NCBI RefSeq assembly: GCF_054482525.1 | Contig: NZ_CM137006.1 | Direction: 5' to 3' (one strand) | Length of the DNA: 64,000 nucleotides | Shown: piece after piece, positions 1 through 64,000 of the stretch | Layout: every line of letters begins with the position of its first letter | Position numbering within the stretch: the first letter of the stretch is position 1 | Notes under the pieces: model-generated | Database searches by the model: none | What the model saw: the letters and a program-made list of their open reading frames with translations, nothing else | What the model was told of the DNA's origin: nothing | Program-made: the position numbers and the translations under genes

Positions 1-327
<327 letters not shown>

Positions 328-332
328 CCCTG

Positions 333-363
333 ACGGCCTCTGCGGAGGCCGTCACTCTTTATT
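333..363. terminator. stem-loop (acggcctc/gaggccgt) plus T-rich tail between convergent pntB and tqsA
   Basis: 8-bp perfect inverted repeat 333-340/345-352 followed by cactctttatt; seen directly. Confidence 0.5.
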
Positions 364-1386
364 GAGATCGCTTAACAGAACGGCGATGATTTGACCTCCC
401 GCTGTTTGTTCAAGCGCAATTTTGACAATAATTGTCAACGGCACGGAAAGCAGCATACCCACCGGTCCTAACAACCATCCCCAAAAAATCAACGACAAAA
501 ATACCACCAATGTGGAAAGCCCCAGCCCACGCCCCATGATGCGTGGCTCCAGAATATTGCCGAAGACCAGATTAATCAGCAGATATCCCGCCAGCACCAG
601 CAACGCTTCGTAGAAGCCATTAAACACCAGTACCTGAGCGATAGGGGGGATTGCCGCGAGAACTGAACCAATATTAGGGATGTAATTAAGCGCAAAGGCC
701 AGCAATCCCCAGACAAAAGCGAAGCGAACATCGAGTGCGGCGAGCATCGCCCAGGCGACCAGGCCGGTGATGATGCTGATGGCTGTTTTCAGCACCAGAT
801 AATGAGACACACTGTCAATCGCACGCTGAATCGCCGCCATCCCTTCAACCGGACGCGCCATCATTTGCTGAAATTTTCCGGGCAATTGTGGCACTTCGAG
901 CAGCATAAACAGCACCGTCAGCAGCAATAAAAAGATTGATGACATGGCATTAGATAACTGCGTCAATAAGTTGGTGAGCAACGTCATCGCCGCGTTCGGA
1001 TCAATGTAATGCGCCAGTTGGTCAACTGAGACGTCAATCCCTACGCGTTGCAACAACGGTTCAAGAGCTTGCAGCGGCGTCATAATAGAGTTGCGATATT
1101 GCGGTAACGTCCGCGTCAATTCGTTGAGCGCGGAACCCAGATAAGCTAACAGCAACACCATCGCCATCACGATGATGGTCATCAAAATCGACACCGCCAG
1201 TACACGCGGCACTCGCCAGCGGACCATGTGTTGCACCAGCGGGTTAAGAATAACAGCAATAAATAATGCGAGAATAAACGGCACGATGATCTCGGCGGCA
1301 AAACGGATACCGCAGAGAATAATGACCAGCATTCCCAACATAATGACGATTTTTAGGCCATTGAGCGTGATGATCGGCTTTGCCAT
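352..1386 (-). CDS. tqsA: AI-2 exporter TqsA (YdgG), AI-2E family membrane protein
   Basis: 344-aa hydrophobic ORF; sequence and position next to pntB match K-12 TqsA as recalled. Confidence 0.88.
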
Positions 1387-1797
1387 GCTTGTCCCCGTTT
1401 TTTCTTCCTTTGCTAATAATAATGTCTTTTTCGCTCCGTCATCATAACGAAAATCAAACCGCTCAGGTAAAGAAGTGAAAATATTTTGAGTTAATTCTTA
1501 AGCTATGATACAAATCAGGCGTGTTCAACTACCGAGGACAATTATCATCCGCGATGACGAGAAGCAACACTGCGGATAATTGTAATATTATGGACAATTT
1601 GTTCAGGACGTTATTTTCTACATTTACCCATCTTCGTACCTCATCCACTATCTTGCTCGTAGGTGAGCAGCACTGGCGCAACGCGCTTTAGTCCTTTCTT
1701 CTGCCAAAGCTTGCGCCATGCGCGGGGCTTGACCACTTTACTTTGGTTTCGCTGAATTAAGCGAAAATTAAAATAATTCTCTTGCAGGAGAAGGACA

Positions 1798-2163
1798 ATG
1801 TATATTTATTGGATTTTATTAGGTCTGGCTATTGCTACAGAAATTACCGGTACGCTGTCTATGAAATGGGCGAGCGTCAGTGAGGGAAATGGCGGCTTTA
1901 TTTTAATGCTGGTGATGATTTCTCTGTCGTATATATTTCTCTCTTTCGCCGTTAAAAAGATCGCCTTAGGCGTGGCTTATGCGCTGTGGGAAGGTATCGG
2001 TATTTTATTTATTACCTTGTTTAGCGTTTTGTTATTCGACGAAAGTTTATCGCTGATGAAAATTGCCGGGTTAACCACCCTGGTCGCCGGGATTGTATTG
2101 ATCAAATCAGGTACTCGTAAAGCGCGTAAACCTGAACTGGAGGTGAACCATGGCGCAGTTTGA
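1798..2163 (+). CDS. mdtJ: spermidine export protein MdtJ (SMR family)
   Basis: 121-aa four-helix small membrane protein; RBS caggagaaggac upstream of ATG; overlaps mdtI start by 14 nt. Confidence 0.9.
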
Positions 2164-2479
2164 ATGGGTTCACGCCGCCTGGCTGGCATTGGCAATCGTG
2201 CTGGAAATCGTTGCTAACGTCTTTTTGAAATTTTCTGACGGCTTTCGTCGCAAAATATTTGGCTTGCTCTCTCTGGCGGCGGTGCTGGCTGCCTTTAGTG
2301 CGCTTTCTCAGGCCGTTAAAGGGATCGACTTGTCTGTCGCTTATGCATTGTGGGGCGGATTTGGTATTGCCGCCACGTTAGCCGCAGGTTGGATCTTGTT
2401 TGGTCAACGGTTAAATCGTAAAGGCTGGATTGGCCTGGTCTTGCTGTTGGCTGGAATGATCATGGTGAAACTTGCCTGA
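2150..2479 (+). CDS. mdtI: spermidine export protein MdtI (SMR family)
   Basis: 109-aa SMR-like membrane ORF translationally coupled to mdtJ. Confidence 0.9.
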
Positions 2480-2517
2480 TGAACACGCTGTCCGCGCTGT
2501 CGGGCAGCGTTTGAACA

Positions 2518-3339
2518 TTATTTTTGCGACAGTTGATCCAGCCTGTCGCGAAAACCGGTAACAGAAATGGCCCGGTTATCGGCGCGCCAGCGATCTTTCG
2601 CGGCAGGAGCCGAACTTTGCACCCCAATTAATTGCCAGCCGTCATCGGTATGCAACATCAGAGGCGAACCGCTGTCACCCGGCAAGGTATCGCACTGATG
2701 TGACATCACCGACGTTTGCGCCCAGCCAGTCACTTCACAGTTTTGATGACTGTACAACGTATCGAGATGATCTTCAGGGTATCCCGCCTGAGTCACTTTA
2801 CGACCTGCCTCTTTTAATGCGGCGGTAAGCGCGGCTTTATCTCCCTCAAATAACGGCAACGGTGTAATGCCAGAAGGGGGATTACGTAGCACAATCAAAC
2901 CGAAGTCCCAGGGCGCAGCTGCGGGAGGTACAATCCAGCCATCCCCATCTGCTTTTAACCGCTTTCCCAGTGTCGGATCAACGCGGCCTTCTATGTCGTG
3001 GATCTCATAGCGCCAAAGACCTTTATTTGACACGAAACGCAGCGCTACCGCTTTATCGGCTTTACCCTTTGGCGGCGTCAATAAACAGTGTCCTGCCGTT
3101 AATGCCAGATTGGGTGCAATCAGCGTCGCCGTACATAAATTGCCGCTGGCCGTTTCCAGTTGGCCAACCGCATCCCACGGTGATTGGGTCGTGTCATTCA
3201 CTGGCACACGATCATCATGACCAAAAAACAGGGTGCTGACCTCATCGTTTGCCGATTTGGCAACGTCTGGTTTATCTGCAAACACAAAAGCAGACGTCAA
3301 ACTAATTGCACCCAACACTACAGCAATGGTTGTACGCAT
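2518..3339 (-). CDS. ydgD: secreted trypsin-like serine protease YdgD
   Basis: 273 aa with N-terminal signal peptide; catalytic motifs LTAGHC and GDSGSP visible in translation. Confidence 0.85.
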
Positions 3340-3438
3340 ATCACACTCTGGTGGGTAATTATGATTATTAAAAGCAAACCCTCATAAATACTATAGACGG
3401 GACGGGATGAAAGTGGGAGTAAAATCAGATAACTACGA

Positions 3439-3522
3439 TCAGGAAAGATAAAAACGGGCGGCAATCAGTGCGCATAAAATAAGGATGATAAGAATGAACT
3501 CAAAGCGATAACGGCCCACCAT
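3439..3522 (-). CDS. ydgU: 27-aa small hydrophobic protein (YdgU-like), MVGRYRFEFILIILILCALIAARFYLS
   Basis: ATG preceded by GGAGGG Shine-Dalgarno at correct spacing, TGA stop; single TM-like segment; below ORF-track size cutoff; name recalled from K-12 small-protein set, not verified. Confidence 0.55.
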   Translation of the reverse strand: MVGRYRFEFILIILILCALIAARFYLS

Positions 3523-3540
3523 ACTACCCTCCGCTAAAGG

Positions 3541-3596
3541 CGGTGCTAAACGTTACCTGCTTAGCACCGTAATTTTCAGGCGCGAGGGGGCGCGCC
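3541..3596 (-). terminator. two GC-rich stem-loops immediately downstream of asr
   Basis: inverted repeats ggcgcg/cgcgcc (3579-3596) and cggtgctaa/ttagcaccg (3541-3569); no clean U-tract. Confidence 0.35.
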
Positions 3597-3614
3597 AGCG
3601 TTACTGTTGAAAAC

Positions 3615-3923
3615 TTACGCTGCGGGTTGTGCAGCAGGTTTTGCCGGTTGCTGATGGCTGTGTTTCTTGGCGTGTTTCTTCGCTGCCTGCGCTTTTTGTT
3701 CAGGAGCTTTCTGTTCAGCTTTCGCATTTTTATGATGCTTTTTAGCCGCCTGCGCTTTCTGGGCAGGTGCTGCTTTATGCTGTTTTTTATGATGTGTGGT
3801 TTTCGCAGGCGCTGCTTTGGTGGTCGTCGCAGTCGGAGCAGGTGTGGTCACAGTCTCTGCAGCAAAGGCAGCAGAAGACAGACCCATAGCAGCGGCAACA
3901 ACCAGAGCTAATACTTTTTTCAT
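3615..3923 (-). CDS. asr: acid shock protein Asr (102 aa; Ala/Lys/Gln-rich periplasmic protein)
   Basis: low-complexity [13 protein letters not shown] repeats and signal peptide; start placed at MKKVLALVV (an in-frame ATG 27 nt upstream also exists). Confidence 0.88.
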
Positions 3924-4307
3924 TGTCATACCCTCAATTTGTTTTTTCATTTAACCCCACTGCGGGGCCGTTGAAATAACTATATCCCTGGGAATGGCAG
4001 ACTTCCGTGAGTGGTTGGTTTCAGCGTGTAACGATATGTACAAACGCTGAATAAATTACAGCATTGATAATAACGTATTGTGACTTAAGGAAAATTTAGC
4101 TACCAATAATAGTAGTCTTGATCGGGTTAACTATTTTACTACTTACAAAGCGGTAGAATAACTGCGCATCAGTAATAAATGACACACAGCAAAATGAATC
4201 CGTTTATTTGGGTACTTATAATCCTGATGACGCTAGATGCGCTGCGGGAATTGGCTGGCGCTTCGTCTATTTTAGGATGGCTATTAACGTTGGTTTGAGC
4301 AGGCAAT

Positions 4308-4347
4308 AAGTCCGGATGGGTATTTACCGCAGTCCGGACTTATTTTT
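4308..4347 (+). terminator. plus-strand-oriented intrinsic terminator-like hairpin (aagtccgga/tccggactt) followed by ATTTTTA
   Basis: perfect stem 4305-4316/4333-4344 then T-run; overlaps ynfM stop; see finding on candidate leaderless ORF. Confidence 0.4.
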
Positions 4348-5599
4348 AGGCGTGCAGACGACGATGCAAACGCGTCCCGACCAGCAGAGCAATGACCAGC
4401 ATCAGAGCAATAAATGCGCCGACGCCGTTCCAGCCATAGTTATGCCAGAAAACACCACCCAGCGTCCCGGCAATACTCGACCCCAGATAGTAACTGAACA
4501 GATACAGCGAAGAGGCCTGGCCTTTAGCGCGTTTTGCGCGGGGGCCGATCCAGCTGCTGGCTACTGAGTGGGCTGCGAAGAATCCGGCTGAGAAGAGTAA
4601 CATTCCGGCAAAGATCAGCCACAGCGAGCTGAATAAGGTCATCAATAAACCAAACAGCATAACCCCCGTCGAAAACAACATCACCGGACCGCGCCCATAG
4701 CGGGTGGTCATGGTTCCGGCTTTTGGTGAGCTCCATGTACCGGTCAAATAAGCCAGCGATAATAAGCCAACCACGGCCTGGCTGACATGCCAGGGGGAGA
4801 GCATCAACCGATAGCCGATGTAATTAAACAGCGTGACGAACGACCCCATCAGCAAAAAGCCTTCTGCGAACAATAACGGTAATCCCCGGTCACGCCAGTG
4901 CAGACGAAAGTTGATAAACAACGTCTTAGGTCGCAGCGAAGTCGGACGAAAATGGCGTGATTCCGGGAGGATTTTCCAGAACATTAACGCCGAGGCCAGC
5001 GCGAAACAACCGATTGCCGCCAGCGCAATTCGCCAGTTGAAAAAGTCCGTGAAGACACCGCTAATTAAGCGTCCGCTCATGCCGCCAATTGAGTTGCCGC
5101 TGATATACAACCCCATCGAAAAGGCCACGAAACTGGGGTGGATTTCCTCGCTAAGATAAGTCATGCCGACAGCTGCTACGCCACTTAACGAAAGCCCAAT
5201 CAAGGCGCGCATAATCAAAATGCCGTGCCAGCTGGTCATCATTGTCGAAAGTAACGTACAAATGGAGGCCAACAGTAGCGCCGTTACCATCACTGGTTTG
5301 CGACCAATGGCATCAGATAACGGGCCAGTAAACAGCAAACCGATAGCCAACATCGCCGTAGAAATGGACAGTGAAATACTACTGTTCGCGGGCGTTAAGC
5401 CAAACTCCTGCGAAAGCACCGGAAGGATAGGTTGCACACAATAGAGAAGTGCGAAGGTTGCCAGTCCGGCAGAGAACAGCGCCAGGGTGACGCGCATAAA
5501 TTGCGGCGTACCGCGTTTAATAAATTGATTTGGCTGAGAAATGCTTTGCTTGTCAGTGTCGCTTGCCGGAGCGCCATCAACAGTTGTAGTACGGCTCAC
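4346..5599 (-). CDS. ynfM: MFS transporter YnfM
   Basis: 417-aa 12-TM-type ORF recognised as YnfM. Confidence 0.88.
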   Translation of the reverse strand: MSRTTTVDGAPASDTDKQSISQPNQFIKRGTPQFMRVTLALFSAGLATFALLYCVQPILPVLSQEFGLTPANSSISLSISTAMLAIGLLFTGPLSDAIGRKPVMVTALLLASICTLLSTMMTSWHGILIMRALIGLSLSGVAAVGMTYLSEEIHPSFVAFSMGLYISGNSIGGMSGRLISGVFTDFFNWRIALAAIGCFALASALMFWKILPESRHFRPTSLRPKTLFINFRLHWRDRGLPLLFAEGFLLMGSFVTLFNYIGYRLMLSPWHVSQAVVGLLSLAYLTGTWSSPKAGTMTTRYGRGPVMLFSTGVMLFGLLMTLFSSLWLIFAGMLLFSAGFFAAHSVASSWIGPRAKRAKGQASSLYLFSYYLGSSIAGTLGGVFWHNYGWNGVGAFIALMLVIALLVGTRLHRRLHA

Positions 5600-5705
5600 T
5601 TGAAATCCTTGCTAAATATGCCTGTGGATCAGGCTTATACATAGGGTAGGAAAATCGAATTGTTCTGTCTAATATATTAATAATCTCAAATAAGATGTTT
5701 TAAAT

Positions 5706-6599
5706 ATGAATATTGAACTTCGTCATCTGCGTTACTTTGTTGCTGTTGCTGAAGAGCTGCATTTCGGGCGCGCCGCTGCCCGCCTGAATATTTCGCAACC
5801 GCCGCTAAGTCAGCAGATTCAGGCGCTGGAGCAACAAATCGGTGCCCGACTGCTGGCACGAACTAATCGCAGTGTATTGCTGACGGCAGCAGGAAAACAG
5901 TTTCTTGCAGATAGTCGGCAAATCCTGTCTATGGTGGATGACGCTGCCGCTCGAGCTGAAAGACTGCATCAGGGTGAAGCGGGGGAGTTGCGCATTGGTT
6001 TTACTTCGTCCGCTCCTTTTATTCGGGCGGTGTCCGATACGTTATCGCTGTTTCGCCGTGATTATCCCGATGTCCATTTACAAACCCGCGAAATGAACAC
6101 TCGCGAGCAAATCGCCCCGCTCATTGAAGGAACGCTGGATATGGGATTGCTGCGTAACACAGCGTTACCGGAGACGCTTGAACACGCAGTCATCGTCCAT
6201 GAACCGCTTATGGCGATGATCCCGCACGATCATCCCCTGGCAAATAACCCGAATGTAACGCTGGCTGACCTGGCGAAAGAACCCTTTGTCTTTTTTGATC
6301 CGCACGTCGGGACAGGGCTGTATGACGATATTCTCGGACTGATGCGACGTTACCATTTGACGCCCGTCATCACTCAGGAGGTGGGCGAGGCAATGACCAT
6401 CATCGGTCTGGTTTCCGCCGGTCTGGGTGTTTCAATTTTGCCTGCGTCATTTAAACGTGTTCAGCTCAACGAAATGCGCTGGGTGCCGATTGCTGAAGAG
6501 GATGCGGTTTCTGAAATGTGGTTGGTCTGGCCGAAACATCATGAACAAAGTCCAGCTGCGCGTAACTTTCGTATTCATCTGCTGAATGCTCTCAGGTGA
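5706..6599 (+). CDS. ynfL: LysR-family transcriptional regulator YnfL
   Basis: 297 aa; N-terminal LysR HTH (LRHLRYFVAVAEELHFGRAA); divergent from ynfM. Confidence 0.88.
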   Translation: MNIELRHLRYFVAVAEELHFGRAAARLNISQPPLSQQIQALEQQIGARLLARTNRSVLLTAAGKQFLADSRQILSMVDDAAARAERLHQGEAGELRIGFTSSAPFIRAVSDTLSLFRRDYPDVHLQTREMNTREQIAPLIEGTLDMGLLRNTALPETLEHAVIVHEPLMAMIPHDHPLANNPNVTLADLAKEPFVFFDPHVGTGLYDDILGLMRRYHLTPVITQEVGEAMTIIGLVSAGLGVSILPASFKRVQLNEMRWVPIAEEDAVSEMWLVWPKHHEQSPAARNFRIHLLNALR

Positions 6600-6733
6600 G
6601 GGAAATTTCAGCGAAAAAGCCCGAAAAATGTGCTGTTAATCACATGCCTAAGTAAAAATTTGACGACACGTATTGAAGTGCTTCACCATAGCCTACAGAT
6701 TATTTCGGAGCGCGAAAATATAGGGAGTATGCG

Positions 6734-7954
6734 GTGGTTGCTGAAAACCAGCCTGGGCACATTGATCAAATAAAGCAGACCAACGCGGGCGCGGTTTATC
6801 GCCTGATTGATCAGCTTGGTCCAGTCTCGCGTATCGATCTTTCCCGTCTGGCGCAACTGGCTCCTGCCAGTATCACTAAAATTGTCCGTGAGATGCTCGA
6901 AGCACACCTGGTACAAGAGCTGGAAATCAAAGAAGCGGGGAACCGTGGCCGTCCGGCAGTGGGGCTAGTGGTTGAAACTGAAGCCTGGCACTATCTTTCT
7001 CTGCGCATTAGTCGCGGGGAGATTTTCCTTGCTTTGCGCGATCTGAGCAGCAAACTGGTAGTGGAGGAGTCGCAGGAACTGGCGTTAAAAGATGACTCGC
7101 CATTGCTGGATCGTATCATTTCCCATATCGATCAGTTTTTTATCCGCCACCAGAAAAAACTTGAGCGTCTGACTTCGATTGCCATAACCTTGCCGGGAAT
7201 TATTGATACGGAAAATGGTATTGTACATCGCATGCCGTTCTACGAGGATGTAAAAGAGATGCCGCTCGGCGAGGCGCTGGAGCAGCATACCGGCGTACCG
7301 GTTTATATTCAGCATGATATCAGCGCATGGACGATGGCTGAGGCCTTGTTTGGTGCCTCACGCGGGGCGCGCGATGTGATTCAGGTGGTTATTGATCACA
7401 ACGTGGGGGCGGGCGTCATTACCGATGGTCATCTGCTACACGCAGGCAGCAGTAGCCTCGTGGAAATAGGTCACACGCAGGTCGACCCGTATGGGAAACG
7501 CTGTTATTGCGGGAATCACGGTTGCCTCGAAACCATCGCCAGTGTGGACAGTATTCTTGAGCTGGCACAGCTGCGTCTCAATCAATCCATGAGCTCGATG
7601 TTACATGGACAACCGTTAACCGTGGACTCATTGTGTCAGGCGGCATTGCGCGGCGATCTACTGGCAAAAGACATCATTACCGGGGTAGGCGCGCATGTCG
7701 GTCGCATTCTTGCCATCATGGTGAATTTATTTAACCCGCAAAAAATACTGATTGGCTCACCGTTAAGTAAAGCGGCAGATATCCTCTTCCCGGTCATCTC
7801 GGACAGCATCCGTCAGCAGGCCCTTCCTGCGTATAGTCAGCACATTAGCGTTGAGAGTACTCAGTTTTCTAACCAGGGTACGATGGCAGGGGCTGCGCTG
7901 GTAAAAGACGCGATGTATAACGGTTCTTTGTTGATTCGTCTGTTGCAGGGTTAA
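6734..7954 (+). CDS. mlc: ROK-family global repressor Mlc (DgsA)
   Basis: 406 aa from GTG start; ROK motifs and C-terminal CxCGxxGC zinc motif (CYCGNHGC) visible. Confidence 0.92.
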   Translation: MVAENQPGHIDQIKQTNAGAVYRLIDQLGPVSRIDLSRLAQLAPASITKIVREMLEAHLVQELEIKEAGNRGRPAVGLVVETEAWHYLSLRISRGEIFLALRDLSSKLVVEESQELALKDDSPLLDRIISHIDQFFIRHQKKLERLTSIAITLPGIIDTENGIVHRMPFYEDVKEMPLGEALEQHTGVPVYIQHDISAWTMAEALFGASRGARDVIQVVIDHNVGAGVITDGHLLHAGSSSLVEIGHTQVDPYGKRCYCGNHGCLETIASVDSILELAQLRLNQSMSSMLHGQPLTVDSLCQAALRGDLLAKDIITGVGAHVGRILAIMVNLFNPQKILIGSPLSKAADILFPVISDSIRQQALPAYSQHISVESTQFSNQGTMAGAALVKDAMYNGSLLIRLLQG

Positions 7955-8078
7955 CATTTTTTAACTGTTCTACCAAAATTTGCGCTATCTCAATTTGGGC
8001 CAGGAAAGCATAACTTAGACTTTCAAGGTTAATTATTTTCCTGGTTTATATTTGTGAAGCATAACGGTGGAGTTAGTG

Positions 8079-8774
8079 ATGCTGAAGCGTTTCTTTATTA
8101 CCGGTACAGACACTTCTGTAGGGAAAACGGTGGTTTCCCGCGCATTGCTACAAGCGTTAGCCTCCCAGGGAAAAACGGTTGCGGGATATAAACCCGTAGC
8201 GAAGGGGAGCAAAGAGACACCCGAAGGGCTGCGTAATAAAGATGCCCTGGTGTTGCAGAGTGTTTCAACCATCGAACTGCCTTATGAAGCAGTTAATCCT
8301 ATCGCGTTAAGCGAAGAAGAAAGTAGCGTGGCGCACAGTTGCCCAATCAATTACACCCTCATTTCAAACGGCCTGGCAAACCTGACCGATAAAGTCGATC
8401 ATGTCGTGGTAGAAGGGACTGGCGGCTGGCGCAGTCTGATGAATGATTTGCGTCCGCTCTCTGAATGGGTGGTGCAGGAACAACTGCCGGTATTGATGGT
8501 TGTCGGTATTCAGGAAGGTTGCATTAACCATGCACTACTAACAGCTCAGGCGATCGCCAACGACGGGCTACCGCTCATTGGCTGGGTGGCTAACCGAATC
8601 AATCCAGGACTTGCGCATTATGCGGAAATCATTGATGTGCTCGGTAAAAAACTTCCGGCACCGCTCATTGGTGAACTGCCTTATCTGCCGCGCGCCGAAC
8701 AGCGTGAACTGGGGCAATACATCCGCTTAGCTATGCTTCGCAGTGTGCTGGCGGTAGATAGAGTCACGGTGTAA
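8079..8774 (+). CDS. ynfK: dethiobiotin synthetase paralogue YnfK (BioD2)
   Basis: 231 aa from [17 protein letters not shown] (P-loop); ORF-track start is 12 nt upstream; 3' end overlaps convergent clcB. Confidence 0.88.
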
Positions 8775-9983
8775 CGTCCGCGAAATTACCGACGCAATTA
8801 CGCAGGCAATCAATAAACCGGGGAGTAGCTGATACTCCCCGGTCATTTCACATATCATCAACGTCGACATAATCGGCGCGTGCGTGGTTGCCGCCAACAG
8901 TGTCGCCATCCCGGTCAATCCGAGTAAAAGCGTAATTTCTTCGCCATCAGGGAACCATAATCCCAGGCTACGACCATACAACATGCCAATGGCAAGACCG
9001 ATAAATAGCGTCGGTGTAAAGACACCACCGGGCGCGCCAGAACCACTACTCGCCAGCACGGCAAACAGTTTACAGAGGAAGATCCCGGCAATGATCATTA
9101 ACAGTGGCGGGGCGGTTAAAAAGGATTGTACGGTGCTATAGCCGTTGCCCCACACTGCAGGTGTGAACAGGGAAAGCAGACCCACGATCAACCCGCCCAG
9201 TGCCAGTTGCCAGGGCGGCGCAAGTTTGTGACTTACAAATCCACGATGACAGGCGTTCATTAACGTTAACAACAGTGGTCCGCACAGACCTGCCAGCACA
9301 CCTGTACTGATAATCAGCGCATAGTCACGAGCCTGAACCGTCACTGAGAGTTGTACGCTGTAGAGTAACGCGTCGCTATGATTAATCAGATTGCTAACCA
9401 GCAACGCCACGACGGCGGAAATAATCACCGGGCCGAGAGAGGCCAACATCATAGTGCCAAACAGCACTTCGGCTATAAATAAACTGCCAGCAAGCGGGGC
9501 GCGATAGGCCGCAGCCATTCCCGCCGCAGCTCCACAGGCGATCCATAATTTCCACTCCTGGCGTGGCGTAAAACGTTGGGCAAAACAGGAGGCGGCAAGG
9601 GCAGCTAAAAGAATCATCGCACCTTCGCGACCAATTGCACTGCCGCTGGTTACTACCAGCAGAGAGGCAAGCGATTTAACCAGGCTTGCTGCGTAATCGA
9701 ACTGACCATCGGTTTGCAACGCTTCCATGTAATCGGTCGGCGCATGAGGGCGTTGCTGGGTAAATTTCTGCCAGCCCATCAACAACAAACCCGCCGCCAG
9801 TCCGCCGAGCGCCGGAGTTAGCAGCCGTCGCCACGGGGAAAGATTTGTCGCTGCATTGACCAGACTGCCGGAGTCATTATTGAGGAACAACCACTCCAGT
9901 AGCAGCATTGCATGACGAAACCCGGCAACGGCAAAGGCCGCAAGAATACCGACGACTGTTGCGATAAGCAGACGGCGGAACAT
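8727..9983 (-). CDS. clcB: voltage-gated ClC-type chloride channel ClcB
   Basis: 418-aa start at [11 protein letters not shown] inside a longer track ORF; multi-TM ClC-like sequence. Confidence 0.88.
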
Positions 9984-10177
9984 AGTGCGCAGATCCGGAT
10001 AGATGTGTAGATGATGCATGAGCAGAAATGGGCAATGAAACACGGGCGACTATTTTGCGGCAAAAGAGGCCAGCCGCAAAAGCAGTGCGTGCTTTAAGAG
10101 ATAAAAAAACGTGACACTGTAACCTATTATTGCCGAATTGCGCGTAATCGTCACCATCCGGCAATAATAAGGTGATC

Positions 10178-10792
10178 CTATCGAAAGAGTGGTTTAACCG
10201 CGACAGGAATTAACAGTTGTGATTGCCATTGCGCCAGCGTTAAGCGAGCCAGTTCACCCAGTGCACGGTAGAAAGGGTGTTCTGCTTTTTCGATAAAAAC
10301 GTCAAGAAAACGTGTTGACCACGGAAAAAGGTGCCATGCCAGCAATTCTTCGCATTCTGTCTGGCGACCATTCTCCGCCAACCACGCAGCCATCAAGAGC
10401 AGTGAACCAAAATGATCTTCCGGTTCGTTTTGCTTCATTTCAAACTGAATGCCTTTCTCGCGCATCCACTGACGAAGTGCCAATGTTGAATCGCCAAACA
10501 GCACAGATTCGCGATCCAGCCAGACCGACCCCCACGGCGGTGATGGCAGAGCCCACGGACCGACAAACAAACGCTGCCAGGCCTGGGCGCGAGTCTCTTC
10601 ACTCTGTGCCTGAAAAGCCGTCACCAGCGGCGCTAATGACGCTTCTGGTAGAGGCCACTGAGTTTCCCAGCCGTCACGGGTGAGTACCGCAACCAGAGGT
10701 GCGGCTTCCGCACTCTCTGGAGCGTAATAAAACAGCGCGCCCAACACGCGCGCCGCGACAGAAAAATTATCTTGCTGTGAAAAATGGGTCAT
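10178..10792 (-). CDS. dmsD: Tat proofreading chaperone DmsD (twin-arginine leader-binding protein)
   Basis: 204 aa from MTHFSQQDNFSVAARVLGALFYY; sits directly downstream of ynfH. Confidence 0.9.
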   Translation of the reverse strand: MTHFSQQDNFSVAARVLGALFYYAPESAEAAPLVAVLTRDGWETQWPLPEASLAPLVTAFQAQSEETRAQAWQRLFVGPWALPSPPWGSVWLDRESVLFGDSTLALRQWMREKGIQFEMKQNEPEDHFGSLLLMAAWLAENGRQTECEELLAWHLFPWSTRFLDVFIEKAEHPFYRALGELARLTLAQWQSQLLIPVAVKPLFR

Positions 10793-10834
10793 TCCTAACA
10801 TCCTGAAATGTGCGGGTTGCCCCGCACCAATTTG

Positions 10835-11689
10835 TTAACCTGCAATAGCCATTCCTACCGTCATGTGCAGGCCATAAAAGAGCACACGCCCGATCATCTC
10901 ACCGCCAAGTATGAGGATTAGCCCCAGAATAAGTCCGGCAACGTGAGGTTCACGGCGACGAATGAGCGGACAAAGCCAGCATCCTAGACCTGTGCATAAC
11001 AATACCACACGCCAGACCTGTAAGGAGGCGTAATCTGGTACCAGTGCGCTGGCTTGTTGTACGGATGAGTGAATAGACGCCAGAGACAAACCTTGCAGCA
11101 CAATCACCCCGGCACAAGCGATCAGCGCCAGAACGCTAATGATGGCAAATGGTGTGGTATTAAATGTAACGCGGGCTGCCCGCAGAATTGTGGCAGCAAG
11201 TATTGGACCGCTCAACAATACTGTCAGGAAGAAAGCCAGCGTAGTGTAACCGTTATACCAGGTTGGCACTGTGTCGATTTGATACACGCAGGTCATCATC
11301 CAGACGAAAATGACGCCGAGCGCCATGCTGACAAGTAACCAGAGTTTCCCCAACGCTTGCGGCATTTTACCGATGACCGCCACCAGCCACCATAATCCGC
11401 CAACGGCAAAAAATATGGAACCGGCAGCAATCTCGTTACTCAGACCAGAAGCTCCGATTCGATTCAGCGAGTTAAACGCCCGCAGTGGGGATCCCAGGTG
11501 CATGACAGAGGCAATAAACCCGATGCCCATCAACAGCCAGAGGAAAAACATGCCACGGACAATACGCTGACGGTCTGCGTCATTATTGGCGGCGAACCAG
11601 CCAATTCCGCTAACAATCAGCGCGCCTACTACGCATTGACCCAATACGGTAAAGATAACCAGTGGCCATTCATGCCATCCATTTCCCAT
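10835..11689 (-). CDS. ynfH: DMSO-reductase-type membrane anchor subunit YnfH (DmsC paralogue)
   Basis: 284 aa from MGNGWHEWPL; start lies 1 nt after ynfG stop; the longer 364-aa track ORF would overlap ynfG. Confidence 0.88.
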   Translation of the reverse strand: MGNGWHEWPLVIFTVLGQCVVGALIVSGIGWFAANNDADRQRIVRGMFFLWLLMGIGFIASVMHLGSPLRAFNSLNRIGASGLSNEIAAGSIFFAVGGLWWLVAVIGKMPQALGKLWLLVSMALGVIFVWMMTCVYQIDTVPTWYNGYTTLAFFLTVLLSGPILAATILRAARVTFNTTPFAIISVLALIACAGVIVLQGLSLASIHSSVQQASALVPDYASLQVWRVVLLCTGLGCWLCPLIRRREPHVAGLILGLILILGGEMIGRVLFYGLHMTVGMAIAG

Positions 11690-11690
11690 T

Positions 11691-12308
11691 TTACACTTCC
11701 TCCGGATTAGCCAGATAACCAGTGGTATCGCCGGTCGGGCGGCTGTTGGCGTTAGGTTTGATAACGATATTGGGTTTTGTGAAATGCGCGCGCGGTAGTG
11801 GCGCGACGGCAGCCAGAGTGCCGTGCTTCTGGCGCAGCTCTTCAATTGGACCGAACTCAAGTGCACGCAGCGGGCAGGATTCGACACATATGGGTTGTTT
11901 CCCCTCGGCGACGCGCGAATAACAACCATCGCACTTCGTCATGTGTCCTTTTTCAGCATTGTACTGTGGCGCGCCGTACGGACAAGCCATGTGGCAGTAG
12001 CGGCAGCCGATACAAACATCTTCATCAACCACCACAAAGCCATCTTCACGCTTATGCATTGCGCCGCTGGGGCAGACTTTTGTACATGCGGGGTCATCGC
12101 AATGGTTACAGGAGATGGAGAGATAATAAGCGAACACGTTCTGGTGCCAGACGCCATTATCTTCCTGCCAGTCGCCGCCAGCATATTCATAAATACGGCG
12201 GAAACTGACTTCCGGGCCAAGATCTTTAAAATCTTTGCACGCCAGTTCGCAGGTTTTACAGCCAGTACAGCGGCTGGAATCGATAAAAAATCCATATTGT
12301 GTGGTCAT
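11691..12308 (-). CDS. ynfG: DMSO-reductase-type 4x[4Fe-4S] ferredoxin subunit YnfG (DmsB paralogue)
   Basis: 205 aa with four CxxCxxCxxxCP clusters visible in translation. Confidence 0.92.
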   Translation of the reverse strand: MTTQYGFFIDSSRCTGCKTCELACKDFKDLGPEVSFRRIYEYAGGDWQEDNGVWHQNVFAYYLSISCNHCDDPACTKVCPSGAMHKREDGFVVVDEDVCIGCRYCHMACPYGAPQYNAEKGHMTKCDGCYSRVAEGKQPICVESCPLRALEFGPIEELRQKHGTLAAVAPLPRAHFTKPNIVIKPNANSRPTGDTTGYLANPEEV

Positions 12309-12318
12309 GGGCTACTCC

Positions 12319-14745
12319 TTAAACCTTTTCGATCTGGACAAGATTGCTGTGCGACGGGTTTCCCTTTGCCAGCGGTGAAGGGCGGTGAGAGGTCAGAATA
12401 TTGATACTGCCGCCGTGATCGACCCGGTCACTAAACATATCCGCTTTAAGCCACGCACCTTGCCCGATGGCGGTAACGCCAGGCAGAATACGCGGAGTCA
12501 CTTTTGCGGCAATCAGCATTTCTCCATTATTGTTAAATACCCGCACGGTATCGCCATGACGGATACCGCGTGCCTGAGCATCAATAGGGTTGATCCACAC
12601 CTCTTGTGGGCAGGCCTGCTGTAACACATCAATATTGCCGTAGCTGGAGTGGGTACGCGCTTTGTAGTGGAAGCCCGTTAGCTGCAGTGGATAGGTTTTC
12701 CGCAGGGGATCGTCCCAGCCATCAAAACCTGGGGTATACGCAGGAAGGGGATGAATAATTTCATCTTTTTTCAATTCCCAGGTATCTGCAATCTTCGCCA
12801 GTCGTTCAGAATAAATTTCGATTTTCCCCGAAGGTGTTTTCAACGGGTTTGCCTGTGGATCTTCACGGAATGCGCGGAAAGCGACGTAGTGTTCTTCCGG
12901 GCATTTTTTCTTAAAGATCCCGGTCGTTTTCATCTCCTCGTAGTCGGGCATCTCAGGGTTACGTTCCTTCGTTTTCGCATGGAGATATTTGATCCATTCG
13001 TGCTGACTGCGGCCTTCAGTAAAGGTTTGATAAACGTCTGGTCCTAAGCGTTTGGCGACTTCACTCAGAATCCAGTAGATGGGTTTGCGTTCAAATTTTG
13101 CTGAGGTTGCGGGTTGGGCGAGGATCACATAGCCCATATTCCCGGCAGATTCGTGAGAGATAAGGTCTTCTTGCTCTGTTGGCATCAGGTCGGGCAACAG
13201 GATATCGCAATACTTAGCCGAGGCAGTCATGAAGTGGTCAATGCCAACAATCATCTCGCACTTGCTGTCATCCTGAAGCACCTCATGGGTGTGATTGATG
13301 TCGCCATGTTGATTGATCAATGTGTTACTGGCGTAGCACCATAAAAACTTGATGGGGACATCCAGTTTTTCTTTTCCACGAACACCATCACGGGTCGCGG
13401 TCATTTCCGTACCATGGTCGATGGCATCTGTCCATGTAAAGACGGAAATCTGCGTTTTAACAGGATTCTCGAGCATCGGGAACCATTCTACCCCCAGATC
13501 CCAGCTACCTTCGCGTACACCTGAGTTGCCGCCGTTTATGCCGACGTTACCTGTGAGAACGGAAAGCATGGCAATAGCGCGGGACGTTTGTTCGCCGTTG
13601 GAGTGTCGTTGTGGCCCCCAACCCTGACAAATATAAGCAGGTTTTGCTGAACCGATCTCTCGTGCCAAATGGATAATTTTTTCTGCCGGGATGCTGGTGA
13701 TTTTTGCTGCCCATTCCGGCGTTTTAGCTATGCCGTCAGGCCCTTCGCCCAGAATATAGGCTTTATAATGCGCGTTACGTGGTGCGTTGGCGGGCAGCGT
13801 TTTTTCATCATAACCAACACAATATTTGTCGAGAAATGGCTGATCGACCATGTTTTCAGTAATCAGTACCCAGGCAATCGCACAGGCCAGTGCTCCATCG
13901 GTGCCAGGGCGAATGGGCAGCCATTCATCTTCACGTCCGGCAGCTGTGTCGTTATAACGTGGATCGATGACGATCATGCGTGCATTTGAACGTTCGCGGG
14001 CTTGCTCGACGTAGTAAGTGACACCACCGCCGCTCATCCGCGTTTCTGCCGGGTTATTTCCGAACATAACGACCAGTTTCGTATTGGCGATATCATCCGG
14101 GCTGTTGCCATCATTGGCACCGAACATATAACTCATTGCGGCACTGATTTGAGCGGTACTGTAGCTGCCATAGCGACTGAGAAAACCACCGCAAGAGTTC
14201 ATCAGACGGTACGGGACGTTCGAGTTGGTGATGTTTCCGCCATCTACGCCTGTTCCGTACAGGACATGTACAGCCTCATTGCCGTAATCTTTTAGGATCC
14301 GCCGAAGATTATCACTGATGGTATCCAGGGCTTCGTCCCAACTTATCCGTTCAAATTTACCTTCACCGCGCTTGCCGACGCGCTTCATGGGATATTTCAG
14401 CCGATCAGGATGATTCATCCGTCGGCGGATAGAGCGCCCGCGTAAACACGCCCGAACCTGATGATTACCGTAAACGTCGTCACCTGTCGTATCAGACTCC
14501 ACCCAGTACACAGTGTCATCTTTCACATGCAAACGTAACAGACAGCGGCTCCCGCAGTTAACGGTGCAGGAACTCCAGACCGCTTTCTCTTCTACCGGTG
14601 CCTCTGCCGCTCGGACCATTTGGGAAAATGGCAGAGTGAAAGCACTGCTTGCCAGCGCGAGACTGCCAAGTGCGGAGGTTTTCATCAGACTTCTACGGCT
14701 GATTTCAGCCTTCATGAGCGCCTCTGTGGTATGGATTTTCATCAT
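12319..14745 (-). CDS. ynfF: Tat-exported molybdopterin oxidoreductase catalytic subunit YnfF (DmsA paralogue)
   Basis: 808 aa; twin-arginine signal SRRSLMKTSALGSLALA; N-terminal Cys cluster CTVNCGSRC. Confidence 0.92.
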   Translation of the reverse strand: MMKIHTTEALMKAEISRRSLMKTSALGSLALASSAFTLPFSQMVRAAEAPVEEKAVWSSCTVNCGSRCLLRLHVKDDTVYWVESDTTGDDVYGNHQVRACLRGRSIRRRMNHPDRLKYPMKRVGKRGEGKFERISWDEALDTISDNLRRILKDYGNEAVHVLYGTGVDGGNITNSNVPYRLMNSCGGFLSRYGSYSTAQISAAMSYMFGANDGNSPDDIANTKLVVMFGNNPAETRMSGGGVTYYVEQARERSNARMIVIDPRYNDTAAGREDEWLPIRPGTDGALACAIAWVLITENMVDQPFLDKYCVGYDEKTLPANAPRNAHYKAYILGEGPDGIAKTPEWAAKITSIPAEKIIHLAREIGSAKPAYICQGWGPQRHSNGEQTSRAIAMLSVLTGNVGINGGNSGVREGSWDLGVEWFPMLENPVKTQISVFTWTDAIDHGTEMTATRDGVRGKEKLDVPIKFLWCYASNTLINQHGDINHTHEVLQDDSKCEMIVGIDHFMTASAKYCDILLPDLMPTEQEDLISHESAGNMGYVILAQPATSAKFERKPIYWILSEVAKRLGPDVYQTFTEGRSQHEWIKYLHAKTKERNPEMPDYEEMKTTGIFKKKCPEEHYVAFRAFREDPQANPLKTPSGKIEIYSERLAKIADTWELKKDEIIHPLPAYTPGFDGWDDPLRKTYPLQLTGFHYKARTHSSYGNIDVLQQACPQEVWINPIDAQARGIRHGDTVRVFNNNGEMLIAAKVTPRILPGVTAIGQGAWLKADMFSDRVDHGGSINILTSHRPSPLAKGNPSHSNLVQIEKV

Positions 14746-14802
14746 TACTCACTTATTGCTTTTCAAACAAAATGTCATGCCAGAATTTATGGTTGTAGTG
14801 GG

Positions 14803-17229
14803 TTATATTTTTTCGATCTCGACCAGATTAGTGTGCTGCGGGTTTCCCTTCGCCAGTGGTGAAGGGCGCAGAGTGGTTAGCGTATTCACACAGCCGCCAT
14901 GGTCGATTTTATCGCCAGACATATTGGCCTCGTGCCAGGCTCCCTGACCCATAGCGCTAACCCCAGGGAGAATGCGTGGTGTCACTTTGGCTGTTAGCCG
15001 AACTTCGCCACGATGGTTATACACCCGCACCATATCGCCGTTGGCAATCCCACGTTTCTGTGCATCTATAGGGTTGATCCACACTTCCTGACGGCAGGCT
15101 GCCTTCAGGACATCAATATTGCCGTAGGTCGAGTGAGTACGGGATTTGTAATGGAAACCAAACAGTTGCAGTGGAAAGGTACTACGTTCAGGGGAGTCCC
15201 AGCCTTCAAAGGTTGAGGCATAAACCGGCAGTGGGCTTATCACTTCATCTTTTTCCAGTTCCCAGGTACGGGCAATTTCCGCCAGCTTGCTGGAATAAAT
15301 TTCAATCTTACCGGAAGGCGTTTTAAGTGGATTTGCCTCGGGGTCGTCACGAAATGCTTTGTAGGCGACAAAATGACCATTAGGATCTTTACGCTTATAG
15401 ATACCCATTTTTTTCAGTTCGTCGTAAGACGGTAACGCCGGATCTTTGGCAAGCATTTTGGCGTACAGATGTTGTAACCATTGTTCCTGCGTGCGACCTT
15501 CTGTGAACTTTTGATAGACGTCAGGTCCAAGACGTTTCGCGACCTCACTCAGGATCCAGTAAATCGGTTTGCGTTCGAATTTTTCGCTGGTGACTGGCTG
15601 AAGGAAAATGAGATATCCCATGTTACCGGCGTAGTCGTTAGGAATAATATCTTCCTGCTCAACGGTCATCAGGTCTGGCAGCAGAATGTCGGCATATTTT
15701 GCCGATGAGGTCATAAAGTTTTCGATGACCACAATCATTTCGCATTTCGATTCGTCCTGCAGAATTTCATGCGTTTTGTTGATGTCAGAATGCTGATTAA
15801 CCAGGGTATTTCCCGCGTAGTTCCAGATGAACTTAATGGGCACATCCAGTTTATCTTTGCCGCGGACACCGTCGCGGATTGCCGTCATTTGCGGGCCATG
15901 ATCGATAGCATCCGTCCAGCTGAAGCAGGAGATTGACGTTTTGACCGGATTATCCAGCACCGGCAGGCGTTCTATGGTAATGGTATAGGTCGATTCACGC
16001 GCGCCACTATTCCCGCCGCTGATGCCGACATTGCCCGTCAGAATAGGCAACATCGCAATAGCGCGTGCAGTCAGCTCGCCGTTTGCCTGGCGTTGCGGCC
16101 CCCAGCCCTGGCAGATATAAGCGGGTTTTGCTGTGCCAATTTCACGAGCCAGCTTGATGATACGGTCCACCGGGATACCGGTAATTTGCGAAGCCCACTG
16201 CGGCGTTTTCGCTGTTTTATCATCACCTTCACCAAGAATATAGGCTTTATAGTGACCATTTTTTGGTGCATCTGCGGGTAAGGTTTTTTCGTCATAGTCG
16301 ACGCAGTATTTATCGAGAAAAGGTTGATCAACGAGATTTTCGTTAATCAATACCCAGGCAATACCCGCAACCAGCGCGGCATCGGTGCCCGGGCGAATAG
16401 GAAGCCATTCATCTTCACGACCAGCAGCTGTATCGGTATATCGCGGATCGATAACAATCATTTTTGCGTTCGATTTCTCGCGCGCTTTTTCAAGAAGATA
16501 AGTGATGCCACCGCCGCTCATGCGGGTTTCTGCCGGGTTGTTACCAAACATCACGACCAGCTTGCTGTTTTCAATATCCGTGGTGCTGTTGCCATCATTA
16601 CTGCCGTAGGTGTAGGGCATGGCACAGGAAATTTGCGCGGTGCTGTAGGAGCCATACTGGTTGAGTGAACCGCCGTAGCAGTTCATCAGGCGTTTGACCG
16701 CCGAGGCGGATGGCGAAGAGCGGGTCATATTGCCGCCAACGATCCCTGAAGAGTACTGAATATATACAGCCTCATTGCCATATTGTTCGACGGTTTTTTT
16801 CAGGCTACTGGCGATAGTATCCAGGGCTTCATCCCAGCTAATCCGTTCGAATTTGCCTTCGCCGCGTTTGCCCACGCGTTTCATTGGGTAATTCAAGCGA
16901 TCGGGATGATTAATACGTCGACGGATGGACCGACCGCGCAAACAGGCGCGTACTTGATGATTGCCATACTCGTCGCTGCCGGTGTTGTCAGTTTCCACCC
17001 AGGTGACTTCATTATCTTTAACATGTAGACGAAGTGCACAGCGGCTACCACAGTTGACGGAACAGGCACCCCAGACCACTTTTTCGCTGGCCTGTTGTAC
17101 CGCTGCCGCTGCACTGCGCAGGGTGAACGGTAAAGAAAAACCGCCTGCAGCCAGCGCCAGAGAACCTATCGCGGTAGATTTAACGAGTGTTCTGCGGCTG
17201 ATGCCCACCATTTGTTCATTTTTGGACAT
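14803..17229 (-). CDS. ynfE: Tat-exported molybdopterin oxidoreductase catalytic subunit YnfE (DmsA paralogue; selenate reductase component)
   Basis: 808 aa; twin-arginine signal SRRTLVKSTAIGSLALA; closely related to adjacent ynfF (tandem paralogues). Confidence 0.92.
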   Translation of the reverse strand: MSKNEQMVGISRRTLVKSTAIGSLALAAGGFSLPFTLRSAAAAVQQASEKVVWGACSVNCGSRCALRLHVKDNEVTWVETDNTGSDEYGNHQVRACLRGRSIRRRINHPDRLNYPMKRVGKRGEGKFERISWDEALDTIASSLKKTVEQYGNEAVYIQYSSGIVGGNMTRSSPSASAVKRLMNCYGGSLNQYGSYSTAQISCAMPYTYGSNDGNSTTDIENSKLVVMFGNNPAETRMSGGGITYLLEKAREKSNAKMIVIDPRYTDTAAGREDEWLPIRPGTDAALVAGIAWVLINENLVDQPFLDKYCVDYDEKTLPADAPKNGHYKAYILGEGDDKTAKTPQWASQITGIPVDRIIKLAREIGTAKPAYICQGWGPQRQANGELTARAIAMLPILTGNVGISGGNSGARESTYTITIERLPVLDNPVKTSISCFSWTDAIDHGPQMTAIRDGVRGKDKLDVPIKFIWNYAGNTLVNQHSDINKTHEILQDESKCEMIVVIENFMTSSAKYADILLPDLMTVEQEDIIPNDYAGNMGYLIFLQPVTSEKFERKPIYWILSEVAKRLGPDVYQKFTEGRTQEQWLQHLYAKMLAKDPALPSYDELKKMGIYKRKDPNGHFVAYKAFRDDPEANPLKTPSGKIEIYSSKLAEIARTWELEKDEVISPLPVYASTFEGWDSPERSTFPLQLFGFHYKSRTHSTYGNIDVLKAACRQEVWINPIDAQKRGIANGDMVRVYNHRGEVRLTAKVTPRILPGVSAMGQGAWHEANMSGDKIDHGGCVNTLTTLRPSPLAKGNPQHTNLVEIEKI

Positions 17230-17388
17230 AACTCACTCCCTGTTCTTTATCGTTATATAAAAGTTTATATATTGAATATTTAGCGCGCTAACAATAGAGG
17301 GAGTCTACCCATTTTGGGTTAAGAATTATTAATCCATATCAATAGAAGGGTATGAGTAATAAGGTGGGATTATGTTGTATGTTCAAAT

Positions 17389-17411
17389 CGCCGGATGTGT
17401 CGTATCCGGCG
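17389..17411 (-). terminator. REP-like palindrome gccggatg...tatccggc downstream of ynfD
   Basis: inverted repeat seen directly; resembles enterobacterial REP/terminator hairpins. Confidence 0.4.
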
Positions 17412-17427
17412 TTCAGTCGATAATGTG

Positions 17428-17733
17428 TTACTGCGGTTCGGCAGGCGCGCCATCCTGGGTAGACTGCGCGGGAGCAGAGACGTTACCGCTGGTGGTGCGG
17501 GTGTAGAGAATTTTATGCGTATCATTAGCGCAATGCCCGACGACCTGGGAATCAGGCTGATCAACCTGGTCATTGGGTACAATACTTAACGTGAAGCTGC
17601 TTTCGGGTACGCCATTATTGATAATGCGCTGTGATATATCGCTCTGTATGCGCTCACAGGATCCCGGCGCGGCGAGTACCGCGGGTGAGGCGAAGGCGAG
17701 CAGAAGCGCGGCACAGCAGGTTGAGAGTTTCAT
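17428..17733 (-). CDS. ynfD: secreted DUF1161-family protein YnfD
   Basis: 101 aa from MKLSTCCAALLLAFASPAVLA (signal peptide); track ORF is 14 codons longer. Confidence 0.85.
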   Translation of the reverse strand: MKLSTCCAALLLAFASPAVLAAPGSCERIQSDISQRIINNGVPESSFTLSIVPNDQVDQPDSQVVGHCANDTHKILYTRTTSGNVSAPAQSTQDGAPAEPQ

Positions 17734-17840
17734 CATAAGCTCCTTACGCGAAGATAACTTCTTTAAGCATAGCATTTAACGTGTAAAGTACTGTATTTGC
17801 TACTATGATTGAGAATCATCTCTACTCTCTGGTGACTGTT

Positions 17841-18551
17841 GTGAAATACAAATTACTGCCATGCTTACTCGCGATATTCCTCACAGGATGTGACCGCACA
17901 GAGGTAACACTTTCATTTACCCCTGAGATGGCCAGTTTCTCTAATGAATTCGATTTTGATCCGCTGCGTGGTCCGGTAAAAGATTTCACTCAGACATTAA
18001 TGGATGAGCAAGGTGAAGTGACGAAACGTGTTTCGGGGACTTTGTCGGAAGAAGGCTGTTTTGATTCACTCGAATTACTGGATCTGGAAAATAATACCGT
18101 GGTCGCTCTGGTACTGGACGCCAATTATTACCGTGATGCCCAGACACTGGAGAAAAGAGTTCGTTTGCAGGGAAAATGCCAGCTTGCAGAATTACCTTCT
18201 GCCGGGGTGAGCTGGGAAACCGATGATAATGGCTTTGTGATTAAAGCCAGCAGCAAACAGATGCAGATGGAATATCGCTATGATGATCAGGGGTATCCGC
18301 TGGGTAAAACCACGAAAAGTAACGACAAAACATTATCTGTCAGCGCTACGCCATCAACGGATCCGATCAAAAAGTTAGATTACACAGCGGTTACTTTACT
18401 GAATAATCAAAGGGTTGGAAATGTAAAACAGAGCTGTGAATATGACAGTCACGCCAATCCGGTGGACTGTCAGCTAATCATTGTTGATGAAGGAGTAAAA
18501 CCCGCCGTCGAACGGGTTTACACCATCAAAAATACTATCGATTATTATTAA
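17841..18551 (+). CDS. ynfC: lipoprotein YnfC (UPF0257 family)
   Basis: GTG start giving MKYKLLPCLLAIFLTGC (lipobox LTGC) with GGTGA upstream; in-frame ATG at 17805 is the alternative start. Confidence 0.8.
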   Translation: MKYKLLPCLLAIFLTGCDRTEVTLSFTPEMASFSNEFDFDPLRGPVKDFTQTLMDEQGEVTKRVSGTLSEEGCFDSLELLDLENNTVVALVLDANYYRDAQTLEKRVRLQGKCQLAELPSAGVSWETDDNGFVIKASSKQMQMEYRYDDQGYPLGKTTKSNDKTLSVSATPSTDPIKKLDYTAVTLLNNQRVGNVKQSCEYDSHANPVDCQLIIVDEGVKPAVERVYTIKNTIDYY

Positions 18552-18553
18552 TG

Positions 18554-19114
18554 CTATTGTGCGGTCGGCTTCAGGAGAGTCTGACCCGGTGTTTTGTGCT
18601 CTGCCAGATACTGATGCTGGAATATGCACATGCGAATGGCATTCCGATATTGACCATTAATAAAGAACTCATGCATCAATTCACCTTCAACCGTAAAGCC
18701 AAGCTTGCGGTAAATGTGAATCGCTTTTTCATTCTCTTTATCGACGATCAGATACAGCTTATAGAGATTGAGAACGGTGAAGCCATAGTCCATTGCTAAT
18801 TTTGCGGCACGCGTTGCCAGACCTTTCCCCTGATATTCCGGGGAGATAATTATCTGAAATTCTGCGCGGCGATGAACATGGTTAATTTCCACCAGCTCCA
18901 CCAGACCGGCTTTTTCGCCGTCACATTCCACCACAAAGCGCCGTTCGCTCTGATCGTGAATATGCTTATCGTACAGATCAGAGAGTTCAACAAAGGCTTC
19001 GTAGGGTTCCTCAAACCAGTAACGCATCACACTGGCGTTATTGTCGAGTTGATGTACATAGCGTAAATCTTCACGCTCCAGCGGGCGTAGCTTAACACTG
19101 TGGGCGCTTGGCAT
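18554..19114 (-). CDS. speG: spermidine N1-acetyltransferase SpeG (GNAT family)
   Basis: 186-aa translation recognised as SpeG. Confidence 0.93.
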
Positions 19115-19148
19115 AACGTGTCCTTACATTCCTTAAATCAATAACAGG

Positions 19149-19490
19149 TTAGGGGGTAATAACGCGGCCAGTTCGACGGTCCAGGCAGCGCAAAGTATTT
19201 GGCTCCCAGTAGGCATTGATGTTGGCGCTTTGCTCACATTTATCGCGGTTATCAAAAGCGGCGTCGGCTTTATCCCACTCTTTTTCAGTGCGTTTATTCA
19301 CTTTCTGACGCAGATTGCGCGTGTCATTCCATTGCTCTTTTTCCATAGCGGCGTGCTGGCGGCTTTGTGCACTGTCGCCAGACTCAATCACCAGTTTGTT
19401 AGTTTCGGCATGAACAGTTGTGCTCAATGCCATTGCGCAAGGCAGCAGAAAAGCGAGCAGGCCAATTCGTTTGCTGAGAGTAATTTTCAT
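19149..19490 (-). CDS. ynfB: secreted UPF0482 protein YnfB
   Basis: 113 aa with signal peptide; matches YnfB as recalled. Confidence 0.85.
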
Positions 19491-19624
19491 AATTCATTCC
19501 CTGTATGAATGATTAAAGGTGATTCTACACCATCCACTGCGAACGCAAAACGTACCAGGAGGATGTTTATATTGATGATATTATGTCGTCCTATAACTAT
19601 ACATGATGTCAATAAGTGACAAAG

Positions 19625-19951
19625 ATGATTAAAACAACGTTACTATTTTTTGCTACTGCGCTGTGTGAAATTATTGGATGCTTTCTGCCCTGGTTGTGGT
19701 TAAAACGAAACGCCAGTATCTGGCTGTTGCTTCCGGCGGGGATTTCTCTGGCACTGTTTGTCTGGTTGTTAACGTTGCATCCTGCGGCGAGTGGGCGTGT
19801 TTACGCGGCTTATGGTGGCGTTTATGTCTGCACGGCGTTGATTTGGCTGCGTGTTGTGGATGGCGTGAAACTGAGTCTTTATGACTGGACGGGGGCGTTG
19901 ATTGCGCTTTGCGGCATGTTGATCATTGTTGCGGGCTGGGGGCGCGCGTAA
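19625..19951 (+). CDS. ynfA: UPF0060 small membrane protein YnfA
   Basis: 108 aa from [26 protein letters not shown]; four-TM-like. Confidence 0.85.
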
Positions 19952-20156
19952 GGACATAAATCCATTTTATCAATAAGATACAAGGAAGTGTCAGCTGACA
20001 AAAGATATTCTATTTCATCTTTTGTCAACCATTCACGGCGCAAATATACGCCTTTTTTTGTGATCACTCCGGCTTTTTTTGATCTTTATACTTGTATGGT
20101 AGTAGCTCAGTTGCGTAGATTTCATGCATCACGACAAGCGATGCAAGGAATCGAAC

Positions 20157-21371
20157 ATGAAGATCGTAAAGGCTGAAGTTTTTGTTACCTGTCCGGGGCG
20201 TAATTTCGTCACATTAAAAATCACCACTGAGGACGGTATTACGGGCCTTGGGGATGCCACCCTCAATGGACGTGAGCTTTCCGTGGCCTCTTATTTGCAG
20301 GATCACCTTTGTCCGCAGCTTATTGGTCGCGATGCGCACCGTATCGAAGATATCTGGCAGTTTTTCTATAAAGGTGCTTACTGGCGTCGCGGTCCGGTTA
20401 CGATGTCGGCCATTTCAGCGGTTGATATGGCGCTGTGGGATATTAAAGCCAAAGCTGCCAACATGCCGCTTTACCAGTTACTCGGCGGCGCGTCTCGTGA
20501 AGGGGTGATGGTTTATTGCCATACCACCGGTCACAGTATTGATGAAGCTCTGGATGATTATGCCCGTCATCAGGAGCTGGGATTCAAAGCCATCCGCGTG
20601 CAGTGCGGAATCCCTGGTATGAAAACCACCTACGGCATGTCGAAAGGTAAAGGTCTGGCTTATGAACCCGCAACCAAAGGACAGTGGCCGGAAGAGCAGC
20701 TGTGGTCGACGGAGAAATACCTCGATTTCATGCCGAAATTGTTTGACGCGGTACGTAACAAGTTTGGTTTTAATGAACATTTGCTGCATGACATGCACCA
20801 TCGCTTAACGCCTATTGAAGCGGCGCGCTTTGGTAAAAGCATTGAAGATTATCGCATGTTCTGGATGGAAGACCCGACGCCTGCGGAAAACCAGGAATGC
20901 TTCCGTCTCATTCGCCAACATACCGTCACACCCATCGCGGTGGGTGAAGTCTTCAACAGCATCTGGGACTGCAAGCAACTGATTGAAGAGCAACTTATCG
21001 ATTATATCCGCACTACGCTGACCCACGCGGGTGGCATTACCGGTATGCGCCGGATTGCCGATTTTGCTTCGCTGTATCAGGTACGTACTGGCTCACACGG
21101 TCCTTCCGATTTGTCACCAGTCTGCATGGCTGCGGCGCTGCACTTTGATCTGTGGGTCCCCAATTTCGGTGTCCAGGAATACATGGGTTATTCCGAACAA
21201 ATGCTCGAAGTCTTCCCGCACAACTGGACTTTCGATAACGGCTATATGCATCCGGGAGACAAACCGGGTCTTGGCATCGAATTCGATGAAAAGCTGGCGG
21301 CGAAATATCCCTATGAACCTGCTTATCTGCCAGTCGCACGTCTGGAAGATGGCACGCTGTGGAACTGGTAA
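20157..21371 (+). CDS. rspA: starvation-sensing protein RspA (enolase-superfamily mannonate dehydratase family)
   Basis: 404 aa from [17 protein letters not shown] with AAGGAA RBS; track ORF starts 11 codons upstream. Confidence 0.92.
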
Positions 21372-21382
21372 GGAGTAAGATA

Positions 21383-22402
21383 ATGAAAAGCATTTTAATT
21401 GAAAAACCGAATCAACTGGCAATTATCGAACGTGAAATACCCACCCCGTCAGCGGGTGAAGTACGAGTAAAAGTGAAACTTGCCGGAATTTGTGGTTCAG
21501 ATAGCCATATTTACCGTGGGCATAATCCTTTTGCGAAATATCCGCGCGTCATTGGTCATGAATTCTTTGGCGTCATTGATGCAGTGGGTGAAGGCGTGGA
21601 AAGCGCCAGAGTCGGTGAACGCGTTGCTGTCGATCCGGTGGTCAGCTGTGGGCATTGCTATCCGTGCTCTATAGGTAAGCCGAACGTTTGTACGACACTG
21701 GCTGTATTAGGTGTGCATGCTGACGGTGGTTTCAGTGAATATGCCGTGGCTCCGGCAAAAAATGCGTGGAAAATTCCTGAAGCAGTGGCCGATCAATATG
21801 CGGTGATGATCGAACCTTTTACCATTGCGGCGAACGTAACCGGTCATGGTCAACCGACTGAAAATGATACCGTTCTGGTTTACGGTGCCGGTCCAATCGG
21901 TCTGACGATCGTTCAGGTATTAAAAGGCGTCTATAACGTTAAAAATGTGATTGTTGCCGATCGCATTGATGAACGACTGGAAAAAGCGAAAGAGAGCGGG
22001 GCTGACTGGGCGATTAATAACAGCCAGACACCGCTTGGCGAGATTTTCGCTGAAAAAGGCATCAAGCCGACATTAATTATCGATGCGGCTTGTCATCCTT
22101 CAATCCTGAAAGAAGCCGTAACGCTGGCTTCTCCAGCGGCACGTATTGTATTGATGGGGTTCTCCAGTGAACCGTCTGAAGTGATTCAGCAAGGAATTAC
22201 CGGAAAAGAACTCTCTATTTTCTCTTCACGCTTAAATGCAAATAAATTCCCGGTCGTTATCGACTGGTTAAGTAAAGGGTTAATTAAACCAGAAAAACTA
22301 ATTACCCATACGTTTGATTTCCAGCATGTTGCTGATGCCATTAGTTTATTTGAACAGGATCAAAAGCATTGCTGCAAAGTCTTACTCACTTTTTCTGAAT
22401 AA
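21383..22402 (+). CDS. rspB: starvation-sensing protein RspB (Zn-dependent alcohol dehydrogenase family)
   Basis: 339 aa from MKSILIEKPNQ with AAGGAG RBS right after rspA stop; GHEFFG and GxGxxG motifs. Confidence 0.92.
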   Translation: MKSILIEKPNQLAIIEREIPTPSAGEVRVKVKLAGICGSDSHIYRGHNPFAKYPRVIGHEFFGVIDAVGEGVESARVGERVAVDPVVSCGHCYPCSIGKPNVCTTLAVLGVHADGGFSEYAVAPAKNAWKIPEAVADQYAVMIEPFTIAANVTGHGQPTENDTVLVYGAGPIGLTIVQVLKGVYNVKNVIVADRIDERLEKAKESGADWAINNSQTPLGEIFAEKGIKPTLIIDAACHPSILKEAVTLASPAARIVLMGFSSEPSEVIQQGITGKELSIFSSRLNANKFPVVIDWLSKGLIKPEKLITHTFDFQHVADAISLFEQDQKHCCKVLLTFSE

Positions 22403-22459
22403 TACCAATAACGGCGAGTAAGTAGTACGCATCTTACCTCTTTTTTAGAGATAACCATT

Positions 22460-23827
22460 ATGACAATAGAAAAACACGAAAGAAGCACTAAGGATTTGGT
22501 GAAAGCAGCAGTATCGGGATGGCTGGGCACTGCGCTTGAATTTATGGATTTCCAGTTATATTCGCTCGGCGCAGCGTTAGTGTTTCATGAAATATTTTTT
22601 CCTGAATCATCAACGGCAATGGCGTTAATTCTGGCAATGGGAACCTACGGTGCAGGTTATGTGGCGCGTATTGTCGGAGCATTTATTTTCGGCAAAATGG
22701 GCGACAGAATCGGGCGTAAAAAAGTGCTCTTTATTACCATCACTATGATGGGGATCTGTACCACCTTAATTGGTGTGCTGCCGACCTATGCACAAATTGG
22801 TGTGTTTGCGCCAATTTTGCTGGTGACGCTGCGTATTATTCAGGGATTGGGTGCAGGTGCGGAAATTTCTGGTGCCGGTACGATGCTGGCGGAATATGCG
22901 CCAAAAGGTAAGCGCGGAATTATCTCCTCATTTGTGGCTATGGGAACTAACTGCGGAACCTTGAGCGCAACGGCAATCTGGGCCTTTATGTTCTTCATTC
23001 TCAGTAAAGAGGAACTGCTGGCGTGGGGATGGCGTATACCGTTCCTGGCGAGCGTTGTCGTGATGGTCTTTGCTATCTGGTTGCGTATGAATCTGAAAGA
23101 AAGCCCGGTCTTTGAGAAGGTTAACGACAGCAACCAACCGACAGCAAAATCTGCACCTGCTGGTAGCATGTTCCAGAGCAAATCCTTCTGGCTGGCAACA
23201 GGGCTGCGTTTTGGTCAGGCTGGTAACTCCGGTTTAATTCAGACTTTCCTCGCAGGCTATTTAGTGCAGACGTTATTGTTTAACAAAGCAATTCCAACAG
23301 ATGCATTGATGATCAGTTCGATTCTCGGCTTTATGACCATTCCGTTCCTTGGTTGGTTATCCGATAAAATAGGTCGCCGGATCCCGTATATTATTATGAA
23401 TACCTCTGCGATTGTGCTGGCGTGGCCAATGCTTTCTATCATCGTAGATAAAAGCTATGCCCCGAGCACCATTATGGTTGCACTGATTGTGATTCATAAC
23501 TGTGCGGTGCTGGGATTATTTGCTCTGGAAAACATTACCATGGCAGAAATGTTCGGCTGTAAAAACCGCTTTACCCGGATGGCCATTTCTAAAGAAATTG
23601 GTGGTCTTATCGCTTCCGGTTTTGGTCCTATCCTGGCGGGTATTTTCTGCACCATGACGGAATCCTGGTATCCGATCGCCATTATGATCATGGCATATTC
23701 AGTGATTGGTTTAATCTCTGCGCTGAAAATGCCAGAAGTGAAAGACCGTGATTTAAGTGCACTGGAAGATGCCGCGGAAGATCAACCGCGTGTTGTAACA
23801 GCTGCGCAACCTTCAAGAAGTCTGTAA
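22460..23827 (+). CDS. ydfJ: MFS-type transporter YdfJ, full-length 455 aa
   Basis: uninterrupted ORF 58 bp downstream of rspB; from memory this gene is split by Qin prophage in K-12 MG1655. Confidence 0.85.
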   Translation: MTIEKHERSTKDLVKAAVSGWLGTALEFMDFQLYSLGAALVFHEIFFPESSTAMALILAMGTYGAGYVARIVGAFIFGKMGDRIGRKKVLFITITMMGICTTLIGVLPTYAQIGVFAPILLVTLRIIQGLGAGAEISGAGTMLAEYAPKGKRGIISSFVAMGTNCGTLSATAIWAFMFFILSKEELLAWGWRIPFLASVVVMVFAIWLRMNLKESPVFEKVNDSNQPTAKSAPAGSMFQSKSFWLATGLRFGQAGNSGLIQTFLAGYLVQTLLFNKAIPTDALMISSILGFMTIPFLGWLSDKIGRRIPYIIMNTSAIVLAWPMLSIIVDKSYAPSTIMVALIVIHNCAVLGLFALENITMAEMFGCKNRFTRMAISKEIGGLIASGFGPILAGIFCTMTESWYPIAIMIMAYSVIGLISALKMPEVKDRDLSALEDAAEDQPRVVTAAQPSRSL

Positions 23828-23916
23828 ATCCTCCATCCCTTCTCTTACCGGAGAGGGGATTTTTTATTCATATAACAAAACATGCAGCTTGCCATATTTA
23901 TATTTAAGGAATTGTT

Positions 23917-25377
23917 ATGGGAAATAATTTGTTATCAGCAAAAGCGACGCTCCCTGTTTATGATCGTAATAACCTGGCCCCAAGAATTGTTCATTTAGGC
24001 TTTGGTGCATTTCACCGTGCGCATCAGGGCGTGTATGCCGATATTCTTGCTACGGAACATTTCAGTGACTGGGGATATTATGAGGTCAATTTAATCGGCG
24101 GCGAACAGCAAATTGCCGATTTACAACAGCAAGATAATCTTTATACCGTTGCGGAAATGTCGGCCGATGCGTGGACGGCTCGCGTCGTTGGCGTCGTTAA
24201 AAAAGCCTTGCACATACAAATAGATGGCTTAGAAACCGTGCTGGCTGCGATGTGTGAACCGCAAATCGCGATTGTCTCTCTGACAATCACCGAAAAAGGG
24301 TATTTCCACTCTCCGGCGACCGGACAGTTAATGCTCGATCACCCGATGGTCGTTGCCGACGTACAAAATCCCCACCAGCCGAAAACTGCAACAGGGGTGA
24401 TTGTCGAGGCGCTGGCTCGCCGTAAAGCGGCAGGTCTTCCCGCATTTACCGTCATGTCATGTGACAACATGCCAGAAAACGGTCATGTTATGCGTGACGT
24501 TGTCACTTCCTACGCGCAAGCTGTTGATGTAAAACTGGCACAATGGATCGAAGAAAACGTGACTTTCCCATCAACAATGGTGGACCGTATTGTGCCCGCA
24601 GTGACGCAGGATACGCTGGCGAAAATCGAACAACTTACCGGTGTGCGCGATCCTGCGGGCGTTGCCTGTGAACCTTTCCGCCAGTGGGTAATAGAAGATA
24701 ACTTTGTTGCCGGACGTCCGGAATGGGAAAAAGCGGGAGCCGAACTGGTTAGTGATGTGCTGCCTTATGAAGAGATGAAGTTGCGCATGCTCAACGGCAG
24801 TCATTCATTCCTGGCGTATCTGGGGTATCTTGCCGGATATCAGCACATTAATGACTGCATGGAAGATGAACATTATCGTCATGCAGCGTATGCCTTGATG
24901 TTGCAGGAACAAGCGCCGACGTTGAAAGTGCAGGGCGTTGATTTGCAAGATTACGCTAACCGATTAATTGAACGCTATAGCAACCCGGCGCTACGTCATC
25001 GAACCTGGCAGATTGCGATGGATGGCAGCCAGAAATTGCCACAGCGGATGTTGGATTCTGTTCGCTGGCATCTGGCGCATGACAGCAAGTTCGATCTGCT
25101 GGCGCTGGGCGTCGCAGGTTGGATGCGTTATGTCGGTGGTGTTGATGAACAGGGAAATCCGATAGAAATCAGTGACCCACTGTTACCTGTTATTCAGAAG
25201 GCTGTACAAAGTAGTGCCGAAGGGAAAGCGCGCGTCCAGTCATTGCTGGCGATTAAGGCGATCTTTGGTGATGATTTGCCAGACAATAGCTTGTTTACTG
25301 CAAAAGTGACGGAAGCGTACTTGTCTTTATTAGCGCATGGTGCGAAAGCGACCGTGGCGAAATATTCCGTGAAGTAA
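23917..25377 (+). CDS. ydfI: mannitol-dehydrogenase-family oxidoreductase YdfI
   Basis: 486 aa; N-terminal Rossmann-like [12 protein letters not shown]; matches YdfI as recalled. Confidence 0.88.
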
Positions 25378-25384
25378 AAAAAGC

Positions 25385-25405
25385 AATGCCGCCATCGGCG
25401 GCATT
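25385..25405 (-). terminator. hairpin aatgccgcc/ggcggcatt with flanking A/T runs between convergent ydfI and ydfZ
   Basis: 9-bp perfect stem; on minus strand followed by GCTTTTTTTA (ydfZ terminator); A-tract on plus side suggests bidirectional use. Confidence 0.6.
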
Positions 25406-25412
25406 CACACGC

Positions 25413-25616
25413 TTAGTTCATGCCGAGACGAATCAGGTCCAGAGGTGCCAGTTTCTCTTCACAACCTTCAACAACTACGGTTTTTCCGCGGCGGATTTGC
25501 TCAGCGGTCAGACCTTCAGTATCAATCGACAGGATCTTGCCAGTGTGACCGGTGCCGCTAACCATAACACGGCTGCCAGTGGTGATTGCGTTACGGTTAC
25601 GATCGTAGGTCGTCAT
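25413..25616 (-). CDS. ydfZ: small protein YdfZ (67 aa; putative selenium-binding)
   Basis: 67-aa ORF matches YdfZ as recalled. Confidence 0.85.
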
Positions 25617-25792
25617 AGGTGTTTTCTCCTTTCTGATTTACAGTCGAAGCCCACGTAACGGGCGCACTATAAATACTCCTGTCGAGTGAAATATTTTTTG
25701 TTTTTGATCAAGCTCACATCTTTTTTGATGCATGCATGAGCCATAAGGCGGGGGGAAAGACTCTCACCCCGGATGGGATGAGAGGAAATGAA

Positions 25793-26479
25793 TTACTCTT
25801 CGCTAAACCAGTCGCTGTTTTCCTGACGGATCTGGCGCACGGATTCGCTGATTTCCTGCAAATGTTGCGTCATTGCACGTTCTACCGCATCGCCATCACG
25901 TTTTTGCAGGGCAGAGAAAATCTCAAGATGCTGGCGTAACAGCATTTCTGGTGGAGAAACGTGGTCGAAACTCATATAGCGCACGCGATCAACGGTCGCT
26001 TTCAGGTTCTCAATGGTATCCCACGCCAGTTGACAGTCGGCAATCTGGGTCAGGAGTTGATGGAAGTTGTCATCAAGTTCAAAAAAATCATCCAGTTGCT
26101 TGCGCTCAATGGCAATGCGTTGCTGGTGAAGATTTTGTTCCAGTTGGTAGCACTGGCTTTCGGTAATCATGCTCGCCGCCCGACGCGCCACCGCGCACTC
26201 AATGGCCTGACGGATAAAACTGCCGTTGCGCACCTGGGCCATGGAAATTTTGTTGACGTAGCTGCCACGCTGCGGACGAATTTGAATCAGGCCGTTTTCC
26301 GCCAGTTTAATAAAGGCTTCACGAACCGGCTGGCGTGACACATTGAAACGAACAGAAACTTCTTTTTCCGACAACGGTGTGCCTGGTGCAATCAGGCAAT
26401 GGACAATGTCGCGACGAAGAATACGATAAATCTGCTGATTGACAGGCTGTGTGGGATTAAGTTGCGTTTCGACGGTCAT
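25793..26479 (-). CDS. ydfH: GntR/FadR-family transcriptional regulator YdfH
   Basis: 228 aa with N-terminal GntR-type HTH. Confidence 0.88.
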
Positions 26480-26567
26480 TCGTTCTTGCTTGTGAGTGAG
26501 TTAACTGCATGAGTCTACCACTTTTTTGTGACAAGCAATAACCCGGCAGTTACGCCGGGTATAAAAA

Positions 26568-27314
26568 TTACTGACGGTGGACATTCAGTCCGGCATAGCT
26601 TTGGGTAACCGGCATCATTTCCAGGGTATTGATATTGACGTGAGCAGGCAGCGTTGACACCCACCAGACGGCTTCGCTGACATCTTCTGGCGTCAATGCA
26701 ACGGTATTTTGATAGGTTTTTTCCGCTTTACCGTCATCGCCTTTAAAGCGGACATTGGAAAACTCGGTGCCACCCACCAGACCCGGCTCGATGTCGGTGA
26801 CGCGCACCGCCGTACCATGCAGGTCCGTACGCAGATTCAGGCTAAACTGACGAACAAACGCTTTCGTCGCACCGTAAACGTTACCACCGGCATACGGCCA
26901 GCTACCAGCCGTTGAGCCAATGTTAATAATATGACCATGATTACGTTCAACCATACCCGGTAAGACGGCGCGCGTCATATATACCAGGCCTTTGTTGTTG
27001 GTATCAATCATCGTTTCCCAGTCTTCAACGCTGGCTTTATGCGCAGGCTCCATGCCCAACGCCAGACCGGCATTATTTACCAGGATATCAATATTGCACC
27101 ACTCGGCAGGAAGCGATGCCAGCATCTCTTCAATAGCGGCGCGGTTGCGAACGTCCAGTTGGGCGATATACAGATTATCTCCCAGTTCGTCTTTTAACTC
27201 CTGCAACCGCTCCTGGCGACGGCCAGTGGCGATAACTTTATGCCCTTGTTGAATAAAACGACGAGTAATGCATTCACCAAAACCTGCCGTTGCTCCAGTT
27301 ACTAAAACGATCAT
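26568..27314 (-). CDS. ydfG: NADP-dependent 3-hydroxy acid dehydrogenase YdfG (SDR family)
   Basis: 248 aa from MIVLVTGATAGFGE (TGxxxGxG) with catalytic YGATK motif. Confidence 0.92.
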   Translation of the reverse strand: MIVLVTGATAGFGECITRRFIQQGHKVIATGRRQERLQELKDELGDNLYIAQLDVRNRAAIEEMLASLPAEWCNIDILVNNAGLALGMEPAHKASVEDWETMIDTNNKGLVYMTRAVLPGMVERNHGHIINIGSTAGSWPYAGGNVYGATKAFVRQFSLNLRTDLHGTAVRVTDIEPGLVGGTEFSNVRFKGDDGKAEKTYQNTVALTPEDVSEAVWWVSTLPAHVNINTLEMMPVTQSYAGLNVHRQ

Positions 27315-27450
27315 CTCACTGTTCCTCAACGCTTTTGTGTGTCAATAACATAGCACGTGATGCTTAAGAGCGGGTAATACTGGTTTGCAAGATTGCACTC
27401 CGTTATCAGTAAGCCTACGCTATGGAACACCTCGCGTTCAGGAGAAGAAA

Positions 27451-29496
27451 ATGACAACAATGAATCCTTTCCTTGTGCAAAGCACACTGCCGTATCTGGC
27501 TCCCCATTTTGATCAAATTTCCAATCATCACTATCGCCCGGCATTCGATGAGGGAATGCTGCAAAAGCGGGCAGAAATTACTGCCATCGCGCTTAACCCG
27601 CAAACGCCTGATTTCAACAATACTATTCTGGCACTGGAACAAAGCGGAGAATTACTTACCCGCGTTACCAGCGTCTTTTTTGCGATGACTGCGGCGCATA
27701 CCAATGATGAATTACAGCGTCTTGATGAACAGTTTTCCGCTGAACTGGCGGAACTGGCTAATGATATCTATCTGAACGGTGAATTATTCGCGCGGGTAGA
27801 TGCTGTCTGGCAGCGCCGAGAATCCCTGGGGCTTGATAGTGAATCCATCCGCCTGGTGGAGGTGATTCATCAACGTTTTGTCCTTGCCGGAGCCAAACTT
27901 GCGCAAGCTGATAAAGCAAAATTAAAAGTACTGAATACAGAAGCTGCGACCCTGACCAGCCAGTTTAACCAGCGGTTACTGGCAGCAAATAAATCCGGCG
28001 GTCTGGTTGTGAACGATATCGCGCAGCTGGCAGGAATAAGTGAGCAAGAGATTGCGCTGGCGGCAGAGGCGGCTCGCGAGAAAGGTCTGGATAACAAATG
28101 GCTGATTCCGCTGCTGAATACCACCCAACAACCGGCGCTTGCCGAAATGTGCGATCGCGCGACGCGTGAAAAACTGTTTATTGCGGGCTGGACGCGAGCG
28201 GAAAAAAATGATGCCAATGATACCCGCGCTATCATTCAACGTCTGGTGGAGATCCGTGCACAACAGGCAACATTACTTGGTTTTCCTCATTATGCCGCAT
28301 GGAAAATCGCCGATCAGATGGCAAAAACACCTGAAGCAGCACTCAACTTTATGCGGGAAATTGTTCCAGCGGCGCGTCAACGTGCGAGCGATGAATTAGC
28401 CTCCATACAGGCGGTTATTGATAAGCAGCAGGGCGGGTTTAGCGCGCAGCCGTGGGACTGGGCATTTTATGCCGAGCAGGTAAGACGTGAGAAATTCGAT
28501 CTCGATGAATCGCAGCTCAAGCCATATTTTGAATTAAACACGGTGTTGAATGAAGGTGTATTCTGGACCGCGAATCAGCTCTTCGGTATTAAGTTTGTCG
28601 AACGTTTTGATATTCCTGTCTACCATCCTGACGTTCGTGTGTGGGAAATTTTTGATCATAATGGCGTGGGGCTGGCGTTATTTTACGGTGATTTCTTCGC
28701 CCGTGATTCAAAAAGCGGCGGTGCATGGATGGGCAATTTTGTTGAGCAATCAACGCTTAATGAAACGCACCCGGTAATTTATAACGTCTGCAATTATCAG
28801 CAACCCGCCGCTGGGGAGCCTGCGTTGTTACTCTGGGATGATGTCATAACCTTATTCCATGAATTTGGTCATACGCTGCACGGCCTTTTTGCCCGCCAGC
28901 GTTATGCCACGCTTTCCGGCACCAACACGCCGCGTGATTTTGTCGAATTTCCGTCGCAAATCAACGAACACTGGGCAACGCATCCGCAGGTATTCGCTCG
29001 CTACGCCCGGCATTATCAGAGCGGGGCAGCAATGCCTGAAGAGCTGCAACAGAAAATGCGTAATGCCAGCCTGTTCAACAAAGGGTATGAGATGAGCGAA
29101 CTGCTTAGCGCCGCACTTCTCGATATGCGCTGGCATTGCCTGGAAGAAAACGAAGCAATGCAGGATGTCAATGATTTCGAATTGCGGGCGCTGGTGGCAG
29201 AAAATATGGATCTTCCCGCTATACCGCCACGCTATCGCAGCAGTTATTTCGCCCATATTTTTGGTGGCGGATATGCCGCAGGTTATTACGCTTATCTGTG
29301 GACGCAAATGTTGGCCGATGATGGTTACCAGTGGTTTGTTGAGCAGGGCGGATTAACGCGTGAAAATGGGCTGCGTTTTCGCGAGGCGATCCTTTCCAGA
29401 GGTAACAGCGAGGATCTGGAACGCCTGTATCGACAATGGCGCGGTAAGGCACCTCAGATTATGCCGATGCTGCAACATCGTGGCTTGAACGTATAA
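27451..29496 (+). CDS. dcp: dipeptidyl carboxypeptidase II Dcp (M3 zinc metallopeptidase)
   Basis: 681 aa from MTTMNPFLVQ with GGAGAAG RBS; HEFGH zinc-binding motif present; track ORF begins 22 codons upstream. Confidence 0.92.
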   Translation: MTTMNPFLVQSTLPYLAPHFDQISNHHYRPAFDEGMLQKRAEITAIALNPQTPDFNNTILALEQSGELLTRVTSVFFAMTAAHTNDELQRLDEQFSAELAELANDIYLNGELFARVDAVWQRRESLGLDSESIRLVEVIHQRFVLAGAKLAQADKAKLKVLNTEAATLTSQFNQRLLAANKSGGLVVNDIAQLAGISEQEIALAAEAAREKGLDNKWLIPLLNTTQQPALAEMCDRATREKLFIAGWTRAEKNDANDTRAIIQRLVEIRAQQATLLGFPHYAAWKIADQMAKTPEAALNFMREIVPAARQRASDELASIQAVIDKQQGGFSAQPWDWAFYAEQVRREKFDLDESQLKPYFELNTVLNEGVFWTANQLFGIKFVERFDIPVYHPDVRVWEIFDHNGVGLALFYGDFFARDSKSGGAWMGNFVEQSTLNETHPVIYNVCNYQQPAAGEPALLLWDDVITLFHEFGHTLHGLFARQRYATLSGTNTPRDFVEFPSQINEHWATHPQVFARYARHYQSGAAMPEELQQKMRNASLFNKGYEMSELLSAALLDMRWHCLEENEAMQDVNDFELRALVAENMDLPAIPPRYRSSYFAHIFGGGYAAGYYAYLWTQMLADDGYQWFVEQGGLTRENGLRFREAILSRGNSEDLERLYRQWRGKAPQIMPMLQHRGLNV

Positions 29497-29507
29497 ACAC
29501 CACCAAT

Positions 29508-29537
29508 GGCTGGCCTGGAGAAATCGCCAGGCCAGCC
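29508..29537. repeat. 11-bp perfect inverted repeat (ggctggcctgg / ccaggccagcc) between dcp stop and ydeJ remnant
   Basis: seen directly; no U-tract on either side, so terminator or REP-like element. Confidence 0.5.
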
Positions 29538-29540
29538 TGG

Positions 29541-29700
29541 TTAGAGTAGTAATTGCAGCAGCTGGGCGAGGGCAAACCTCACCGCTAATGCGAATGCCGT
29601 TTCGCAGTCGCCAGCAAAATTACTTTTTTTGTATACCCTTCCGTTATAATAATTTTCAAATTTATAAATCTGATTGTTCTGAAATATGTTTAAGACTCTT
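29541..29700 (-). pseudogene. ydeJ: 3'-terminal remnant of CinA/PncC-family gene ydeJ (about 50 codons; start and most of gene absent)
   Basis: minus-frame translation ...NGRVYKKSNFAGDCETAFALAVRFALAQLLQLLL* resembles CinA C-terminal domain end (compare PncC ...FSGDRDAVRRQATAYALQTLWQQFL); no ORF >=60 aa in the 364-bp dcp-ydeI gap where K-12 has a ~520-bp gene. Confidence 0.4.
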
Positions 29701-29860
29701 TAATCTTCTTCTTACTTTAGTGAGTAAAACTCTCTGAATATTTGACAGCTAGTTGCCTGATTTTAAATGCCTTATAACAATTGGCAGTATTCTTATTTGT
29801 CAATTATAAAAATAGCAACCAGACTTAATAAGTCAAACCAAACGCAATTAAGGAGTCAGT

Positions 29861-30253
29861 ATGAAATTTCAGGCCATTGTATTAGCAAGTTTTCTTGTCA
29901 TGCCTTATGCGTTGGCAGATGACCAGGGCGGATTAAAACAGGATGCAGCGCCACCGCCGCCTCATGCAATAGAAGATGGCTATCGCGGAACCGATGATGC
30001 AAAAAAAATGACCGTTGATTTCGCAAAAAAAATGCACGATGGCGCTTCGGTTTCACTACGCGGTAATTTGATTTCTCACAAAGGAGAGGACCGTTACGTT
30101 TTTCGCGATAAGAGCGGTGAAATTAATGTCGTTATTCCTGCGGCCGTCTTTGATGGACGAGAAGTTCAGCCGGACCAGATGATCAACATTAGCGGCAGTC
30201 TGGATAAGAAAAGCGCGCCGGCCGTCGTTCGGGTCACTCATTTGCAGAAATAA
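29861..30253 (+). CDS. ydeI: periplasmic BOF/YgiW-family stress protein YdeI
   Basis: 130 aa with signal peptide; AAGGAG RBS; matches YdeI as recalled. Confidence 0.88.
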
Positions 30254-30507
30254 AAATAAATTAGCCTGATGGCCTGAACTACTGGGCCATTAGGGTATTG
30301 GGTTATGCTATTTGTCATCCTTTTATTTACGATAATGCAGAGGTAATTTACAGAATTAAACACTTTTTTATCTGCTGATTTTGTTTCAAATCACAATGTT
30401 ATCTCAGAGATGACTCATAACTTAGGATTTCTATGAAAATATTGACGTAATTTTGCTTTTCTCTCGTTAGAATAGCGCGCACAAGGAACTGTGAAAAAGG
30501 AGTGGCA

Positions 30508-31398
30508 ATGATCAAGAAGACAACGGAAATTGATGCCATCTTGTTAAATCTCAATAAGGCTATCGATGCCCACTACCAGTGGCTGGTAAGTATGTTTCAC
30601 AGCGTAGTCGCGAGAGATGCCAGTAAGCCAGAAATAACGGATAACCATTCTTATGGACTGTGCCAGTTTGGTCGGTGGCTTGATCATCTGGGGCCACTCG
30701 ATAACGATGAATTACCTTACGTTCGGCTAATGGATTCTGCCCATCAACATATGCATAACTGTGGTCGGGAATTAATGCTGGCTATTGTTGAAAATCACTG
30801 GCAGGACGCGCATTTCGGCGCCTTTCAGGAAGGGTTGCTTTCTTTTACTGCGGCATTAACCGATTACAAAATTTATTTGCTGACGATCCGTAGCAATATG
30901 GATGTTTTGACGGGATTGCCGGGTCGTCGGGTTCTTGATGAATCCTTTGATCATCAGTTACGCAACGCTGAGCCTCTGAATCTTTATTTAATGTTGTTGG
31001 ATATTGACCGATTTAAATTGGTTAATGATACCTACGGGCATTTAATCGGCGATGTAGTATTACGCACCCTGGCAACTTACTTAGCCAGTTGGACGCGTGA
31101 TTACGAAACGGTTTATCGCTACGGGGGCGAAGAATTTATCATTATTGTCAAAGCGGCTAATGATGAAGAAGCATGTCGTGCAGGTGTCAGAATTTGCCAG
31201 TTAGTCGATAACCATGCCATCACACATTCTGAAGGGCATATCAACATTACCGTGACAGCAGGTGTCAGTCGCGCATTTCCTGAAGAGCCTCTGGATGTGG
31301 TCATTGGAAGAGCGGACCGGGCAATGTATGAGGGTAAGCAAACCGGAAGAAATCGCTGTATGTTTATTGACGAACAAAACGTGATTAACCGAGTTTAA
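30508..31398 (+). CDS. dgcZ: zinc-regulated diguanylate cyclase DgcZ (YdeH)
   Basis: 296 aa from MIKKTT; N-terminal chemoreceptor zinc-binding-type domain and C-terminal GGDEF domain with RYGGEEF. Confidence 0.92.
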   Translation: MIKKTTEIDAILLNLNKAIDAHYQWLVSMFHSVVARDASKPEITDNHSYGLCQFGRWLDHLGPLDNDELPYVRLMDSAHQHMHNCGRELMLAIVENHWQDAHFGAFQEGLLSFTAALTDYKIYLLTIRSNMDVLTGLPGRRVLDESFDHQLRNAEPLNLYLMLLDIDRFKLVNDTYGHLIGDVVLRTLATYLASWTRDYETVYRYGGEEFIIIVKAANDEEACRAGVRICQLVDNHAITHSEGHINITVTAGVSRAFPEEPLDVVIGRADRAMYEGKQTGRNRCMFIDEQNVINRV

Positions 31399-31449
31399 GC
31401 TCCGTTTAACATTCATTGAGAAAACTGATGCTACTGTGTCAACGATCCG

Positions 31450-31541
31450 TTATCAGTGCAGGAAAATGCCTGTTAGCGTAAAAGCAAAACACAAATCTAT
31501 CCATGCAAGCATTCACCGCCGGTTTACTGGCGGTTTTTTTT
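31450..31541 (+). ncRNA. mgrR: candidate small RNA MgrR (PhoP-regulated), 3' end defined by hairpin ccgcc/ggcgg plus T8
   Basis: intrinsic terminator 31516-31541 in the dgcZ-mgtS gap where MgrR maps in K-12; 5' end not determined; could instead be the dgcZ terminator. Confidence 0.35.
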
Positions 31542-31616
31542 CGCCGTCATAAAAATCAGGCCCCTTGTACAAAGTTGTAACAAGGGGCCGGTTAGGTGAG
31601 GGATTATCTCCGTTCA

Positions 31617-31712
31617 TTAGTCATCCCATTTGTGGCTGAAATACGCGGCCAGAAAACCAGAAAATAAAATTATTCCCAGTACGGCCATAAAAATATTCAT
31701 ATTACCCAGCAT
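31617..31712 (-). CDS. mgtS: 31-aa small membrane protein MgtS (YneM), MLGNMNIFMAVLGIILFSGFLAAYFSHKWDD
   Basis: ATG with GGAGG Shine-Dalgarno; TAA stop followed by hairpin 31561-31589; below ORF-track cutoff. Confidence 0.8.
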   Translation of the reverse strand: MLGNMNIFMAVLGIILFSGFLAAYFSHKWDD

Positions 31713-31838
31713 TATTTGCCTCCGTTTATGGTGTGGTGTGTTTCCTCGCTTACCTTAATTTTCATCTCAATGAGAAAGATATTAGCAGAGGTAACCTAAA
31801 CGAAGGCTGAATTAAATTTTTATTGTGTTCGACTTAAA

Positions 31839-33026
31839 TCAACAAAGCGCGGGCTGCCCCCACGGTCTTGCACGAATTCCTTTTAACATCAGCACCCACG
31901 CAGCAATGATCACCAACGCTAAGATGATAAACAGCGAGAAAGGTGGCAGACTGGTAAGCACTATGCCACTCACTAATGGGTTAATCGCCGCACCAAGCCA
32001 GCCTAAAGACTGAGCGGAAAAATAGCTGGCTTTCATTCCTGGCGGCGCAATATGGTCAATCAACATATACTCGCCCGGCGCATAAATGATTTCACCGACA
32101 GTAAATACCGCAGCTGACATACCCCACAATAGCAGGCTGTTGCCGGAAAAAATAAAACCGACCAGCCCAATGACGAAACAGAGGGTGCCTGCTGTCATCA
32201 GCGCGCGGATGTTAGCCGGGTTAAGTCGGCGGCCCACGGAATATTGCAACGTAACTACCATGGCAGCATTAACCGGAAGAACAACCGCAACCACCTTTTC
32301 GGCAAAATCACCATCAGCAATCACCATCACATATTGTGAAATGCACGAGGCAAATGCGCCGCTAACAAAGGAAGCCAGAAAACCAGAGCAGGTAAACCAC
32401 AACAGTGCTTTATCTTGTAATAAAACTTTCGGCGACCAGGCACTGCCTGTTTCCGTGGCGATGATTTTCTCGCTGCGCTTTACCCAAATTTGAATGAAAA
32501 GCATGGGAAACGCGGAACAGATAGCTGCCAGCCAAAAGGGCAGATTGATGCTCTGCATCACCAACAGCGTGCCGAGCGGCGGACCGATGGTCCAGCCAAT
32601 GTTGAGCATGGTGTAGTTGATTGAGAAGATTTTCGTTTTGCTGGTGGAGGAAAGATTGTCGGCAAACCAGGCTTTCAACACGGTAGCAAAAACGGAATAG
32701 GCGCAGTTAATAAGGGCAAAAAAGAGCACCACCAGCGTCACGTTATTCACTAAAGGAATGGCAATAAAACCGCTGGCGAAGGCGGTAATTGCCAGTAACA
32801 TATAGCGTTTCTTGTCGAACTTATCCGCCAGGATACCAAAACCGAGGCTAAAAACGACGCCAATAGTGAGCGCAATTGTCATCGCATAACCGATTAGATC
32901 GACACTCAGGTTGTACTGGCGACTCAAGTAAATGGTCATAAACGGCAGCGTAGCGCCGCGTCCGATGGTTAATAACAACGACGAGGCAAGAAGGGCGCTG
33001 GTAGAGCGTCGTAGGGATAAGTTCAT
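31839..33026 (-). CDS. ydeE: MFS transporter YdeE (dipeptide/drug efflux)
   Basis: 395-aa MFS-type ORF matches YdeE. Confidence 0.88.
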   Translation of the reverse strand: MNLSLRRSTSALLASSLLLTIGRGATLPFMTIYLSRQYNLSVDLIGYAMTIALTIGVVFSLGFGILADKFDKKRYMLLAITAFASGFIAIPLVNNVTLVVLFFALINCAYSVFATVLKAWFADNLSSTSKTKIFSINYTMLNIGWTIGPPLGTLLVMQSINLPFWLAAICSAFPMLFIQIWVKRSEKIIATETGSAWSPKVLLQDKALLWFTCSGFLASFVSGAFASCISQYVMVIADGDFAEKVVAVVLPVNAAMVVTLQYSVGRRLNPANIRALMTAGTLCFVIGLVGFIFSGNSLLLWGMSAAVFTVGEIIYAPGEYMLIDHIAPPGMKASYFSAQSLGWLGAAINPLVSGIVLTSLPPFSLFIILALVIIAAWVLMLKGIRARPWGQPALC

Positions 33027-33220
33027 TTGTCTGTCCGGCAGTGCGTTTCGTTATGTTTTGTTTTAGAGATGTAAAGAAATAGCATGGCAAAAATCCGAAG
33101 TATAGCGACTTATTTGCGCATTAATGCCGTCGTAATCGCCGACTAACTAATCAACTGTTAAAGAAAAGTAAATTCAGCTAAGTTGATTGCTTACAAAAGA
33201 TGAAATTCAGAGGCGGTAGA

Positions 33221-34120
33221 ATGTCGCGAAAAGATGGGGTGTTGGCGCTACTGGTAGTGGTCGTATGGGGGCTAAATTTTGTGGTCATCAAAGTGGGGCT
33301 TCATAACATGCCACCGCTGATGTTGGCCGGTTTGCGCTTTATGCTGGTTGCTTTTCCGGCTATCTTTTTTGTCGCACGACCGAAAGTACCACTGAATTTG
33401 CTGCTGGGGTATGGATTAACCATCAGTTTTGCGCAGTTTGCTTTTCTTTTTTGTGCCATTAACTTCGGTATGCCTGCTGGACTGGCTTCGCTGGTGTTAC
33501 AGGCACAGGCGTTTTTTACTATCGTGCTTGGCGCGTTTACTTTCGGTGAGCGACTGCATGGCAAACAATTGGCGGGGATCGCCTTAGCGATTTTTGGCGT
33601 ACTTGTGTTAATCGAAGATAGTCTGAACGGTCAGCATGTGGCGATGCTCGGCTTTATGTTGACCCTGGCGGCAGCATTTAGTTGGGCGTGTGGCAACATC
33701 TTCAATAAAAAGATCATGTCGCACTCAACGCGTCCGGCGGTGATGTCGCTGGTAATCTGGAGCGCTTTAATCCCAATCATTCCCTTCTTTGTTGCCTCGC
33801 TGATTCTCGATGGTTCCGCAACCATGATTCACAGTCTGGTTACTATCGATATGACCACCATCTTGTCTCTGATGTATCTGGCGTTTGTGGCGACAATTGT
33901 TGGTTATGGGATCTGGGGGACGTTACTGGGACGCTATGAAACCTGGCGGGTTGCACCGTTATCGTTACTGGTGCCCGTAGTAGGACTGGCAAGTGCGGCA
34001 CTATTGTTGGATGAACGCTTAACGGGTCTACAATTTTTCGGTGCGGTGCTCATTATGACCGGGCTGTATATCAATGTATTTGGCTTGCGGTGGCGTAAAG
34101 CAGTAAAAGTGGGAAGTTAA
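33221..34120 (+). CDS. eamA: cysteine/O-acetylserine exporter EamA (YdeD), DMT superfamily
   Basis: 299 aa from MSRKDGVLALLVVVVWG; track ORF starts 7 codons upstream. Confidence 0.9.
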   Translation: MSRKDGVLALLVVVVWGLNFVVIKVGLHNMPPLMLAGLRFMLVAFPAIFFVARPKVPLNLLLGYGLTISFAQFAFLFCAINFGMPAGLASLVLQAQAFFTIVLGAFTFGERLHGKQLAGIALAIFGVLVLIEDSLNGQHVAMLGFMLTLAAAFSWACGNIFNKKIMSHSTRPAVMSLVIWSALIPIIPFFVASLILDGSATMIHSLVTIDMTTILSLMYLAFVATIVGYGIWGTLLGRYETWRVAPLSLLVPVVGLASAALLLDERLTGLQFFGAVLIMTGLYINVFGLRWRKAVKVGS

Positions 34121-34150
34121 TAAGCCCCGAGATGTCGGGGCCAGAACAAA

Positions 34151-34369
34151 CTACATAGCGTGTTGATTATAATAGGGCACGCCGAGCGCATCCGACTTAT
34201 CACTGCCAGTACCCATGTGATTTAAATCAAACGGTGGTTGTTCCTGCGATGGGGGAACAACCACGACATTGGCACAGGAAGTAACAACCTGCTGCGTGGT
34301 TTGTTCCGCAATGCCCTGCGTGGAAAAGAGAATAAACGCAGCTGCTATTGCGGATAAAAGTGGTTTCAT
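34151..34369 (-). CDS. marB: multiple antibiotic resistance protein MarB (periplasmic)
   Basis: 72 aa with signal peptide, directly downstream of marA. Confidence 0.88.
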   Translation of the reverse strand: MKPLLSAIAAAFILFSTQGIAEQTTQQVVTSCANVVVVPPSQEQPPFDLNHMGTGSDKSDALGVPYYNQHAM

Positions 34370-34400
34370 GATTGCCTCAGTGACGTTGTCACGTTATCAA

Positions 34401-34790
34401 CTAGCTGTTGTAATGATTTAATGGATGTAAAAAGCGCGATTCGCCCTGCATATTGGTCATCCGGTATTTATGCGGCGGAACATCAAAGTAATTTTTGAAG
34501 GTTCGGGTCAGAGTTTGTTGCGACTCGAAGCCATATCGTTCTGCCAGATAGAGTATTGGCTCGTTACTTTCCTTCAGCTTTTGCGCGATTTCCGTCATCT
34601 TACGGCTGCGGATGTATTGGCCTAATGAATGACCGGTTTCTTTTTTAAACATCCGTTGCAGGTGCCATTTGGAGTAACCCGAACGCTCTGACACTTTCTC
34701 CAGTGACAGTGGCGATTCCAGGTTGTCCTCGATCCAGTCCAAAATGCTATGAATGGTAATAGCGTCAGTATTGCGTCTGGACATCGTCAT
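34401..34790 (-). CDS. marA: AraC/XylS-family transcriptional activator MarA
   Basis: 129-aa ORF ([50 protein letters not shown]...) recognised as MarA. Confidence 0.93.
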
Positions 34791-34804
34791 ACCTCTTTTT
34801 TTGT

Positions 34805-35239
34805 TTACGGCAGGACTTTCTTAAGCAAATGCTCAAGTGTTGCCACTTCGTCCGCCGTCAGGTTTTTTGTTAATTCTTGATGCAGGTCCTGGCCAACTAA
34901 TTGATGGCATTGTTCACATATTGCCGCGCCGCTGGTGGTAAGTTTTACCAGTACGCCGCGCTTGTCATTCGGGTTCGGCAACCTTTCCACCCAGCCTTTA
35001 CAGACCAGGCGATCCAGCATACGGGTCAGCGCTCCCAGGTCGACCGACAACACTTTTTTCAGTTCAACCGGAGTAATACACGCCGCGCAGCGGATAGAGC
35101 AGAGCACCTTAAACTGTGCCGCGGTAATATCCAGCGGAGACAGATACTCGTTAAGCAGGCGATCTTTCTTCTGATTAACCATATGGATTAAGCGACCCAA
35201 TGGAATAATTTCATTGAACAGATCGCTGGTACTTTTCAC
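34805..35239 (-). CDS. marR: MarR repressor (144 aa, GTG start) carrying G103S and Y137H relative to K-12
   Basis: translation recognised; codon 103 is AGC (plus 34931-34933) and codon 137 is CAT (plus 34829-34831). Confidence 0.93.
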
Positions 35240-35244
35240 ATTAG

Positions 35245-35338
35245 TTGCCCTGGCAAGTAATTAGTTGCAGGGGATAATATTGCCCAGGCAAGTATAAGTC
35301 AAATGAATGAATTGACCGATGCCACGTTTTGCTAAATC
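35245..35338 (-). promoter_or_regulatory. marO: marO: marRAB promoter with two MarR palindromes (35245-35256, 35280-35291), -10 TATTAT (35274-35279), -35 TTGACT (35297-35302) and marbox (35319-35338)
   Basis: TTGCCnGGGCAA palindromes, hexamers with 17-bp spacer and marbox GATTTAGCAAAACGTGGCAT read on minus strand; matches known marO layout. Confidence 0.85.
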
Positions 35339-35450
35339 GGTTCAAGTTTTGGTCAGTGCGATGCAAGGTTAGCTAAAGAGTGACACTTTATCGTTGTTTA
35401 CCCCTTATACTTTTCGCTGATAACCCAGATACACAGGATAACAACCACCA

Positions 35451-36116
35451 ATGTTAGATTTATTTAAAGCAATTGGCTTGGGGTTGGTGGTGTTACTACC
35501 GTTAGCTAACCCATTAACAACTGTCGCGTTATTTCTTGGCCTGGCAGGCAACATGAACAGTGCCGAACGTAATCGTCAGTCGTTGATGGCCTCGGTGTAC
35601 GTCTTTGCCATCATGATGGTGGCGTATTACGCCGGGCAACTGGTGATGGATACATTTGGCATTTCGATTCCCGGTCTGCGAATTGCAGGCGGCTTAATCG
35701 TCGCGTTTATCGGTTTTCGGATGCTCTTTCCGCAACAGAAAGCAATTGATTCACCGGAAGCGAAAAGCAAGTCGGAAGAGCTGGAAGATGAACCCAGTGC
35801 CAATATTGCCTTTGTACCACTGGCAATGCCAAGTACCGCCGGTCCGGGAACCATTGCAATGATTATTAGCTCGGCGTCCACAGTGCGTCAGAGTTCAACC
35901 TTCGCTGATTGGGTGCTGATGGTTGCGCCGCCGCTGATCTTTTTCCTGGTGGCGGTTATTTTGTGGGGAAGCCTACGCAGCTCTGGCGCAATTATGCGGC
36001 TGGTGGGCAAGGGAGGCATTGAAGCGATCTCCCGCCTGATGGGATTCCTGCTGGTATGTATGGGTGTGCAGTTTATTATTAACGGCATTCTGGAAATCAT
36101 TAAAACGTACCATTAA
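35451..36116 (+). CDS. marC: MarC-family inner-membrane protein
   Basis: 221-aa membrane ORF divergent from marRAB. Confidence 0.9.
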
Positions 36117-36117
36117 A

Positions 36118-36137
36118 AAAGGCCCGAATGGGCCTTT
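36118..36137. terminator. bidirectional hairpin aaaggccc/gggccttt between convergent marC and ydeA
   Basis: 8-bp perfect stem flanked by A-run and T-run. Confidence 0.6.
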
Positions 36138-36140
36138 CAA

Positions 36141-37331
36141 CTATTGCGTCTGTTCTTCGAGTGTCACTGGCCAGCGGCGAAAAATGATGATTGACCATAT
36201 TAACGCGGCAAAAGCAGGCACCGCGCCCACATAACCAATCATCGACATTGACCAGTGCAGACTGACCTGATTACCTACCAACGCGCCAGCGCCGATTCCA
36301 ATATTAAATATCCCCGAGAATAGCGCCATCGCGACGTCGGTGGCATCTGGTGCCAGCGCCAGCACTTTAACCTGCATACCAAGCCCGATGATCATCATCG
36401 CGATCCCCCAGAAAATACTTAGCACCCCGAGGTGTATTTCACTGTTCGCCGCAGGTAGCAGCAGTGCGAGGCACACCAGCAACAACGCAATCGCCGTACT
36501 CACCAACGCAGACGCATACTGATTACCCAGTTTCCCGAAAATCACGCTGCCAATAATGCCCGCACCACCGAGTAATAACAGTAATGCCGTGGCAAAGTTG
36601 GCGCTGAATCCCGCAATGTTTTGCACAAAAGGCTCGATATAGCTGTATGCCGTGTAATGGGCGGTGACAACCACCACAGTTAACAAATAAATGCTCATTA
36701 ATGCCGGGCGGCGGAACAATAGCGGGAGGCTTTTCAATGAACCGGAATGCTCACTGGGCAGCAAGGGAAGTAACTTAATCAGGCACAAAAGGGTAATAAA
36801 CGCCCCGATACCAATCGCGAAGAAGGTCATTCGCCAGCCAAAATACTGCCCCACAATGCGCCCGAGAGGTAAACCTAATACCATTGCCAGTGCTGTACCG
36901 GTGGCAATTAAACTCAACGCCTGCGCTCGCTTCCCGGCCGGAGCCATACGGATCGCCAGAGACGCCGTAATCGACCAGAAAATCGCATGTGCAAAAGCCA
37001 CACCAATGCGACTGATCACCAGAACGGTAAAACTCCACGATAAAAACGACAGTACGTGGCTGGCAATAAACACCACAAACAGGCAGATCAGTAATTTGCG
37101 TCGTTCAACCTGGCTGGTCATTAACATAAAAGGCAATGACATTAGCGCCACAACCCATGCATAAATCGTCAACATGATGCCGACCTGAGCGGTTTGCATG
37201 TGAAAACTTTGCGCAATGTCAGAGAGCAGGCCAACAGGGACAAATTCGGTGGTGTTGAAGATGAAGGCGGCGACTGCCAGCGTAACGACCCGTAGCCACG
37301 CCACTTTGCGGGAAACAGTGTTTGTTGTCAT
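36141..37331 (-). CDS. ydeA: MFS sugar efflux transporter YdeA (SotB)
   Basis: 396-aa MFS ORF matches YdeA. Confidence 0.88.
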
Positions 37332-37480
37332 AACAGATTATCGGGTGAGTTGCGAAAAAGTGATGAAATGATCTTAAAACGGTTAATGATGTGAATACAA
37401 TGCATTTGTGATCTGGATCGCGTTTTCCGTTTCTCTGACGCTGATTCTGTTCCGCGTCAGAGAGTCGGTAACATCACGGT

Positions 37481-38596
37481 TTAATGACGTTCAGGGAGGT
37501 CTGGCGTTTTGGAGGTTGCGGGTATAGGTGGTCTGACAGGGGAGCGAGGCCTGTTTTTCACCAGGTCTTCGTGAGTAACTTTTGGCGGTGTTTCATTTTT
37601 TACAAACAGTTTGAGGGTCCTGCGCGCCATATGTTTGATAATTTTATCATCACTTAATGATGCTGGCATCAACACGTCATTCAAATCACTTTCATTGGGA
37701 TTCATAAATTGGTGATAGTGCAATAACATATTGGCGAAAAATAAAAACAAGTCCTGAAAATGAGGGGGTTCTTGTTCTGCTAAAAGGGATAAAAAGCAGA
37801 TACAGACTTCGGGTAGTACATGTTTGTTAGAACCTAATGAATCCATCAGACTTTGCAATAAATCCTCTTTTAATTCGCTGTCCTTTATGTCAAGAATGGC
37901 GGTGATCAAGTTAGGCTCTTTATTGACGAACCATCTGTGAACTTCAGAGTTATTCCATAATCGGGGGAGTATGACAAAATTACCGCGAGAGATAAAATTC
38001 AGGACAAGCAAATCAAACTGGCGTAAGTAATCTGCAGCGGTATGGTGATCTGGAAGCAGGGGTTCAATATGTGGTGTATGCGCTCTTTTGATGGGAACGC
38101 CAGGGTTGATCATTGGAAATTGTTCAATAAAGTCATTCAGAAACAGGAAGAGCACACGCTCCACGCCGGTCTGAAATACGCGCCCCATAGTGACAGGCTT
38201 TGGGTTGGGAGCGCAAAAAATATTAATTTCCCCATCATGGCGGAAATTATCTAAATAAATAGGGCTTAAATTTATTACTACCTGAAATTCAATATTTTCT
38301 TTGTGTCTTCCATTCCTGGCAGGATAAGTGAGTTTAAATTGAACTTTTTCATTGTATAGCGTGTCGTTACCCCGGAAAGAGGTTCTCTGAATATATGATA
38401 AGTTATCAAGGTTATTAAATATCTTTTTTGTGGCTGAGCTGATGTTTAAAGACGTACGCCACTCTTCATCACATATTATGGTACTGAGTGCATCAATAAA
38501 ATCCTTTAAAACTTCTTTTACCTGAGGTGCAATATTACGTACGGGAAAATCTTCAGGAAGAGATATGTAATTGCTGATGCTTACTGGCGTAACCAT
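37481..38596 (-). CDS. yneK: uncharacterized protein YneK
   Basis: 371-aa ORF matches YneK as recalled; no recognisable motifs. Confidence 0.8.
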   Translation of the reverse strand: MVTPVSISNYISLPEDFPVRNIAPQVKEVLKDFIDALSTIICDEEWRTSLNISSATKKIFNNLDNLSYIQRTSFRGNDTLYNEKVQFKLTYPARNGRHKENIEFQVVINLSPIYLDNFRHDGEINIFCAPNPKPVTMGRVFQTGVERVLFLFLNDFIEQFPMINPGVPIKRAHTPHIEPLLPDHHTAADYLRQFDLLVLNFISRGNFVILPRLWNNSEVHRWFVNKEPNLITAILDIKDSELKEDLLQSLMDSLGSNKHVLPEVCICFLSLLAEQEPPHFQDLFLFFANMLLHYHQFMNPNESDLNDVLMPASLSDDKIIKHMARRTLKLFVKNETPPKVTHEDLVKNRPRSPVRPPIPATSKTPDLPERH

Positions 38597-38679
38597 ATTT
38601 GCCCCATATAGTCATAAGTCATCGGAACATCACTATATAGAGCATATTAGCCGCAAGAACTATCAAAAATAGCTCATTG

Positions 38680-39555
38680 CTAACTCTGTTTTGCCGAGTC
38701 AGACACATCCAGTAGTTGAATAAATGCCTCAAGCGGACGCGTTTTTGCACCGCGACGCCAGACCAGCCATGTTGTTAACCAACGCCATTGCTCAGCTAAC
38801 GGCCAAGCCTCAACCTGGTGATGCCCCGGCATACTTTCCAGCATAGAGCGTGGAATAAGCGCAATGCCAGCTCCTGCGACCACACAGGCCAACATTCCGT
38901 GATAAGACTCCATCTCATGGATAGTTCCCGGAGCGGCACCGTCAGTATGAAACCAGCTCTCGAAGTGGCGACGATACGAACAATTGGCGCGGAAGGCATA
39001 AATGTTACTGCCATTAACCTGACTGGCACGGGTTACTGGCGCATGTCCTTGTGGCGTGACAATCATCAACTCCTCGCGGTACACCGGTATCCCGTCAATG
39101 GCAGTATGGTTAATGGGCCCATCAATAAACGCCGCATTCAGTTTTCCCTCCAGCACCCCTTCCAGCATAGTGCCGGAAGGGCCGGTGGAAAGTGAAAACT
39201 GAATTTTGGGATAACGACGGTTGAATTCCGCCAGCGTGGCCGGAATGCGAACTGCTGCGGTGCTTTCCAGCGAACCAAGAGAAAATAAACCTTGCGGCTC
39301 ATTGCCAGCGACAACGCTCCGCGCTTCATCCACTAACGCGAGAATTTGTTGGCTATAGCGTAAAAAGTTATGCCCGGCAGGAGAGAGACGTAAACGCTGA
39401 TTCTCGCGAATAAACAGATCAACCCCCAGTTCTGTTTCCAGCTGGCGTAGACGGGTAGTGAGATTCGACGGCACGCGATGCACTTTTGCTGCAGCCTGGG
39501 TTATGCTGCCAGCTTCGGCAACCGCGTTGAACATCTCCAGTTGGGTCAGATCCAT
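38680..39555 (-). CDS. yneJ: LysR-family transcriptional regulator YneJ
   Basis: 291 aa with LysR HTH; divergent from sad. Confidence 0.85.
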
Positions 39556-39655
39556 AATATTCTCGATTCATGAATAAGTGGCTTAATATTATTCATTTTA
39601 AAGCAAGAGTAAATCTGCGTATCTTTTTACCATAACCCATAAAGGAGATACCCCG

Positions 39656-41044
39656 ATGACCATTACTTCGGCAACCCATGCAATTTCGATAAATCCTGCC
39701 ACCGGTGAACAACTTTCTGTGCTGCCGTGGGCTGGCGCTGACGATATCGAAAACGCACTACAGCTGGCGGCAGCTGGCTTTCGCGACTGGCGTGAGACAA
39801 ATATAGATTATCGTGCCGAAAAACTGCGTGATATCGGTAAGGCTCTGCGTGTCCGTAGCGAAGAAATGGCGCAAATGATCACCCGTGAAATGGGCAAACC
39901 AATCAACCAAGCGCGCGCTGAAGTGGCGAAATCGGCGAATTTGTGTGACTGGTATGCAGAACATGGTCCGGCAATGCTGAAGGCGGAACCTACGCTGGTG
40001 GAAAATCAGCAGGCAGTTATTGAGTATCGCCCGTTGGGGACAATTCTGGCGATTATGCCGTGGAATTTTCCGTTATGGCAGGTGATGCGTGGTGCGGTTC
40101 CCATCATTCTTGCAGGTAACGGCTACTTACTTAAACATGCGCCGAATGTGATGGGCTGTGCACAGCTCATTGCCCAGGTGTTTAAAGATGCGGGTATCCC
40201 ACAAGGCGTATATGGCTGGCTGAATGCCGACAACGACGGCGTCAGTCAGATGATTAAAGACTCGCGCATTGCTGCTGTCACGGTGACCGGAAGTGTTCGT
40301 GCGGGAGCGGCTATTGGCGCACAGGCTGGAGCGGCACTGAAAAAATGCGTACTGGAACTGGGCGGTTCGGATCCATTTATTGTGCTTAACGATGCCGATC
40401 TGGAACTGGCGGTTAAAGCGGCGGTAGCCGGACGTTATCAGAATACCGGACAGGTTTGTGCAGCTGCAAAACGCTTTATTATCGAAGAGGGAATTGCTTC
40501 GGCATTTACCGAACGTTTTGTGGCAGCTGCGGCAGCCTTGAAAATGGGCGATCCCCGTGACGAAGAGAACACTCTCGGACCAATGGCTCGTTTTGATTTA
40601 CGTGATGAGCTGCATCATCAGGTGGAGAAAACCCTGGCGCAGGGTGCGCGTTTGTTACTGGGCGGGGAAAAGATGGCTGGGGCAGGTAACTACTATCCGC
40701 CAACGGTTCTGGCGAATGTTACCCCAGAAATGACCGCGTTTCGGGAAGAAATGTTTGGCCCCGTTGCGGCAATCACCATTGCGAAAGATGCAGAACATGC
40801 GCTGGAACTGGCTAATGATAGTGAGTTCGGCCTTTCAGCGACCATTTTCACCACCGACGAAACACAGGCCAGACAGATGGCGGTACGTCTGGAATGCGGT
40901 GGGGTGTTTATCAATGGTTATTGTGCCAGCGACGCGCGAGTCGCCTTTGGTGGCGTGAAGAAGAGTGGCTTTGGTCGTGAGCTTTCCCATTTCGGCTTAC
41001 ACGAATTCTGTAATATCCAGACGGTGTGGAAAGACCGGATCTGA
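39656..41044 (+). CDS. sad: NAD+-dependent succinate-semialdehyde dehydrogenase Sad (YneI)
   Basis: 462-aa aldehyde dehydrogenase; catalytic Cys in GQVCAAAKR and Glu in LELGG. Confidence 0.92.
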
Positions 41045-41107
41045 CGCTACATATTCAGCTCTGATATACTCGCAGGTCTTTTCAGACCTGCGGTCCAGGA
41101 GTAGAAA

Positions 41108-42034
41108 GTGGCAGTCGCCATGGATAATGCAATTTTAGAAAACATCTTGCGGCAAGTGCGGCCGCTCATTGGTCAGGGTAAAGTCGCGGATTATATTCCG
41201 GCGCTGGCTACGGTAGACGGTTCCCGGCTGGGCATTGCTATCTGTACAGTTGACGGACAGCTTTTTCAGGCCGGAGATGCACAAGAACGTTTTTCCATTC
41301 AGTCTATTTCCAAAGTGCTGAGTCTCGTTGTCGCCATGCGTCATTACTCCGAAGAGGAAATCTGGCAACGCGTCGGCAAAGATCCGTCTGGATCACCGTT
41401 CAATTCTTTAGTGCAACTGGAAATGGAGCAGGGTATTCCGCGTAATCCGTTTATTAATGCCGGTGCGCTGGTGGTCTGCGATATGTTGCAAGGGCGATTA
41501 AGCGCTCCTCGGCAACGTATGCTGGAAGTCGTGCGCGGCTTAAGCGGTGTGTCTGATATTTCATACGATACGATGGTAGCGCGTTCCGAATTTGAACATT
41601 CCGCGCGAAATGCGGCTATCGCCTGGCTGATGAAGTCGTTTGGCAATTTCCATCATGATGTGACAACCGTTCTGCAAAACTACTTTCATTACTGCGCTCT
41701 GAAAATGAGCTGTGTAGAGCTGGCCCGGACGTTTGTCTTTCTGGCTAATCAGGGGAAAGCTATTCATATTGATGAACCTGTGGTGACGCCAATGCAGGCG
41801 CGGCAAATTAATGCGCTGATGGCGACCAGTGGTATGTACCAGAACGCGGGGGAGTTTGCCTGGCGGGTGGGACTACCAGCGAAATCTGGCGTTGGTGGCG
41901 GTATTGTGGCGATTGTTCCGCATGAAATGGCCATCGCAGTCTGGAGTCCGGAACTGGATGATGCAGGTAACTCGCTCGCGGGTATCGCCGTCCTTGAACA
42001 ATTGACGAAACAGTTAGGGCGTTCGGTTTATTAA
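41108..42034 (+). CDS. glsB: glutaminase 2 GlsB (YneH)
   Basis: 308-aa serine-dependent glutaminase sequence. Confidence 0.92.
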
Positions 42035-42393
42035 TGCAGTCTCTCGATCCACTCTTCGCGCGTTTATCCCGTTCAAAATTTCGCTCTCGCTTTCGTTTGG
42101 GTGTGAAAGAGCGTCAGTATTGTCTGGAGAAAGGCGCGCCAGTCATCGAACAACATGCGGCGGATTTTGTCGCTAAACGTCTTGCTCCGGCATTACCGGC
42201 TAACGACGGTAAGCAAACCCCCATGCGCGGGCATCCGGTGTTTATCGCTCAGCACGCCACTGCAACCTGTTGTCGCGGTTGTCTGGCTAAGTGGCATAAC
42301 ATTCCGCAGGGTGTTTCGTTAAGCGAGCAACAACAACGTTATATCGTGGCGGTAATCTATCACTGGTTGGTTATACAGATGAATCAGCCATGA
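42034..42393 (+). CDS. yneG: DUF4186-family protein YneG
   Basis: 119-aa ORF overlapping glsB stop. Confidence 0.82.
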   Translation: MQSLDPLFARLSRSKFRSRFRLGVKERQYCLEKGAPVIEQHAADFVAKRLAPALPANDGKQTPMRGHPVFIAQHATATCCRGCLAKWHNIPQGVSLSEQQQRYIVAVIYHWLVIQMNQP

Positions 42394-42531
42394 TAATTGC
42401 GGAAAACGATAAAATAGCATTCCCAGGATATCTTTATTTGCCGCCGCTGTCAGCGAACATGCTATCCTTTATGAGAATTTACTTATTACGTTGAGATAAT
42501 TGCTATCCGCAATTGTATGGACAGATAATTA

Positions 42532-43950
42532 ATGCATGTACAGCCCATTTCAACTTTCCGTTTGTTCCAGGAAGGTCATCTGCTACGTAATAGCATCGCT
42601 ATTTTTGCGCTAACCACGCTGTTCTATTTTATTGGTGCAGAGTTACGGCTGGTTCACGAACTTTCTCTTTTCTGGCCGCTGAATGGCGTAATGGCGGGGG
42701 TGTTTGCCCGCTATGTCTGGCTTAATCGACTGCATTACTATGCGATCAGTTATGTGGCAATGCTGGTTTATGATGCCATAACCACCGAATGGGGGCTGGT
42801 TTCACTGGCTATCAATTTCTCCAATATGATGTTTATTGTTACCGTCGCCTTACTGGTCGCGCGGGATAAGCGTCTGGGGAAAAATAAGTACGAGCCAGTA
42901 AGTGCCTTACGGCTATTTAATTACTGTCTGATTGCCGCATTATTATGCGCTATTGTCGGGGCGATTGGTTCGGTCAGTATTGATAGTCTGGATTTCTGGC
43001 CTTTGCTTGCCGACTGGTTCAGTGAGCAATTCTCAACGGGCGTGTTGATCGTGCCTTGTATGCTGACGTTGGCAATTCCTGGAGTGCTGCCGCGCTTTAA
43101 AGCAGAACAGATGATGCCCGCTATCGCGCTTATTGTGTCGGTTATTGCCTCGGTAGTCATTGGCGGAGCGGGGAGTCTGGCGTTCCCGCTGCCTGCATTA
43201 ATCTGGTGTGCAGTGCGCTATACGCCGCAGGTAACATGTCTGTTGACCTTTGTCACCGGTGCGGTTGAAATCGTACTGGTGGCAAATTCGGTGATTGATA
43301 TCTCGGTCGGTTCGCCGTTCTCCATTCCGCAAATGTTCTCCGCACGTCTCGGTATTGCCACGATGGCGATATGCCCAATTATGGTTTCTTTTAGCGTGGC
43401 AGCGATCAATTCGCTAATGAAGCAAGTTGCGCTGCGAGCCGACTTTGATTTTCTGACTCAGGTTTACTCACGGTCCGGTCTTTATGAGGCGCTGAAAAGT
43501 CCATCGCTGAAACAGACACAACATCTGACTGTCATGCTGCTTGATATCGACTATTTCAAAAGCATTAACGATAACTATGGACATGAATGTGGCGATAAAG
43601 TGTTAAGCGTGTTTGCCCAGCATATTCAGAAGATTGTCGGTGATAAGGGGCTGGTGGCGCGAATGGGCGGCGAAGAATTTGCTGTTGCAGTGCCATCGGT
43701 GAATCCTGTCGATGGTCTGCTAATGGCGGAAAAAATCCGTAAAGGCGTTGAACTGCAACCGTTCACCTGGCAACAAAAAACGCTTTATCTCACGGTAAGT
43801 ATTGGCGTCGGTAGTGGTTGCGCATCGTACCGAACGCTGACCGATGACTTTAATAAATTGATGGTCGAAGCCGATACATGTCTGTATCGCTCGAAGAAAG
43901 ATGGGCGCAACCGTACCAGCACTATGCGTTACGGTGAGGAAGTTGTCTGA
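42532..43950 (+). CDS. dgcF: membrane-anchored diguanylate cyclase DgcF (YneF)
   Basis: 472 aa: multi-TM N-terminal domain plus GGDEF domain (RMGGEEF). Confidence 0.88.
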   Translation: MHVQPISTFRLFQEGHLLRNSIAIFALTTLFYFIGAELRLVHELSLFWPLNGVMAGVFARYVWLNRLHYYAISYVAMLVYDAITTEWGLVSLAINFSNMMFIVTVALLVARDKRLGKNKYEPVSALRLFNYCLIAALLCAIVGAIGSVSIDSLDFWPLLADWFSEQFSTGVLIVPCMLTLAIPGVLPRFKAEQMMPAIALIVSVIASVVIGGAGSLAFPLPALIWCAVRYTPQVTCLLTFVTGAVEIVLVANSVIDISVGSPFSIPQMFSARLGIATMAICPIMVSFSVAAINSLMKQVALRADFDFLTQVYSRSGLYEALKSPSLKQTQHLTVMLLDIDYFKSINDNYGHECGDKVLSVFAQHIQKIVGDKGLVARMGGEEFAVAVPSVNPVDGLLMAEKIRKGVELQPFTWQQKTLYLTVSIGVGSGCASYRTLTDDFNKLMVEADTCLYRSKKDGRNRTSTMRYGEEVV

Positions 43951-44177
43951 CATCTTTATTCATTCACAGCGATTTTAACGGAATGTGTTCTACCACTTTA
44001 TTGAGCGAATAAAAGGCGTAGTTCCTCGATTAAACCATGATCCGCGCCACACTTTTCTCATAAAACTGCTCATTAATCATCAGGAGTTGATCAAAACAGG
44101 GGTTCGGCGTATTAAAGTTTGCTAACCTGTCGTACCAATTCAAACAGGTTGTATGACTAATCAGAAGGGAACCCATT

Positions 44178-45629
44178 GTGAAAACACTAAATCGTCGCGA
44201 TTTTCCCGGTGCACAGTATCCAGAACGTATCATTCAGTTTGGTGAAGGTAACTTCCTGCGCGCCTTTGTTGACTGGCAAATCGATCTCCTGAATGAGCAC
44301 ACCGATCTGAATTCTGGCGTGGTCGTTGTTCGTCCGATTGAAACTTCATTCCCACCGTCACTGAGCACACAGGATGGTCTGTACACCACCATTATCCGTG
44401 GCCTGAATGAGAAGGGTGAAGCGGTCAGCGATGCGCGTCTGATTCGCTCGGTTAATCGTGAAATCAGCGTCTACAGTGAATACGATGAATTCCTGAAACT
44501 GGCGCACAATCCGGAAATGCGCTTTGTTTTCTCTAACACCACCGAAGCGGGTATCAGCTACCATGCGGGCGATAAATTCGATGACGCGCCGGCGGTAAGT
44601 TATCCGGCAAAACTGACCCGTCTGCTGTTCGAACGTTTTAGCCATTTCAACGGTGCGCTGGATAAAGGTTGGATCATCATCCCGTGTGAGTTGATCGACT
44701 ACAATGGCGACGCGTTGCGTGAACTGGTTCTGCGCTATGCGCAAGAGTGGGCACTGCCAGAAGCATTTATTCAATGGCTGGATCAGGCTAACAGCTTCTG
44801 TTCTACGCTGGTGGACCGTATCGTTACCGGTTATCCGCGCGATGAAGTGGCTAAACTGGAAGAAGAACTGGGTTATCACGATGGTTTCCTCGACACCGCT
44901 GAACACTTTTACCTGTTTGTGATTCAGGGGCCGAAATCCTTAGCGACTGAGCTGCGCCTGGACAAATATCCGCTCAACGTGCTGATTGTTGACGATATTA
45001 AACCGTATAAAGAACGCAAAGTGGCAATACTCAACGGTGCGCACACCGCGCTGGTGCCGGTAGCGTTCCAGGCAGGGCTGGATACCGTAGGTGAAGCGAT
45101 GAACGATGCTGAAATTTGCGCATTCGTTGAAAAAGCCATCTACGAAGAAATTATTCCGGTACTGGATTTGCCACGCGATGAGCTGGAGTCTTTCGCCAGT
45201 GCAGTCACCGGACGTTTCCGTAACCCGTACATCAAGCATCAGCTGCTGTCTATCGCGCTCAACGGTATGACCAAGTTCCGCACACGCATCCTGCCGCAGC
45301 TGCTGGCAGGGCAGAAGGCAAACGGCACACTTCCGGCGCGCCTTACTTTCGCATTAGCGGCATTGATTGCGTTTTATCGCGGTAAGCGTAACGGAGAAAC
45401 ATATCCGGTACAGGACGATGCCCACTGGCTGGAACGTTATCAGCAACTCTGGAGCCAGCATCGTGACCGTGTTATCGGCACCCAGGAGTTGGTAGCGATT
45501 GTGTTGGCAGAAAAAGACCACTGGGAGCAGGACCTGACGCAAGTGCCTGGTCTGGTCGAGCAGGTTGCTAAGGACCTGGATGCGATTCTCGAAAAAGGAA
45601 TGCGCGAAGCTGTACGTCCGTTGTGCTAA
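44178..45629 (+). CDS. uxaB: altronate (tagaturonate) oxidoreductase UxaB
   Basis: 483-aa translation recognised as UxaB. Confidence 0.92.
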
Positions 45630-45636
45630 TACTCTG

Positions 45637-45668
45637 AACCCGGTTTCGACCGGGTTTCTTATTTTACT
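45637..45668 (+). terminator. intrinsic terminator aacccggt-ttcg-accgggtt + TCTTATTTT after uxaB
   Basis: perfect 8-bp stem, 4-nt loop, T-run. Confidence 0.75.
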
Positions 45669-45825
45669 ATATTAGTTACAACATCCTATGTGCCTTTATC
45701 ATTAACGGGTGCCATATGCCACACCTGTAAATGTTGTAAGCTTGTAGGTAATTTGTAAGTAGTGTCTTGAGAATGTGATCGTAATCACGTTTAATAGGAC
45801 GACTTTTCCACGCCTGAAGATAACC

Positions 45826-46740
45826 ATGATTGTTCGTCCACAACAACACTGGCTGCGCCGTATTTTTGTCTGGTACGGTTCAGTATTATCCAAGATATCC
45901 TCGCGCTTACTACTCAATTTTCTCTTTTCTATCGCTGTTATTTTCATGCTGCCCTGGTACACGCATTTGGGCATTAAATTCACCCTCGCACCGTTCAGCA
46001 TTCTCGGTGTCGCCATCGCCATTTTTCTTGGTTTTCGTAATAATGCCGGGTACGCCCGTTACGTTGAAGCGCGAAAACTTTGGGGGCAGTTGATGATTGC
46101 CTCACGGTCGTTACTGCGCGAGGTAAAAACGACATTGCCAGATTCGGCAAGTGTAAGGGAGTTTGCCCGGCTGCAAATCGCCTTCGCCCACTGTTTACGC
46201 ATGACATTACGCAAACAACCACAGGCGGAAGTGCTGGCACATTATCTCAAGACTGAAGATCTTCAGCGAGTACTGGCTTCAAACACTCCAGCTAACCGTA
46301 TCTTGTTAATAATGGGGGAATGGTTGGCGGTTCAGCGCCGCAATGGGCAGCTTTCAGATATCCTGTTTATTAGCCTCAACGATCGGCTTAACGATATTTC
46401 AGCGGTTCTGGCAGGCTGCGAGCGCATTGCCTACACGCCAATTCCCTTTGCCTACACCCTGATTTTGCATCGTACCGTTTATCTGTTTTGTATCATGCTG
46501 CCGTTCGCGCTGGTCGTGGACCTGCATTACATGACGCCTTTTATCTCTGTGCTGATTTCCTACACTTTTATTTCGCTGGATTGTCTGGCGGAAGAACTGG
46601 AAGATCCCTTCGGTACTGAAAACAATGATTTACCGCTGGATGCCATCTGCAACGCTATTGAAATTGACCTGTTACAGATGAACGATGAAGCAGAAATTCC
46701 GGCAAAAATTCTTTCCGATCGTCATTACCAGCTGACGTAA
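45826..46740 (+). CDS. yneE: bestrophin-family membrane protein YneE
   Basis: 304 aa from MIVRPQQHWLRRIF; track ORF begins 17 codons upstream. Confidence 0.85.
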   Translation: MIVRPQQHWLRRIFVWYGSVLSKISSRLLLNFLFSIAVIFMLPWYTHLGIKFTLAPFSILGVAIAIFLGFRNNAGYARYVEARKLWGQLMIASRSLLREVKTTLPDSASVREFARLQIAFAHCLRMTLRKQPQAEVLAHYLKTEDLQRVLASNTPANRILLIMGEWLAVQRRNGQLSDILFISLNDRLNDISAVLAGCERIAYTPIPFAYTLILHRTVYLFCIMLPFALVVDLHYMTPFISVLISYTFISLDCLAEELEDPFGTENNDLPLDAICNAIEIDLLQMNDEAEIPAKILSDRHYQLT

Positions 46741-46743
46741 TAT

Positions 46744-47502
46744 TTACTCCGTACGCCGGGCAACAATAAACAGACGCGGAAATGCCAGCAGTATCTGTCC
46801 GTTCTCTTGCAGTGGATACTGCTCTTCCAGCATCTGATGGTAGCGCGTAAGAAAATGCTGCTGTTCGCTCTCGGTCAGATCCTGTAACCACGGACGTAAT
46901 CCAGTGGCGGTCACCCAATCGATAATCGCCTGGTGCGACGGCATCTGGTGATAGTAGGTGGTTCGCCAGATATCGACCTCACATCCGGCTTCGCTCAAAA
47001 TATCGTAGTAAGCATGAACGCCAGCCAGCGGCTCACGCCCGCGATCCGGATAATTTTGTTCCCAGGCGACTTCGCGCATGAGCACATGGGTTGGCTCTAG
47101 CCAGTTATCTGGCATCTGTACTGCCAACACACCATGCGAATTAAGTAAAGAAACCAGATGAGGGAACAATTCGTAGTGGTCGGGCAGCCATTGCAGTGAG
47201 GCATTAGCAAAAATCAGATCGAGTGTCTGTTCCGGTTGCCAATTGCGGATATCTGCTTCCACAAACTGGCAGTCCGGCAAAGCACTGCGCGCTTCGGCAA
47301 CCATCGCCGGAGACGAGTCGATGCCCGTTATCCTGGCCGCAGGCCAACGTTGATGCAGCAGGGCGGTGCTGTTACCTGGGCCACAGCCAAGATCGGCAAC
47401 GTATTTGATATTCTCCAGCGGCACTCTGGCAAGCAGCTCCACCGCCGGACGCGATCGTTCAGCGGCAAAGTGCAGATATAAAGAGGGGTTCCAGTCAGAC
47501 AT
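46744..47502 (-). CDS. tam: trans-aconitate 2-methyltransferase Tam
   Basis: 252 aa with SAM-binding motif DLGCGPGN. Confidence 0.9.
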
Positions 47503-47557
47503 TTTTTACTCCCGTCAGCGCGTTACCCCAATTGTAGATAAAATTGATAAATTCGCC

Positions 47558-47848
47558 TCACGGCATCAACCCATTGAACAGACGTTTTTTACGCGGCCCG
47601 GTCATTAAAGATTCCAGTTTCGCGACACAGGTTTTGTAGTGGGGCGTGGTTTTATGGAACGCCACTGCGTCTTCATCTTTATAGGCTTCGTAGATAAAAA
47701 AGCGCGAATTCACTTCCGGGTCCTGTAAGACATCGAAGCGCAAATTGCCTTCTTCCTGTACCGAGCCCAGGTGGTTCTGGCGAAAAACTTCGATAAACTC
47801 GTCAACCTTGTCTTCATGAACGTTAATTTCAACCAGTGTGACGTGCAT
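47558..47848 (-). CDS. lsrG: phospho-AI-2 isomerase LsrG
   Basis: 96-aa ORF at 3' end of lsr operon. Confidence 0.9.
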
Positions 47849-47871
47849 AATTCTTCTCCTTAAATCCGCAG

Positions 47872-48747
47872 TTACTGTTTTTCACTCAGATAGAGTTCAT
47901 ATGCCCGATCAGCCGTTTCGTTATGGTGTACCACCGCCTGTACGGCTTTCATCATCGCCACCGGATGGTCAGACTGGAAAATATTACGCCCCATATCCAC
48001 ACCAGAAGCGCCCTGATCGATAGCCTGCCAGCACATTTCAAGCGCTTCGCGCTCCGGTAACTTTTTACCGCCAGCAATAACAATGGGTACCGGACATCCG
48101 GCAACAATCCGTTCAAAACCTTTATCGACATAATAAGTTTTGATAATCTGCGCCCCCATTTCAGCGGCGATTCGGGTAGCCAGCGAGAAATAACGCTGAT
48201 CGCGCACCATATCTTTGCCCACGCCTGTCACGGCCATGGTGGGCATTCCCGCTTTCATTCCGGCATCGACCAGTTGAATAATATTTTTGATCGACTGGTG
48301 TTCATATTCGCTACCGATATAAACCTGCGCCGCCACCGCGCAACTGTTCAGGCGCACGGCGTCATCCATCGATAACGCCACGGCTTCATTACTTAATTCC
48401 GCCAGAATAGAGTTTGCACCTGACGCCCGCAGTACCACCGGCTTATTGGTCGCCGGGGGGACTACGCTGCGCAAAATGCCGCGCGTACACATTAATACAT
48501 CGGCATGTTCAAACAGCGGGGCGATATTTATATCAATGCGTTCAAGTCCGGTAGTCGGCCCCTGAAAATAACCATGGTCAAAGGCCAGCATCACGGTTTT
48601 ACCCGTTTTCGGATTAAATATCCGCGATAAGCGTGACTGCATTCCCCAATCCAGTGCACCGCAACCTTTCAGGGTAAAAGGGATATTTTGTTGCGGTTGA
48701 TCGGTACGAAAATCTTTACCATCTTTAATATCGTCTAAATCTGCCAT
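47872..48747 (-). CDS. lsrF: 3-hydroxy-5-phosphonooxypentane-2,4-dione thiolase LsrF (aldolase family)
   Basis: 291-aa translation recognised. Confidence 0.9.
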
Positions 48748-48773
48748 AACGTACTCCGGTTAAGTAATGCACA

Positions 48774-49796
48774 TCAGAAATCGTATTTGCCGATATTCTC
48801 TTTGTTGAATATCACGCGCTCCGGTAACAGTACGATGCCATTACCATCCGCTTCGTAGTCATAGCCCTGAACGCTGTTTGGCGAGACTTCCACCTGACCT
48901 ACGCCCTGAATATCCAGCTTGTCGCCCGTTTTCATTGATCCTTTTTTCAATAATTCATCCGCGACATAAACTGAAATTTTGCCTTGCTGAACCACATCCC
49001 ACAGGCCAAATTCTTTCACCGTGCCGCGTTCCACATACGGACGCATCACGTTTGGCGTACTGAATCCGACAATCGCAACTTTGTCATTTTTCAGGTTTTC
49101 TGCGGCTTGTGCGGCAGCGGGCAGGGCGTTGGCGTCGGGGGCGATAATGGCGTCGAGATCGCTATACGCTTTTAATATTCCTTCTGCGGTTTGTAACGAT
49201 TTAGTGGCATCGTTATAGCCAAACTGCGTAGTGACAATTTCCCAGCCTGGATGCTCTTTGGCGATTTTCGCTTTCGCTTCTTTCACCCACTGGTTTTGGT
49301 CCGTAACGGTGGGGCTTGAGTAGAAAAACGCGACTTTGGCTTTGTCTTTATTCACCTGACGCGCCGCCATATCCACCAACATACCTCCCAACTGGGCGGG
49401 CGTTCCCTGATTAATGTAGTAAGAGCGGCACTCCGGTTTAGTATCAGAGTCCCAGGTCAGCACTCTCACACCACGTTGCATGGCGCGTTTCAGTGCCGGA
49501 CACAAGCCATCAGGCGAAACCGCAGAAACGATAATGGCGTTATAACCCTGATTGACGAAGTTATTAATCAACTGTACCTGACCAGAAACACTGGGTTCTG
49601 TCGGCCCGTCGTAGGTCACATCAACGCCCAGCTCTTTACCCGCTTGTTGTGCGCCGTTGCCACCGCTGGTAAAAAATCCCACGCCAACCAGTTTGGGAAT
49701 AAATGCAATACGCTCTGCGGCCTGCACATTCATAGAGATTGCGGCAATGCCAAGCGCGCTAAGTAAGGCGATTTTCTTAAAGCGATGAAGTGTCAT
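48774..49796 (-). CDS. lsrB: periplasmic AI-2-binding protein LsrB
   Basis: 340 aa with signal peptide. Confidence 0.9.
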
Positions 49797-49807
49797 GAAG
49801 ATATCCT

Positions 49808-50800
49808 TTATGGCAATGGGTTATTGGCCCGACGCGCCAGCCACTCTTTAATTTGCTGGCGATGCAGGCTAACGGAACGACCTACGACAACGACGATAAG
49901 TAGCGCACCGGAAAGGGCGCTGGACACCTGATTTGGCACTCCTGCCATTTGCAAACCTTGTTGCAAATATCCCACTAATAAAACCGCAATGGCGGTGCCG
50001 ATAATGGAACCGGAACCACCATAAATATTGGCACCGCCAAGCACCACGGCGGTGATGGCGGGCATCAGAAACGACGCACCGAGATCGGAACGTGCTGATC
50101 CAAAATACGATACCAGCAGCACAGCGGCGACTGCAGACGCCAGCCCCGTCATGGCATAGAGCGCACATAAGGTGCGGTTAACTGGAATCGCGCTATAAAG
50201 CGCCACGCGCGGGCTTTGCCCAATCAAAAACACGTTACGTCCGGCATGGGTTTTATGCAGCCAGAGCCAGAAAACGAGGAGACATATCAGAAAGATAATC
50301 AGCGGAACGGGGAGTCCCAGCACATCCAGGTTAGCGAAATCTGTAAACGCCATCGGGAATCCACCAATACCTTCGTACCCCGTCGCTCCGGCCATCCCGG
50401 AAAGCAGCAGAGCGCTTCCGGCAAACAGATACAGCGTGCCAAGCGTAATCACCAGCGGGTTAACTTTGGTATAGATAATTAATCCGGCGTTGATCAGCCC
50501 GCACAATGCGCCGAGCAGTAAGGTCAGGAGAATCGCCAGCGGCATCGGCACACCACTTTGAAACAATACGCCCAATGCAATGGCGCAGAGGCCGATGGTC
50601 GAACCAAACGAAATATCGATCCCACCACTGACAATCACCATCGTCAGCGGTAGGGCGACAATGCCAATGCAGATAAAGTCACTGGTGCTGAACAGCAACA
50701 TATTGAGATCTAACATCCGCGGGTTAATTGCACCAAATGCAACAATCTCAATAACGAGCAGTGCGGCAAGAGCCAGTTCCCAACCGTAGCGAATACGCAT
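49808..50800 (-). CDS. lsrD: AI-2 ABC transporter permease LsrD
   Basis: 330-aa permease. Confidence 0.9.
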
Positions 50801-51828
50801 TACGCGGCCTCCCGTTTTTTACCTGACGAAGCGGGTTTAACGGATGGCGGTAGCATCATAAAGCGGGCATATTTTTGCCGCCGCAGATTACGTTCCAGCG
50901 CACAACGCAGGCGTCCATCAAACACCAGCACCGCCAGCAGAACCAGGCCCGCGATAAAATCATTCCACCATGCCGGAATGCGCAACAGCACCAGTACACT
51001 ATCGATCTGCGTCAGGAACCATGCGCCGAGTACCGCACCGATGATCGCGCCGGAACCGCCGAGCAAACTAATGCCGCCCAGCACGCAGGCTGCAATTGCT
51101 TTCATCTCCAGCCCGGTACCGGTCTGGTTGGGGATAAAACCAATCTGCGAAGCAAACACAATCCCCGCCAGTGCCGCCATGCAGCCGTTCAACGAAAATG
51201 CCACAATGCGAATGGCTTCCGTACGAACGCCCAGTTGACGAGCGCCCTGTAAATTATCGCCCGTGGCATAAAAACTGCGTCCAAACGCCGTCTTTGCCAG
51301 CAGCCAGGCCATAAATGCCACCAGAATTATCGTCAACCAACCAATCGCGGAAACGCCAAACAGCAGCGGGGCGGAGAGCTGTTTCAGTTCGGCGGGTAAC
51401 CCTTCAATCCATTTGCCGCCAGTCCACAGCAACATGATGCCTCTGTACAACCCTAACGTGCCAAGGGTGGCGACAATGGCAGGGATCTTTAGCCACGCGA
51501 CCAGGACACCGTTGAAAAATCCCGCGAGCAAACCAAGCAGTAAAGTCGCGACACAAGCAACAGGTAGTGAATACCCCGCGTTCAGTAACATCCCCAACAG
51601 CACCGCGCACATTCCGGTAATCGAACCCACTGAAACATCAATATTGCGCGTAAGCATTACCAGCGTCGCGCCCATTGCCAGCAGGATCAGGATTTGCGCG
51701 CTGCTATAAACCATGGTCAGCGTTTGCACACTTAAATACTGACGGTCGAGAAAACCGGGTAATAGAAACAGCAGCACCACCGCCAGCAGTGCCGTGATTT
51801 CACGGTTGTTCTGAATAAATTTCAGCAT
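50800..51828 (-). CDS. lsrC: AI-2 ABC transporter permease LsrC
   Basis: 342-aa permease; overlaps lsrA and lsrD ends. Confidence 0.9.
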
Positions 51829-53357
51829 GACGCCTCCTGACGCTGACTATCGCCGAAGGCAACGCGCATAATAGTCTCGACATTAATATCGCGCCCGGTC
51901 AGTGCAGAGTGGGCAATTTCGCCCTGATGCATCACATACACACGATCTGCCATCAGTTCGATCTCTTCGAGATCAGAGGAGATAAGCAGCACAGCCACAT
52001 TCTGTGCGGCGATGCTGCGCAACAGTTGGTAGATATCATTACGCGCCGAGACATCCACGCCGCGCGTCGGCTCATCGACAATCAATACTTGCGGCGAGGC
52101 TTCCAGGCATTTGGCAATCAGGATTTTTTGCTGGTTGCCACCGGATAATGTCCGTGCAGCTTGTTCCGGTTGGTTAAATTTAATATTCAGCGCCCGACGA
52201 TATCGTTCCAGGGTGGCATTATCTTTCGCGGTTTTCGCCCAGAATCCACGAAGGTTATGAGTAAGGGCGCAGACGTTCCAGGCCAGCGAAGCATCGAGAT
52301 TCAGTCCGGATGACTGGCGATCTTCCGGCAGATAAACCAGACCGCGCAGTAAACGTTCTCCAGTGGATAATTTATTGATCTCTTTACCATTCAGCATAAT
52401 GCGTCCGCCACGCAAAGTACGCAGACCATAGAGCGTCTCGGCCAGTTCTGTGCGTCCGGCACCCACCAGCCCAGCCAGACCCAGAATTTCTCCGGCATTG
52501 AGCGTCAGGCTGACATTCCTGAAACCTTCGCCGGTCAGATTTTCTAGTGTCAGCATCGACGTTCCCGCGGCATGTTGTGGGCGGTTGCCAGGTAATTCCA
52601 GCCATAATTTTTGGCTGGCAGAGAGCGATTTTTCCCGTAGCGCTGGCGTAATGGCCTGAATAATGTCGTCGGTAGACAGTTCGCTGGTTTTGCCGCTTAA
52701 GGCGATGGTTCCGTCGCGCATCACGCTAATTCGATCAGCAATCTGGCGAATTTCCGGCAGCTTATGCGAGATAAAAACAATACCCACGCCAGTAGCAAGC
52801 AGCTCTTGCAAGCGACGAAACAAGCGTTCGGTTTCCGCAGGGGTAAGCGAGGCGGTAGGTTCATCGAGGATCAGAATCCGCGAGTCGCGCATCAGCCCGC
52901 GGAGGATTTCCACCATTTGGCGATCGGCGACATCCAGCGATCCTGCCAGACTATGCAGATCAAACTGGCAGCCCAGCGCCGCCAGCAAGTTCTTCATTTT
53001 CTGCATGGAGAGCTGTTTTTTTGCCAGCCCAAACAGGATGTTTTCTTTTATCGACAGGCTTGGGAAAAGCAGCGGTTCCTGGGGAACGAGATAAATACCC
53101 AACTGATGAGCATGAACTGGCGTTAATCTGGTGTAGTTGTTGCCCCCAATCTCCAGCGTACCGCTATCAGCAGGGGTAATACCGGCAATAATCTTCATTA
53201 ACGTCGATTTACCGGCACCATTGCCGCCGAGCAGGGCGTGGACCTCCCCCTGATGCAACGTAAAATCGATGCCTTTCAGGACATTAACCCCTGAATACTG
53301 TTTATAAACCGAGCGGGCGCAAAGTAGCGGTAACGCGCGGGTATCACTCGTTTGCAT
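51822..53357 (-). CDS. lsrA: AI-2 ABC transporter ATPase LsrA (tandem ABC domains)
   Basis: 511 aa with two Walker A motifs ([18 protein letters not shown]). Confidence 0.92.
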
Positions 53358-53521
53358 ATTTCCCCCGTTCAGTTTTGCAGGTGAGTTTTGAACAAATGTA
53401 TTTCTGCTTTTAATTTGTTCATAACCTTAGGTGGACATTGCACATATTTCCGACGAATAGATCACAATTTATGCTATTTTGATTTTCACGGTTGCGTTTG
53501 TTCATGCTCGTAGAGTCAAAC

Positions 53522-53537
53522 TGTGGTTGCCATCACA
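53522..53537. promoter_or_regulatory. candidate cAMP-CRP site TGTGG-N6-TCACA in the divergent lsrA/lsrR control region
   Basis: one mismatch to TGTGA-N6-TCACA, read directly; lsr expression is known to need CRP; site not otherwise verified. Confidence 0.45.
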
Positions 53538-53605
53538 GATATAAATGCGCAATAACTGAACAATTGCATTAAAGATTTAAGTATGTTCAAAGTGAAGAAT
53601 GAATT

Positions 53606-54559
53606 ATGACAATCAACGATTCGGTAATTTCAGAACAGGGAATGTGTGAAGAAGAACAGGTCGCGCGGATTGCGTGGTTTTACTACCACGACGGGCTGAC
53701 CCAGAGTGAGATCAGCGATCGTCTCGGCCTGACCCGTTTGAAAGTGTCGCGATTACTGGAGAAAGGGCATCAATCCGGCATTATTCGCGTACAGATTAAT
53801 TCTCGCTTTGAAGGCTGTCTGGAATATGAAACACAATTACGTCGTCAGTTTTCGCTGCAACATGTCCGGGTGATCCCAGGGCTTGCGGATGCTGATGTCG
53901 GCGGGCGACTAGGGATAGGCGCGGCGCATATGTTGATGAGTTTACTTCAACCACAACAGATGCTGGCGATTGGTTTTGGCGAGGCAACCATGAATACGCT
54001 GCAACGCTTAAGTGGTTTTATTTCGTCACAGCAAATTCGCCTGGTCACGCTCTCCGGTGGAGTCGGTTCTTATATGACGGGTATCGGGCAGCTTAACGCG
54101 GCGTGCAGTGTGAATATTATTCCGGCTCCGTTGCGGGCATCCTCCGCTGACATTGCCCGTACGCTAAAAAATGAAAATTGCGTCAAAGATGTTCTGCTAG
54201 CCGCGCAAGCAGCGGATGTGGCGATTGTCGGCATTGGGGCTGTGAGTCAACAAGACGACGCAACAATCATTCGCTCCGGCTATATCAGCCAGGGCGAACA
54301 GTTAATGATTGGTCGAAAAGGGGCTGTTGGCGACATTTTAGGCTACTTTTTTGATGCAAAAGGTGACGTTGTCACGGATATCAAAATACATAACGAACTG
54401 ATTGGCTTACCTTTAAGCGCGCTGAAGACTATTCCCGTCCGGGTTGGCGTGGCAGGGGGAGAAAATAAAGCCGAAGCAATTGCCGCTGCAATGAAAGGCG
54501 GTTATATCAACGCACTGGTTACCGATCAGGATACTGCAGCGGCGATTTTACGTAGTTAA
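53606..54559 (+). CDS. lsrR: lsr operon repressor LsrR (SorC family)
   Basis: 317-aa translation recognised. Confidence 0.92.
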
Positions 54560-54636
54560 ATTTGCATGACCTATTACCGGGAATGATGGAGAACGTACAG
54601 AGGAACAGACAGAACGCATAAGCCGAGGATAATCTA

Positions 54637-56229
54637 ATGGCTCGACTCTTTACCCCTTCAGAATCAAAGTACTACCTGATGGCGCTGGATGCAGGCACCG
54701 GAAGTATTCGGGCTGTGATATTCGACCTGGAAGGCAATCAAATAGCAGTGGGACAGGCGGAGTGGCGGCATCTGGCAGTACCGGACGTTCCTGGTTCTAT
54801 GGAATTTGATCTCAACAAAAACTGGCAACTGGCGTGTGAGTGTATGCGCCAGGCGCTGCACAACGCCGGCATAGCCCCGGAGTATATCGCTGCCGTTTCG
54901 GCATGTTCGATGCGCGAAGGCATTGTTTTATATAACAATGAAGGAACACCGATCTGGGCCTGCGCCAATGTGGATGCCAGAGCGGCGCGCGAAGTTAGCG
55001 AACTTAAAGAACTGCACAGCAATACCTTTGAAAACGAAGTTTATCGCGCCACCGGACAAACGCTGGCTTTAAGCGCTATTCCCAGATTACTTTGGCTGGC
55101 GCACCATCGTTCTGATATCTACCGACAGGCGTCGACCATCACCATGATCAGCGACTGGCTGGCCTATATGCTCAGCGGCGAACTGGCGGTGGATCCCTCT
55201 AACGCTGGCACCACGGGACTTCTTGATCTAACCACCCGTGACTGGAAACCTGCATTGCTGGATATGGCCGGACTGCGGGCCGATATTCTTTCTCCTGTCA
55301 AAGAAACCGGCACATTGCTGGGCGTGGTAAGTTCACAAGCGGCGGAACTCTGCGGTCTGAAGGCGGGCACTCCGGTGGTCGTTGGAGGAGGCGACGTGCA
55401 ACTTGGTTGCCTGGGGTTAGGCGTTGTGCGTCCGGCACAAACCGCTGTTCTTGGCGGCACATTCTGGCAGCAAGTTGTAAACTTAGCCGCGCCGGTGACA
55501 GACCCAGAAATGAACGTGCGCGTTAATCCTCATGTTATTCCTGGCATGGTACAAGCTGAATCTATAAGCTTTTTTACCGGACTCACCATGCGCTGGTTCC
55601 GCGATGCTTTCTGTGCCGAAGAAAAACTGATTGCCGAACGTTTAGGCATCGACACCTATACGCTGCTGGAAGAGATGGCAAGTCGGGTGCCGCCTGGGTC
55701 GTGGGGCGTAATGCCGATATTCTCCGACAGAATGCGCTTTAAAACCTGGTATCACGCTGCGCCTTCCTTTATTAATTTGTCTATTGATCCGGATAAATGT
55801 AACAAAGCGACGTTGTTCCGTGCGCTGGAAGAAAATGCGGCGATTGTATCAGCGTGTAACTTGCAGCAAATCGCTGATTTCTCGAATATTCATCCTTCAT
55901 CGTTAGTCTTTGCAGGCGGAGGTTCAAAAGGGAAATTATGGAGTCAAATTCTCGCTGATGTCTCGGGATTACCCGTCAATATTCCGGTGGTCAAAGAAGC
56001 CACCGCATTAGGATGTGCCATTGCAGCTGGCGTCGGTGCCGGAATTTTTTCATCAATGGCAGAAACCGGAGAACGCCTGGTTCGCTGGGAACGGACGCAC
56101 ACACCAGACCCAGAAAAGCATGAACTTTATCAGGATTCACGCGATAAGTGGCAGGCAGTTTATCAGGATCAGCTGGGGCTGGTTGATCACGGGCTGACGA
56201 CGTCGTTATGGAAAGCGCCTGGGTTATAG
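54637..56229 (+). CDS. lsrK: autoinducer-2 kinase LsrK (FGGY carbohydrate kinase family)
   Basis: 530-aa translation recognised. Confidence 0.92.
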
Positions 56230-56237
56230 TTTCATTG

Positions 56238-56274
56238 ACAGCCACATCATGATGACCGTGGCTGTTAGTTTTTG
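56238..56274 (+). terminator. intrinsic terminator acagccac/gtggctgt + TAGTTTTT after lsrK
   Basis: 8-bp stem, 12-nt loop, T-run. Confidence 0.65.
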
Positions 56275-56752
56275 AGTATTCTTATTTCCCTTCTTTTAGA
56301 GCTGGTTTGTTAAATGCCAGCTTGCAGATTCATCGTTCCATCGCCAGTAATATATTCAAGGGGAAATTGCTATTTTTCTTAAAATATTAAGCATAACCCT
56401 TATTTTATAGCGAATATTCCTAAAGGCATAAATGAATGAAAAAGAGTTTTAATAGAGTTCTTTTTTAGCAATTAATGCTATTCTTTGTTAAATATGATGA
56501 TGGTAATTTTCTTATTAAAAGAAACATTTTTCTTATTAAGCAACAATAACTCATGGTTCATTTTTAAATAAAATAAGAACTATGCAATTTTTAATCTATC
56601 AATTCGAAAGTATTAGCAAATTAGCCAAATTGACACCTTCCCACCTCCAACCAACACTCAATACAGACCTCTGACAATTTAATAAGTTTCATTTTTAATG
56701 TCTGACGACTCATCTCTTTCGTGGCTGTATTGTTTGTATATGGAGCGTTTAT

Positions 56753-64000: not shown

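Follow-up and report, generated by a model that had tools for sequence, protein, structure and literature searches.

Does the 27-codon open reading frame (ORF) that lies on the minus strand between asr and ydgD encode a protein, and if so, which protein and with what function? The frame is located in a stretch of 64,000 nucleotides from RefSeq contig NZ_CM137006.1, the whole of which is termed the window here. A total of 62 ORFs of at least 20 amino acids overlap the surrounding 3.5-kb stretch, so that a length of 27 codons is by itself not above chance and the gene call has to be based on other evidence. It is the combination of a Shine–Dalgarno sequence, conservation between species and the pattern of codon-position diversity and pN/pS that lifts this ORF above chance expectation. 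The ORF is very probably the ydgU gene of Escherichia coli, now called samT, acting as the second gene of the asr–samT operon and encoding a 27-residue single-pass inner-membrane peptide that damps RstB–RstA.

The ORF occupies positions 3439..3522 on the minus strand, begins with ATG and ends with TGA, and encodes the peptide MVGRYRFEFILIILILCALIAARFYLS. It is preceded by the Shine–Dalgarno sequence GGAGGG (3527..3532, minus strand), separated from the start codon by the 4-nt spacer TAGT. A GGAG core is retained upstream of the start codon in nearly all the orthologous loci. On the 5′ side is asr (3615..3923, minus strand), which encodes an acid-shock periplasmic protein and is the first gene of the asr–samT operon (PMC13425233). 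The asr stop codon TAA (3615..3617) is separated from the ATG of ydgU by 92 nt. On the 3′ side the start codon of ydgD is located 99 nt downstream of the ydgU stop codon. The conserved downstream neighbour ydgD (2518..3339, minus strand), on which the comparative analysis was anchored, encodes a trypsin-like serine peptidase of the periplasm. The most hydrophobic 15-residue stretch of the ydgU peptide comprises residues 7–21, with a mean Kyte–Doolittle value of 3.06, and the GRAVY of the whole peptide is 1.6. The stretch is bordered by basic residues at both ends, which fits a single transmembrane helix. A preliminary description of the window had reported a hydrophobic 27-codon ORF at 3439..3522 between ydgD and asr, with a strong GGAGGG Shine–Dalgarno sequence, one predicted transmembrane helix and a distance of around 90 nt from asr. 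The frame, coordinates and neighbours were confirmed, and the remaining features agree with the values given above.

The peptide is identical to YdgU of E. coli K-12 (MVGRYRFEFILIILILCALITARFYLS; b4601, YP_001165320.1) at 26 of its 27 residues, the sole difference being T21A. In K-12 MG1655 ydgU is annotated at the matching position, between asr (b1597) and ydgD (b1598), and the locus in the window is 99% identical to that of K-12. The length, the Shine–Dalgarno sequence, the flanking genes (asr upstream and ydgD downstream) and the spacer sequences are common to the two; they differ in that K-12 has T21 where the window has A21, a conservative replacement. Of 5426 complete E. coli genomes, 5418 contain the 401-nt region around the ORF at ≥95% identity, and strain SCU-102 matches it at 100%. 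The window is thus E. coli, and the ORF is the ydgU gene of K-12 in another strain of that species. No observation speaks against this assignment.

Profile searches lead to the same assignment. The peptide scores 70.3 bits with the NCBIfam equivalog NF052476 (‘small membrane protein YdgU’), for which the cutoff is 24, residues 1–27 aligning with profile positions 1–27. With NF011341 (PRK14758) it scores 74.5 bits, the cutoff being 66. No Pfam family was matched by the peptide. The conserved family residues R4, E8, C17, Y5, F7 and L11 are all present, together with the basic N-terminus M-x-x-R-Y-x-F-E and the single hydrophobic helix with its cysteine. The family synteny is also found, with asr, ydgU and ydgD in that order and all on the minus strand. 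The preliminary description had considered the ORF consistent with K-12 YdgU, and had proposed a direct comparison; the identity of 26 residues out of 27, the shared position between asr and ydgD and the NF052476 score bear this out.

The gene is not new. PMC13425233 credits Hemm et al. (2008) with first identifying ydgU, which has been part of the K-12 annotation since then. The same 2026 paper in Nucleic Acids Research renamed it samT. The ORF, its identity and the idea of its co-transcription with asr are therefore correct but already known, with a function published in 2026. Recovery of ydgU from the sequence alone, with the correct operon context, serves as a positive control for the scan. 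The locus also reveals a gap in RefSeq annotation. Its naming is inconsistent across E. coli genomes, being either ‘small membrane protein YdgU’ or ‘hypothetical protein’, and the exact allele of the window (WP_000233090.1) is only a ‘hypothetical protein’ in the RefSeq entry for SCU-102, the strain identical to the window.

The conservation of the ORF was analysed in 80 loci from 80 species-level genomes of Enterobacteriaceae and Erwiniaceae. These were collected using the YdgD protein as query, and the sampled genera include Escherichia, Citrobacter, Kosakonia, Kluyvera, Buttiauxella, Cedecea, Erwinia, Pantoea and Mixta, among others. Because the loci were chosen by ydgD, the sample is unbiased toward the small ORF. 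In 78 of the 80 loci a homologous ORF of 25–29 codons is found on the ydgD strand, upstream of that gene, an adjacency that is partly built in since the sample was anchored on ydgD. The gap between ydgU and ydgD is 95–129 nt in 75 of these 78 loci, and 224, 751 and 765 nt in the others. The start codon is ATG in 77 of the 78 homologues, a GGAG-type Shine–Dalgarno sequence precedes nearly all of them, and asr is found upstream in 75. Failure of the frame to be conserved in related genomes had been named in the preliminary description as grounds for rejecting the ORF; with the frame kept in 78 of 80 loci the ORF is not refuted.

The substitutions are distributed as in coding sequence. For codons 4–25 of the 71 distinct sequences the nucleotide diversity at codon positions 1, 2 and 3 is 0.33, 0.15 and 0.56 respectively. 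The pooled pN/pS for the same 71 sequences is 0.32 in the annotated frame; the two alternative frames give 0.97 and 1.60. R4, E8 and C17 are invariant among the 71. Y5, F7 and L11 are each found in 70, F24 in 68 and I15 in 67. Position 21 is A in 49 sequences and T in 22, so that the A21 allele of the window carries the majority residue. Such a pattern marks a gene that codes for protein and is subject to purifying selection. The three invariant residues provide targets for mutagenesis, a modest addition to what is known of SamT.

The exceptions are few. In Intestinirhabdus alba (locus L011, 2800..2900) asr and ydgD are intact, and a ydgU-like copy keeps its Shine–Dalgarno sequence; it has ACG in place of ATG, E8 is changed to K and the conserved cysteine is lost. 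This copy appears to have decayed. The Tenebrionibacter locus has neither asr nor the ydgU ORF. In Franconibacter (loci L020 and L022) and Buttiauxella warmboldiae (L043) ydgU adjoins ydgD and asr is absent from the locus, from which it follows that dependence on the asr promoter is not universal. The locus of Mangrovibacter yixingensis (L062) contains a second copy of asr, placed between ydgU and ydgD.

Expression of the gene has been studied in K-12 under both acid and magnesium stress. A ribosome-profiling study of acid stress placed ydgU among the genes with the strongest induction at pH 4.4 (log2 fold change 9.22 by Ribo-seq and 12.39 for RNA); it was unchanged at pH 5.8, and the study assigned it to one transcription unit with asr (PMC10746267). 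Lack of a Ribo-seq signal was the other observation named beforehand as telling against the ORF; the strong translation of ydgU in the published profiles leaves it standing. In a study of small proteins in Mg2+ starvation the PhoQ-dependent induction of ydgU originated in the region upstream of asr, with negligible reporter activity from the region immediately upstream of ydgU (PMC11429745). A GFP–YdgU fusion was located at the cell periphery, and growth was affected neither by deletion nor by overexpression of ydgU (PMC11429745). Northern blots showed a joint, RstA-dependent rise of asr and samT RNA at acid pH (PMC13425233). The suggestion in the preliminary description that the ORF might be co-transcribed with asr under acid control is thus upheld by these blots and by the reporters of PMC11429745. 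A promoter between asr and the ORF had been put forward there as a point to check; the reporter activity from this region is negligible, as noted, and no sigma-70-like promoter was found in a consensus scan of 3200..4200.

The rstAB genes lie outside the window. In K-12 they are located ∼10 kb past ydgD, which is beyond the low-coordinate end of the window. Upstream of asr there is a candidate RstA box, TACATATCGTTACA (4027..4040, minus strand), that exactly matches the RstA-box consensus TACATNTNGTTACA. This is the sole match in the 64-kb window; at least one match occurs in 28 of 100 shuffled sequences, so that taken alone the box is weak evidence.

The function of SamT has been studied by genetics and interaction assays. 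Complementation with samT alone, as the K-12 allele, restores negative feedback on the asr promoter (Pasr) at pH 5, and the feedback is lost in rstA D52A, rstA D52E and rstB mutants (PMC13425233). By bacterial two-hybrid analysis the SamT–RstB signal is strong and comparable to that of MgrB–PhoQ; the fusions were overproduced, and weaker signals were also obtained with PhoQ and EnvZ (PMC13425233). Translation of SamT, its induction by acid and by low Mg2+ from the asr promoter, its localisation to the membrane, its interaction with RstB and feedback have each been demonstrated for the K-12 allele, the experiments of PMC13425233, PMC11429745 and PMC10746267 having been performed with T21 where the window has A21. 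The A21 allele presumably behaves in the same manner; for the window itself, the Shine–Dalgarno sequence and the purifying selection in frame lend indirect support to translation.

Taking the sequence together with the published data, the following mechanism is the best supported for the window. Phosphorylated RstA would activate the asr promoter at acid pH, and low Mg2+ would act at the same place via control of rstAB by PhoQP. The transcript would then run beyond asr into samT, which requires RNA polymerase to pass a hairpin resembling a terminator, with its end 18 nt from the start codon of samT. SamT would be translated from its own GGAGGG Shine–Dalgarno sequence and inserted in the inner membrane. 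There it would bind RstB and lower the phosphorylation-dependent activity of RstA, so that at acid pH transcription of the operon that encodes it is held back by negative feedback of the MgrB/PhoQ type.

The hairpin lies in the asr–samT spacer. It is a GC-rich structure of 12 bp, CGGUGCUAAGC...GUUUAGCACCG (3541..3569, minus strand), with a folding free energy of −15.6 kcal/mol and a z-score of −4.4; none of 200 shuffled sequences folds as well. It is followed by the weak U-tract CCUUUAGC (3533..3540, minus strand), directly before the samT Shine–Dalgarno sequence. A hairpin ending 16–22 nt before the ydgU ATG was detected in 64 of the 78 related loci. The stem sequences differ between genera and the geometry is kept. 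Several Enterobacteriaceae have the stem CGGCGCU...AGCGCCG, and in Erwiniaceae and Buttiauxella the stem ACACCCGG...CCGGGUGU is found, followed by UUUCUUU. The run of T following the hairpin is much clearer in most other genera, and is degenerate in E. coli. RNAalifold found no more than a weak consensus structure (−6.3 kcal/mol) among the 78 upstream regions; since MAFFT failed to align the two types of hairpin in register, detection was performed on each sequence separately. The detector undercounts T-tails because the stems were extended into A–U pairs. The hairpin had been missed by the promoter and terminator scan because the T-run of E. coli is too weak for the rule that was applied.

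From its form and position the hairpin at 3541..3569 looks like an intrinsic terminator of asr, in which case samT would be expressed only by read-through. Partial termination at this point could set the ratio of Asr to SamT, that is of a positive to a negative modulator, perhaps in a condition-dependent manner. If the terminator reading is true, the degraded U-tract of Escherichia would mean more read-through. The main text of PMC13425233 contains no discussion of a terminator.

The spacer contains a second short hairpin, GGCGCG-CCCCCU-CGCGCC (3579..3596, minus strand), and in the minimum free energy fold of the E. coli sequence its C-rich loop can instead be paired with the Shine–Dalgarno sequence. 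Sequestration of the Shine–Dalgarno sequence by this loop was considered and set aside, since the hairpin is not clearly conserved outside Escherichia and folding of the whole asr–ydgU spacer gives a z-score of only −1.85.

In the 99-nt spacer on the other side, between samT and ydgD, folding reveals no stable RNA structure (z +1.26). It contains a conserved non-coding block, CTGATTTTACTCCCACTTT-N14-TATAGT (3390..3428, minus strand), which is a candidate for the ydgD promoter with a regulator site. Within the block, CTCCC and GTCTATAGT show ≥95% invariance over 69 different ydgU–ydgD spacers from Enterobacteriaceae and Erwiniaceae. The block is probably the promoter of ydgD, comprising a −10 element and a C at position −13, together with an upstream site for a regulator. 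It has no recognisable −35 element. Sites for CpxR, BaeR and PhoP were sought by eye using consensus sequences; the matches in the motif upstream of ydgD were partial and unconvincing. The translation efficiency of ydgD is raised at pH 4.4 (log2 2.16), and ydgD is reported in one study to contribute to acid resistance (PMC13339887).

The conserved elements on both sides of ydgU, together with the 62 ORFs of at least 20 amino acids in 3.5 kb, are what might be cited in favour of a chance open frame in the 3′ UTR of asr, in which the conservation would be that of the asr terminator and the ydgD promoter and no protein would be made. Such elements do not account for a diversity at third codon positions (0.56) that far exceeds that at second positions (0.15), or for a pN/pS of 0.32 that is confined to the annotated frame. 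The ATG, the Shine–Dalgarno sequence and the length of 25–29 codons are moreover kept in 78 of 80 species, and translation is evident from both Ribo-seq (PMC10746267) and the tagged protein (PMC11429745). The probability of a chance frame is negligible, and the idea is effectively already refuted.

A protein having been accepted, its main role could alternatively be tied to YdgD, which it might, for instance, anchor to the membrane or modulate, with the binding of RstB being secondary or an effect of overexpression. ydgU adjoins ydgD in 78 of the 80 loci, at a tight spacing of mostly 95–122 nt, and does so even in the three species whose locus has no asr; no terminator-like structure separates the two genes in the window, and the two-hybrid assay also showed non-cognate kinases as weaker interactors (PMC13425233). 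The adjacency is, however, partly a product of sampling by ydgD, and the conserved promoter-like motif that lies between the genes points to separate transcription of ydgD. Furthermore, samT alone restores feedback with ydgD in its normal state, the effect requires phosphotransfer between RstB and RstA (PMC13425233), and no experiment is known to connect SamT with YdgD. A principal role with YdgD is therefore very unlikely, and SamT is best regarded as a feedback peptide of RstB–RstA encoded in the asr operon.

What the analysis adds to published work is modest, and comprises the conserved hairpin abutting the samT ribosome binding site, together with the linkage of samT to ydgD and the promoter-like motif between them. 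Tentatively, and with the balance of probability on the other side, the hairpin and U-tract may form a tuned or regulated partial terminator that sets the Asr:SamT ratio, and YdgD may separately belong to the same acid and envelope module. It is the tight linkage of samT and ydgD, together with the near-invariant motif, that could place YdgD in the module. In the published work that was found neither a regulated asr–samT terminator nor membership of YdgD in the module is addressed.

One further small ORF was observed elsewhere in the window, and another small gene is predicted there. Between ynfM and asr lies a hydrophobic ORF of 39 amino acids, MTHSKMNPFIWVLIILMTLDALRELAGASSILGWLLTLV (4179..4298, plus strand). 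Its score with NCBIfam NF033695 (‘KPN_01571 family protein’) is 63.3 bits, the cutoff being 35, and as the alignment begins at M6 the true start may be at 4194. This ORF is annotated by RefSeq in SCU-102, and the identical K-12 sequence is unannotated in NC_000913.3. Homologues were found in 11 related loci as well as in K-12 and SCU-102. In K-12 the small protein gene mdtU (b4777) is annotated upstream of mdtJ. The mdtJI genes of the window are at 1798..2479, and estimation from the K-12 coordinates indicates that mdtU should be located at about 1590..1690 on the plus strand.

Two known systems may be compared with asr–samT. The ugtS–ugtL operon of Salmonella, in which UgtS counteracts the activation of PhoQ by UgtL, similarly brings a positive and a negative modulator of its own two-component system together in one operon. 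The two operons differ in that UgtS is an antagonist of UgtL, whereas neither Asr nor SamT depends on the other for its action (PMC13425233). The second comparison is with MgrB, the 47-residue inner-membrane feedback inhibitor of the sensor kinase PhoQ, and it was also made by the authors of PMC13425233 themselves. Both are small single-pass membrane peptides encoded by a gene that is activated by a two-component system, and each binds the kinase of that system and limits its signalling. SamT differs in being 20 residues shorter and almost devoid of a periplasmic tail, in having RstB as its target, and in being encoded behind another gene in an operon, whereas MgrB is encoded by a single gene. 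The MgrB family is defined by homology that includes a periplasmic region with conserved cysteines, and SamT ends five residues after its hydrophobic stretch. BLASTP of SamT against MgrB gave no alignment at E ≤ 100. Given this absence of sequence similarity, SamT is a functional analogue of MgrB rather than a member of its family.

Follow-up and report, generated by a model that had tools for sequence, protein, structure and literature searches.

A plus-strand reading frame between asr and ynfM of Escherichia coli probably belongs to a conserved 34-codon gene of the KPN_01571 family

The spacer between asr (3615-3923) and ynfM (4346-5599), both on the minus strand, raises the question of whether Escherichia coli encodes a small gene of its own here and, if so, where that gene begins and how it is expressed. 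The window analysed in this study is a stretch of 64,000 nucleotides from contig NZ_CM137006.1 (RefSeq assembly GCF_054482525.1), in which ydgD (2518-3339, minus) and ydgU (3439-3522, minus) lie beyond asr, and ynfL (5706-6599, plus) lies beyond ynfM. An original prediction had proposed a plus-strand unit at 4190-4347 with its own -10 box, a leaderless frame of 23 codons and a terminator, or alternatively a small RNA. The ATG at 4227-4229 indeed opens a frame at 4227-4298 that translates to MTLDALRELAGASSILGWLLTLV followed by a stop codon; this frame runs opposite to both neighbours, and it does encode a short hydrophobic peptide, exactly as proposed. The prediction missed that the frame is open upstream of 4227, through an ATG at 4194 and up to another ATG at 4179. 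The 23 codons very probably represent the C-terminal two-thirds of a conserved and already annotated small gene at 4194-4298 on the plus strand, with 34 codons plus a TGA stop codon and the product MNPFIWVLIILMTLDALRELAGASSILGWLLTLV, in which the proposed start codon is the internal Met-12.

The ORF containing 4194-4298 matched the NCBIfam model NF033695 (KPN_01571 family, trnsprt_adja_30) with 63.3 bits against a cutoff of 35. The alignment covers profile positions 1-29 of 30 and begins at the 4194 ATG, which is residue 6 of a 39-aa form annotated by PGAP at 4179-4298 (WP_001299090.1, "KPN_01571 family protein") in a strain identical to the window, a W3110 derivative and IHE3034. The ORF is thus a member of this family; it adjoins a transporter gene, as the name trnsprt_adja_30 implies, and the Escherichia members differ in having 34 aa versus 30, i.e., four extra residues at the C-terminus. 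The gene is already known to automated annotation; an NCBI family model exists, and PGAP has annotated the ORF in thousands of E. coli genomes. Its choice of start codon at this locus is unstable, giving products of 39, 34 or 23 aa, and some runs annotate exactly the 23-codon ORF as a "hypothetical protein" (WP_211114082.1). The latter name arises because the 23-aa form, which aligns with profile positions 12-29 only, scores 33.6 bits and falls below the family cutoff.

Of 5426 complete E. coli genomes, 5421 contain the 301 bases around the locus. The curated MG1655 record contains no gene between ynfM and asr, although the protein encoded by K-12 is identical to that of the window. The genome with the best curation in this species thus still goes without the gene, despite strong comparative evidence for it. 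A literature search on the KPN_01571 family, its peptides, NF033695 and WP_001299090 found no paper, and the main text of the Weaver preprint does not mention the locus. The Cappable-seq, SMRT-Cappable-seq, PIRT-seq and PhoB-regulon data likewise yielded no usable hit, nor did the paper on small ORFs of Sakai. No match to the small protein was identified in Pfam, in PADLOC or among solved structures (best E = 1.1).

Relatives were gathered by an exhaustive HMMER search and two indexed searches. Members of the family were identified in E. coli, Shigella, E. albertii, E. marmotae, E. fergusonii, many Citrobacter species, Enterobacter, Kosakonia and Cronobacter, and all orthologues begin at the ATG equivalent to 4194. 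Outside Escherichia, the proteins are 30-31 aa long and carry the N-terminus MNPF, MNPI or MSPF at the position equivalent to 4194. In an alignment of 27 sequences, M1, P3, L14, A16, R18, E19, G22 and S25 are invariant, and N2, I5, V7, L11, D15, A23 and S24 are conserved in at least 90% of the sequences, all of which are found in the window protein. The latter also fits the general pattern of the family, a start of M-N/S-P-F/I followed by the core L-D-A-x-R-E-x-x-G-A-S-S. These comparative data place the start at 4194, against the unstable automated calls.

The substitution pattern is that of a protein-coding sequence. Between E. coli and Citrobacter or Kosakonia, pS reaches 0.87-0.88, near saturation, with pN of 0.18-0.22; across 28 genus-level pairs the means are 0.71 and 0.20, respectively, and omega for the 4194-4298 frame is 0.09-0.22 where computable. 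The variable columns at the three codon positions number 17, 9 and 25 of 28. In permutation tests of between-genus pairs, only 0-3 of 2000 random placements of the substitutions gave as few amino-acid changes as observed. The two shifted frames behave differently, with 16-21 of 27 residues changed between genera in each and stop codons in one of them. Codons 1-11, which lie upstream of 4227, are constrained even when considered alone; in the orthologues next to ynfM, p ranges from <0.001 to 0.016. The predicted frame is thus conserved at the codon level, but the conserved gene begins 33 nt upstream of the predicted ATG, and the 23-codon extent is not supported. The nucleotide identity of the ORF is not above that of its flanks, a comparison that is uninformative by itself with a global-alignment baseline of about 0.6; together with the conservation of the protein, it suggests that the constraint acts on the protein and not on an RNA or a DNA site. 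Judged by these substitution patterns, the 4194-4298 frame is truly coding, and selection on it is clearly purifying, the upstream 11 codons included.

The genomic context is conserved as well. In the window, 47 nt separate the stop codon of the small gene from that of ynfM, which encodes a major facilitator superfamily (MFS) protein, and the two genes are convergent with 40-57 nt from stop to stop in Escherichia, E. fergusonii, two Citrobacter lineages and Enterobacter. Both sit within an mlc–ynfL–ynfM block. In Kosakonia one extra gene lies between the small gene and ynfM, and the neighbour on the opposite side varies, being asr, an M32 carboxypeptidase or an Rce1-like protease. The Cronobacter gene is located away from ynfM, between copD/yebY and pphA/rsmF genes, and is preceded by a strong AAGGAG ribosome-binding site. 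An NCBIfam search of the neighbouring genes in Cronobacter and Kosakonia gave no result. Only 0.7 kb from the small gene, ydgU encodes another tiny and hydrophobic protein (27 aa, 3439-3522, minus strand) that is conserved with the block; it has no sequence relationship to the KPN_01571-family protein and, unlike the latter, is included in the curated K-12 annotation (b4601).

The small protein is strongly hydrophobic (GRAVY 1.48). AlphaFold, supplied with the 27-sequence alignment, predicted one continuous helix over residues 3-33 with a mean pLDDT of 88.8. The product would thus be a single hydrophobic helix whose approximately 31 residues could span the inner membrane, and membrane insertion is likely. 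The hydrophobic run is broken in the middle of the helix by a central D/R/E cluster (the invariant D-x-x-R-E), and on a helical wheel the invariant residues L14, D15, R18, E19, G22 and S25 all lie on one side, inside an arc of 140 degrees. Such a face may indicate a specific helix-helix contact with a partner in the membrane, for which the MFS efflux protein YnfM, flanked by the small gene in five of six genera, would be the obvious candidate.

Several small single-helix proteins of the inner membrane are known to bind and modulate transporters, including AcrZ with AcrB, KdpF with KdpABC and MgtS with MgtA. The protein described here is likewise shorter than 50 aa, with one predicted hydrophobic helix and a conserved face suited to packing, and its gene is likewise tightly linked to a transporter gene across genera. 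It may therefore be a candidate for the growing class of tiny transporter-modulating membrane proteins. It differs from them in the charged D-x-x-R-E in the middle of the helix, in the convergent orientation relative to ynfM and in the Cronobacter copy, which is not adjacent to a transporter gene. The last two features, a copy away from ynfM and elsewhere a convergent gene that is not co-transcribed, weaken the proposed link. A functional connection to YnfM, suggested only by gene linkage, has a low probability, and so has the proposal that the 34-aa helix is a dedicated YnfM partner, comparable to AcrZ with AcrB, that makes contact through its D15/R18/E19/G22/S25 face. According to that proposal, the gene would have been overlooked in K-12 because it has no Shine-Dalgarno sequence and is missing from the curated MG1655 annotation.

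With regard to the start codon, the same gene might be translated in E. coli from the in-frame ATG at 4179, with four further codons (4179-4193, encoding MTHSK) that would yield the 39-aa protein MTHSK-MNPF... This ATG is found in most Escherichia (as GTG in E. albertii), it is the usual choice of PGAP, and it lies about 13 nt from the transcription start site that we infer below. The extension is not conserved, however. E. whittamii and Escherichia sp. E1V33 have lost 1 nt here, which leaves the extension as a mini-ORF of its own, MTHSK*, whose TGA overlaps the main ATG; this stop directly before the 4194 ATG places the extension outside the conserved protein. Most Citrobacter also lack it, as do Enterobacter, Kosakonia and Cronobacter, the NF033695 profile opens at 4194, and many 34-aa annotations begin there. 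Translation from 4179 is thus improbable, and the 4194 ATG is the preferred start.

As for the expression of the 34-codon gene, the best-conserved non-coding block upstream of it in a 10-sequence alignment of Escherichia and Citrobacter is GGTAGAAT at 4152-4159 (plus strand), which holds a -10-like TAGAAT at 4154-4159, 40 nt upstream of the 4194 ATG. The block is present in all aligned Escherichia and Citrobacter-type sequences, except for one Citrobacter with GGTAAAAT. Equivalent hexamers are TAGAAT and TAAAGT, each at -42, in the two Citrobacter lineages and TATAGT at -35 in Cronobacter, and CATAAT occurs slightly further upstream in Enterobacter and Kosakonia. No sigma-70 -35 element was found for TAGAAT at a spacing of 16-18 bp, because of which its assignment as a promoter is only one that we infer. 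Based on position and conservation, TAGAAT has about an even chance of being the true promoter, with transcription starting near 4166 and a leader of approximately 28 nt. The ynfM-adjacent orthologues have no Shine-Dalgarno sequence, and the centroid fold predicted for the mRNA leaves the 4194 AUG unpaired. Most likely, transcription would start at an upstream promoter, for which TAGAAT is the best candidate, and produce a short, A-rich and unstructured leader that is devoid of a Shine-Dalgarno sequence; translation would begin at the 4194 ATG or possibly, in E. coli, at the in-frame 4179 ATG, and the transcript would end at a hairpin and T-run at 4305-4347 that would also terminate the convergent ynfM transcript.

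The hairpin and T-run that had been proposed to follow the ORF are present, and they form a plausible predicted terminator for the small gene. The two arms (4305-4316 and 4333-4344) are 12 nt long and 100% complementary, and they enclose a 16-nt loop. The calculated stability is approximately -24.5 kcal/mol on the plus strand and -23.5 kcal/mol on the minus strand, and none of 200 shuffled sequences was as stable on either strand. Across species, four of eight consensus pairs are preserved via changes on both sides. The structure has a symmetric AAUAA/UUAUU base, with an A-run on the side opposite the T-run. The suggestion that it simply terminates ynfM is only partly upheld, because it would serve ynfM but also the small gene, and the most plausible reading of 4305-4347 is a bidirectional intrinsic terminator for the two convergent genes. 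On the plus strand the hairpin is followed by TTTTT at 4343-4347, which the ynfM stop codon (4346-4348, minus) overlaps, and on the minus strand only UUAUU is found at the base of the stem; the canonical U-tract is therefore on the side of the small gene and not on that of ynfM.

The small hydrophobic product also recalls the type I toxin peptides of enterobacteria, which include TisB, ShoB, DinQ, Ibs and Ldr. The product is of similar size and hydrophobicity, and its gene likewise forms a transcription unit by itself with weak signals for translation; it might accordingly encode a membrane-damaging peptide silenced by poor translation or through antisense RNA. Such a role would agree with a hydrophobic helix of some 30 aa that has a promoter and a terminator to itself, with the lack of a Shine-Dalgarno sequence in the ynfM-adjacent copies and with the loss of the gene in some lineages. 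However, scans of the region 3400-5000, of which the consensus scans are insensitive, identified neither a minus-strand promoter/terminator pair nor an Rfam antitoxin RNA, and the protein is unmatched in PADLOC. The gene is present as a single copy with fixed synteny across genera and is under steady purifying selection. Its charged cluster is placed mid-helix, whereas that of the toxins belongs to a polar tail, and the invariant polar face (D15, R18, E19, G22, S25) resembles a contact surface more than a pore-forming peptide. A toxin function is thus quite unlikely.

The leaderless unit of the original prediction survives less well. All of its elements exist: TATAAT is found at 4217-4222 and TGAATC at 4195-4200, separated by a 16-bp spacer (4201-4216). 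Perfect TATAAT hexamers are under-represented in the window, with 12 on both strands versus about 33 expected from shuffled sequences, which makes them uncommon but not rare. The hexamer is kept in K-12 and other E. coli strains, and the exact ORF is called in some PGAP runs (P0057, on at least 1000 contigs). However, the TATAAT is inside codons Val7-Leu8-Ile9-Ile10 of the conserved gene, and TGAATC overlaps its start codon at 4194, shares just 2 of 6 positions with TTGACA and, together with TATAAT, was not called as a site by a consensus promoter scan. The A of the 4227 ATG is 5 nt past the last base of the -10 box, a short distance compared with the usual spacing of about 7 nt.

In known leaderless mRNAs, such as lambda cI transcribed from PRM and Tn1721 tetR, an ATG likewise lies a few nucleotides downstream of the -10 box. 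A functional unit of this kind might be expected to keep promoter and start codon together in its orthologues, and this is not what was found. E. whittamii, E. albertii and strain E69 have TATTAT instead of TATAAT, and no such box is recognisable in Citrobacter, Enterobacter, Kosakonia and Cronobacter. At the position of the 4227 ATG, Citrobacter, Enterobacter, Cronobacter and E. fergusonii carry CTG or TTG, both Leu codons, and outside Escherichia an ATG occurs at the equivalent position in Kosakonia only. Here the coding sequence also extends upstream of the proposed start, with purifying selection on its codons, the 23-aa form stays under the family cutoff, and the 4227 AUG is partly paired in the predicted fold. 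In a weaker form of the proposal, the full-length gene would be accompanied by a short isoform, made from an internal promoter that is specific to E. coli.

Published ribosome profiling bears on the same point. In a census of small ORFs in Enterobacteriaceae ("The Cryptic Bacterial Microproteome", PMC11188072), one row with an Onc112 tag gives an ORF on the minus strand of MG1655 at 1670992-1671091, which corresponds to a 33-codon TTG ORF at 4208-4309 on the plus strand of the window. In smORFer, the tool applied in the census, read midpoints within one codon of a candidate start were counted and more than five reads were required (PMC8421149). The census row combined with this rule indicates ribosome-protected RNA centred at about 4205-4213, inside the KPN_01571-family ORF and 11-19 nt past its 4194 ATG rather than on it. 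Footprints upstream of 4227 argue against a transcript that begins at 4227. Taken together, the original prediction was right in its frame and terminator, and its start codon, promoter and leaderless mechanism are not supported; an independent unit of TATAAT, leaderless ATG, 23-aa peptide and terminator is very unlikely.

The authors of the census credited the Onc112 signal to the TTG of the other frame, and the translated product might accordingly be the 33-aa peptide of that frame, which is open in E. coli, Citrobacter and Kosakonia. This is highly improbable, because TTG is a rare start codon, the frame is not conserved as coding (the 16-21 of 27 residues that differ between genera) and, according to the smORFer authors, peaks obtained with antibiotics other than retapamulin, including Onc112, are broader and sometimes lie off the start codon (PMC8421149). 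The final columns of the census row itself read 0.0928, 0.0287 and 3.23 and resemble dN, dS and omega (PMC11188072); a real gene read in the wrong frame should show just such an apparent omega above 1. A published census of small ORFs would thus have credited a ribosome signal to the wrong frame, and the KPN_01571-family frame remains the preferred reading.

It is just as improbable that the ORF is incidental to a non-coding small RNA or to a conserved regulatory DNA element of asr or ynfM: a promoter-like box and a strong terminator bound the region, and genomic-SELEX papers reported RpoD, H-NS and RpoH signals in the ynfM-asr spacer (RNA polymerase and H-NS peaks upstream of asr) and attributed them to asr, but Rfam gave no match at E <= 1, folding of the whole transcript reached a z-score of only -1.67, substitutions are protein-like with conserved amino acids, nearly saturated synonymous sites and nucleotide identity not above the flanks, and the ORF stays with ynfM where other genes displace asr.

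Within E. coli, two kinds of disruption of the gene were identified. A 13-nt segment (4257-4269, plus strand) is deleted in Nissle 1917, CFT073, ATCC 25922 and clone D, which belong to one B2 lineage, ST73, and the protein is truncated to ...RELAF* (peptide forms P0025 and P0059). The number of contigs had suggested that truncated alleles are common; this was refuted by a synthetic junction query at 95% identity or higher, which found the deletion in 73 of 5424 complete-genome records. In one strain, the gene carries an IS4-family insertion. The deletion and the insertion indicate that the gene is dispensable in some backgrounds, including at least one successful lineage, and approximately 98% of complete genomes carry neither of them.

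The start of the small gene (window 4179–4229) is called in three different ways by PGAP across genomes, giving proteins of 39, 34, and 23 aa. With 33.6 bits, the shortest of these falls slightly below the NF033695 cutoff of 35 and is for that reason named "hypothetical protein." At loci L006 and L007 from other genomes (~2486–2503; window equivalent 4179–4196), which represent E. whittamii and Escherichia sp. E1V33, the MTHSK extension is no longer in frame owing to a 1-nt deletion and forms its own five-codon mini-ORF, MTHSK*, the TGA of which overlaps the main ATG as ATGA. Such an arrangement before the main ATG could reflect either translational coupling or chance. A comparable mini-ORF, MHTAR*, is found in Citrobacter sp. 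NCU1.

A published Enterobacteriaceae smORF census entered, instead of the conserved KPN_01571 frame, an overlapping alternative-frame TTG ORF (window 4208–4309, plus strand; MG1655 1670992–1671091, minus strand), for which its row gives an apparent omega of 3.23 along with an Onc112 ribosome-profiling signal. This entry is probably a mis-framed call.

Disrupted and variant alleles of the small gene have been identified within E. coli. An exact 13-nt deletion (window 4257–4269), which cuts the small protein to ...RELAF*, is carried by 73 of 5424 complete-genome records of E. coli, including Nissle 1917, CFT073, ATCC 25922, and clone D; the deletion looks like a loss within a single lineage. 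In one duck isolate, E. coli HN68 (locus L020, 1118–2486), an IS4-like ISVsa5 element is inserted within the small ORF at approximately window 4239, and the remaining 18-codon stub continues to carry the annotation "KPN_01571 family protein." In the 34-aa protein, residue 28 (window 4275–4277) is polymorphic between Gly and Glu (...SSILGW... versus ...SSILEW...), with the Glu form occurring on 1000 or more contigs of E. coli as well as in E. marmotae. This non-conservative change lies close to the C-terminal limit of the family core.

At ~80–95 nt upstream of the small gene, the asr–ynfM spacer contains the motif CTACCAATAATAGTAG (window 4100–4115). Counterparts of it, TACCATAATAGG or TACCATAATAGAG, precede the orthologues in Citrobacter and Kosakonia; this motif could serve as an operator or as another −10-like element (CATAAT). 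In the minus-strand reading, TGTACATATCGTTACA (window 4027–4042) resembles the consensus RstA box described for the promoter of asr. RpoD, H-NS, and RpoH signals have been described in the ynfM–asr spacer by genomic SELEX papers, and every one of them was assigned to asr.

The neighborhood of the small gene varies among genera. An M32 carboxypeptidase gene separates it from asr in Citrobacter, Enterobacter, and Kosakonia (loci L014, L015, L021, and L023), joined in one Citrobacter lineage by a gene for an Rce1-like/CPBP protease; Escherichia lacks both genes. The Cronobacter copy (locus L013, 2501–2746) is located between the copD/yebY and pphA/rsmF genes, carries a strong AAGGAG ribosome-binding site, and converges on an unannotated hydrophobic ORF of 43 aa, MLKASNVGRCLMTIFTHEAIVSFIGCVVAAIFMLWLFGRKHDK, for which no family match was found.

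At the other flank of the spacer, the minus-strand ynfM stop codon (window 4346–4348) is TAA in the window, whereas K-12 has TGA; the difference stems from a 1-nt indel within the T/A-run of the terminator and leaves the protein end (...RRLHA) the same. The 27-aa ydgU (window 3439–3522, minus strand) is variously named "hypothetical protein," "stationary phase-induced protein," and "small membrane protein YdgU" among RefSeq records with near-identical sequence.

Follow-up and report, generated by a model that had tools for sequence, protein, structure and literature searches.

An intact ynfEFGH-dmsD selenate/tellurate reductase operon of Escherichia coli with an FNR box upstream of ynfE

We analyzed a stretch of 64,000 nucleotides (contig NZ_CM137006.1, RefSeq assembly GCF_054482525.1; the window) and found that positions 10178-17229 hold, on the minus strand and in operon order, the genes ynfE, ynfF, ynfG, ynfH and dmsD, which is how RefSeq labels them on identical sequence. 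The DNA is E. coli chromosome, with 100% nucleotide identity to the annotated strain SCU-102 over this stretch. We are nearly certain that the locus is an intact, canonical E. coli ynfEFGH-dmsD operon with the regulation, enzyme and electron path proposed below, and no feature of the sequence speaks against this. The present analysis shows which genes these are, that they are intact, which motifs and domains they contain, how far apart the paralogues are, and which promoter motifs are present and conserved; the activity of the enzyme, its electron path and route of export, and the action of FNR and NarL are taken from the literature or from homology to DmsABC. The operon is already known, having been annotated and studied experimentally, and the copy in the window is an ordinary one.

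The gene order, clcB-dmsD-ynfHGFE-ynfD-ynfC-speG, is that of K-12, in which ynfEFGH-dmsD (b1587-b1591) is a selenate/tellurate reductase operon with the same genes, order, lengths and flanks. Variation between K-12 and the window is allelic only (129 nucleotide differences over the five genes), and the alignment of each of the five products to its K-12 orthologue is free of gaps, at 97.9-100% identity, with no frameshift in any of them. Curated cut-offs are passed by four of the five products, on NCBI gene- or family-specific models for YnfE, YnfF and DmsD and on a DmsB-family equivalog for YnfG. RefSeq annotation and family models thus bear out all five gene names given in the original prediction, as well as its recognition of a known DmsABC-like selenate/DMSO reductase paralogue system.

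The gene ynfE (14803-17229, minus strand) encodes an 808-residue catalytic subunit of the Mo-bis(molybdopterin guanine dinucleotide) (Mo-bisMGD) type with predicted Tat export, and its adjacent paralogue ynfF (12319-14742, minus strand) a product of 807 residues. The description of the pair as two 808-codon paralogues holds for the open reading frames, 14803-17229 and 12319-14745; RefSeq uses the second ATG of ynfF, and the frame from 14745 gives 808 residues. YnfE and YnfF are 70.8% identical in an end-to-end alignment (BLASTP E = 0), and the pairwise comparison that had been suggested as a check places them at 67.5% and 66.6% identity to DmsA, respectively. YnfE reaches 1793 bits on its own model, NF041885 (cut-off 1675), and 1473 on that of YnfF, whereas YnfF reaches 1770 bits on its own model, NF041884 (cut-off 1650), and 1479 on that of YnfE; each thus falls short of the cut-off set for the other, and both stay below the cut-off of 1600 of the DmsA-specific model NF011566 (1341 and 1318 bits). 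Relative to K-12, YnfE is 98.6% identical (11 substitutions, including G311D at a position that is Gly in K-12 YnfE and in the YnfF of the window), and YnfF is 99.6% identical, with three amino-acid differences.

Both proteins retain the motifs expected of exported molybdoenzymes. The molybdopterin-enzyme domains PF04879 (Molybdop_Fe4S4), PF00384 (Molybdopterin oxidoreductase) and PF01568 (Molydop_binding) score above the gathering threshold in each. A twin-arginine motif of the form SRRxLxK (SRRTLVK, residues 11-17, in YnfE; SRRSLMK, residues 15-21, in YnfF) is followed in both by a hydrophobic stretch and an AxA site. The predicted pair of Tat signals is therefore present as motifs, with only YnfF passing the generic model TIGR01409 (cut-off 16.7 bits; 20.5 for the YnfF N-terminus, 12.2 for YnfE). 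The N-terminal Cys cluster said to be common to the paralogues is indeed the same C-x3-C-x3-C-x31-C motif of the FS0 cluster, at Cys 56/60/64/96 in YnfE and Cys 59/63/67/99 in YnfF, and DmsA has the C-x3-C-x3-C-xn-C pattern as well (C63/67/71/104). Ser196 of YnfE aligns (phmmer) with the molybdenum ligand Ser147 of the R. sphaeroides DMSO reductase (1eu1), and the matching residues, YnfF Ser195 and DmsA Ser205, lie within the motif YS(T/S)AQI. The PDB copy searched contains no solved structure of a DmsA/YnfE-type enzyme, the closest being TorA and DorA (E about 1e-75), and the subunit arrangement therefore rests on homology to DmsABC and on published models.

The remaining genes follow in the order originally described, ferredoxin, membrane anchor and DmsD. 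Starting 10 nt past the ynfF stop, ynfG (11691-12308, minus strand) encodes a 205-residue ferredoxin subunit with four [4Fe-4S] clusters, whose 16 cysteines (14/17/20/24, 67/70/75/79, 99/102/105/109 and 126/129/141/145) are positioned as in DmsB. It scores 264.8 bits on TIGR02951 (cut-off 214.1), is 100% identical to K-12 YnfG and is 94.1% identical to DmsB. Only 1 nt past the ynfG stop, ynfH (10835-11689, minus strand) encodes a 284-residue membrane anchor predicted to oxidize quinol; the mechanically called frame of 364 residues (10835-11929) runs too far upstream into ynfG. YnfH shows eight hydrophobic segments as hydropathy peaks, is 97.9% identical to K-12 YnfH and 58.5% identical to DmsC, and matches PF04976 (DmsC; E = 2.7e-127) from residues 1 to 274 over profile positions 1-275 of 275, which is its sole family match, as none of the NCBIfam models recognized it. 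Finally, dmsD (10178-10792, minus strand) encodes a redox enzyme maturation protein of 204 residues, the chaperone that serves DmsA, YnfE and YnfF in Tat proofreading. DmsD scores 344.6 bits on NF008632 (cut-off 162), is 98.0% identical to K-12 DmsD, and matches the solved E. coli DmsD structures (PDB 3u41, 3efp and 3cw0; E about 1e-134) over residues 1-204.

In one respect the original prediction has to be corrected. It had seen no convincing FNR box upstream of ynfE; however, a scan for TTGAT-N4-ATCAA in the interval it had named, 17230-17427, yields a match with one mismatch, TTGATatggATTAA, at 17329-17342 on the minus strand. It agrees with the consensus at 9 of 10 positions, has its centre at 17335.5, 106.5 bp ahead of the ynfE ATG, and is identical in K-12. 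Since the window contains seven such one-mismatch matches, with 3.1 expected in 64 kb, the match alone is not rare, and what gives the box weight is where it lies and what has been published. ChIP-seq work has shown that ynfEFGH-dmsD is directly activated by FNR through one site at -40.5 (Myers et al., 2013; PMC3688515), to which TTGATatggATTAA corresponds. Sequence and geometry point to TAGACT (17302-17307, minus strand) as a candidate -10 hexamer, with the FNR box 28-35 bp upstream of it, and placement by the published FNR position would put the transcription start near 17295. This is the arrangement of a class II FNR promoter, in which a TTGAT-N4-ATCAA-like site is centred near -41.5 from the transcription start. 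A Shine-Dalgarno sequence for ynfE, GGGAG (17236-17240, minus strand), lies 6 nt upstream of the ATG.

The FNR box is flanked by two exact NarL heptamers (consensus TACYYMT), where 0.11 would be expected in the 198-bp spacer from the window-wide frequency (regex scan). One, TACTCAT (17352-17358, minus strand), would span about -63 to -57 with transcription starting near 17295; the other, ATGGGTA (17306-17312, minus strand), is inverted (reverse complement TACCCAT) and overlaps the candidate -10 hexamer at its first two bases. NarL may bind at both, and a heptamer over the -10 element would fit repression through occlusion. Repression of the operon by NarL is stated in PMC6561318, which cites Xu et al. 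(2009) for it, and reporter strains in the same study reproduced the behaviour of the ynfE promoter, which was induced anaerobically and repressed by nitrate (PMC6561318). Only two positions of the ynfD-ynfE spacer differ from K-12, both of them substitutions within the loop of the hairpin that forms the ynfD terminator; the FNR and NarL motifs do not differ.

Two predicted hairpins accompany the distal end of the operon. A terminator-like scan located the GC-rich hairpin GUGCGGGGCAACCCGCAC (10810-10827, minus strand; -17.8 kcal/mol, z = -3.1) in the 42-nt spacer between ynfH and dmsD; it may act in attenuation or in mRNA stabilization. A candidate operon terminator (10103-10177, minus strand; -27.1 kcal/mol, z = -4.3, a stability that none of 200 shuffles attained) lies before clcB and consists of a long hairpin (10113-10177) with seven consecutive U after it (10103-10109).

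We propose the following mechanism for the operon. Transcription would start from a single class II promoter ahead of ynfE that depends on FNR; anaerobiosis would switch it on and nitrate repress it via NarL. YnfE and YnfF would serve as alternative catalytic subunits, each with a serine-ligated Mo-bisMGD cofactor and a single [4Fe-4S] cluster near the N-terminus, and the twin-arginine leader of each would be held by DmsD in the cytoplasm until the cofactor is inserted and folding is done. Tat would then export the catalytic subunit, most likely along with the four-cluster ferredoxin YnfG, and this subunit would dock on the eight-helix anchor YnfH. Menaquinol would give up its electrons at YnfH, and these would travel along the four YnfG clusters and the FS0 cluster to the molybdenum, where selenate reduction to selenite would take place, on the periplasmic side; tellurate would be a further substrate, as would S-oxides, at least for YnfF. 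Lubitz and Weiner are said to have found in 2003 that YnfFGH is able to support growth on DMSO.

Deletion of ynfEF in E. coli, where the two genes are treated as isoenzymes and were deleted jointly, abolishes selenate reduction (PMC12724226). Tellurate reduction is attributed to the enzymes in a paper that cites Fujita et al. (2021) for it (PMC12096835). Selenate reduction requires DmsD, which binds the YnfE leader (PMC5203670; PMC3316669). The system resembles E. coli DmsABC in its Tat-exported Mo-bisMGD subunit with FS0, four-cluster ferredoxin, eight-helix haem-free anchor, chaperone DmsD, and FNR activation from a site near -41; the ynf operon differs in its tandem pair of catalytic genes and in carrying dmsD, as dmsABC contains a single catalytic gene and lacks one for a chaperone. 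The operons ynfEFGH-dmsD of Salmonella enterica and srnABCD of Enterobacter cloacae encode orthologous selenate reductases, which are likewise membrane-bound and depend on Tat and DmsD. In contrast to the ynf operon, the latter has a single catalytic gene, srnA, the product of which is reported to share 86.2% of its residues with YnfE of E. coli and restores function when ynfEF is deleted there (PMC12724226). The residues important in Salmonella (PMC5203670), L24 and A28 of the YnfE leader and V16 of DmsD, are all present in the window. YnfE dominates the activity in Salmonella, with a small contribution of YnfF to selenate reductase activity, while for E. coli it is less clear how much each of the two contributes (PMC5203670; PMC12724226), in agreement with the earlier remark that the division of labour is incompletely defined.

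Among 5,426 complete E. coli genomes, 546 (about 10%) carry one and the same ynfF pseudogene, with internal deletions of 580 bp and 274 bp, and keep ynfE. The allele is fixed in the pandemic ST131 lineage, including strain EC958.

Recent gene conversion between paralogues could be proposed as an explanation for the similarity of YnfG to DmsB or for the rather divergent ynfE allele of the window. The 94.1% identity of YnfG and DmsB is far above that of YnfE/YnfF and DmsA (67%) or YnfH and DmsC (58.5%), and the ynfE allele is matched at an identity of at least 99% by only 6 of 5,319 records. However, ynfG and dmsB, at 81% nucleotide identity, are saturated at synonymous sites (pS 0.73) with a dN/dS of 0.013, which argues for strong purifying selection rather than recent exchange; the high protein identity thus reflects constraint. 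Moreover, the 62 differences between the window and K-12 ynfE are evenly spread along the gene, and at these sites ynfF matches the window allele 20 times and the K-12 allele 21 times, so that there is no bias of ynfE towards its paralogue. Recent gene conversion is not supported, and we regard it as extremely improbable. Between YnfE and YnfF, dN/dS is 0.10 with saturated synonymous sites; both copies are therefore under purifying selection, the duplication is old, and ynfF has been kept under constraint for very long.

This constraint also weighs against the proposal that only YnfE matters and that ynfF is a redundant copy being lost, contributing nothing in this strain. The small share of YnfF in Salmonella (PMC5203670), the deletion allele in genomes with intact ynfE, ynfG, ynfH and dmsD, and the greater number of genomes with full-length ynfE (5,111) than ynfF (4,749) agree with it, as does the finding that ynfE and ynfF are among the E. 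coli metabolic genes most often pseudogenized (PMC13322260). Yet the window ynfF is intact, close to K-12 and complete in its cofactor motifs, and ynfF is full length in about 87% of complete genomes. YnfFGH is also, as noted above, said to support growth on DMSO. We consider it quite unlikely that only YnfE matters here. A somewhat better, though still doubtful, case can be made for a main role as S-/N-oxide reductase, either as a back-up DMSO reductase or in the repair of oxidized sulfur, for example methionine sulfoxide under hypochlorite stress, with selenate and tellurate as side activities. The closeness to DmsA and DmsB fits such a role; according to citing papers, the first description of the operon (Lubitz and Weiner, 2003) presented it as a paralogue of DmsABC; the promoter is active in the gut, where there is little selenate (PMC6561318); and HOCl raises ynfE transcription, which climbs higher still when uropathogenic E. 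coli lacks functional dmsA (PMC12096835). Against it, the induction by HOCl is only about twofold (PMC12096835), loss of ynfEF removes selenate reduction (PMC12724226), and the NCBI curated names are selenate/tellurate reductase. We found no substrate kinetics for Ynf enzymes in the accessible literature. The S-/N-oxide proposal concerns the substrate only and is compatible with the mechanism proposed here.

We tentatively speculate that YnfE and YnfF are non-redundant heads competing for one YnfG-YnfH module, with different natural substrates (for example selenate/tellurate versus oxidative-stress S-/N-oxides), in which case the ynfF deletion in ST131 would be a lineage-specific anaerobic or stress change and not neutral decay. 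On this the window is neutral, both genes being intact and ordinary here.

The discovery value of the canonical operon described here is small, as the locus had been correctly recognized, comes from the best-known bacterium and is intact. The literature calls for caution on one point: ynfF of EC958 is a deletion pseudogene, yet a 2025 study measured ynfF expression in that strain. Both splits, that between ynfE and ynfF and that from the dms genes, are ancient, and the operon does carry its FNR box, in line with its published regulation.

The five consecutive minus-strand reading frames found by an ORF scan of 10178-17229 correspond to ynfE, ynfF, ynfG, ynfH and dmsD. The first two frames are 808 aa each (14803-17229 and 12319-14745), annotated in RefSeq as ynfE with 808 aa and as ynfF with 807 aa, the latter from the second ATG (12319-14742). 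They are followed by a 205-aa frame (11691-12308; ynfG, 205 aa), an overlapping 364-aa frame (10835-11929; ynfH, 284 aa, 10835-11689) and a 207-aa frame (10178-10801; dmsD, 204 aa, 10178-10792). Plus-strand ORFs of 80-193 aa within the operon are wholly overlapped by the long minus-strand genes and show no sign of being genes. In megablast searches of 5,426 complete E. coli genomes, the segment 10000-17800 was matched in 5,424, and at 100% in the chromosome of strain SCU-102. The flanks are those of the K-12 locus, with clcB, bioD and mlc on one side and ynfD, ynfC, speG, ynfB, ynfA and rspAB on the other. The SCU-102 match, the RefSeq annotation and the flanking genes therefore identify the window as E. 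coli chromosome carrying the textbook ynfEFGH-dmsD operon, which is already known, intact and typical. The original prediction of tandem ynfE and ynfF with ynfGH-dmsD was a real observation, correctly interpreted; its sole error was an overlooked FNR box.

The proposed paralogues YnfE and YnfF share 70.8% identity in an end-to-end alignment and are 67.5% and 66.6% identical to K-12 DmsA, respectively. Both contain PF04879, PF00384 and PF01568, and of the gene-specific NCBIfam models each protein passes only the one built for it (1793 bits for YnfE, cut-off 1675; 1770 bits for YnfF, cut-off 1650). The twin-arginine signals are present as SRRTLVK (residues 11-17) in YnfE and SRRSLMK (15-21) in YnfF; in both proteins a hydrophobic stretch and an AxA site come next. 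With the generic Tat model TIGR01409 (cut-off 16.7 bits), YnfF passes at 20.5 bits whereas YnfE, at 12.2 bits, does not; in the literature both leaders are treated as DmsD-binding Tat signals (PMC3316669; PMC5203670). The shared N-terminal cysteine cluster, C-x3-C-x3-C-x31-C, lies at residues 56/60/64/96 in YnfE and 59/63/67/99 in YnfF, and DmsA has the same cluster. Within the PDB copy searched no structure of a DmsA/YnfE-type enzyme has been solved, TorA and DorA being the nearest. Ser196 of YnfE aligns with Ser147, the molybdenum ligand in the solved R. sphaeroides DMSO reductase, and Ser195 of YnfF lies within the same YSTAQI motif.

The assignments of the remaining subunits also hold. In YnfG, described as a four-cluster ferredoxin, the 16 cysteines form four groups whose positions are exactly those of DmsB, and the protein passes TIGR02951. 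The membrane anchor YnfH gives a full-length match to Pfam DmsC (E = 2.7e-127) and has eight hydrophobic segments, while DmsD passes its equivalog model and matches E. coli DmsD crystal structures at E about 1e-134. All five proteins align without gaps to those of K-12 (97.9-100% identity), and none carries a frameshift. Among the 11 substitutions in YnfE relative to K-12 is an Asp at codon 311 (window 15874-15876); K-12 YnfE and the YnfF of the window have Gly there, in the motif CVGYDEKTLP. Presumably DmsA has Gly at the matching position as well.

No convincing FNR box had been seen by eye upstream of ynfE (17230-17427). Scanning this interval for TTGAT-N4-ATCAA while allowing one mismatch did reveal a box, TTGATatggATTAA, at 17329-17342 on the minus strand; 106.5 bp separate its centre from the ynfE ATG downstream. 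Such a match is not rare by itself (7 in 64 kb, 3.1 expected), and the case for the box is made by its position, its conservation and published data rather than by the one-mismatch match. With the candidate -10 hexamer TAGACT (17302-17307) 28-35 bp downstream of it, the box has the geometry of a class II activator site, and the 198-bp spacer is the same as in K-12 except for two substitutions within the loop of the ynfD terminator hairpin. FNR ChIP-seq identified ynfEFGH-dmsD as directly activated, with one site at -40.5 (PMC3688515), which would place the start of ynfE transcription near window position 17295. The spacer also contains two exact NarL heptamers (0.11 expected), TACTCAT at 17352-17358, upstream of the FNR box, and ATGGGTA at 17306-17312, overlapping the -10 hexamer. 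In reporter strains the ynfE promoter responded to anaerobiosis and was shut off by nitrate (PMC6561318), consistent with activation by FNR and repression by NarL. NarL may use these two heptamers; this usage and the placement of the start draw on secondary citations and the motif scan.

Between the putative start and the ribosome-binding site (GGGAG, 6 nt before the ATG), in what would be the ynfE 5' UTR, lie a perfect 12-bp palindrome, TTAGCGCGCTAA (17280-17291), and a perfect 8-bp inverted repeat with a 2-nt spacer, TATATAAA-CT-TTTATATA (17254-17271), both identical in K-12. A sigma-70-like internal promoter for ynfF was considered for the spacer between ynfE and ynfF (57-60 nt); scanning for the consensus gave no match there, and across the whole region promoter-like sites numbered 6, compared with 9.1 in shuffles. 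The RNA of this spacer showed no stable structure (z = +0.7). The distances from the ynfF stop to the ynfG start (10 nt) and from the ynfG stop to the ynfH start (1 nt) suggest coupled translation across these junctions. In the 42 nt between ynfH and dmsD is a stable GC-rich hairpin, GUGCGGGGCAACCCGCAC (10810-10827; -17.8 kcal/mol, z = -3.1), through which dmsD expression might be attenuated or uncoupled from that of ynfEFGH. A long hairpin followed by a run of seven U (10103-10177, z = -4.3) lies 3' of dmsD and is a plausible operon terminator. Structured RNAs or riboswitches, such as a Moco riboswitch, were sought with Rfam at gathering thresholds, and the interval 10000-17900 gave no hit.

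Rfam matched the window only once, to STnc560, an Hfq-binding sRNA (31410-31623, plus strand; full length, 279 bits). Coordinate conversion puts it near a DUF4209 gene, in or beside the prophage-like region. Next to rspAB, at about 22590-33900, is a lambdoid (Qin-like) prophage remnant with genes for an integrase, an excisionase, an exonuclease, dicB, ydfD, Cro/CI-type regulators, a YdaT-family toxin and hokD.

All paralogue pairs are saturated at synonymous sites (pS 0.70-0.75, Nei-Gojobori), and dN/dS is 0.10 for ynfE/ynfF, 0.07-0.08 for either gene against dmsA, 0.12 for ynfH/dmsC and 0.013 for ynfG/dmsB. Saturation combined with low dN/dS means that the ynfE/ynfF tandem duplication is ancient and that both copies have been kept under purifying selection. 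Gene conversion was weighed for two of the genes. The ynfG gene (window 11691-12308) and K-12 dmsB (comparison locus L003:3915-4532) are 94.1% identical in protein and 81% in DNA, and a recent conversion as the source of the protein identity was rejected on the saturated pS of 0.73 and the dN/dS of 0.013; the similarity of YnfG and DmsB instead reflects extreme purifying selection on this shared ferredoxin subunit. The ynfE allele of the window is a rather uncommon one: just 6 records are ≥99% identical to it. It differs from K-12 at 62 evenly spread sites. Conversion by ynfF or dmsA was rejected: ynfF matched the window at 20 of these sites and K-12 at 21, and the sites showed no bias towards ynfF or dmsA sequence. 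What the window ynfE shows is ordinary allelic divergence.

The division of labour between the paralogues was described in the original prediction as incompletely defined, and the literature agrees. In Salmonella YnfF contributes little (PMC5203670); in E. coli the two are termed isoenzymes and were deleted jointly (PMC12724226); and in a uropathogenic strain a response to HOCl and to the loss of dmsA is seen for ynfE and scarcely for ynfF (PMC12096835). Full-length ynfE occurs in 5,111 complete genomes and full-length ynfF in 4,749, a gap due almost entirely to one ynfF allele that lacks nt 715-1294 (580 bp, frameshifting) and 2069-2342 (274 bp), with ynfE, ynfG, ynfH and dmsD intact alongside. 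A junction-specific query found it in 546 of 5,426 complete E. coli genomes, including O25b:H4-ST131 strains and the ST131 reference EC958 (examples at L006:5001-6570 and L008:4264-5833, two other E. coli loci). A 2025 study measured ynfF expression in EC958 (PMC12096835), and the transcript it reports is therefore that of a pseudogene. Pangenome-scale work has already described ynfE and ynfF as frequent pseudogenes (PMC13322260). IS-mediated deletions also disrupt the operon: in strain 2EC1 an ISEc52 element has taken the place of ynfF, ynfG and the 3' part of ynfE, and in strain MB07152 the stretch from ydfJ into the 5' part of ynfF has given way to IS1 (L005:6001-7860 and L007:5288-6326). 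The window ynfF (12319-14742) is intact and has neither the pseudogene allele nor an IS disruption.

The expected mechanism follows homology with DmsABC and the literature (PMC5203670; PMC12724226), which supply the steps of regulation, export and activity. FNR would switch the operon on without oxygen, and NarL would switch it off with nitrate. DmsD would stay bound to the twin-arginine leaders of both catalytic subunits until Mo-bisMGD and the FS0 cluster are inserted, after which the folded catalytic subunit would be exported via Tat, probably along with YnfG, and the pair would dock onto YnfH. Menaquinol would be oxidised at YnfH, electrons passing through the four YnfG clusters and FS0 to the molybdenum, where selenate would be reduced to selenite at the periplasmic face. 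All sequence features that this mechanism requires are present and intact in the window.

Follow-up and report, generated by a model that had tools for sequence, protein, structure and literature searches.

Analysis of a 64,000-nt stretch of DNA (hereafter the window; contig NZ_CM137006.1 of NCBI RefSeq assembly GCF_054482525.1) almost certainly places an unoccupied attachment site (attB) of Qin/mEp460-type lambdoid phages inside an intact ydfJ gene, which follows rspB undivided because the phage attachment site that Qin occupies elsewhere is empty here. The 19-bp core of this attB, TGAATTTATGGATTTCCAG, occurs once in the window (0.03 occurrences expected with up to three mismatches) and aligns with the attP core of the phages mEp460_ev081 and PhiR42_1, and nothing in the evidence contradicted its identification. 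The coordinates of the site and of the surrounding features are collected in Table 1.

The position of the site was determined by comparison with E. coli K-12 MG1655. The annotation of NC_000913.3 lists a 'cryptic prophage Qin' at 1632277..1652745, with ydfJ (b1543, 427 aa) on one flank and ynfP (36 aa) and then rspB on the other; this agrees with the arrangement that an earlier note, made from the letters of the window, had given for K-12, with Qin between the two genes and ydfJ split. The alignment to MG1655 proposed in that note was run, and both Qin boundaries mapped to one 19-bp point inside ydfJ: window positions 19298..22555 corresponded to MG1655 1656000..1652743 and positions 22537..29620 to MG1655 1632291..1625212, the MG1655 junctions derived from the window core being 1632274..1632291 and 1652743..1652761. 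When the whole window was compared by megablast with MG1655 1582000-1682000, the result was four collinear blocks and no match to Qin (MG1655 1632292..1652742) anywhere in the 64 kb, indicating that no Qin-like DNA is present in it. The Qin genes (ydfK and pinQ through to dicB and intQ) are absent between ydfJ and rspB, and rspB directly precedes ydfJ. The two K-12 fragments could be read directly against the whole gene, YnfP comprising YdfJ residues 1-31 followed by five phage-derived codons (KSHAC) and b1543 comprising residues 29-455 with two substitutions, S231P and T447R. The description of the strain as not K-12-like at this locus was likewise upheld by an identity to MG1655 of 97.3-98.3% and by the nearest complete genomes, which are M114, PCN033 and SCU-102.

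Table 1. Features of the rspA-rspR region, with positions counted from the first letter of the window.
Feature	Position	Strand	Evidence
RspR-box palindrome ATACTTGTAT, about 60 bp upstream of rspA	20088..20097		pattern match, position
rspA, ManD-type (D-mannonate dehydratase family) enolase-superfamily protein	20157..21371	+	NCBIfam NF011654, NF043051
rspB, Zn-dependent oxidoreductase, 339 codons, TAA stop	21383..22402	+	NCBIfam equivalog NF007489, 693 bits
rspB-ydfJ intergenic spacer, 57 bp	22403..22459	+	ORF list and raw sequence
Intact ydfJ, MHS-family MFS transporter, 455 codons and stop	22460..23827	+	ORF, profiles, PGAP annotation elsewhere
Unoccupied attB core, 19 bp	22537..22555		both MG1655 Qin junctions overlap here
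Putative strand-exchange segment, YdfJ Met29-Asp30-Phe31 (codons 29-31)	22544..22552		junction polymorphisms
Intrinsic-terminator-like hairpin and T-run, directly 3' of the ydfJ stop	23835..23866	+	terminator scan, RNA fold
ydfI, mannitol-dehydrogenase-family oxidoreductase, fructuronate-reductase subfamily	23917..25377	+	NCBIfam NF011611
rspR (ydfH), GntR-family repressor of rspAB	25793..26479	-	ORF; rspR annotated in MG1655 (b1540), M114 and PCN033

The earlier note had also described ydfJ as uninterrupted over 455 codons, and the reading frame bears this out: it starts with ATG and runs for 455 sense codons to its stop, with neither a frameshift nor an internal stop codon. The encoded protein scored 462.5 bits against the NCBIfam model TIGR00883 (metabolite/H+ symporter; cutoff 443.45), its residues 23-418 spanning profile positions 1-400 of 400, and it also matched Pfam MFS_1 (128 bits) and Sugar_tr. 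The DNA of M114 is 100% identical to the window over 22300-23900, and the 1368-bp gene carries the PGAP label 'MHS family MFS transporter YdfJ' in both M114 and PCN033. Judged by its sequence, the open reading frame is a real gene encoding a full-length member of the MHS family, and YdfJ would be expected to function in the source strain; a TCDB-derived table gives K+ (asterisked) for YdfJ. The attachment core spans codons 26-32, where the conserved MFS core begins, and the break point in the protein corresponds to TIGR00883 profile positions 7-9. A search for a solved-structure homologue of YdfJ by which residues 29-31 could be placed in helix 1 returned none at E<=1e-10, and a crude Kyte-Doolittle hydropathy analysis did not resolve the first helix, the motif of which includes E27 and D30.

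The phage partner of the site was reconstructed in silico by fusing the phage-side arms from both ends of Qin over the core, and the resulting 518-bp attP construct was searched in a phage collection. This joined attP was contiguous in PhiR42_1, mEp460_ev081, HannyBb and Tritos (98.1-99.6% identity, 100% coverage), and in all four phages an integrase gene adjoins it. On one side of attP the phage loci carry genes for integrase, excisionase and exonuclease VIII, and on the other a ydfK-like ORF, a pin-type serine recombinase and tail-fibre assembly genes, an arrangement that mirrors the two ends of Qin. The integrase contains the Pfam domains Arm-DNA-bind_2 and Phage_integrase, which mark it as a lambda-type tyrosine recombinase, and the excisionase matches DUF1233. 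We infer that the four phages integrate at ydfJ. The segments at 130..1270 of mEp460_ev081 (L006) and at 1633072..1634212 of MG1655 Qin hold the same genes, a ydfK-like ORF and a pin-type recombinase (ydfK and pinQ in Qin), so that the ydfJ-side end of Qin appears to be an essentially intact phage end although the prophage is cryptic.

A four-way alignment of attB, attP and the two K-12 junctions gave the exact BOB'/POP'/BOP'/POB' pattern. The attB of the window has bacterial arms on both sides, and the attP of the phages (TGAATT-ATGGATTTCAAG) has phage arms on both sides; the rspB-side junction of K-12 (TGAATTT...AAG) is bacterial on the left and phage on the right, and the ydfJ-side junction (TGAATT-...CAG) is phage on the left and bacterial on the right. 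Since the rspB-side junction is of the attB type on the left and of the attP type on the right, and the ydfJ-side junction is the reverse, strand exchange probably occurred between the two polymorphisms, within the 9 bp ATGGATTTC. The same polymorphisms bear on whether the contiguity of ydfJ could be an artefact of assembly, in which a prophage was collapsed or dropped. Such an artefact is extremely improbable: a collapse would leave attL/attR polymorphisms (AAG or the missing T), none of which is present, attB reads through cleanly between two bacterial arms and the reading frame is unbroken, and the contiguous junction is common to 2008 complete genomes. Nothing specific speaks for an artefact beyond the generic risk of draft assemblies at repeat-rich prophage loci.

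The empty ydfJ attachment site is a common polymorphism that has already been described. Of the 5426 complete E. coli genomes, 2008 (37%) matched a 200-bp probe centred on the core without a break, with a similar figure for a 24-kb probe (2164 genomes), and the site is interrupted in about 62% of the complete genomes; as the collection over-represents laboratory K-12 and STEC, these probe counts are not population frequencies. Most of the other genomes matched the 200-bp probe in two pieces, with breaks at query positions 91 and 109. The identities of the ydfJ matches were 96.9-98.8% for the split and 97.3-100% for the contiguous state, and both states were found on diverged alleles. Prophages are known from the literature to occupy ydfJ at an att of 18 or 19 bp (Nakamura et al. 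2021, PMC8112680); since K-12 and many other strains are occupied, that study took its attB reference from the empty ydfJ of the O104:H4 strain C227-11. Integration of Qin at the 5' end of ydfJ, with loss of the promoter and truncation of 28 codons, has been reported by a study that scored Qin in 48% of 638 strains, at locus sizes of 11-97 kb (PMC6379469). In K-12, though not in some other E. coli, rspR and rspAB are kept apart by Qin (PMC8249747). As a discovery, the present finding therefore has little weight, the att site, the core, the truncation of YdfJ and empty strains all having been published (PMC8112680, PMC6379469, PMC8249747). Its value lies in annotation: the strain is marked as not K-12-like at the ydfJ locus, it offers a free integration site for phages of the Qin/mEp460 type, and it keeps intact a transporter gene that is visible in K-12 studies only as a fragment. 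STEC prophages are found at this locus, some of them with effector genes, and one Qin-locus prophage has been reported to carry Stx2. For studies of the rsp/ydf sugar-acid genes, an empty-site strain like the present one would be preferable to K-12.

How the site came to be empty is a separate matter. The earlier note had called the window the pre-insertion state; the sequence is indeed the attB expected of that state, but the wording exceeds what a sequence can show, and it is overstated because precise Int/Xis excision or homologous replacement leaves an identical attB. Under the first of these routes the site would be secondarily empty, a former ydfJ prophage having been lost by precise excision with regeneration of attB. 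We consider this unlikely. It draws on the interruption of the site in about 62% of the complete genomes, on the occurrence of both the split and the contiguous state on diverged ydfJ alleles, which implies repeated gain and/or loss, and on the existence of phages of the ydfJ att type with an intact integrase and excisionase; yet precise excision leaves no scar by which the sequence could tell, and the close relatives M114 and PCN033 are also empty, with no occupied near-ancestor in evidence.

The second route, homologous replacement, relates to the mosaic composition of the window. From about 17 to 33 kb, a tract that includes attB, the window is nearly identical to M114 (3 mismatches), a strain from the mountain pygmy possum (Burramys parvus), and at 2-17 kb and 33-44 kb it differs from M114 by about 1-2%. 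From 33 to 63.6 kb it is nearly identical to PCN033 and SCU-102, and it differs from PCN033 by about 1.3% over 19.4-33 kb; the segment at 2-17 kb is close to neither M114 nor PCN033/SCU-102, and neither PCN033 nor SCU-102 matched the last ~375 bp (63626..64000). A 100% match to the whole window was found in none of the complete genomes of the collection, PCN033 and SCU-102 matching over 40-63.6 kb and M114 over about 17-33 kb. This pattern of identities indicates that the locus was exchanged by recombination at some point, and an import of the empty allele, by which DNA of a donor with an empty site replaced roughly 16 kb from rspA through dcp and possibly removed a prophage, would fit the M114-type tract that includes attB. 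However, ydfJ is unoccupied in the PCN033-type backbone as well, so that an import need not have altered the occupancy of the site, and mosaicism of this kind is ordinary in E. coli; we regard the import of the empty state as rather improbable. By whichever route it arose, the site as it stands in the window is read as an unoccupied attB in an intact ydfJ.

Because the ydfJ site carries no integration, the locus around it has kept an undivided layout. rspA (NF011654, 819.9 bits; ManD model NF043051, 744 bits) is collinear with MG1655 b1581, rspB has the length of b1580 and differs from it by 15 synonymous and 4 nonsynonymous codon changes, and ydfI (651 bits against a cutoff of 603) is collinear with b1542. 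The distance between rspR and rspB is 3.4 kb in the window as against about 24 kb in K-12. The short spacer between rspB and ydfJ stated in the earlier note was found, but its length is 57 bp and not 58 bp, and every base of it is the same as in the MG1655 rspB-ynfP spacer. A scan of the spacer called no consensus promoter or terminator, and the RNA fold of the 57 bp amounted to -6.4 kcal/mol (z +0.5). A terminator candidate seen by eye in the gap (GAGTAAG...CTTACCTC and a T-run) was rejected, as its fold was not above that of shuffled sequences (z +0.5) and the scan made no call. For the hairpin that follows ydfJ, the terminator scan gave an 11-pair stem and the RNA fold -16.4 kcal/mol (z -3.2).

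Without an integrated prophage, the locus runs in the order RspR box, rspA, rspB, a terminator-free 57-bp gap, ydfJ, terminator, ydfI, ydfZ and rspR. The sequence ATACTTGTAT was the sole match to the RspR-box pattern (ATACnnGTAT, ATACNNGTAT) in the window, which is weak alone with 0.57 matches expected by chance; its position agrees with that of the RspR box defined by footprinting upstream of rspA (PMC8249747), and it is likely the operator of an rspA-rspB(-ydfJ) unit. rspA, rspB and ydfJ are predicted to be co-transcribed under RspR, on the basis of the 57-bp gap, in which no signals were called, and of the strong terminator predicted after ydfJ. The neighbours of ydfJ, namely a ManD-type dehydratase, a Zn-dependent dehydrogenase and an oxidoreductase of the fructuronate-reductase subfamily, suggest that YdfJ imports a sugar acid. 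A candidate pathway leading from L-gulonate through D-fructuronate and D-mannonate to 2-keto-3-deoxy-D-gluconate (KDG) was reportedly described by Wichelecki et al. in 2014. It is possible, and we propose it only tentatively, that the undivided locus is a complete RspR-controlled module for sugar-acid uptake and catabolism with YdfJ as its dedicated importer. If this were true, the pathway would be disabled by Qin-type prophages in about 60% of E. coli, K-12 among them, the obscure physiological role of the rsp genes in K-12 work would be explained, and prophage occupancy at ydfJ would constitute a metabolic polymorphism.

Alternatively, ydfJ may be independent of rspAB, possibly as a silent transporter gene, and occupancy of the site may have little physiological effect. 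There is no established substrate of YdfJ, genomic SELEX of RspR in K-12 names rspAB as the only target (PMC8249747), and the K-12 remnant is without an excess of nonsynonymous change, all in line with an independent ydfJ; nevertheless we judge it to be improbable, since K-12 experiments could not detect an intact operon, rspB and ydfJ lie on the same strand 57 bp apart with no predicted terminator between them and one after ydfJ, and the neighbours rspA, rspB and ydfI all encode enzymes of the sugar-acid type. The remnant itself differs from window positions 22544..23827 by 26 synonymous and only 2 nonsynonymous codon changes, so that sequence decay does not prove the split copy dead, and the count is uninformative on decay because most of the divergence may predate the insertion. 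The synonymous to nonsynonymous ratios against K-12 are 25:11 for ydfI and 15:4 for rspB, and the ydfJ remnant is without sign of relaxed constraint.

With the site read as a free attB, integration can be envisaged as follows. Phages of the Qin/mEp460 type encode an excisionase and a tyrosine integrase of the lambda type, which has an arm-binding domain, and the integrase would recombine attP with attB by exchanging strands within the 9-bp segment. As in K-12, ydfJ would be divided into a 5' stub of 31 codons that continues into phage codons (ynfP) and a 3' remnant of 427 codons, the latter losing the first 28 codons and being cut off from the rspA promoter or upstream transcription. At the K-12 junction the reading frame contains a TGA two codons ahead of Met29, which indicates that the phage would give no replacement N-terminus. 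The source strain could presumably be lysogenised at the ydfJ site.

Several other loci of the window were recorded in the same comparison. At 29541..29623, about 477 bp of MG1655 (1624735..1625211, most of ydeJ) are missing, and an 81-bp 3' remnant of ydeJ remains, which RefSeq annotates in M114 and PCN033 as a partial pseudogene ('2-oxo-tetronate isomerase'). The 498 bp at 42467..42964, between yneG and dgcF, are absent from MG1655, and the dgcF homologue (ORF 42532..43950, plus strand) encodes a 472-aa 'sensor domain-containing diguanylate cyclase' as compared with 315 aa in K-12; from the extra 498 bp and the two protein lengths, the K-12 dgcF appears to be 5'-truncated. An intact 1806-aa 'ECSE_1600 family autotransporter' is encoded at 56753..62173 (plus strand), where MG1655 has the yneO pseudogene. 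Near the end of the window hipB is intact (62384..62650), and the match of hipA to MG1655 ends after 246 bp (62650..62895), where hipA abuts what the PCN033 annotation gives as a frameshifted partial remnant of an ISNCY-family transposase (minus strand, about 62897..63542); neither of the two ORF fragments of this transposase had a Pfam domain match. The strain is, by prediction, without a functional HipA toxin beside the antitoxin hipB.

Compared with known systems, the site has its chromosomal position and core sequence in common with the Qin (Kim) site of K-12 MG1655, as well as the flanking genes, with rspA and rspB on one side and ydfI, ydfZ, rspR, ydfG and dcp on the other. The difference is that MG1655 contains a 20.5-kb prophage and a ydfJ split into 36 and 427 codons, whereas in the window the prophage is absent and the 455 codons are whole. 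The att length of 18 or 19 bp given for the 'PPydfJ' locus (PMC8112680) agrees with the cores found here; the strains described there carry one to four tandem lambdoid prophages, some with T3SS effector genes, and the window carries none. In mEp460_ev081, PhiR42_1, HannyBb and Tritos the attP core (TGAATTATGGATTTCAAG) equals the attB of the window except for one T and one C/A, and the attP arms share 98-99.6% identity with the joined Qin ends, these being the phage partner sites and not the bacterial site. As with the attB and attP of lambda, there is a short common core, strands are exchanged inside a segment of identity, and the arm-binding integrase is encoded next to an excisionase; in contrast to the lambda attB, which lies between gal and bio, the target in the window falls within the 5' part of a coding sequence, so that integration would disrupt the gene and not restore it.

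Follow-up and report, generated by a model that had tools for sequence, protein, structure and literature searches.

A ydeJ remnant between dcp and ydeI in Escherichia coli and the deletion on a divergent haplotype that produced it

Layout of the dcp-ydeI interval

What has become of ydeJ in those Escherichia coli chromosomes where dcp and ydeI lie unusually close together, and how did that arrangement arise? In K-12-type strains the two genes are separated by 837 bp, an interval that includes the 519-bp, 172-codon ydeJ gene on the minus strand. In the stretch of E. coli chromosome analyzed here (64,000 nucleotides, hereafter the window) the dcp stop codon ends at 29496 and the ydeI ATG lies at 29861, leaving exactly 364 bp. 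A sequence-only reading of this DNA had remarked on the short gap and had placed a CinA-family ydeJ of about 172 codons there in K-12; both points were confirmed from the coordinates and from K-12-lineage genomes. We are highly confident of the following account: ydeJ is here a dead relic, left by a single deletion of about 475 bp on a divergent version of the locus (haplogroup-2), and the window carries an intermediate allele. From about 24 to 50 kb the window is nearly the same as strain 19KM1776 (NZ_CP151009), the two being identical over 24001-40000 and differing by three mismatches over 24001-50000. The features of the locus are as follows.

27451..29496, plus strand: dcp (peptidyl-dipeptidase Dcp), intact by the ORF call and annotated with the same coordinates in NZ_CP151009
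29508..29537, no strand assigned: GC-rich hairpin (perfect 11-bp stem, 8-nt loop), found by folding, between the dcp and ydeJ stop codons
29541..29621, minus strand: ydeJ remnant, comprising the final 26 codons (FAGDCETAFALAVRFALAQLLQLLL) and the stop codon (29541-29543), from TBLASTN, NF002972 and the PGAP pseudogene call
29619..29620, no strand assigned: deletion junction (between 29619 and 29620), 475 bp absent relative to K-12-type alleles, 1 bp (T) of microhomology
29620..29860, no strand assigned: retained ydeJ-ydeI spacer, 241 bp, 27.8% GC, aligning to the K-12 spacer and to that of the intact allele L095 described below
29661..30164, no strand assigned: 504-bp segment kept here and absent from the double-deletion allele, comprising part of the spacer and ydeI codons 1-101
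29861..30253, plus strand: ydeI (YdeI-family OB-fold stress protein), intact in the window by the ORF call and annotation

The dcp gene is convergent with the former ydeJ. The retained spacer contains what was once the distal part of the ydeJ upstream region, together with the whole of the ydeI upstream region, and ydeI itself differs from the K-12 gene by 1.0% of its nucleotides.

The ydeJ remnant is a pseudogene

When the whole 64-kb window was searched by TBLASTN with K-12 YdeJ (b1537; UniProt P31131), residues 147-172 alone were found, at 29621..29544 on the minus strand (88% identity, E 2.5e-9), with no further match elsewhere. The 26-residue tail also matches NF002972, the equivalog model for YdeJ, over positions 148-172 of its 175 (E 4.6e-7). 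Both searches bear out the proposal, made from the letters alone, that the minus strand keeps only a C-terminal tail resembling the end of CinA-domain proteins. A profile search gave no Pfam match of the tail to CinA (PF02464) because the fragment is too short; full-length K-12 YdeJ consists of a single CinA domain (PF02464, E 9e-48; NCBIfam NF002972, 327.7 bits), as do the PncC/CinA-domain NMN deamidases such as E. coli YgaD/PncC, of which the window retains the equivalent of the last helix only.

The remnant occupies the same locus and strand as the K-12 gene, and its position between dcp and ydeI, convergent with dcp, is shared by K-12-type E. coli, Salmonella and other Escherichia. Compared with K-12 ydeJ, codons 1-146, with the start codon, and the proximal upstream region are missing from the window, and the surviving tail reads ..ETAF.., a mark of the divergent haplotype, where K-12 YdeJ has ..ETVL... 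A complete family member would have a CinA domain of about 155 residues and a start codon, whereas the remnant retains 26 of 172 YdeJ residues (81 bp including the stop codon) and neither the start codon nor the ribosome-binding site of the gene. The ORF list contains no in-frame ATG, GTG or TTG that would give an ORF of at least 30 amino acids in the remnant; by our own reading of the frame the sole in-frame start is a GTG, which would give 12 amino acids. Hence, this is a pseudogene remnant and not a functional YdeJ or CinA-family member. PGAP likewise marks 29541..29621 as a pseudogene, 'incomplete; missing N-terminus', in NZ_CP151009 and other genomes. Strains 19KM1776 (NZ_CP151009) and 2779 (NZ_CP103521) have the same structure, junction and pseudogene annotation as the window, with no difference at the locus.

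A single contiguous deletion

Alignment of the gap region with the dcp-ydeJ-ydeI region of a K-12-lineage genome gave a single contiguous gap of 475 bp (1920-2394 of the K-12-lineage locus, L002) between collinear flanks. Lost in the deletion were the GTG start and the rest of ydeJ codons 1-146, the ribosome-binding region, 37 bp of upstream DNA and probably the core promoter of the gene. As 85% of the coding sequence is gone together with the start, the ribosome-binding region and the probable core promoter, the ydeJ allele is null. That a deletion had taken the start and body of ydeJ was the central claim of the sequence-only reading, and it is supported by this alignment, by the pseudogene annotation and by the gene order of outgroups (below).

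By a repeat scan the gap is devoid of direct-repeat families, and the breakpoints are free of IS elements and IS sequence, so the junction has neither hallmark of an IS- or repeat-mediated deletion. A 1-bp ambiguity (T) with no IS and no direct repeat is the signature of a simple illegitimate-recombination deletion. One such event of about 475 bp joined ydeJ codon 147 to a point 37 bp upstream of the start codon.

The deletion lies on a divergent haplotype

The DNA that precedes the remnant had been described from the letters as AT-rich and non-homologous. The first part of this description stands, in that 29620-29860 is AT-rich and is not ydeJ coding sequence. The second part does not, because the segment is homologous to the K-12 ydeJ-ydeI spacer, with identities of 82% over the first 62 bp and 93-95% over the remainder. 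Identity to the spacer of the intact haplogroup-2 allele L095 is 93.5-98.3%. Judged from these alignments, the flanking AT-rich DNA is the native ydeJ-ydeI spacer of a divergent haplotype and not a foreign replacement.

The divergence is concentrated in about 140 bp around the junction, where about 17 positions (about 12%) separate the deletion alleles from K-12; the flanking genes of these alleles differ from K-12 by 1-2%. Within this patch four diverse ydeJ-positive alleles (K-12, O157:H7, A41 and A65EC) are identical to one another. Two other alleles place the origin of the variants. L095, a Logan-assembled contig (SRR33953888) found via YdeJ-related protein clusters, has flanks that identify it as E. 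coli (1-2.7% from K-12) and carries an intact ydeJ that differs from the K-12 gene by 3.9% of its nucleotides; it has the variants seen in the deletion alleles, among them the spacer states and the remnant's ..CETAF.. residues. The complete genome of MFDS1022581 (L099) is a recombinant in which a K-12-like ydeJ body is combined with a haplogroup-2-like upstream patch. Since the patch variants are borne by an intact allele and by a recombinant, the divergence is older than the deletion.

The uniformity of the four ydeJ-positive alleles, set beside deletion alleles that are all about 12% off in the patch and only 1-2% off in the flanking genes, could be read to mean that the roughly 17 differences were made by the deletion itself, through error-prone repair, or by decay after function was lost. 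We consider this very unlikely, as L095 and MFDS1022581 already hold most of the patch variants and, at five to six sites, it is the deletion alleles that match the outgroup and the K-12-type alleles that are derived. Rather, the deletion occurred on a second, older haplotype of the locus that is still extant with an intact ydeJ. Import of the patch from another species was also considered and was ruled out by the presence of the variants in the intact E. coli allele L095 and in the recombinant L099.

The L095 locus (2501-3010) was the only fully haplogroup-2 intact ydeJ found. Its ydeJ has a 9-bp in-frame deletion by which PEG is missing from the GGPEGGEDG loop, and among 5426 complete E. coli genomes the intact alleles most similar to it in the 5' and upstream region were those of two strains, at 96%.

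Frequency of the junction and a second deletion

Those 5426 complete E. coli genomes were the set surveyed for the locus. The ydeJ body was present in 3618 and the ydeI segment in 4371, and a 71-mer spanning the junction was found in 1630, in every case with at least 95% identity. The junction carriers are of two kinds, whose counts are differences between search totals and thus approximate. By this subtraction roughly 680-750 genomes (about 13%) have the window-type structure, and roughly 880-950 (about 16-17%), or roughly half of the junction carriers, have the junction plus a second deletion of 504 bp. The second deletion is equivalent to window positions 29661-30164, has a 2-bp microhomology and leaves the last 30 ydeI codons. 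It was seen in three aligned loci (L003, between 1961 and 1962; L103; L104) and is present in MNCRE44, of ST131, and SF-173, of ST95 (sequence types from PMC4392156 and PMC4645194), so such ExPEC lineages are without YdeJ and also without the YdeI stress protein. Separating the two deletion alleles by the identity of the 71-mer (100% vs 98.6%) was tried and failed, because SF-173 has the exact 71-mer together with the double deletion; the allele counts therefore rest on subtraction.

Window-type and double-deletion genomes have an identical junction and the same flanking variants. As the double deletion shares the first junction and its haplotype, it descends from the window-type allele, so that the window is the intermediate. 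In this order of events the first deletion arose once, on haplogroup-2, and through descent and recombination the allele has reached about 30% of E. coli genomes; the 504-bp deletion took ydeI later, in part of this population.

The locus is prone to loss, as the second deletion and an IS1-mediated deletion occurred here as well and about 180 genomes are missing the ydeJ body yet do not have this junction. It could thus be argued that the identical deletion recurred at a hotspot in separate lineages. Recurrence seems to us most improbable, given that the junction is the same to the base despite a microhomology of 1 bp and that the same rare flanking haplotype accompanies it in every carrier examined, two features that independent events would not both recreate. 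The deletion has a single origin, as judged by the 71-mer count and by a small number of aligned genomes that have the identical junction and the haplotype in common.

A fourth, unrelated allele was seen in strain 2013C_3653 (NZ_CP074866; L088 3736-4736), in which IS1 replaces ydeI and the 5' part of dgcZ and ydeJ is intact.

No description of a ydeJ deletion polymorphism was found in the literature searched. This is an ordinary gene-loss polymorphism of a familiar kind, already annotated as a pseudogene in RefSeq.

The hairpin beyond dcp

The strong 11-bp inverted repeat that had been noticed beside the remnant is real. Its arms are GGCTGGCCTGG (29508-29518) and CCAGGCCAGCC (29527-29537), and the hairpin folds with -28.8 kcal/mol on the plus strand (z -3.5) and -29.2 kcal/mol on the minus strand (z -5.0); none of 200 shuffles folded as well. 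It lies 12 nt past the dcp stop codon and 3 nt past the ydeJ stop codon and has the stem-loop of an intrinsic terminator. No T-run follows the stem (the tail reads TGGTTAGAG on the plus strand, ATTGGTGGTGTTTAT on the minus), and a terminator scan of 29400-29950 found no terminator-like site. The hairpin is present in every allele aligned. Its loop is variable, being AGAAATCG, AGATATCG or ATTTACCG/ATTTATCG according to haplotype, and the stem is largely kept; one stem position varies, from G to A, in A42 and L095.

We infer from the stem-loop that, despite the missing T-run, the hairpin was probably a shared bidirectional terminator and now serves dcp only. In the arrangement left by the deletion it would terminate dcp; the retained spacer carries the ydeI upstream region. 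The persistence of the hairpin is probably due to its position 12 nt from the dcp stop codon.

So strong a hairpin, kept in every allele examined, might instead indicate that remnant and hairpin have taken on a new role, such as that of a small RNA or a micro-ORF. This is extremely improbable: an Rfam scan of the gap gave nothing above noise (best E 0.87), the tail has no usable start for an ORF of 30 amino acids or more (the longest in-frame ORF, in our own reading, is the one of 12), the deletion breaks into what was the ydeJ upstream region at 37 bp from the start codon, and the location just past the dcp stop accounts for the hairpin. A promoter scan gave two weak minus-strand matches, where about one is expected from shuffles.

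Loss rather than gain of ydeJ

The order ydeI-ydeJ-dcp was found in Salmonella enterica subsp. diarizonae (L005), in a protein cluster labeled E. fergusonii (L092) and in a divergent Escherichia (L090) whose dcp is 12% from that of K-12. Three outgroups with ydeJ, together with the surviving ydeJ 3' end in the window, establish the gene-bearing state as ancestral, so that the change was a loss. The converse, that ydeJ was inserted in K-12 and the short gap of the window is ancestral, might draw on the absence of the ydeJ body from about a third of E. coli genomes, but its probability is practically nil since 81 bp of the ydeJ 3' end are still present in the window and all three outgroups have ydeJ at the same position between ydeI and dcp.

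A scan of genome contigs for YdeJ returned, among the matches listed, mostly distant CinA proteins and none from Escherichia; the Salmonella contig L005 was used. Three further loci from divergent 'YdeJ' clusters (L094, L096 and L098) were left out as outgroups. L096 and L098 are K-12-like at this locus, and in L094 and L096 the gene calls around ydeJ are fragmented, a state that we suspect reflects assembly frameshifts. The Dcp of L092 is just 82% identical to that of K-12, about as distant as the Salmonella protein, and the ydeI-ydeJ spacer of L092 is much shorter; this region may be unusually divergent in E. fergusonii, or the label may be wrong.

Function of YdeJ and consequences of its loss

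According to a published report, YdeJ, a CinA-domain paralogue, has no NMN deamidase activity and its active site is degenerate, with altered phosphate-binding blocks and an altered block P-III tyrosine; the YdeJ lineage is described as catalytically inactive, unlike the PncC/CinA NMN deamidases (PMC3855486). A near-identical 173-residue chain was deposited as PDB 5kol under the name 'Uncharacterized protein'. The only phenotype reported for the family is from Salmonella, where ydeJ (rdsA) is intact in the orthologous ydeI-ydeJ-dcp position and encodes a protein with about 60% amino-acid identity to E. coli YdeJ. The Salmonella gene has a supercoiling-sensitive promoter, and more negatively supercoiled DNA was the sole effect of its deletion (PMC7387798).

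YdeJ evolves faster than its neighbors. Its identities to the three outgroups are 86%, 66% and 60%; against the same outgroups Dcp has 94%, 82% and 80%, and YdeI has 98%, 87% and 79%. Such weak constraint, together with frequent natural loss, would fit a dispensable gene. The loss was presumably tolerated by selection or neutral, with dcp termination and ydeI expression unaffected.

A regulatory side-effect on ydeI is nevertheless possible. RcdA is reported to bind the ydeI-ydeJ spacer and to affect ydeI expression in one medium (Shimada et al. 2012, PMC3535384). When the RcdA box TTGTnnACA, a short motif, was sought with at most one mismatch, the sole near-match in the K-12 spacer, TTGTCCACG, lay inside the deleted segment. 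The window spacer has a different near-match to this short motif at 29629-29637. Given the reported effect of RcdA on ydeI, loss of the K-12 site may have altered ydeI regulation.

A bolder proposal is that the stepwise loss, ydeJ first and ydeI later in ExPEC lineages such as ST131 and ST95, was not neutral, a reset of supercoiling or of ydeI expression having been selected. We regard this as unlikely. Were it true, the window would be a living intermediate of an adaptive trajectory, and selection would have favored losing both YdeJ/RdsA, as a modulator of supercoiling, and the one RcdA-box-like site of the K-12 spacer.

In nature ydeJ (rdsA) appears to be dispensable, given that the body of the gene is missing from about one third of complete E. 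coli genomes and that this junction is present in about 30%. This bears on any treatment of YdeJ/RdsA as a general supercoiling regulator, or of its promoter as a reporter, outside Salmonella. The junction can serve as a simple lineage marker, and the window-type and double-deletion alleles provide a natural series for the study of ydeJ and ydeI function.

Annotation and a neighboring site

In both PGAP and NCBIfam NF002972, YdeJ goes under the name '2-oxo-tetronate isomerase', an activity (EC 5.3.1.35) listed for b2739 (PMC12506659). In the literature using the name we found no link to YdeJ. The family name looks like a mislabel, YdeJ being a CinA-domain protein. Elsewhere in the window, at 21359-23827, no prophage separates rspB from ydfJ, which comes directly after it and is intact at 455 codons; strain 19KM1776 (L101 1-22543) has a lambdoid prophage at the rspB-ydfJ site and a ydfJ without its N-terminus.

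Follow-up and report, generated by a model that had tools for sequence, protein, structure and literature searches.

The 440 nt between dgcZ and ydeE in Escherichia coli raise the question of which genes so short a gap holds, and of the signals by which they are controlled. We analysed a stretch of 64,000 nt (the window), in which positions 31399-31838 make up the whole of this gap. The initial annotation had named it as such from the letters alone, and the limits bear this out: the plus-strand ORF of dgcZ stops at 31398 and the minus-strand ORF of ydeE stops at 31839. The product of dgcZ scores 518 bits against the NCBIfam equivalog for the diguanylate cyclase PRK09894, and that of ydeE 799 bits against the one for YdeE, an MFS exporter. 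The E. coli strains SCU-102 and 19KM1776 have the gap with 100% identity, and 5416 of 5426 complete E. coli genomes carry it. Against the MG1655 gap, taken as its reverse complement, it aligns without indels and is identical at 434 of 440 positions.

The six mismatches to MG1655 are spread over the gap. One is found at 31447, where nt 4 of the small RNA MgrR is a C instead of a U, and three (31572, 31574 and 31575) are found in a hairpin loop, where they give the changes V15T and V16L in MgtT. The fifth, at 31694, gives V7I in MgtS, and the last, at 31818, lies immediately upstream of the PhoP box of mgtS. Three genes are annotated in the MG1655 gap, and we transferred them by subtracting the position in the MG1655 locus (NC_000913.3, our locus L002) from 34359 to get the window coordinate. 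This places the ncRNA gene mgrR (b4698) at 31444-31541 on the plus strand, and mgtS (b4599) at 31712-31617 and mgtT (b4775) at 31617-31513, both on the minus strand. The arrangement is that of K-12, with mgrR between dgcZ and mgtS-mgtT, in the same relative orientation and 98 nt long.

The gap had been described in the initial annotation as a PhoP-regulon island of small genes, with mgtS and a candidate MgrR as its members. These two were correctly recognised, while mgtT and the candidate frame CDS58 (see below) were missed and the PhoP boxes were left unplaced. The 31-codon ORF MLGNMNIFMAVLGIILFSGFLAAYFSHKWDD that was read as MgtS/YneM is found at 31712-31617 on the minus strand, with the Shine-Dalgarno sequence GGAGG at 31723-31719, 6 nt ahead of the ATG. 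Its product of 31 aa is matched over residues 1-31 of 31 by the NCBIfam equivalog NF033842 (79.6 bits, cutoff 35, E = 1.2e-22) and by Pfam PF22865 (86.3 bits, cutoff 27). It is identical to K-12 MgtS in 30 of 31 residues, and the gene agrees with K-12 mgtS/yneM (b4599) in length, Shine-Dalgarno sequence, promoter and terminator; only V7I sets the protein apart, and the same Ile is found in other Escherichia sequences and in many Citrobacter. The frame also bears a clear coding signature among its relatives, with entropies of 0.21, 0.09 and 0.87 at the three codon positions and a synonymous to nonsynonymous ratio of 3985:1470.

The terminator that had been proposed as the 3' end of MgrR, at 31516-31541 on the plus strand, is likewise there, as a stem CCGCCGG/CTGGCGG (31516-31533) followed by eight T (31534-31541), and b4698 ends with it. 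It was said to be upstream of mgtS on the opposite strand. The strand is correct, but "upstream" applies to the window coordinates only: mgrR and mgtS are convergent, and the MgrR terminator lies downstream of the 3' end of mgtS. Both MG1655 genes align here without gaps, the Rfam match to MgrR is on the plus strand, MgrR maps neither elsewhere nor to the other strand, and the small ORF does match MgtS. Short ORFs and hairpins are common, and a sigma-70 promoter scan of the gap gave no sites, and one might on these grounds suspect that both the small ORF and the terminator have arisen by chance in intergenic sequence. We give that reading practically no probability, and regard it as refuted by a profile E-value of 1e-22 and a covariance-model E-value of 1e-64, by the occurrence of the region in those 5416 E. 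coli genomes and in many genera, and by substitutions in mgtS that are dominated by third positions. Judged by these comparisons the identifications of MgrR and MgtS are right, and both are known genes, already annotated in K-12.

The small RNA itself is almost unchanged from K-12. The window sequence aligns to MG1655 b4698 (98 nt) without gaps and is identical at 97 of 98 positions, with nt 5-98 all the same. The single difference, the C for U at nt 4, is at an unpaired position, and C is also the commoner state there in other genera. MgrR has been described as an Hfq-dependent sRNA of class II, 98 nt long, that pairs through U55-A68, has an A-rich ARN motif in its middle and represses eptB and ygdQ (PMC6239178), and pitA is a further target (PMC8313858). 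With the positions of PMC6239178, the seed UAUCCAUGCAAGCA (nt 55-68) is at 31498-31511 on the plus strand, and the seed, the ARN motif and the terminator are all identical to those of K-12. The predicted fold has a 5' stem-loop, an open A-rich (ARN) middle and a terminator hairpin (z = -2.9), and agrees with the published summary of structure probing (PMC6239178). For the terminator, our terminator scan counted 8 pairs, 6 of them G-C, around the loop TTTA, ahead of the U8 run at 31534-31541. Between the dgcZ stop at 31398 and this terminator no other terminator is found, and transcripts of dgcZ probably continue across the mgrR promoter as far as this one.

In Rfam, the sequence is matched on the plus strand by RF01407 (STnc560, an Hfq-binding RNA) at 279.4 bits (E = 7.7e-64), where the gathering score is 55. 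It is the single Rfam family found in the whole 64-kb window, and a permissive scan of the gap gave beyond it just a sub-threshold Hrs13 match (16 bits) and a palindromic hairpin on the minus strand (17 bits). The model is, in contrast to the 98-nt MgrR, 214 nt long, more than twice the length, and model positions 1-214 cover 31410-31623. It thus also takes in 34 nt of promoter (31410-31443) and the sequence up to the end of mgtS, and its second consensus hairpin (31557-31592) is the terminator of mgtS read on the non-functional strand, as the T-rich tail is present on the minus strand only. We take STnc560 to be MgrR from its overlap with the coordinates of b4698; no paper that uses both names was found in the literature searched. 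As to annotation, the earlier observation that mgrR is absent from a track of ORFs holds for a public record as well. The automatic RefSeq annotation of a strain identical to the window (NZ_CP151009.1) lists mgtS and mgtT and lacks the mgrR ncRNA, whereas the curated K-12 record NC_000913.3 has it, and a track of ORFs alone does miss this sRNA.

The PhoP boxes could not be placed in the same simple way. The initial annotation had suggested a search for the direct repeat (T/G)GTTTA-N5-(T/G)GTTTA upstream of each gene, and allowing up to two mismatches we found 19 matches in the window against 17.8 expected by chance. Within the gap there is one match at 31392-31408, and another at 31521-31537 inside the MgrR terminator. 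We therefore rejected this strict consensus as a box finder on its own: it is not enriched, one of its matches is in a terminator, and for mgrR it selects a register that is not conserved. The boxes were for this reason placed by conservation. One genome per species was scanned for the MgrR seed region, which gave 115 stretches and in all 119 segments centred on the seed, with the window and two loci of E. coli among them. A segment was kept if its flank was long enough and six or more T followed in a row soon after the seed (104 of 119, nearly all from Enterobacteriaceae), and those kept contained 103 unique mgrR promoters; the corresponding set for mgtS has 49 unique sequences.

Upstream of mgrR, the columns that are conserved are CGTTTA at 31403-31408, TT in the spacer, CATTGA at 31414-31419 and TGnTA at 31429-31433. 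They form a box CGTTTA-ACATT-CATTGA at 31403-31419 on the plus strand, -41 to -25 from the annotated 5' end at 31444, and an extended -10 element at 31429-31437 (TG at 31429-31430 and TACTGT at 31432-31437) that ends 7 nt before that 5' end. The pattern GTT[TG]A-N6-[AG]TT[ATG]A is present at this place in 90 of the 103 unique enterobacterial promoters, and another 12, from Citrobacter, have a CATTGG variant. In 83 of the 90, the box and the -10 are separated by 12 nt.

The mgtS promoter is built in the same manner. Its 49 unique sequences have the box, the 12-nt spacer and the -10 as at mgrR; in the window the box is AATTCA-GCCTT-CGTTTA, at 31813-31797 on the minus strand, and the -10 is TAATAT at 31784-31779, with TA...T conserved and the box 12 nt upstream. 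Of 36 anchored mgtS promoters, 32 have the distal half-site [AG][AG]TT[CA]A, 34 have the proximal [TC]GTTTA and 32 keep the 12 nt between box and -10. With the usual distance of 7 nt past the -10, the transcription start of mgtS would be near 31771, which corresponds to 1,622,587 in MG1655. Just upstream of the box, around -50, the sequence AATAA (31820-31824, minus strand) is conserved as well (consensus AAATAATCACA in other genera), and may resemble an UP element or serve as one more binding site. A terminator-like hairpin is also seen at 31848-31864 on the minus strand, over the last codons of ydeE and with the stop codon within the T-rich tail; it would keep transcripts that read through from ydeE out of the mgtS promoter.

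PhoP-activated promoters have in general the PhoP box at the -35 region (PMC7667037), and the sigma-70 scan came out empty because they lack a -35 hexamer. Both promoters in the gap resemble this canonical type in having a direct repeat with 11-nt periodicity over -35 and no -35 hexamer, and this architecture is kept among the orthologous promoters of either gene. They differ from it in that only one half-site of each box is good (C/TGTTTA), the other being degenerate (CATTGA or AATTCA). Both have four mismatches to the strict consensus and are missed by any search that allows three or fewer, and the sole match in the gap with at most two mismatches upstream of a start site is the one at 31392-31408.

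That match deserves consideration, since it has a counterpart in the literature. PMC8313858 relays an mgrR site at -52 to -36, identified by "consensus motif identification" and attributed to the 2009 discovery paper, and -52 to -36 is exactly 31392-31408. The functional site would then be AGTTTA-AGCTC-CGTTTA and not the promoter-proximal pair. Of all sites in the gap it comes closest to the strict consensus, with two mismatches, and the same paper reports a condition-dependent peak of protein occupancy over the PhoP motif upstream of mgrR. The central CGTTTA (31403-31408) is common to both registers, and the published data may not tell them apart. The half-site AGTTTA at 31392-31397 is, on the other hand, made up of the last codon of dgcZ (GTT) and its stop TAA, and is present in the 11-nt register in just three of the 90 promoters, all from Escherichia, against a proximal pair and a 12-nt spacing that are nearly universal. 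The strict pattern from which the distal register derives shows no enrichment in the window, and the mgtS promoter has the proximal architecture. We find the distal register unlikely for these reasons; conservation favours the promoter-proximal pair at 31403-31419, and we infer that this is where PhoP acts, as it would on the pair at 31813-31797 at mgtS. The mgrR box is then one half-site nearer to the promoter than the relayed 2009 register, which is relevant for anyone who mutates or models this promoter.

Between the mgtS promoter and its start codon there is a short upstream frame, MKIKVSEETHHTINGGK, of 17 codons (31765-31712, minus strand), whose stop TAA overlaps the ATG of mgtS by 1 nt. 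Its peptide is identical to the candidate CDS58 in supplement file 5 of the PIRT-Seq study, for which no more than a faint western signal was seen. The AUG is only about 6 nt from the predicted start of transcription, and among the species sampled the frame is intact only in E. coli. A block of the same 5' UTR, TTAAGGTAAGCGAGG (31744-31758, minus strand), is conserved across genera even where the frame is broken. We predicted no stable structure for the leader (-5.8 kcal/mol, z = +0.8), and a stable fold is on account of this z-score ruled out as the cause of the conserved block; a standby site for ribosomes, or a site for a regulator or sRNA, is possible.

At the other end of mgtS, an intrinsic terminator is found at 31589-31549 on the minus strand, with the hairpin at 31589-31559 and, at 31558-31549, the tail UGAUUUUUAU. 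Of 50 unique mgtS-mgrR intervals 42 exceed 100 nt, and every one of these 42 has a hairpin rich in G+C, followed by a T-rich tail, some 30 nt past the stop of mgtS; the stems show compensated changes in several genera. We had considered that the T-tract might be much weaker in Escherichia, and dropped the idea: it has 5-6 T of 8 against 5-7 of 8 elsewhere, the sole difference is a UGA of 3 nt ahead of the run, and we base no claim of leakiness on it.

This terminator lies inside an annotated gene. The frame of mgtT has 34 codons (31617-31513, minus strand), starts with an ATG that overlaps the stop of mgtS (TAATG, 31619-31615), passes through the mgtS terminator and stops at 31513, in the complement of the MgrR terminator, so that its last 29 nt (31513-31541) are antisense to the 3' end of MgrR. 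It has the position and length of K-12 mgtT (b4775), with 32 of 34 residues identical and with an identical CDS58 peptide in the same locus, and it departs from K-12 MgtT in V15T and V16L, both from the three substitutions in the terminator loop. Ribosome profiling with stalled initiation complexes revealed the protein, and tagging confirmed it at levels below those of MgtS (bioRxiv 10.1101/511675). mgtS and mgtT have been described as a PhoQP-dependent operon, in which MgtT is not membrane-associated and has no phenotype on deletion or overexpression (PMC11429745).

Is MgtT then a protein that has been selected for a function of its own, or a translated frame over two RNA terminators? There is a Pfam family for it, PF23498, which the ORF matches at 91.5 bits (cutoff 27), and it is annotated in RefSeq as well as in MG1655. 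Translation in K-12 has been seen by ribosome profiling, SPA tagging and PIRT-Seq, mgtT is induced by low Mg2+ (PMC11429745), and the ATG that overlaps the mgtS stop is found in 42 of the 50 unique intervals. The pattern of conservation tells against selection on the protein. Outside Escherichia the frame varies between 7 and 83 codons, and neither length nor peptide is conserved. The residues that are conserved in MgtT fall on the two hairpins: the arms of the mgtS terminator stem encode RPLV and KGP, and the stretch GEKKPPVNRR is read from the reverse complement of the MgrR terminator. In codons 2-9, the eight ahead of the hairpin, synonymous to nonsynonymous changes are 660:1938, which resembles the two wrong frames (282:2005 and 535:1954) and not mgtS (3985:1470), the segment being short and the counts being pairwise ones from phylogenetically related sequences and not independent events. 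Within E. coli the three substitutions cluster in the hairpin loop and alter two residues of MgtT, and the absence of a deletion or overexpression phenotype points the same way. A protein-coding frame conserved across genera was not found here, although the ORF is still a member of PF23498 by its sequence. We consider it improbable that MgtT has been selected as a protein; its conservation points to a constraint at the level of the RNA and not of the peptide. This calls for some caution with other families of small proteins, where conserved residues can reflect RNA terminators and not selection on the peptide.

Since mgtT is translated, a read-through RNA must exist. It could be imagined that the mgtS terminator of Escherichia is deliberately leaky, and that the mgtS-mgtT RNA, which is perfectly complementary to the last 29 nt of MgrR with its terminator and Hfq tail, and MgrR interfere with or titrate each other in cis. 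MgtT and CDS58 would then be young, lineage-restricted frames laid over conserved RNA and DNA signals, and not conserved effectors. We offer this as a speculation, and a rather doubtful one.

The gap is almost certainly the PhoQ/PhoP-controlled low-Mg2+ module of E. coli, mgrR / (CDS58)-mgtS-mgtT. Our own analysis contributes to this picture the identity, coordinates and strands of the genes, the terminators, the coding signature of mgtS and the conserved architecture of the promoters; for the dependence on PhoQP, the binding of Hfq, the targets and the function of MgtS with MgtA we rely on the literature, which also describes MgtS as inserted in the membrane. The convergent mgrR and mgtS are known to be PhoPQ-dependent, MgtS raises MgtA and so intracellular Mg2+ (bioRxiv 10.1101/2021.06.30.450655), and mgrR-lacZ and yneM-lacZ fusions track the level of PhoP (PMC3536696). 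There are two convergent promoters, each with a PhoP direct repeat that replaces the -35 and lies 12 nt upstream of the -10, and at low Mg2+ phosphorylated PhoP would activate both. From the plus strand the 98-nt MgrR would be made, whose single-stranded seed (nt 55-68) would pair with the eptB, ygdQ and pitA mRNAs, and whose terminator with its U8 tail would bind Hfq. From the minus strand would come a short mgtS mRNA, translated into MgtS, which would raise the level of the Mg2+ importer MgtA. This mRNA would mostly end at the intrinsic terminator some 30 nt past the stop, and the transcripts that read through it in Escherichia would also carry the 34-codon mgtT frame. We saw no sequence evidence in contradiction to this model. 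As mgrR and mgtS belong to the textbook PhoP regulon of E. coli, the module has small weight as a discovery; the interest that remains is in the register of the mgrR box and in the nature of mgtT.

A few loci among the relatives are different from the rest. In eight of them (L027, L042, L063, L084, L085, L095, L101 and L115 in our numbering; seven from Kluyvera, and L063 from an Enterobacteriaceae bacterium) there is a more divergent MgtS-like ORF, e.g. MPDNMQVFVIAMGLILFSGFLTAYLSGKWND, that ends 55-79 nt from the MgrR seed. Because no separate hairpin is found there, this ORF appears to share the MgrR terminator, which would then work in both directions. Enterobacteriaceae bacterium RIT691 (L018) has two copies of the MgrR seed, at 1436-1453 and 3030-3047, with 1.6 kb between them; the usual promoter with a PhoP box is found at one, which has no adjacent mgtS, and the other adjoins mgtS and lacks the conserved promoter. 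Lastly, enterobacterial mgrR-mgtS sequence was found in two records labelled as non-enterobacterial, a Caldithrix MAG (L008), identical to K-12 over the segment examined, and Chryseobacterium sp. 18061 (L116), and both are probably cases of contamination or mislabelling of public assemblies.

Follow-up and report, generated by a model that had tools for sequence, protein, structure and literature searches.

The marR gene of E. coli K-12 MG1655 is a close described relative of the gene studied here. Its product (Gly103/Tyr137; PDB 1JGS, 3VOD, 3VOE, 3VB2, 4JBA and 5H3R) has the same residue as ours at 142 of 144 positions, and the two loci also share the operator, the marbox and the MarA and MarC proteins. 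Another is the G103S/Y137H polymorphism of clinical, animal and environmental E. coli, from which our gene does not differ: it shows the same codon changes relative to K-12, likewise paired. This variant has been described as the commonest form of MarR and as having no relation to the level of resistance (PMC7082582, PMC4317672, PMC8597741, PMC11753663), and it was the most common MarR variant among Norwegian isolates (PMC7082582). Some isolates with the pair add K62R or S3N (PMC4317672, PMC8597741); our sequence has neither, codon 62 being AAA, a synonymous Lys. True derepressing mar mutations affect the same gene and regulatory region. They include L33R, A70T, G15S and M74T in the winged helix or dimer core of MarR and a 20-bp duplication of marO, and drugs select for them, with a rise in MIC as the result (PMC11753663, PMC3832178).

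The window, by which we mean the whole 64,000-nucleotide stretch of DNA that was analysed (RefSeq assembly GCF_054482525.1, contig NZ_CM137006.1), carries marR, the gene of the marRAB repressor, on its minus strand at 34805-35239 in the list of open reading frames. The gene encodes 144 amino acids between a GTG start and a TAA stop and is full length, with no truncation. Its product matched the NCBIfam MarR equivalog model NF008565 over residues 1-144 of 144 (320.1 bits against a cut-off of 240) and the Pfam winged-helix domain PF01047 over residues 38-96 (66.6 bits), and shared 99% identity with the E. coli MarR chains of known structure. NCBIfam models also named MarA, MarB and MarC, in the gene order marC <- marO -> marR-marA-marB. 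The equivalog match, the winged-helix domain and this gene context all identify the product as the MarR of E. coli, repressor of marRAB.

Codon 103 (34931-34933, minus strand; gct on the plus strand) was read directly as AGC, encoding Ser, and codon 137 (34829-34831, minus strand; atg on the plus strand) as CAT, encoding His, just as the original prediction had reported; the interval 34829-34933 spans exactly codon 137 to codon 103. The reference for a codon-by-codon comparison was the MG1655 gene (NC_000913.3, 1619120-1619554), which has GGC (Gly) and TAT (Tyr) at these positions, so that Gly103/Tyr137 and not Ser103/His137 is indeed the K-12 form. G103S (GGC>AGC) and Y137H (TAT>CAT) were the sole amino-acid differences between the two proteins, and four further codons (62, 63, 70 and 120) differed synonymously. 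As these are the sole differences in the protein and the operator matches that of K-12, the window has none of the derepressing changes named above (L33R, A70T, G15S, M74T and the 20-bp marO duplication).

The frequency of the two alleles was determined in 5,426 complete E. coli genomes by megablast with haplotype queries of 100 nt, each made of two 50-mers, one per site, in which every 28-base seed holds the variable base. Both pieces of the Ser103 and His137 query were found in 4,207 genomes (77.5%; 4,224 with any piece), and both pieces of the Gly103 and Tyr137 query in 1,188 (21.9%; 1,194 with any piece). The two sets of genomes were essentially disjoint, overlapping in a handful, and the queries were therefore allele-specific. 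Partial matches, which represent mixed haplotypes or local variants, amounted to at most about 23 genomes, with mixed haplotypes below 0.5%. A separate query specific at site 137 alone gave concordant counts (His137 in 4,218 genomes vs Tyr137 in 1,193). The residues are thus both widespread and paired, as had been proposed. The Ser/His set includes O157:H7 and PCN033, while the Gly/Tyr set contains K-12, BL21 and mostly small genomes (4.5-4.9 Mb); the Tyr137 allele was missing from an O25b:H4-ST131 genome. A sample of 60 Gly/Tyr genomes was rich in K-12 derivatives (W3110, TG1, RR1, ET12567 and NEB Turbo) and BL21. Since laboratory derivatives are so well represented in this set, the K-12 allele is less common in nature than 22%. 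One rare mixed haplotype, Ser103 with Tyr137, was seen in marR of E. coli A34 (NZ_CP028741.1, from Genetta maculata); it may be either a step in the evolution from one common allele to the other or the product of recombination between them within the gene. These counts also bear on the trivial possibility that the differences at codons 103 and 137 are sequencing or assembly errors. The same two codons recur in all 4,207 genomes, and a 1,401-bp mar segment of the window matches three complete, independent E. coli genomes (PCN033, SCU-102 and 19KM1776) with 100% identity. We give an error no credence.

The original prediction had called the two residues substitutions. That they differ from K-12 stands; the direction of change is reversed. 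A scan of Enterobacteriaceae species representatives, with one genome per species, yielded 80 MarR loci encoding 69 distinct MarR sequences. The codons AGC and CAT were present in E. albertii, E. whittamii, Escherichia sp. E1V33, Escherichia sp. MOD1-EC7003 and the GTDB representative of E. coli, and this spread across Escherichia species shows that Ser103/His137 is ancestral in the genus. On these comparisons Ser103/His137 is the ancestral majority allele, and K-12 MG1655, unlike the window, has derived minority residues at both positions, which arose through two transitions within E. coli. Both positions are naturally variable. Position 103 is Asp in 44 of the 80 representatives, His in 17, Glu in 13, Ser in 5 and Gly in 1; position 137 is His in 36, Tyr in 22, Leu in 21 and Ser in 1. 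When the 144 MarR columns were ranked by variability over the 69 distinct sequences, 103 came third and 137 sixth, and 76 columns were invariant. The sole Gly103 among the 80 stems from SMXE01000224.1, a 31-kb contig that is identical to K-12 although it belongs to a metagenome-assembled genome (MAG) with the label 'Caldithrix sp.'; the MarR and MarB proteins that it encodes are both identical to those of K-12. Another contig with an unexpected label, CACSKA010000003.1 from a genome called 'Chryseobacterium sp. 18061', encodes a MarR 88% identical to that of the window. Both contigs are probably contaminating or mis-binned enterobacterial sequence.

With this in mind, we considered where the two residues lie in the protein. 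An AlphaFold model built from 30 orthologues, of moderate confidence (mean pLDDT 75.8), assigned residues 68-80 to the recognition helix, 84-89 and 92-100 to the wing strands, 102-124 to alpha5 and 129-142 to alpha6. In this model residue 103 is the second residue of alpha5, just past the wing strands, and residue 137 lies within the C-terminal helix alpha6. Both fall outside the Pfam winged-helix domain (38-96). Since the two positions are outside the DNA-binding domain and naturally variable, the allele would be functionally neutral. An alternative is that both alleles are functional repressors that differ quantitatively, for example in how stable they are, how tightly they bind marO or how strongly they respond to salicylate or copper; in that case the K-12 pair would represent co-adaptation or a lineage-specific tuning of the mar response. 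Consistent with this idea, the two sites are almost perfectly linked, and Gly103 is unique to the K-12-like allele among the 80 representatives, the others having Asp, Glu, His or Ser. According to the model, Asp, Glu or Ser at 103 would fit the preference of a helix start and Gly would be an unusual choice. Furthermore, six solved E. coli MarR structures match the window MarR at near-full identity, and 3voe, the only one aligned residue by residue, carries the K-12 allele; the Ser103/His137 form appears to be structurally uncharacterised. However, tight linkage over 102 bp is expected from proximity alone. Columns 103 and 137 do not co-vary across the genera of Enterobacteriaceae, where Asp103 pairs with Leu, His or Tyr at 137. 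By helix geometry, the start of alpha5 and the middle of alpha6 would be about 20 Angstrom apart, and no difference in phenotype has been reported in the literature examined. We therefore consider it unlikely that the two alleles differ in this way. That K-12 Gly103/Tyr137 MarR is measurably different from the ancestral Ser103/His137 form, for example in stability, marO affinity or inducer sensitivity, seems to us a little less likely still. In that case, neither quantitative mar biology nor the MarR structures, all of which appear to have been obtained with the K-12 allele, would fully represent the species.

The original prediction had described the operator and marbox as intact. The marC-marR intergenic region (marO; 35240-35450, minus strand as for the elements within it) was compared base by base with K-12. 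The -35 box TTGACT (35297-35302), the -10 box TATTAT (35274-35279), the MarR operator palindromes TTGCCTGGGCAA at site I (35280-35291) and TTGCCAGGGCAA at site II (35245-35256), and the marbox GATTTAGCAAAACGTGGCAT (35319-35338) are all the same as in K-12, and the two sequences are identical from 35351, 18 bp upstream of the marbox, down to the GTG of marR. The names and roles of these elements in the window are those established for marO (Cohen 1993; Martin and Rosner 1995, 1997). Their roles are partly restated in more recent papers (PMC3832178, PMC7355843), one of which also reports that Fis binds upstream of the marbox (PMC7355843). Just four SNPs separate the intergenic region from that of K-12, at 35352, 35356, 35369 and 35393, and all lie upstream of the marbox. 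A putative Fis site, GACCAAAACTTGAAC, is placed at 35340-35354 by its likeness to the consensus; the SNP at 35352 falls inside it, at a degenerate position of the consensus, and that at 35356 just outside. In the alignment, the window bases at 35352 and 35369 match other Escherichia species, with K-12 as the odd one out, so that the window base is ancestral and the K-12 base derived at both positions. The base at 35393 is found in the window alone among the nine sequences aligned.

Past the marR stop, ahead of the marA Shine-Dalgarno sequence, lies a poly-A run (34796-34802, minus strand) of naturally variable length: it is A7 in the window against A6 in K-12, with A7 again in two further Escherichia species and A8 in both E. 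albertii and E. whittamii. The marA Shine-Dalgarno GAGG and its spacing to the ATG are the same as in K-12. Following it is marA (34401-34784, minus strand), which encodes 127 amino acids identical to the K-12 protein and scored 294 bits against the NCBIfam MarA equivalog. The marC gene (35451-36116, plus strand) is transcribed divergently from marR, and its protein too is identical to that of K-12. The 72-residue product of marB (34151-34369, minus strand) shows six differences from K-12, namely S5L, L12F, A17T, V20I, P27Q and H44Q. A similar combination of S5L, L12F, A17T, V20I and H44Q has been tabulated for clinical strains (PMC8597741), and Q27 occurred in none of the eight other loci compared. 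Leu5 and Gln44 are common to all Escherichia outgroups and thus ancestral in Escherichia. K-12 therefore differs from the window in having derived MarB residues (S5 and H44) and, upstream of the marbox, a derived base at each of two positions in marO. The check for additional changes that had been proposed alongside the original observation thus turned up the four synonymous differences in marR, the four upstream SNPs and the one extra A, and operator and marbox proved base-for-base identical to K-12.

In the literature, the pair has also been linked to resistance. Among CARD/RGI 'strict' hits, both Y137H and G103S appear in the category 'MarR mutations conferring resistance' (PMC12053146), and two genome reports state a resistance association for the pair (PMC11504656, PMC12216380). 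Based on such reports, G103S/Y137H could be seen as a loss or weakening of MarR function that would lead to partial derepression of marRAB, more AcrAB-TolC efflux and low-level multidrug resistance. A resistance mutation of this kind should be derived and absent from susceptible populations, but the pair is present in 77.5% of the complete E. coli genomes, in every other Escherichia species examined and in susceptible isolates. It should also alter a conserved DNA-binding or dimerisation residue or truncate the protein, but here the ORF is full length and the two positions are among the most variable of MarR and lie outside residues 38-96. Phenotypic studies point the same way. The pair showed 'no significant association' with any level of levofloxacin resistance and was present in fully susceptible isolates with levofloxacin MICs of 0.016-0.25 ug/mL (PMC4317672). 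In another study, a parent strain with S103/H137 was susceptible to tetracycline and chloramphenicol, and its resistant mutants had gained L33R, A70T or G15S in MarR. Since these additional MarR changes were selected atop the Ser/His allele, the Ser/His protein must have been repressing (PMC11753663). The activity of the repressor has also been reported to be unaffected by the two changes. Moreover, were the pair a derepressed state, a constitutive Mar phenotype would be expected in most E. coli as well as in the ancestor of the genus. We regard a contribution of the pair to resistance as highly improbable, and both the published phenotypes and the comparative evidence favour the view, already part of the original prediction, that the pair would not by itself derepress marRAB.

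The relationship of the window to PCN033 provides some information on local ancestry. None of the 5,426 complete E. coli genomes matched the window over its whole length, and no match to its left half exceeded 99.4% identity. PCN033 was 99.35% identical over about 62 kb, with an uneven distribution of mismatches: there were approximately 9 in the interval 32.9-63.6 kb vs about 1.2% divergence in 1.2-32.9 kb. The change in similarity is sharp, at about position 32900, inside ydeE (31839-33026) and roughly 1.9 kb from marR. This points to a recombination junction inside ydeE beside the mar locus. With a junction so near, the mar haplotype would track local ancestry and not necessarily that of the whole genome. 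Clermont typing markers are absent from the window. Between ydeE and dgcZ, at 31410-31623, lies the sole Rfam match of the window, the Hfq-binding small RNA STnc560 (279 bits); the K-12 annotation has the small RNA MgrR in this interval.

Several other features of the window can be compared with the PCN033 annotation. Nothing in the PCN033 stretch corresponds to the first 1.25 kb of the window. Within it, a 344-codon membrane-protein ORF, which we take to be tqsA (autoinducer-2 transporter), is intact at 352-1386 on the minus strand; at the corresponding position PCN033 has only a pseudogene, a truncated 'pheromone autoinducer 2 transporter', with a phage terminase gene nearby. The strain from which the window derives thus appears to be free of the PCN033 prophage insertion at tqsA. 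At the other end of the window, hipB is followed by no more than 127 codons from the N-terminal part of hipA, and the remnant of a transposase gene adjoins these on the opposite strand (62366-63454), where PCN033 is annotated with a partial HipA and a frameshifted ISNCY transposase. The hipB gene appears to encode an orphan antitoxin whose toxin gene is disrupted. Adjoining the lsr operon is an intact ORF of 1,806 amino acids at 56753-62173, annotated in PCN033 as an 'ECSE_1600 family autotransporter'.

Taken together, these analyses make it very probable that the window contains an intact wild-type marRAB locus with the common ancestral MarR allele, which is functionally neutral, is expected to be a normal repressor and marks a lineage that is not K-12-like. 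Ser103 and His137 are already known in E. coli MarR. Based on the comparative evidence and on published phenotypes, we infer that MarR repression would be normal in this strain. We predict that the Ser103/His137 protein functions as a dimeric winged-helix repressor that binds marO at site I, between the -35 and -10 boxes, and at site II, over the marR ribosome-binding site, and that it would keep marA expression low until an inducer releases MarR. Its differences from K-12 reflect changes of Ser103 to Gly and of His137 to Tyr that were gained by K-12 and its relatives, and not a mutation of the window strain. The original prediction took the pair as marking a lineage rather than as grounds for calling resistance, and this holds, with the qualification that the marker says only 'not the K-12-like lineage'.

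This study also has implications for how marR sequences are read. Scoring Ser103/His137 against K-12 leads pipelines and several genome reports to list MarR 'resistance mutations' (PMC12053146, PMC11504656, PMC12216380), and treating these residues as a resistance determinant would flag most of E. coli. In conclusion, the marR gene of the window supports no inference of resistance, and its biology is that of an ordinary wild-type mar locus.
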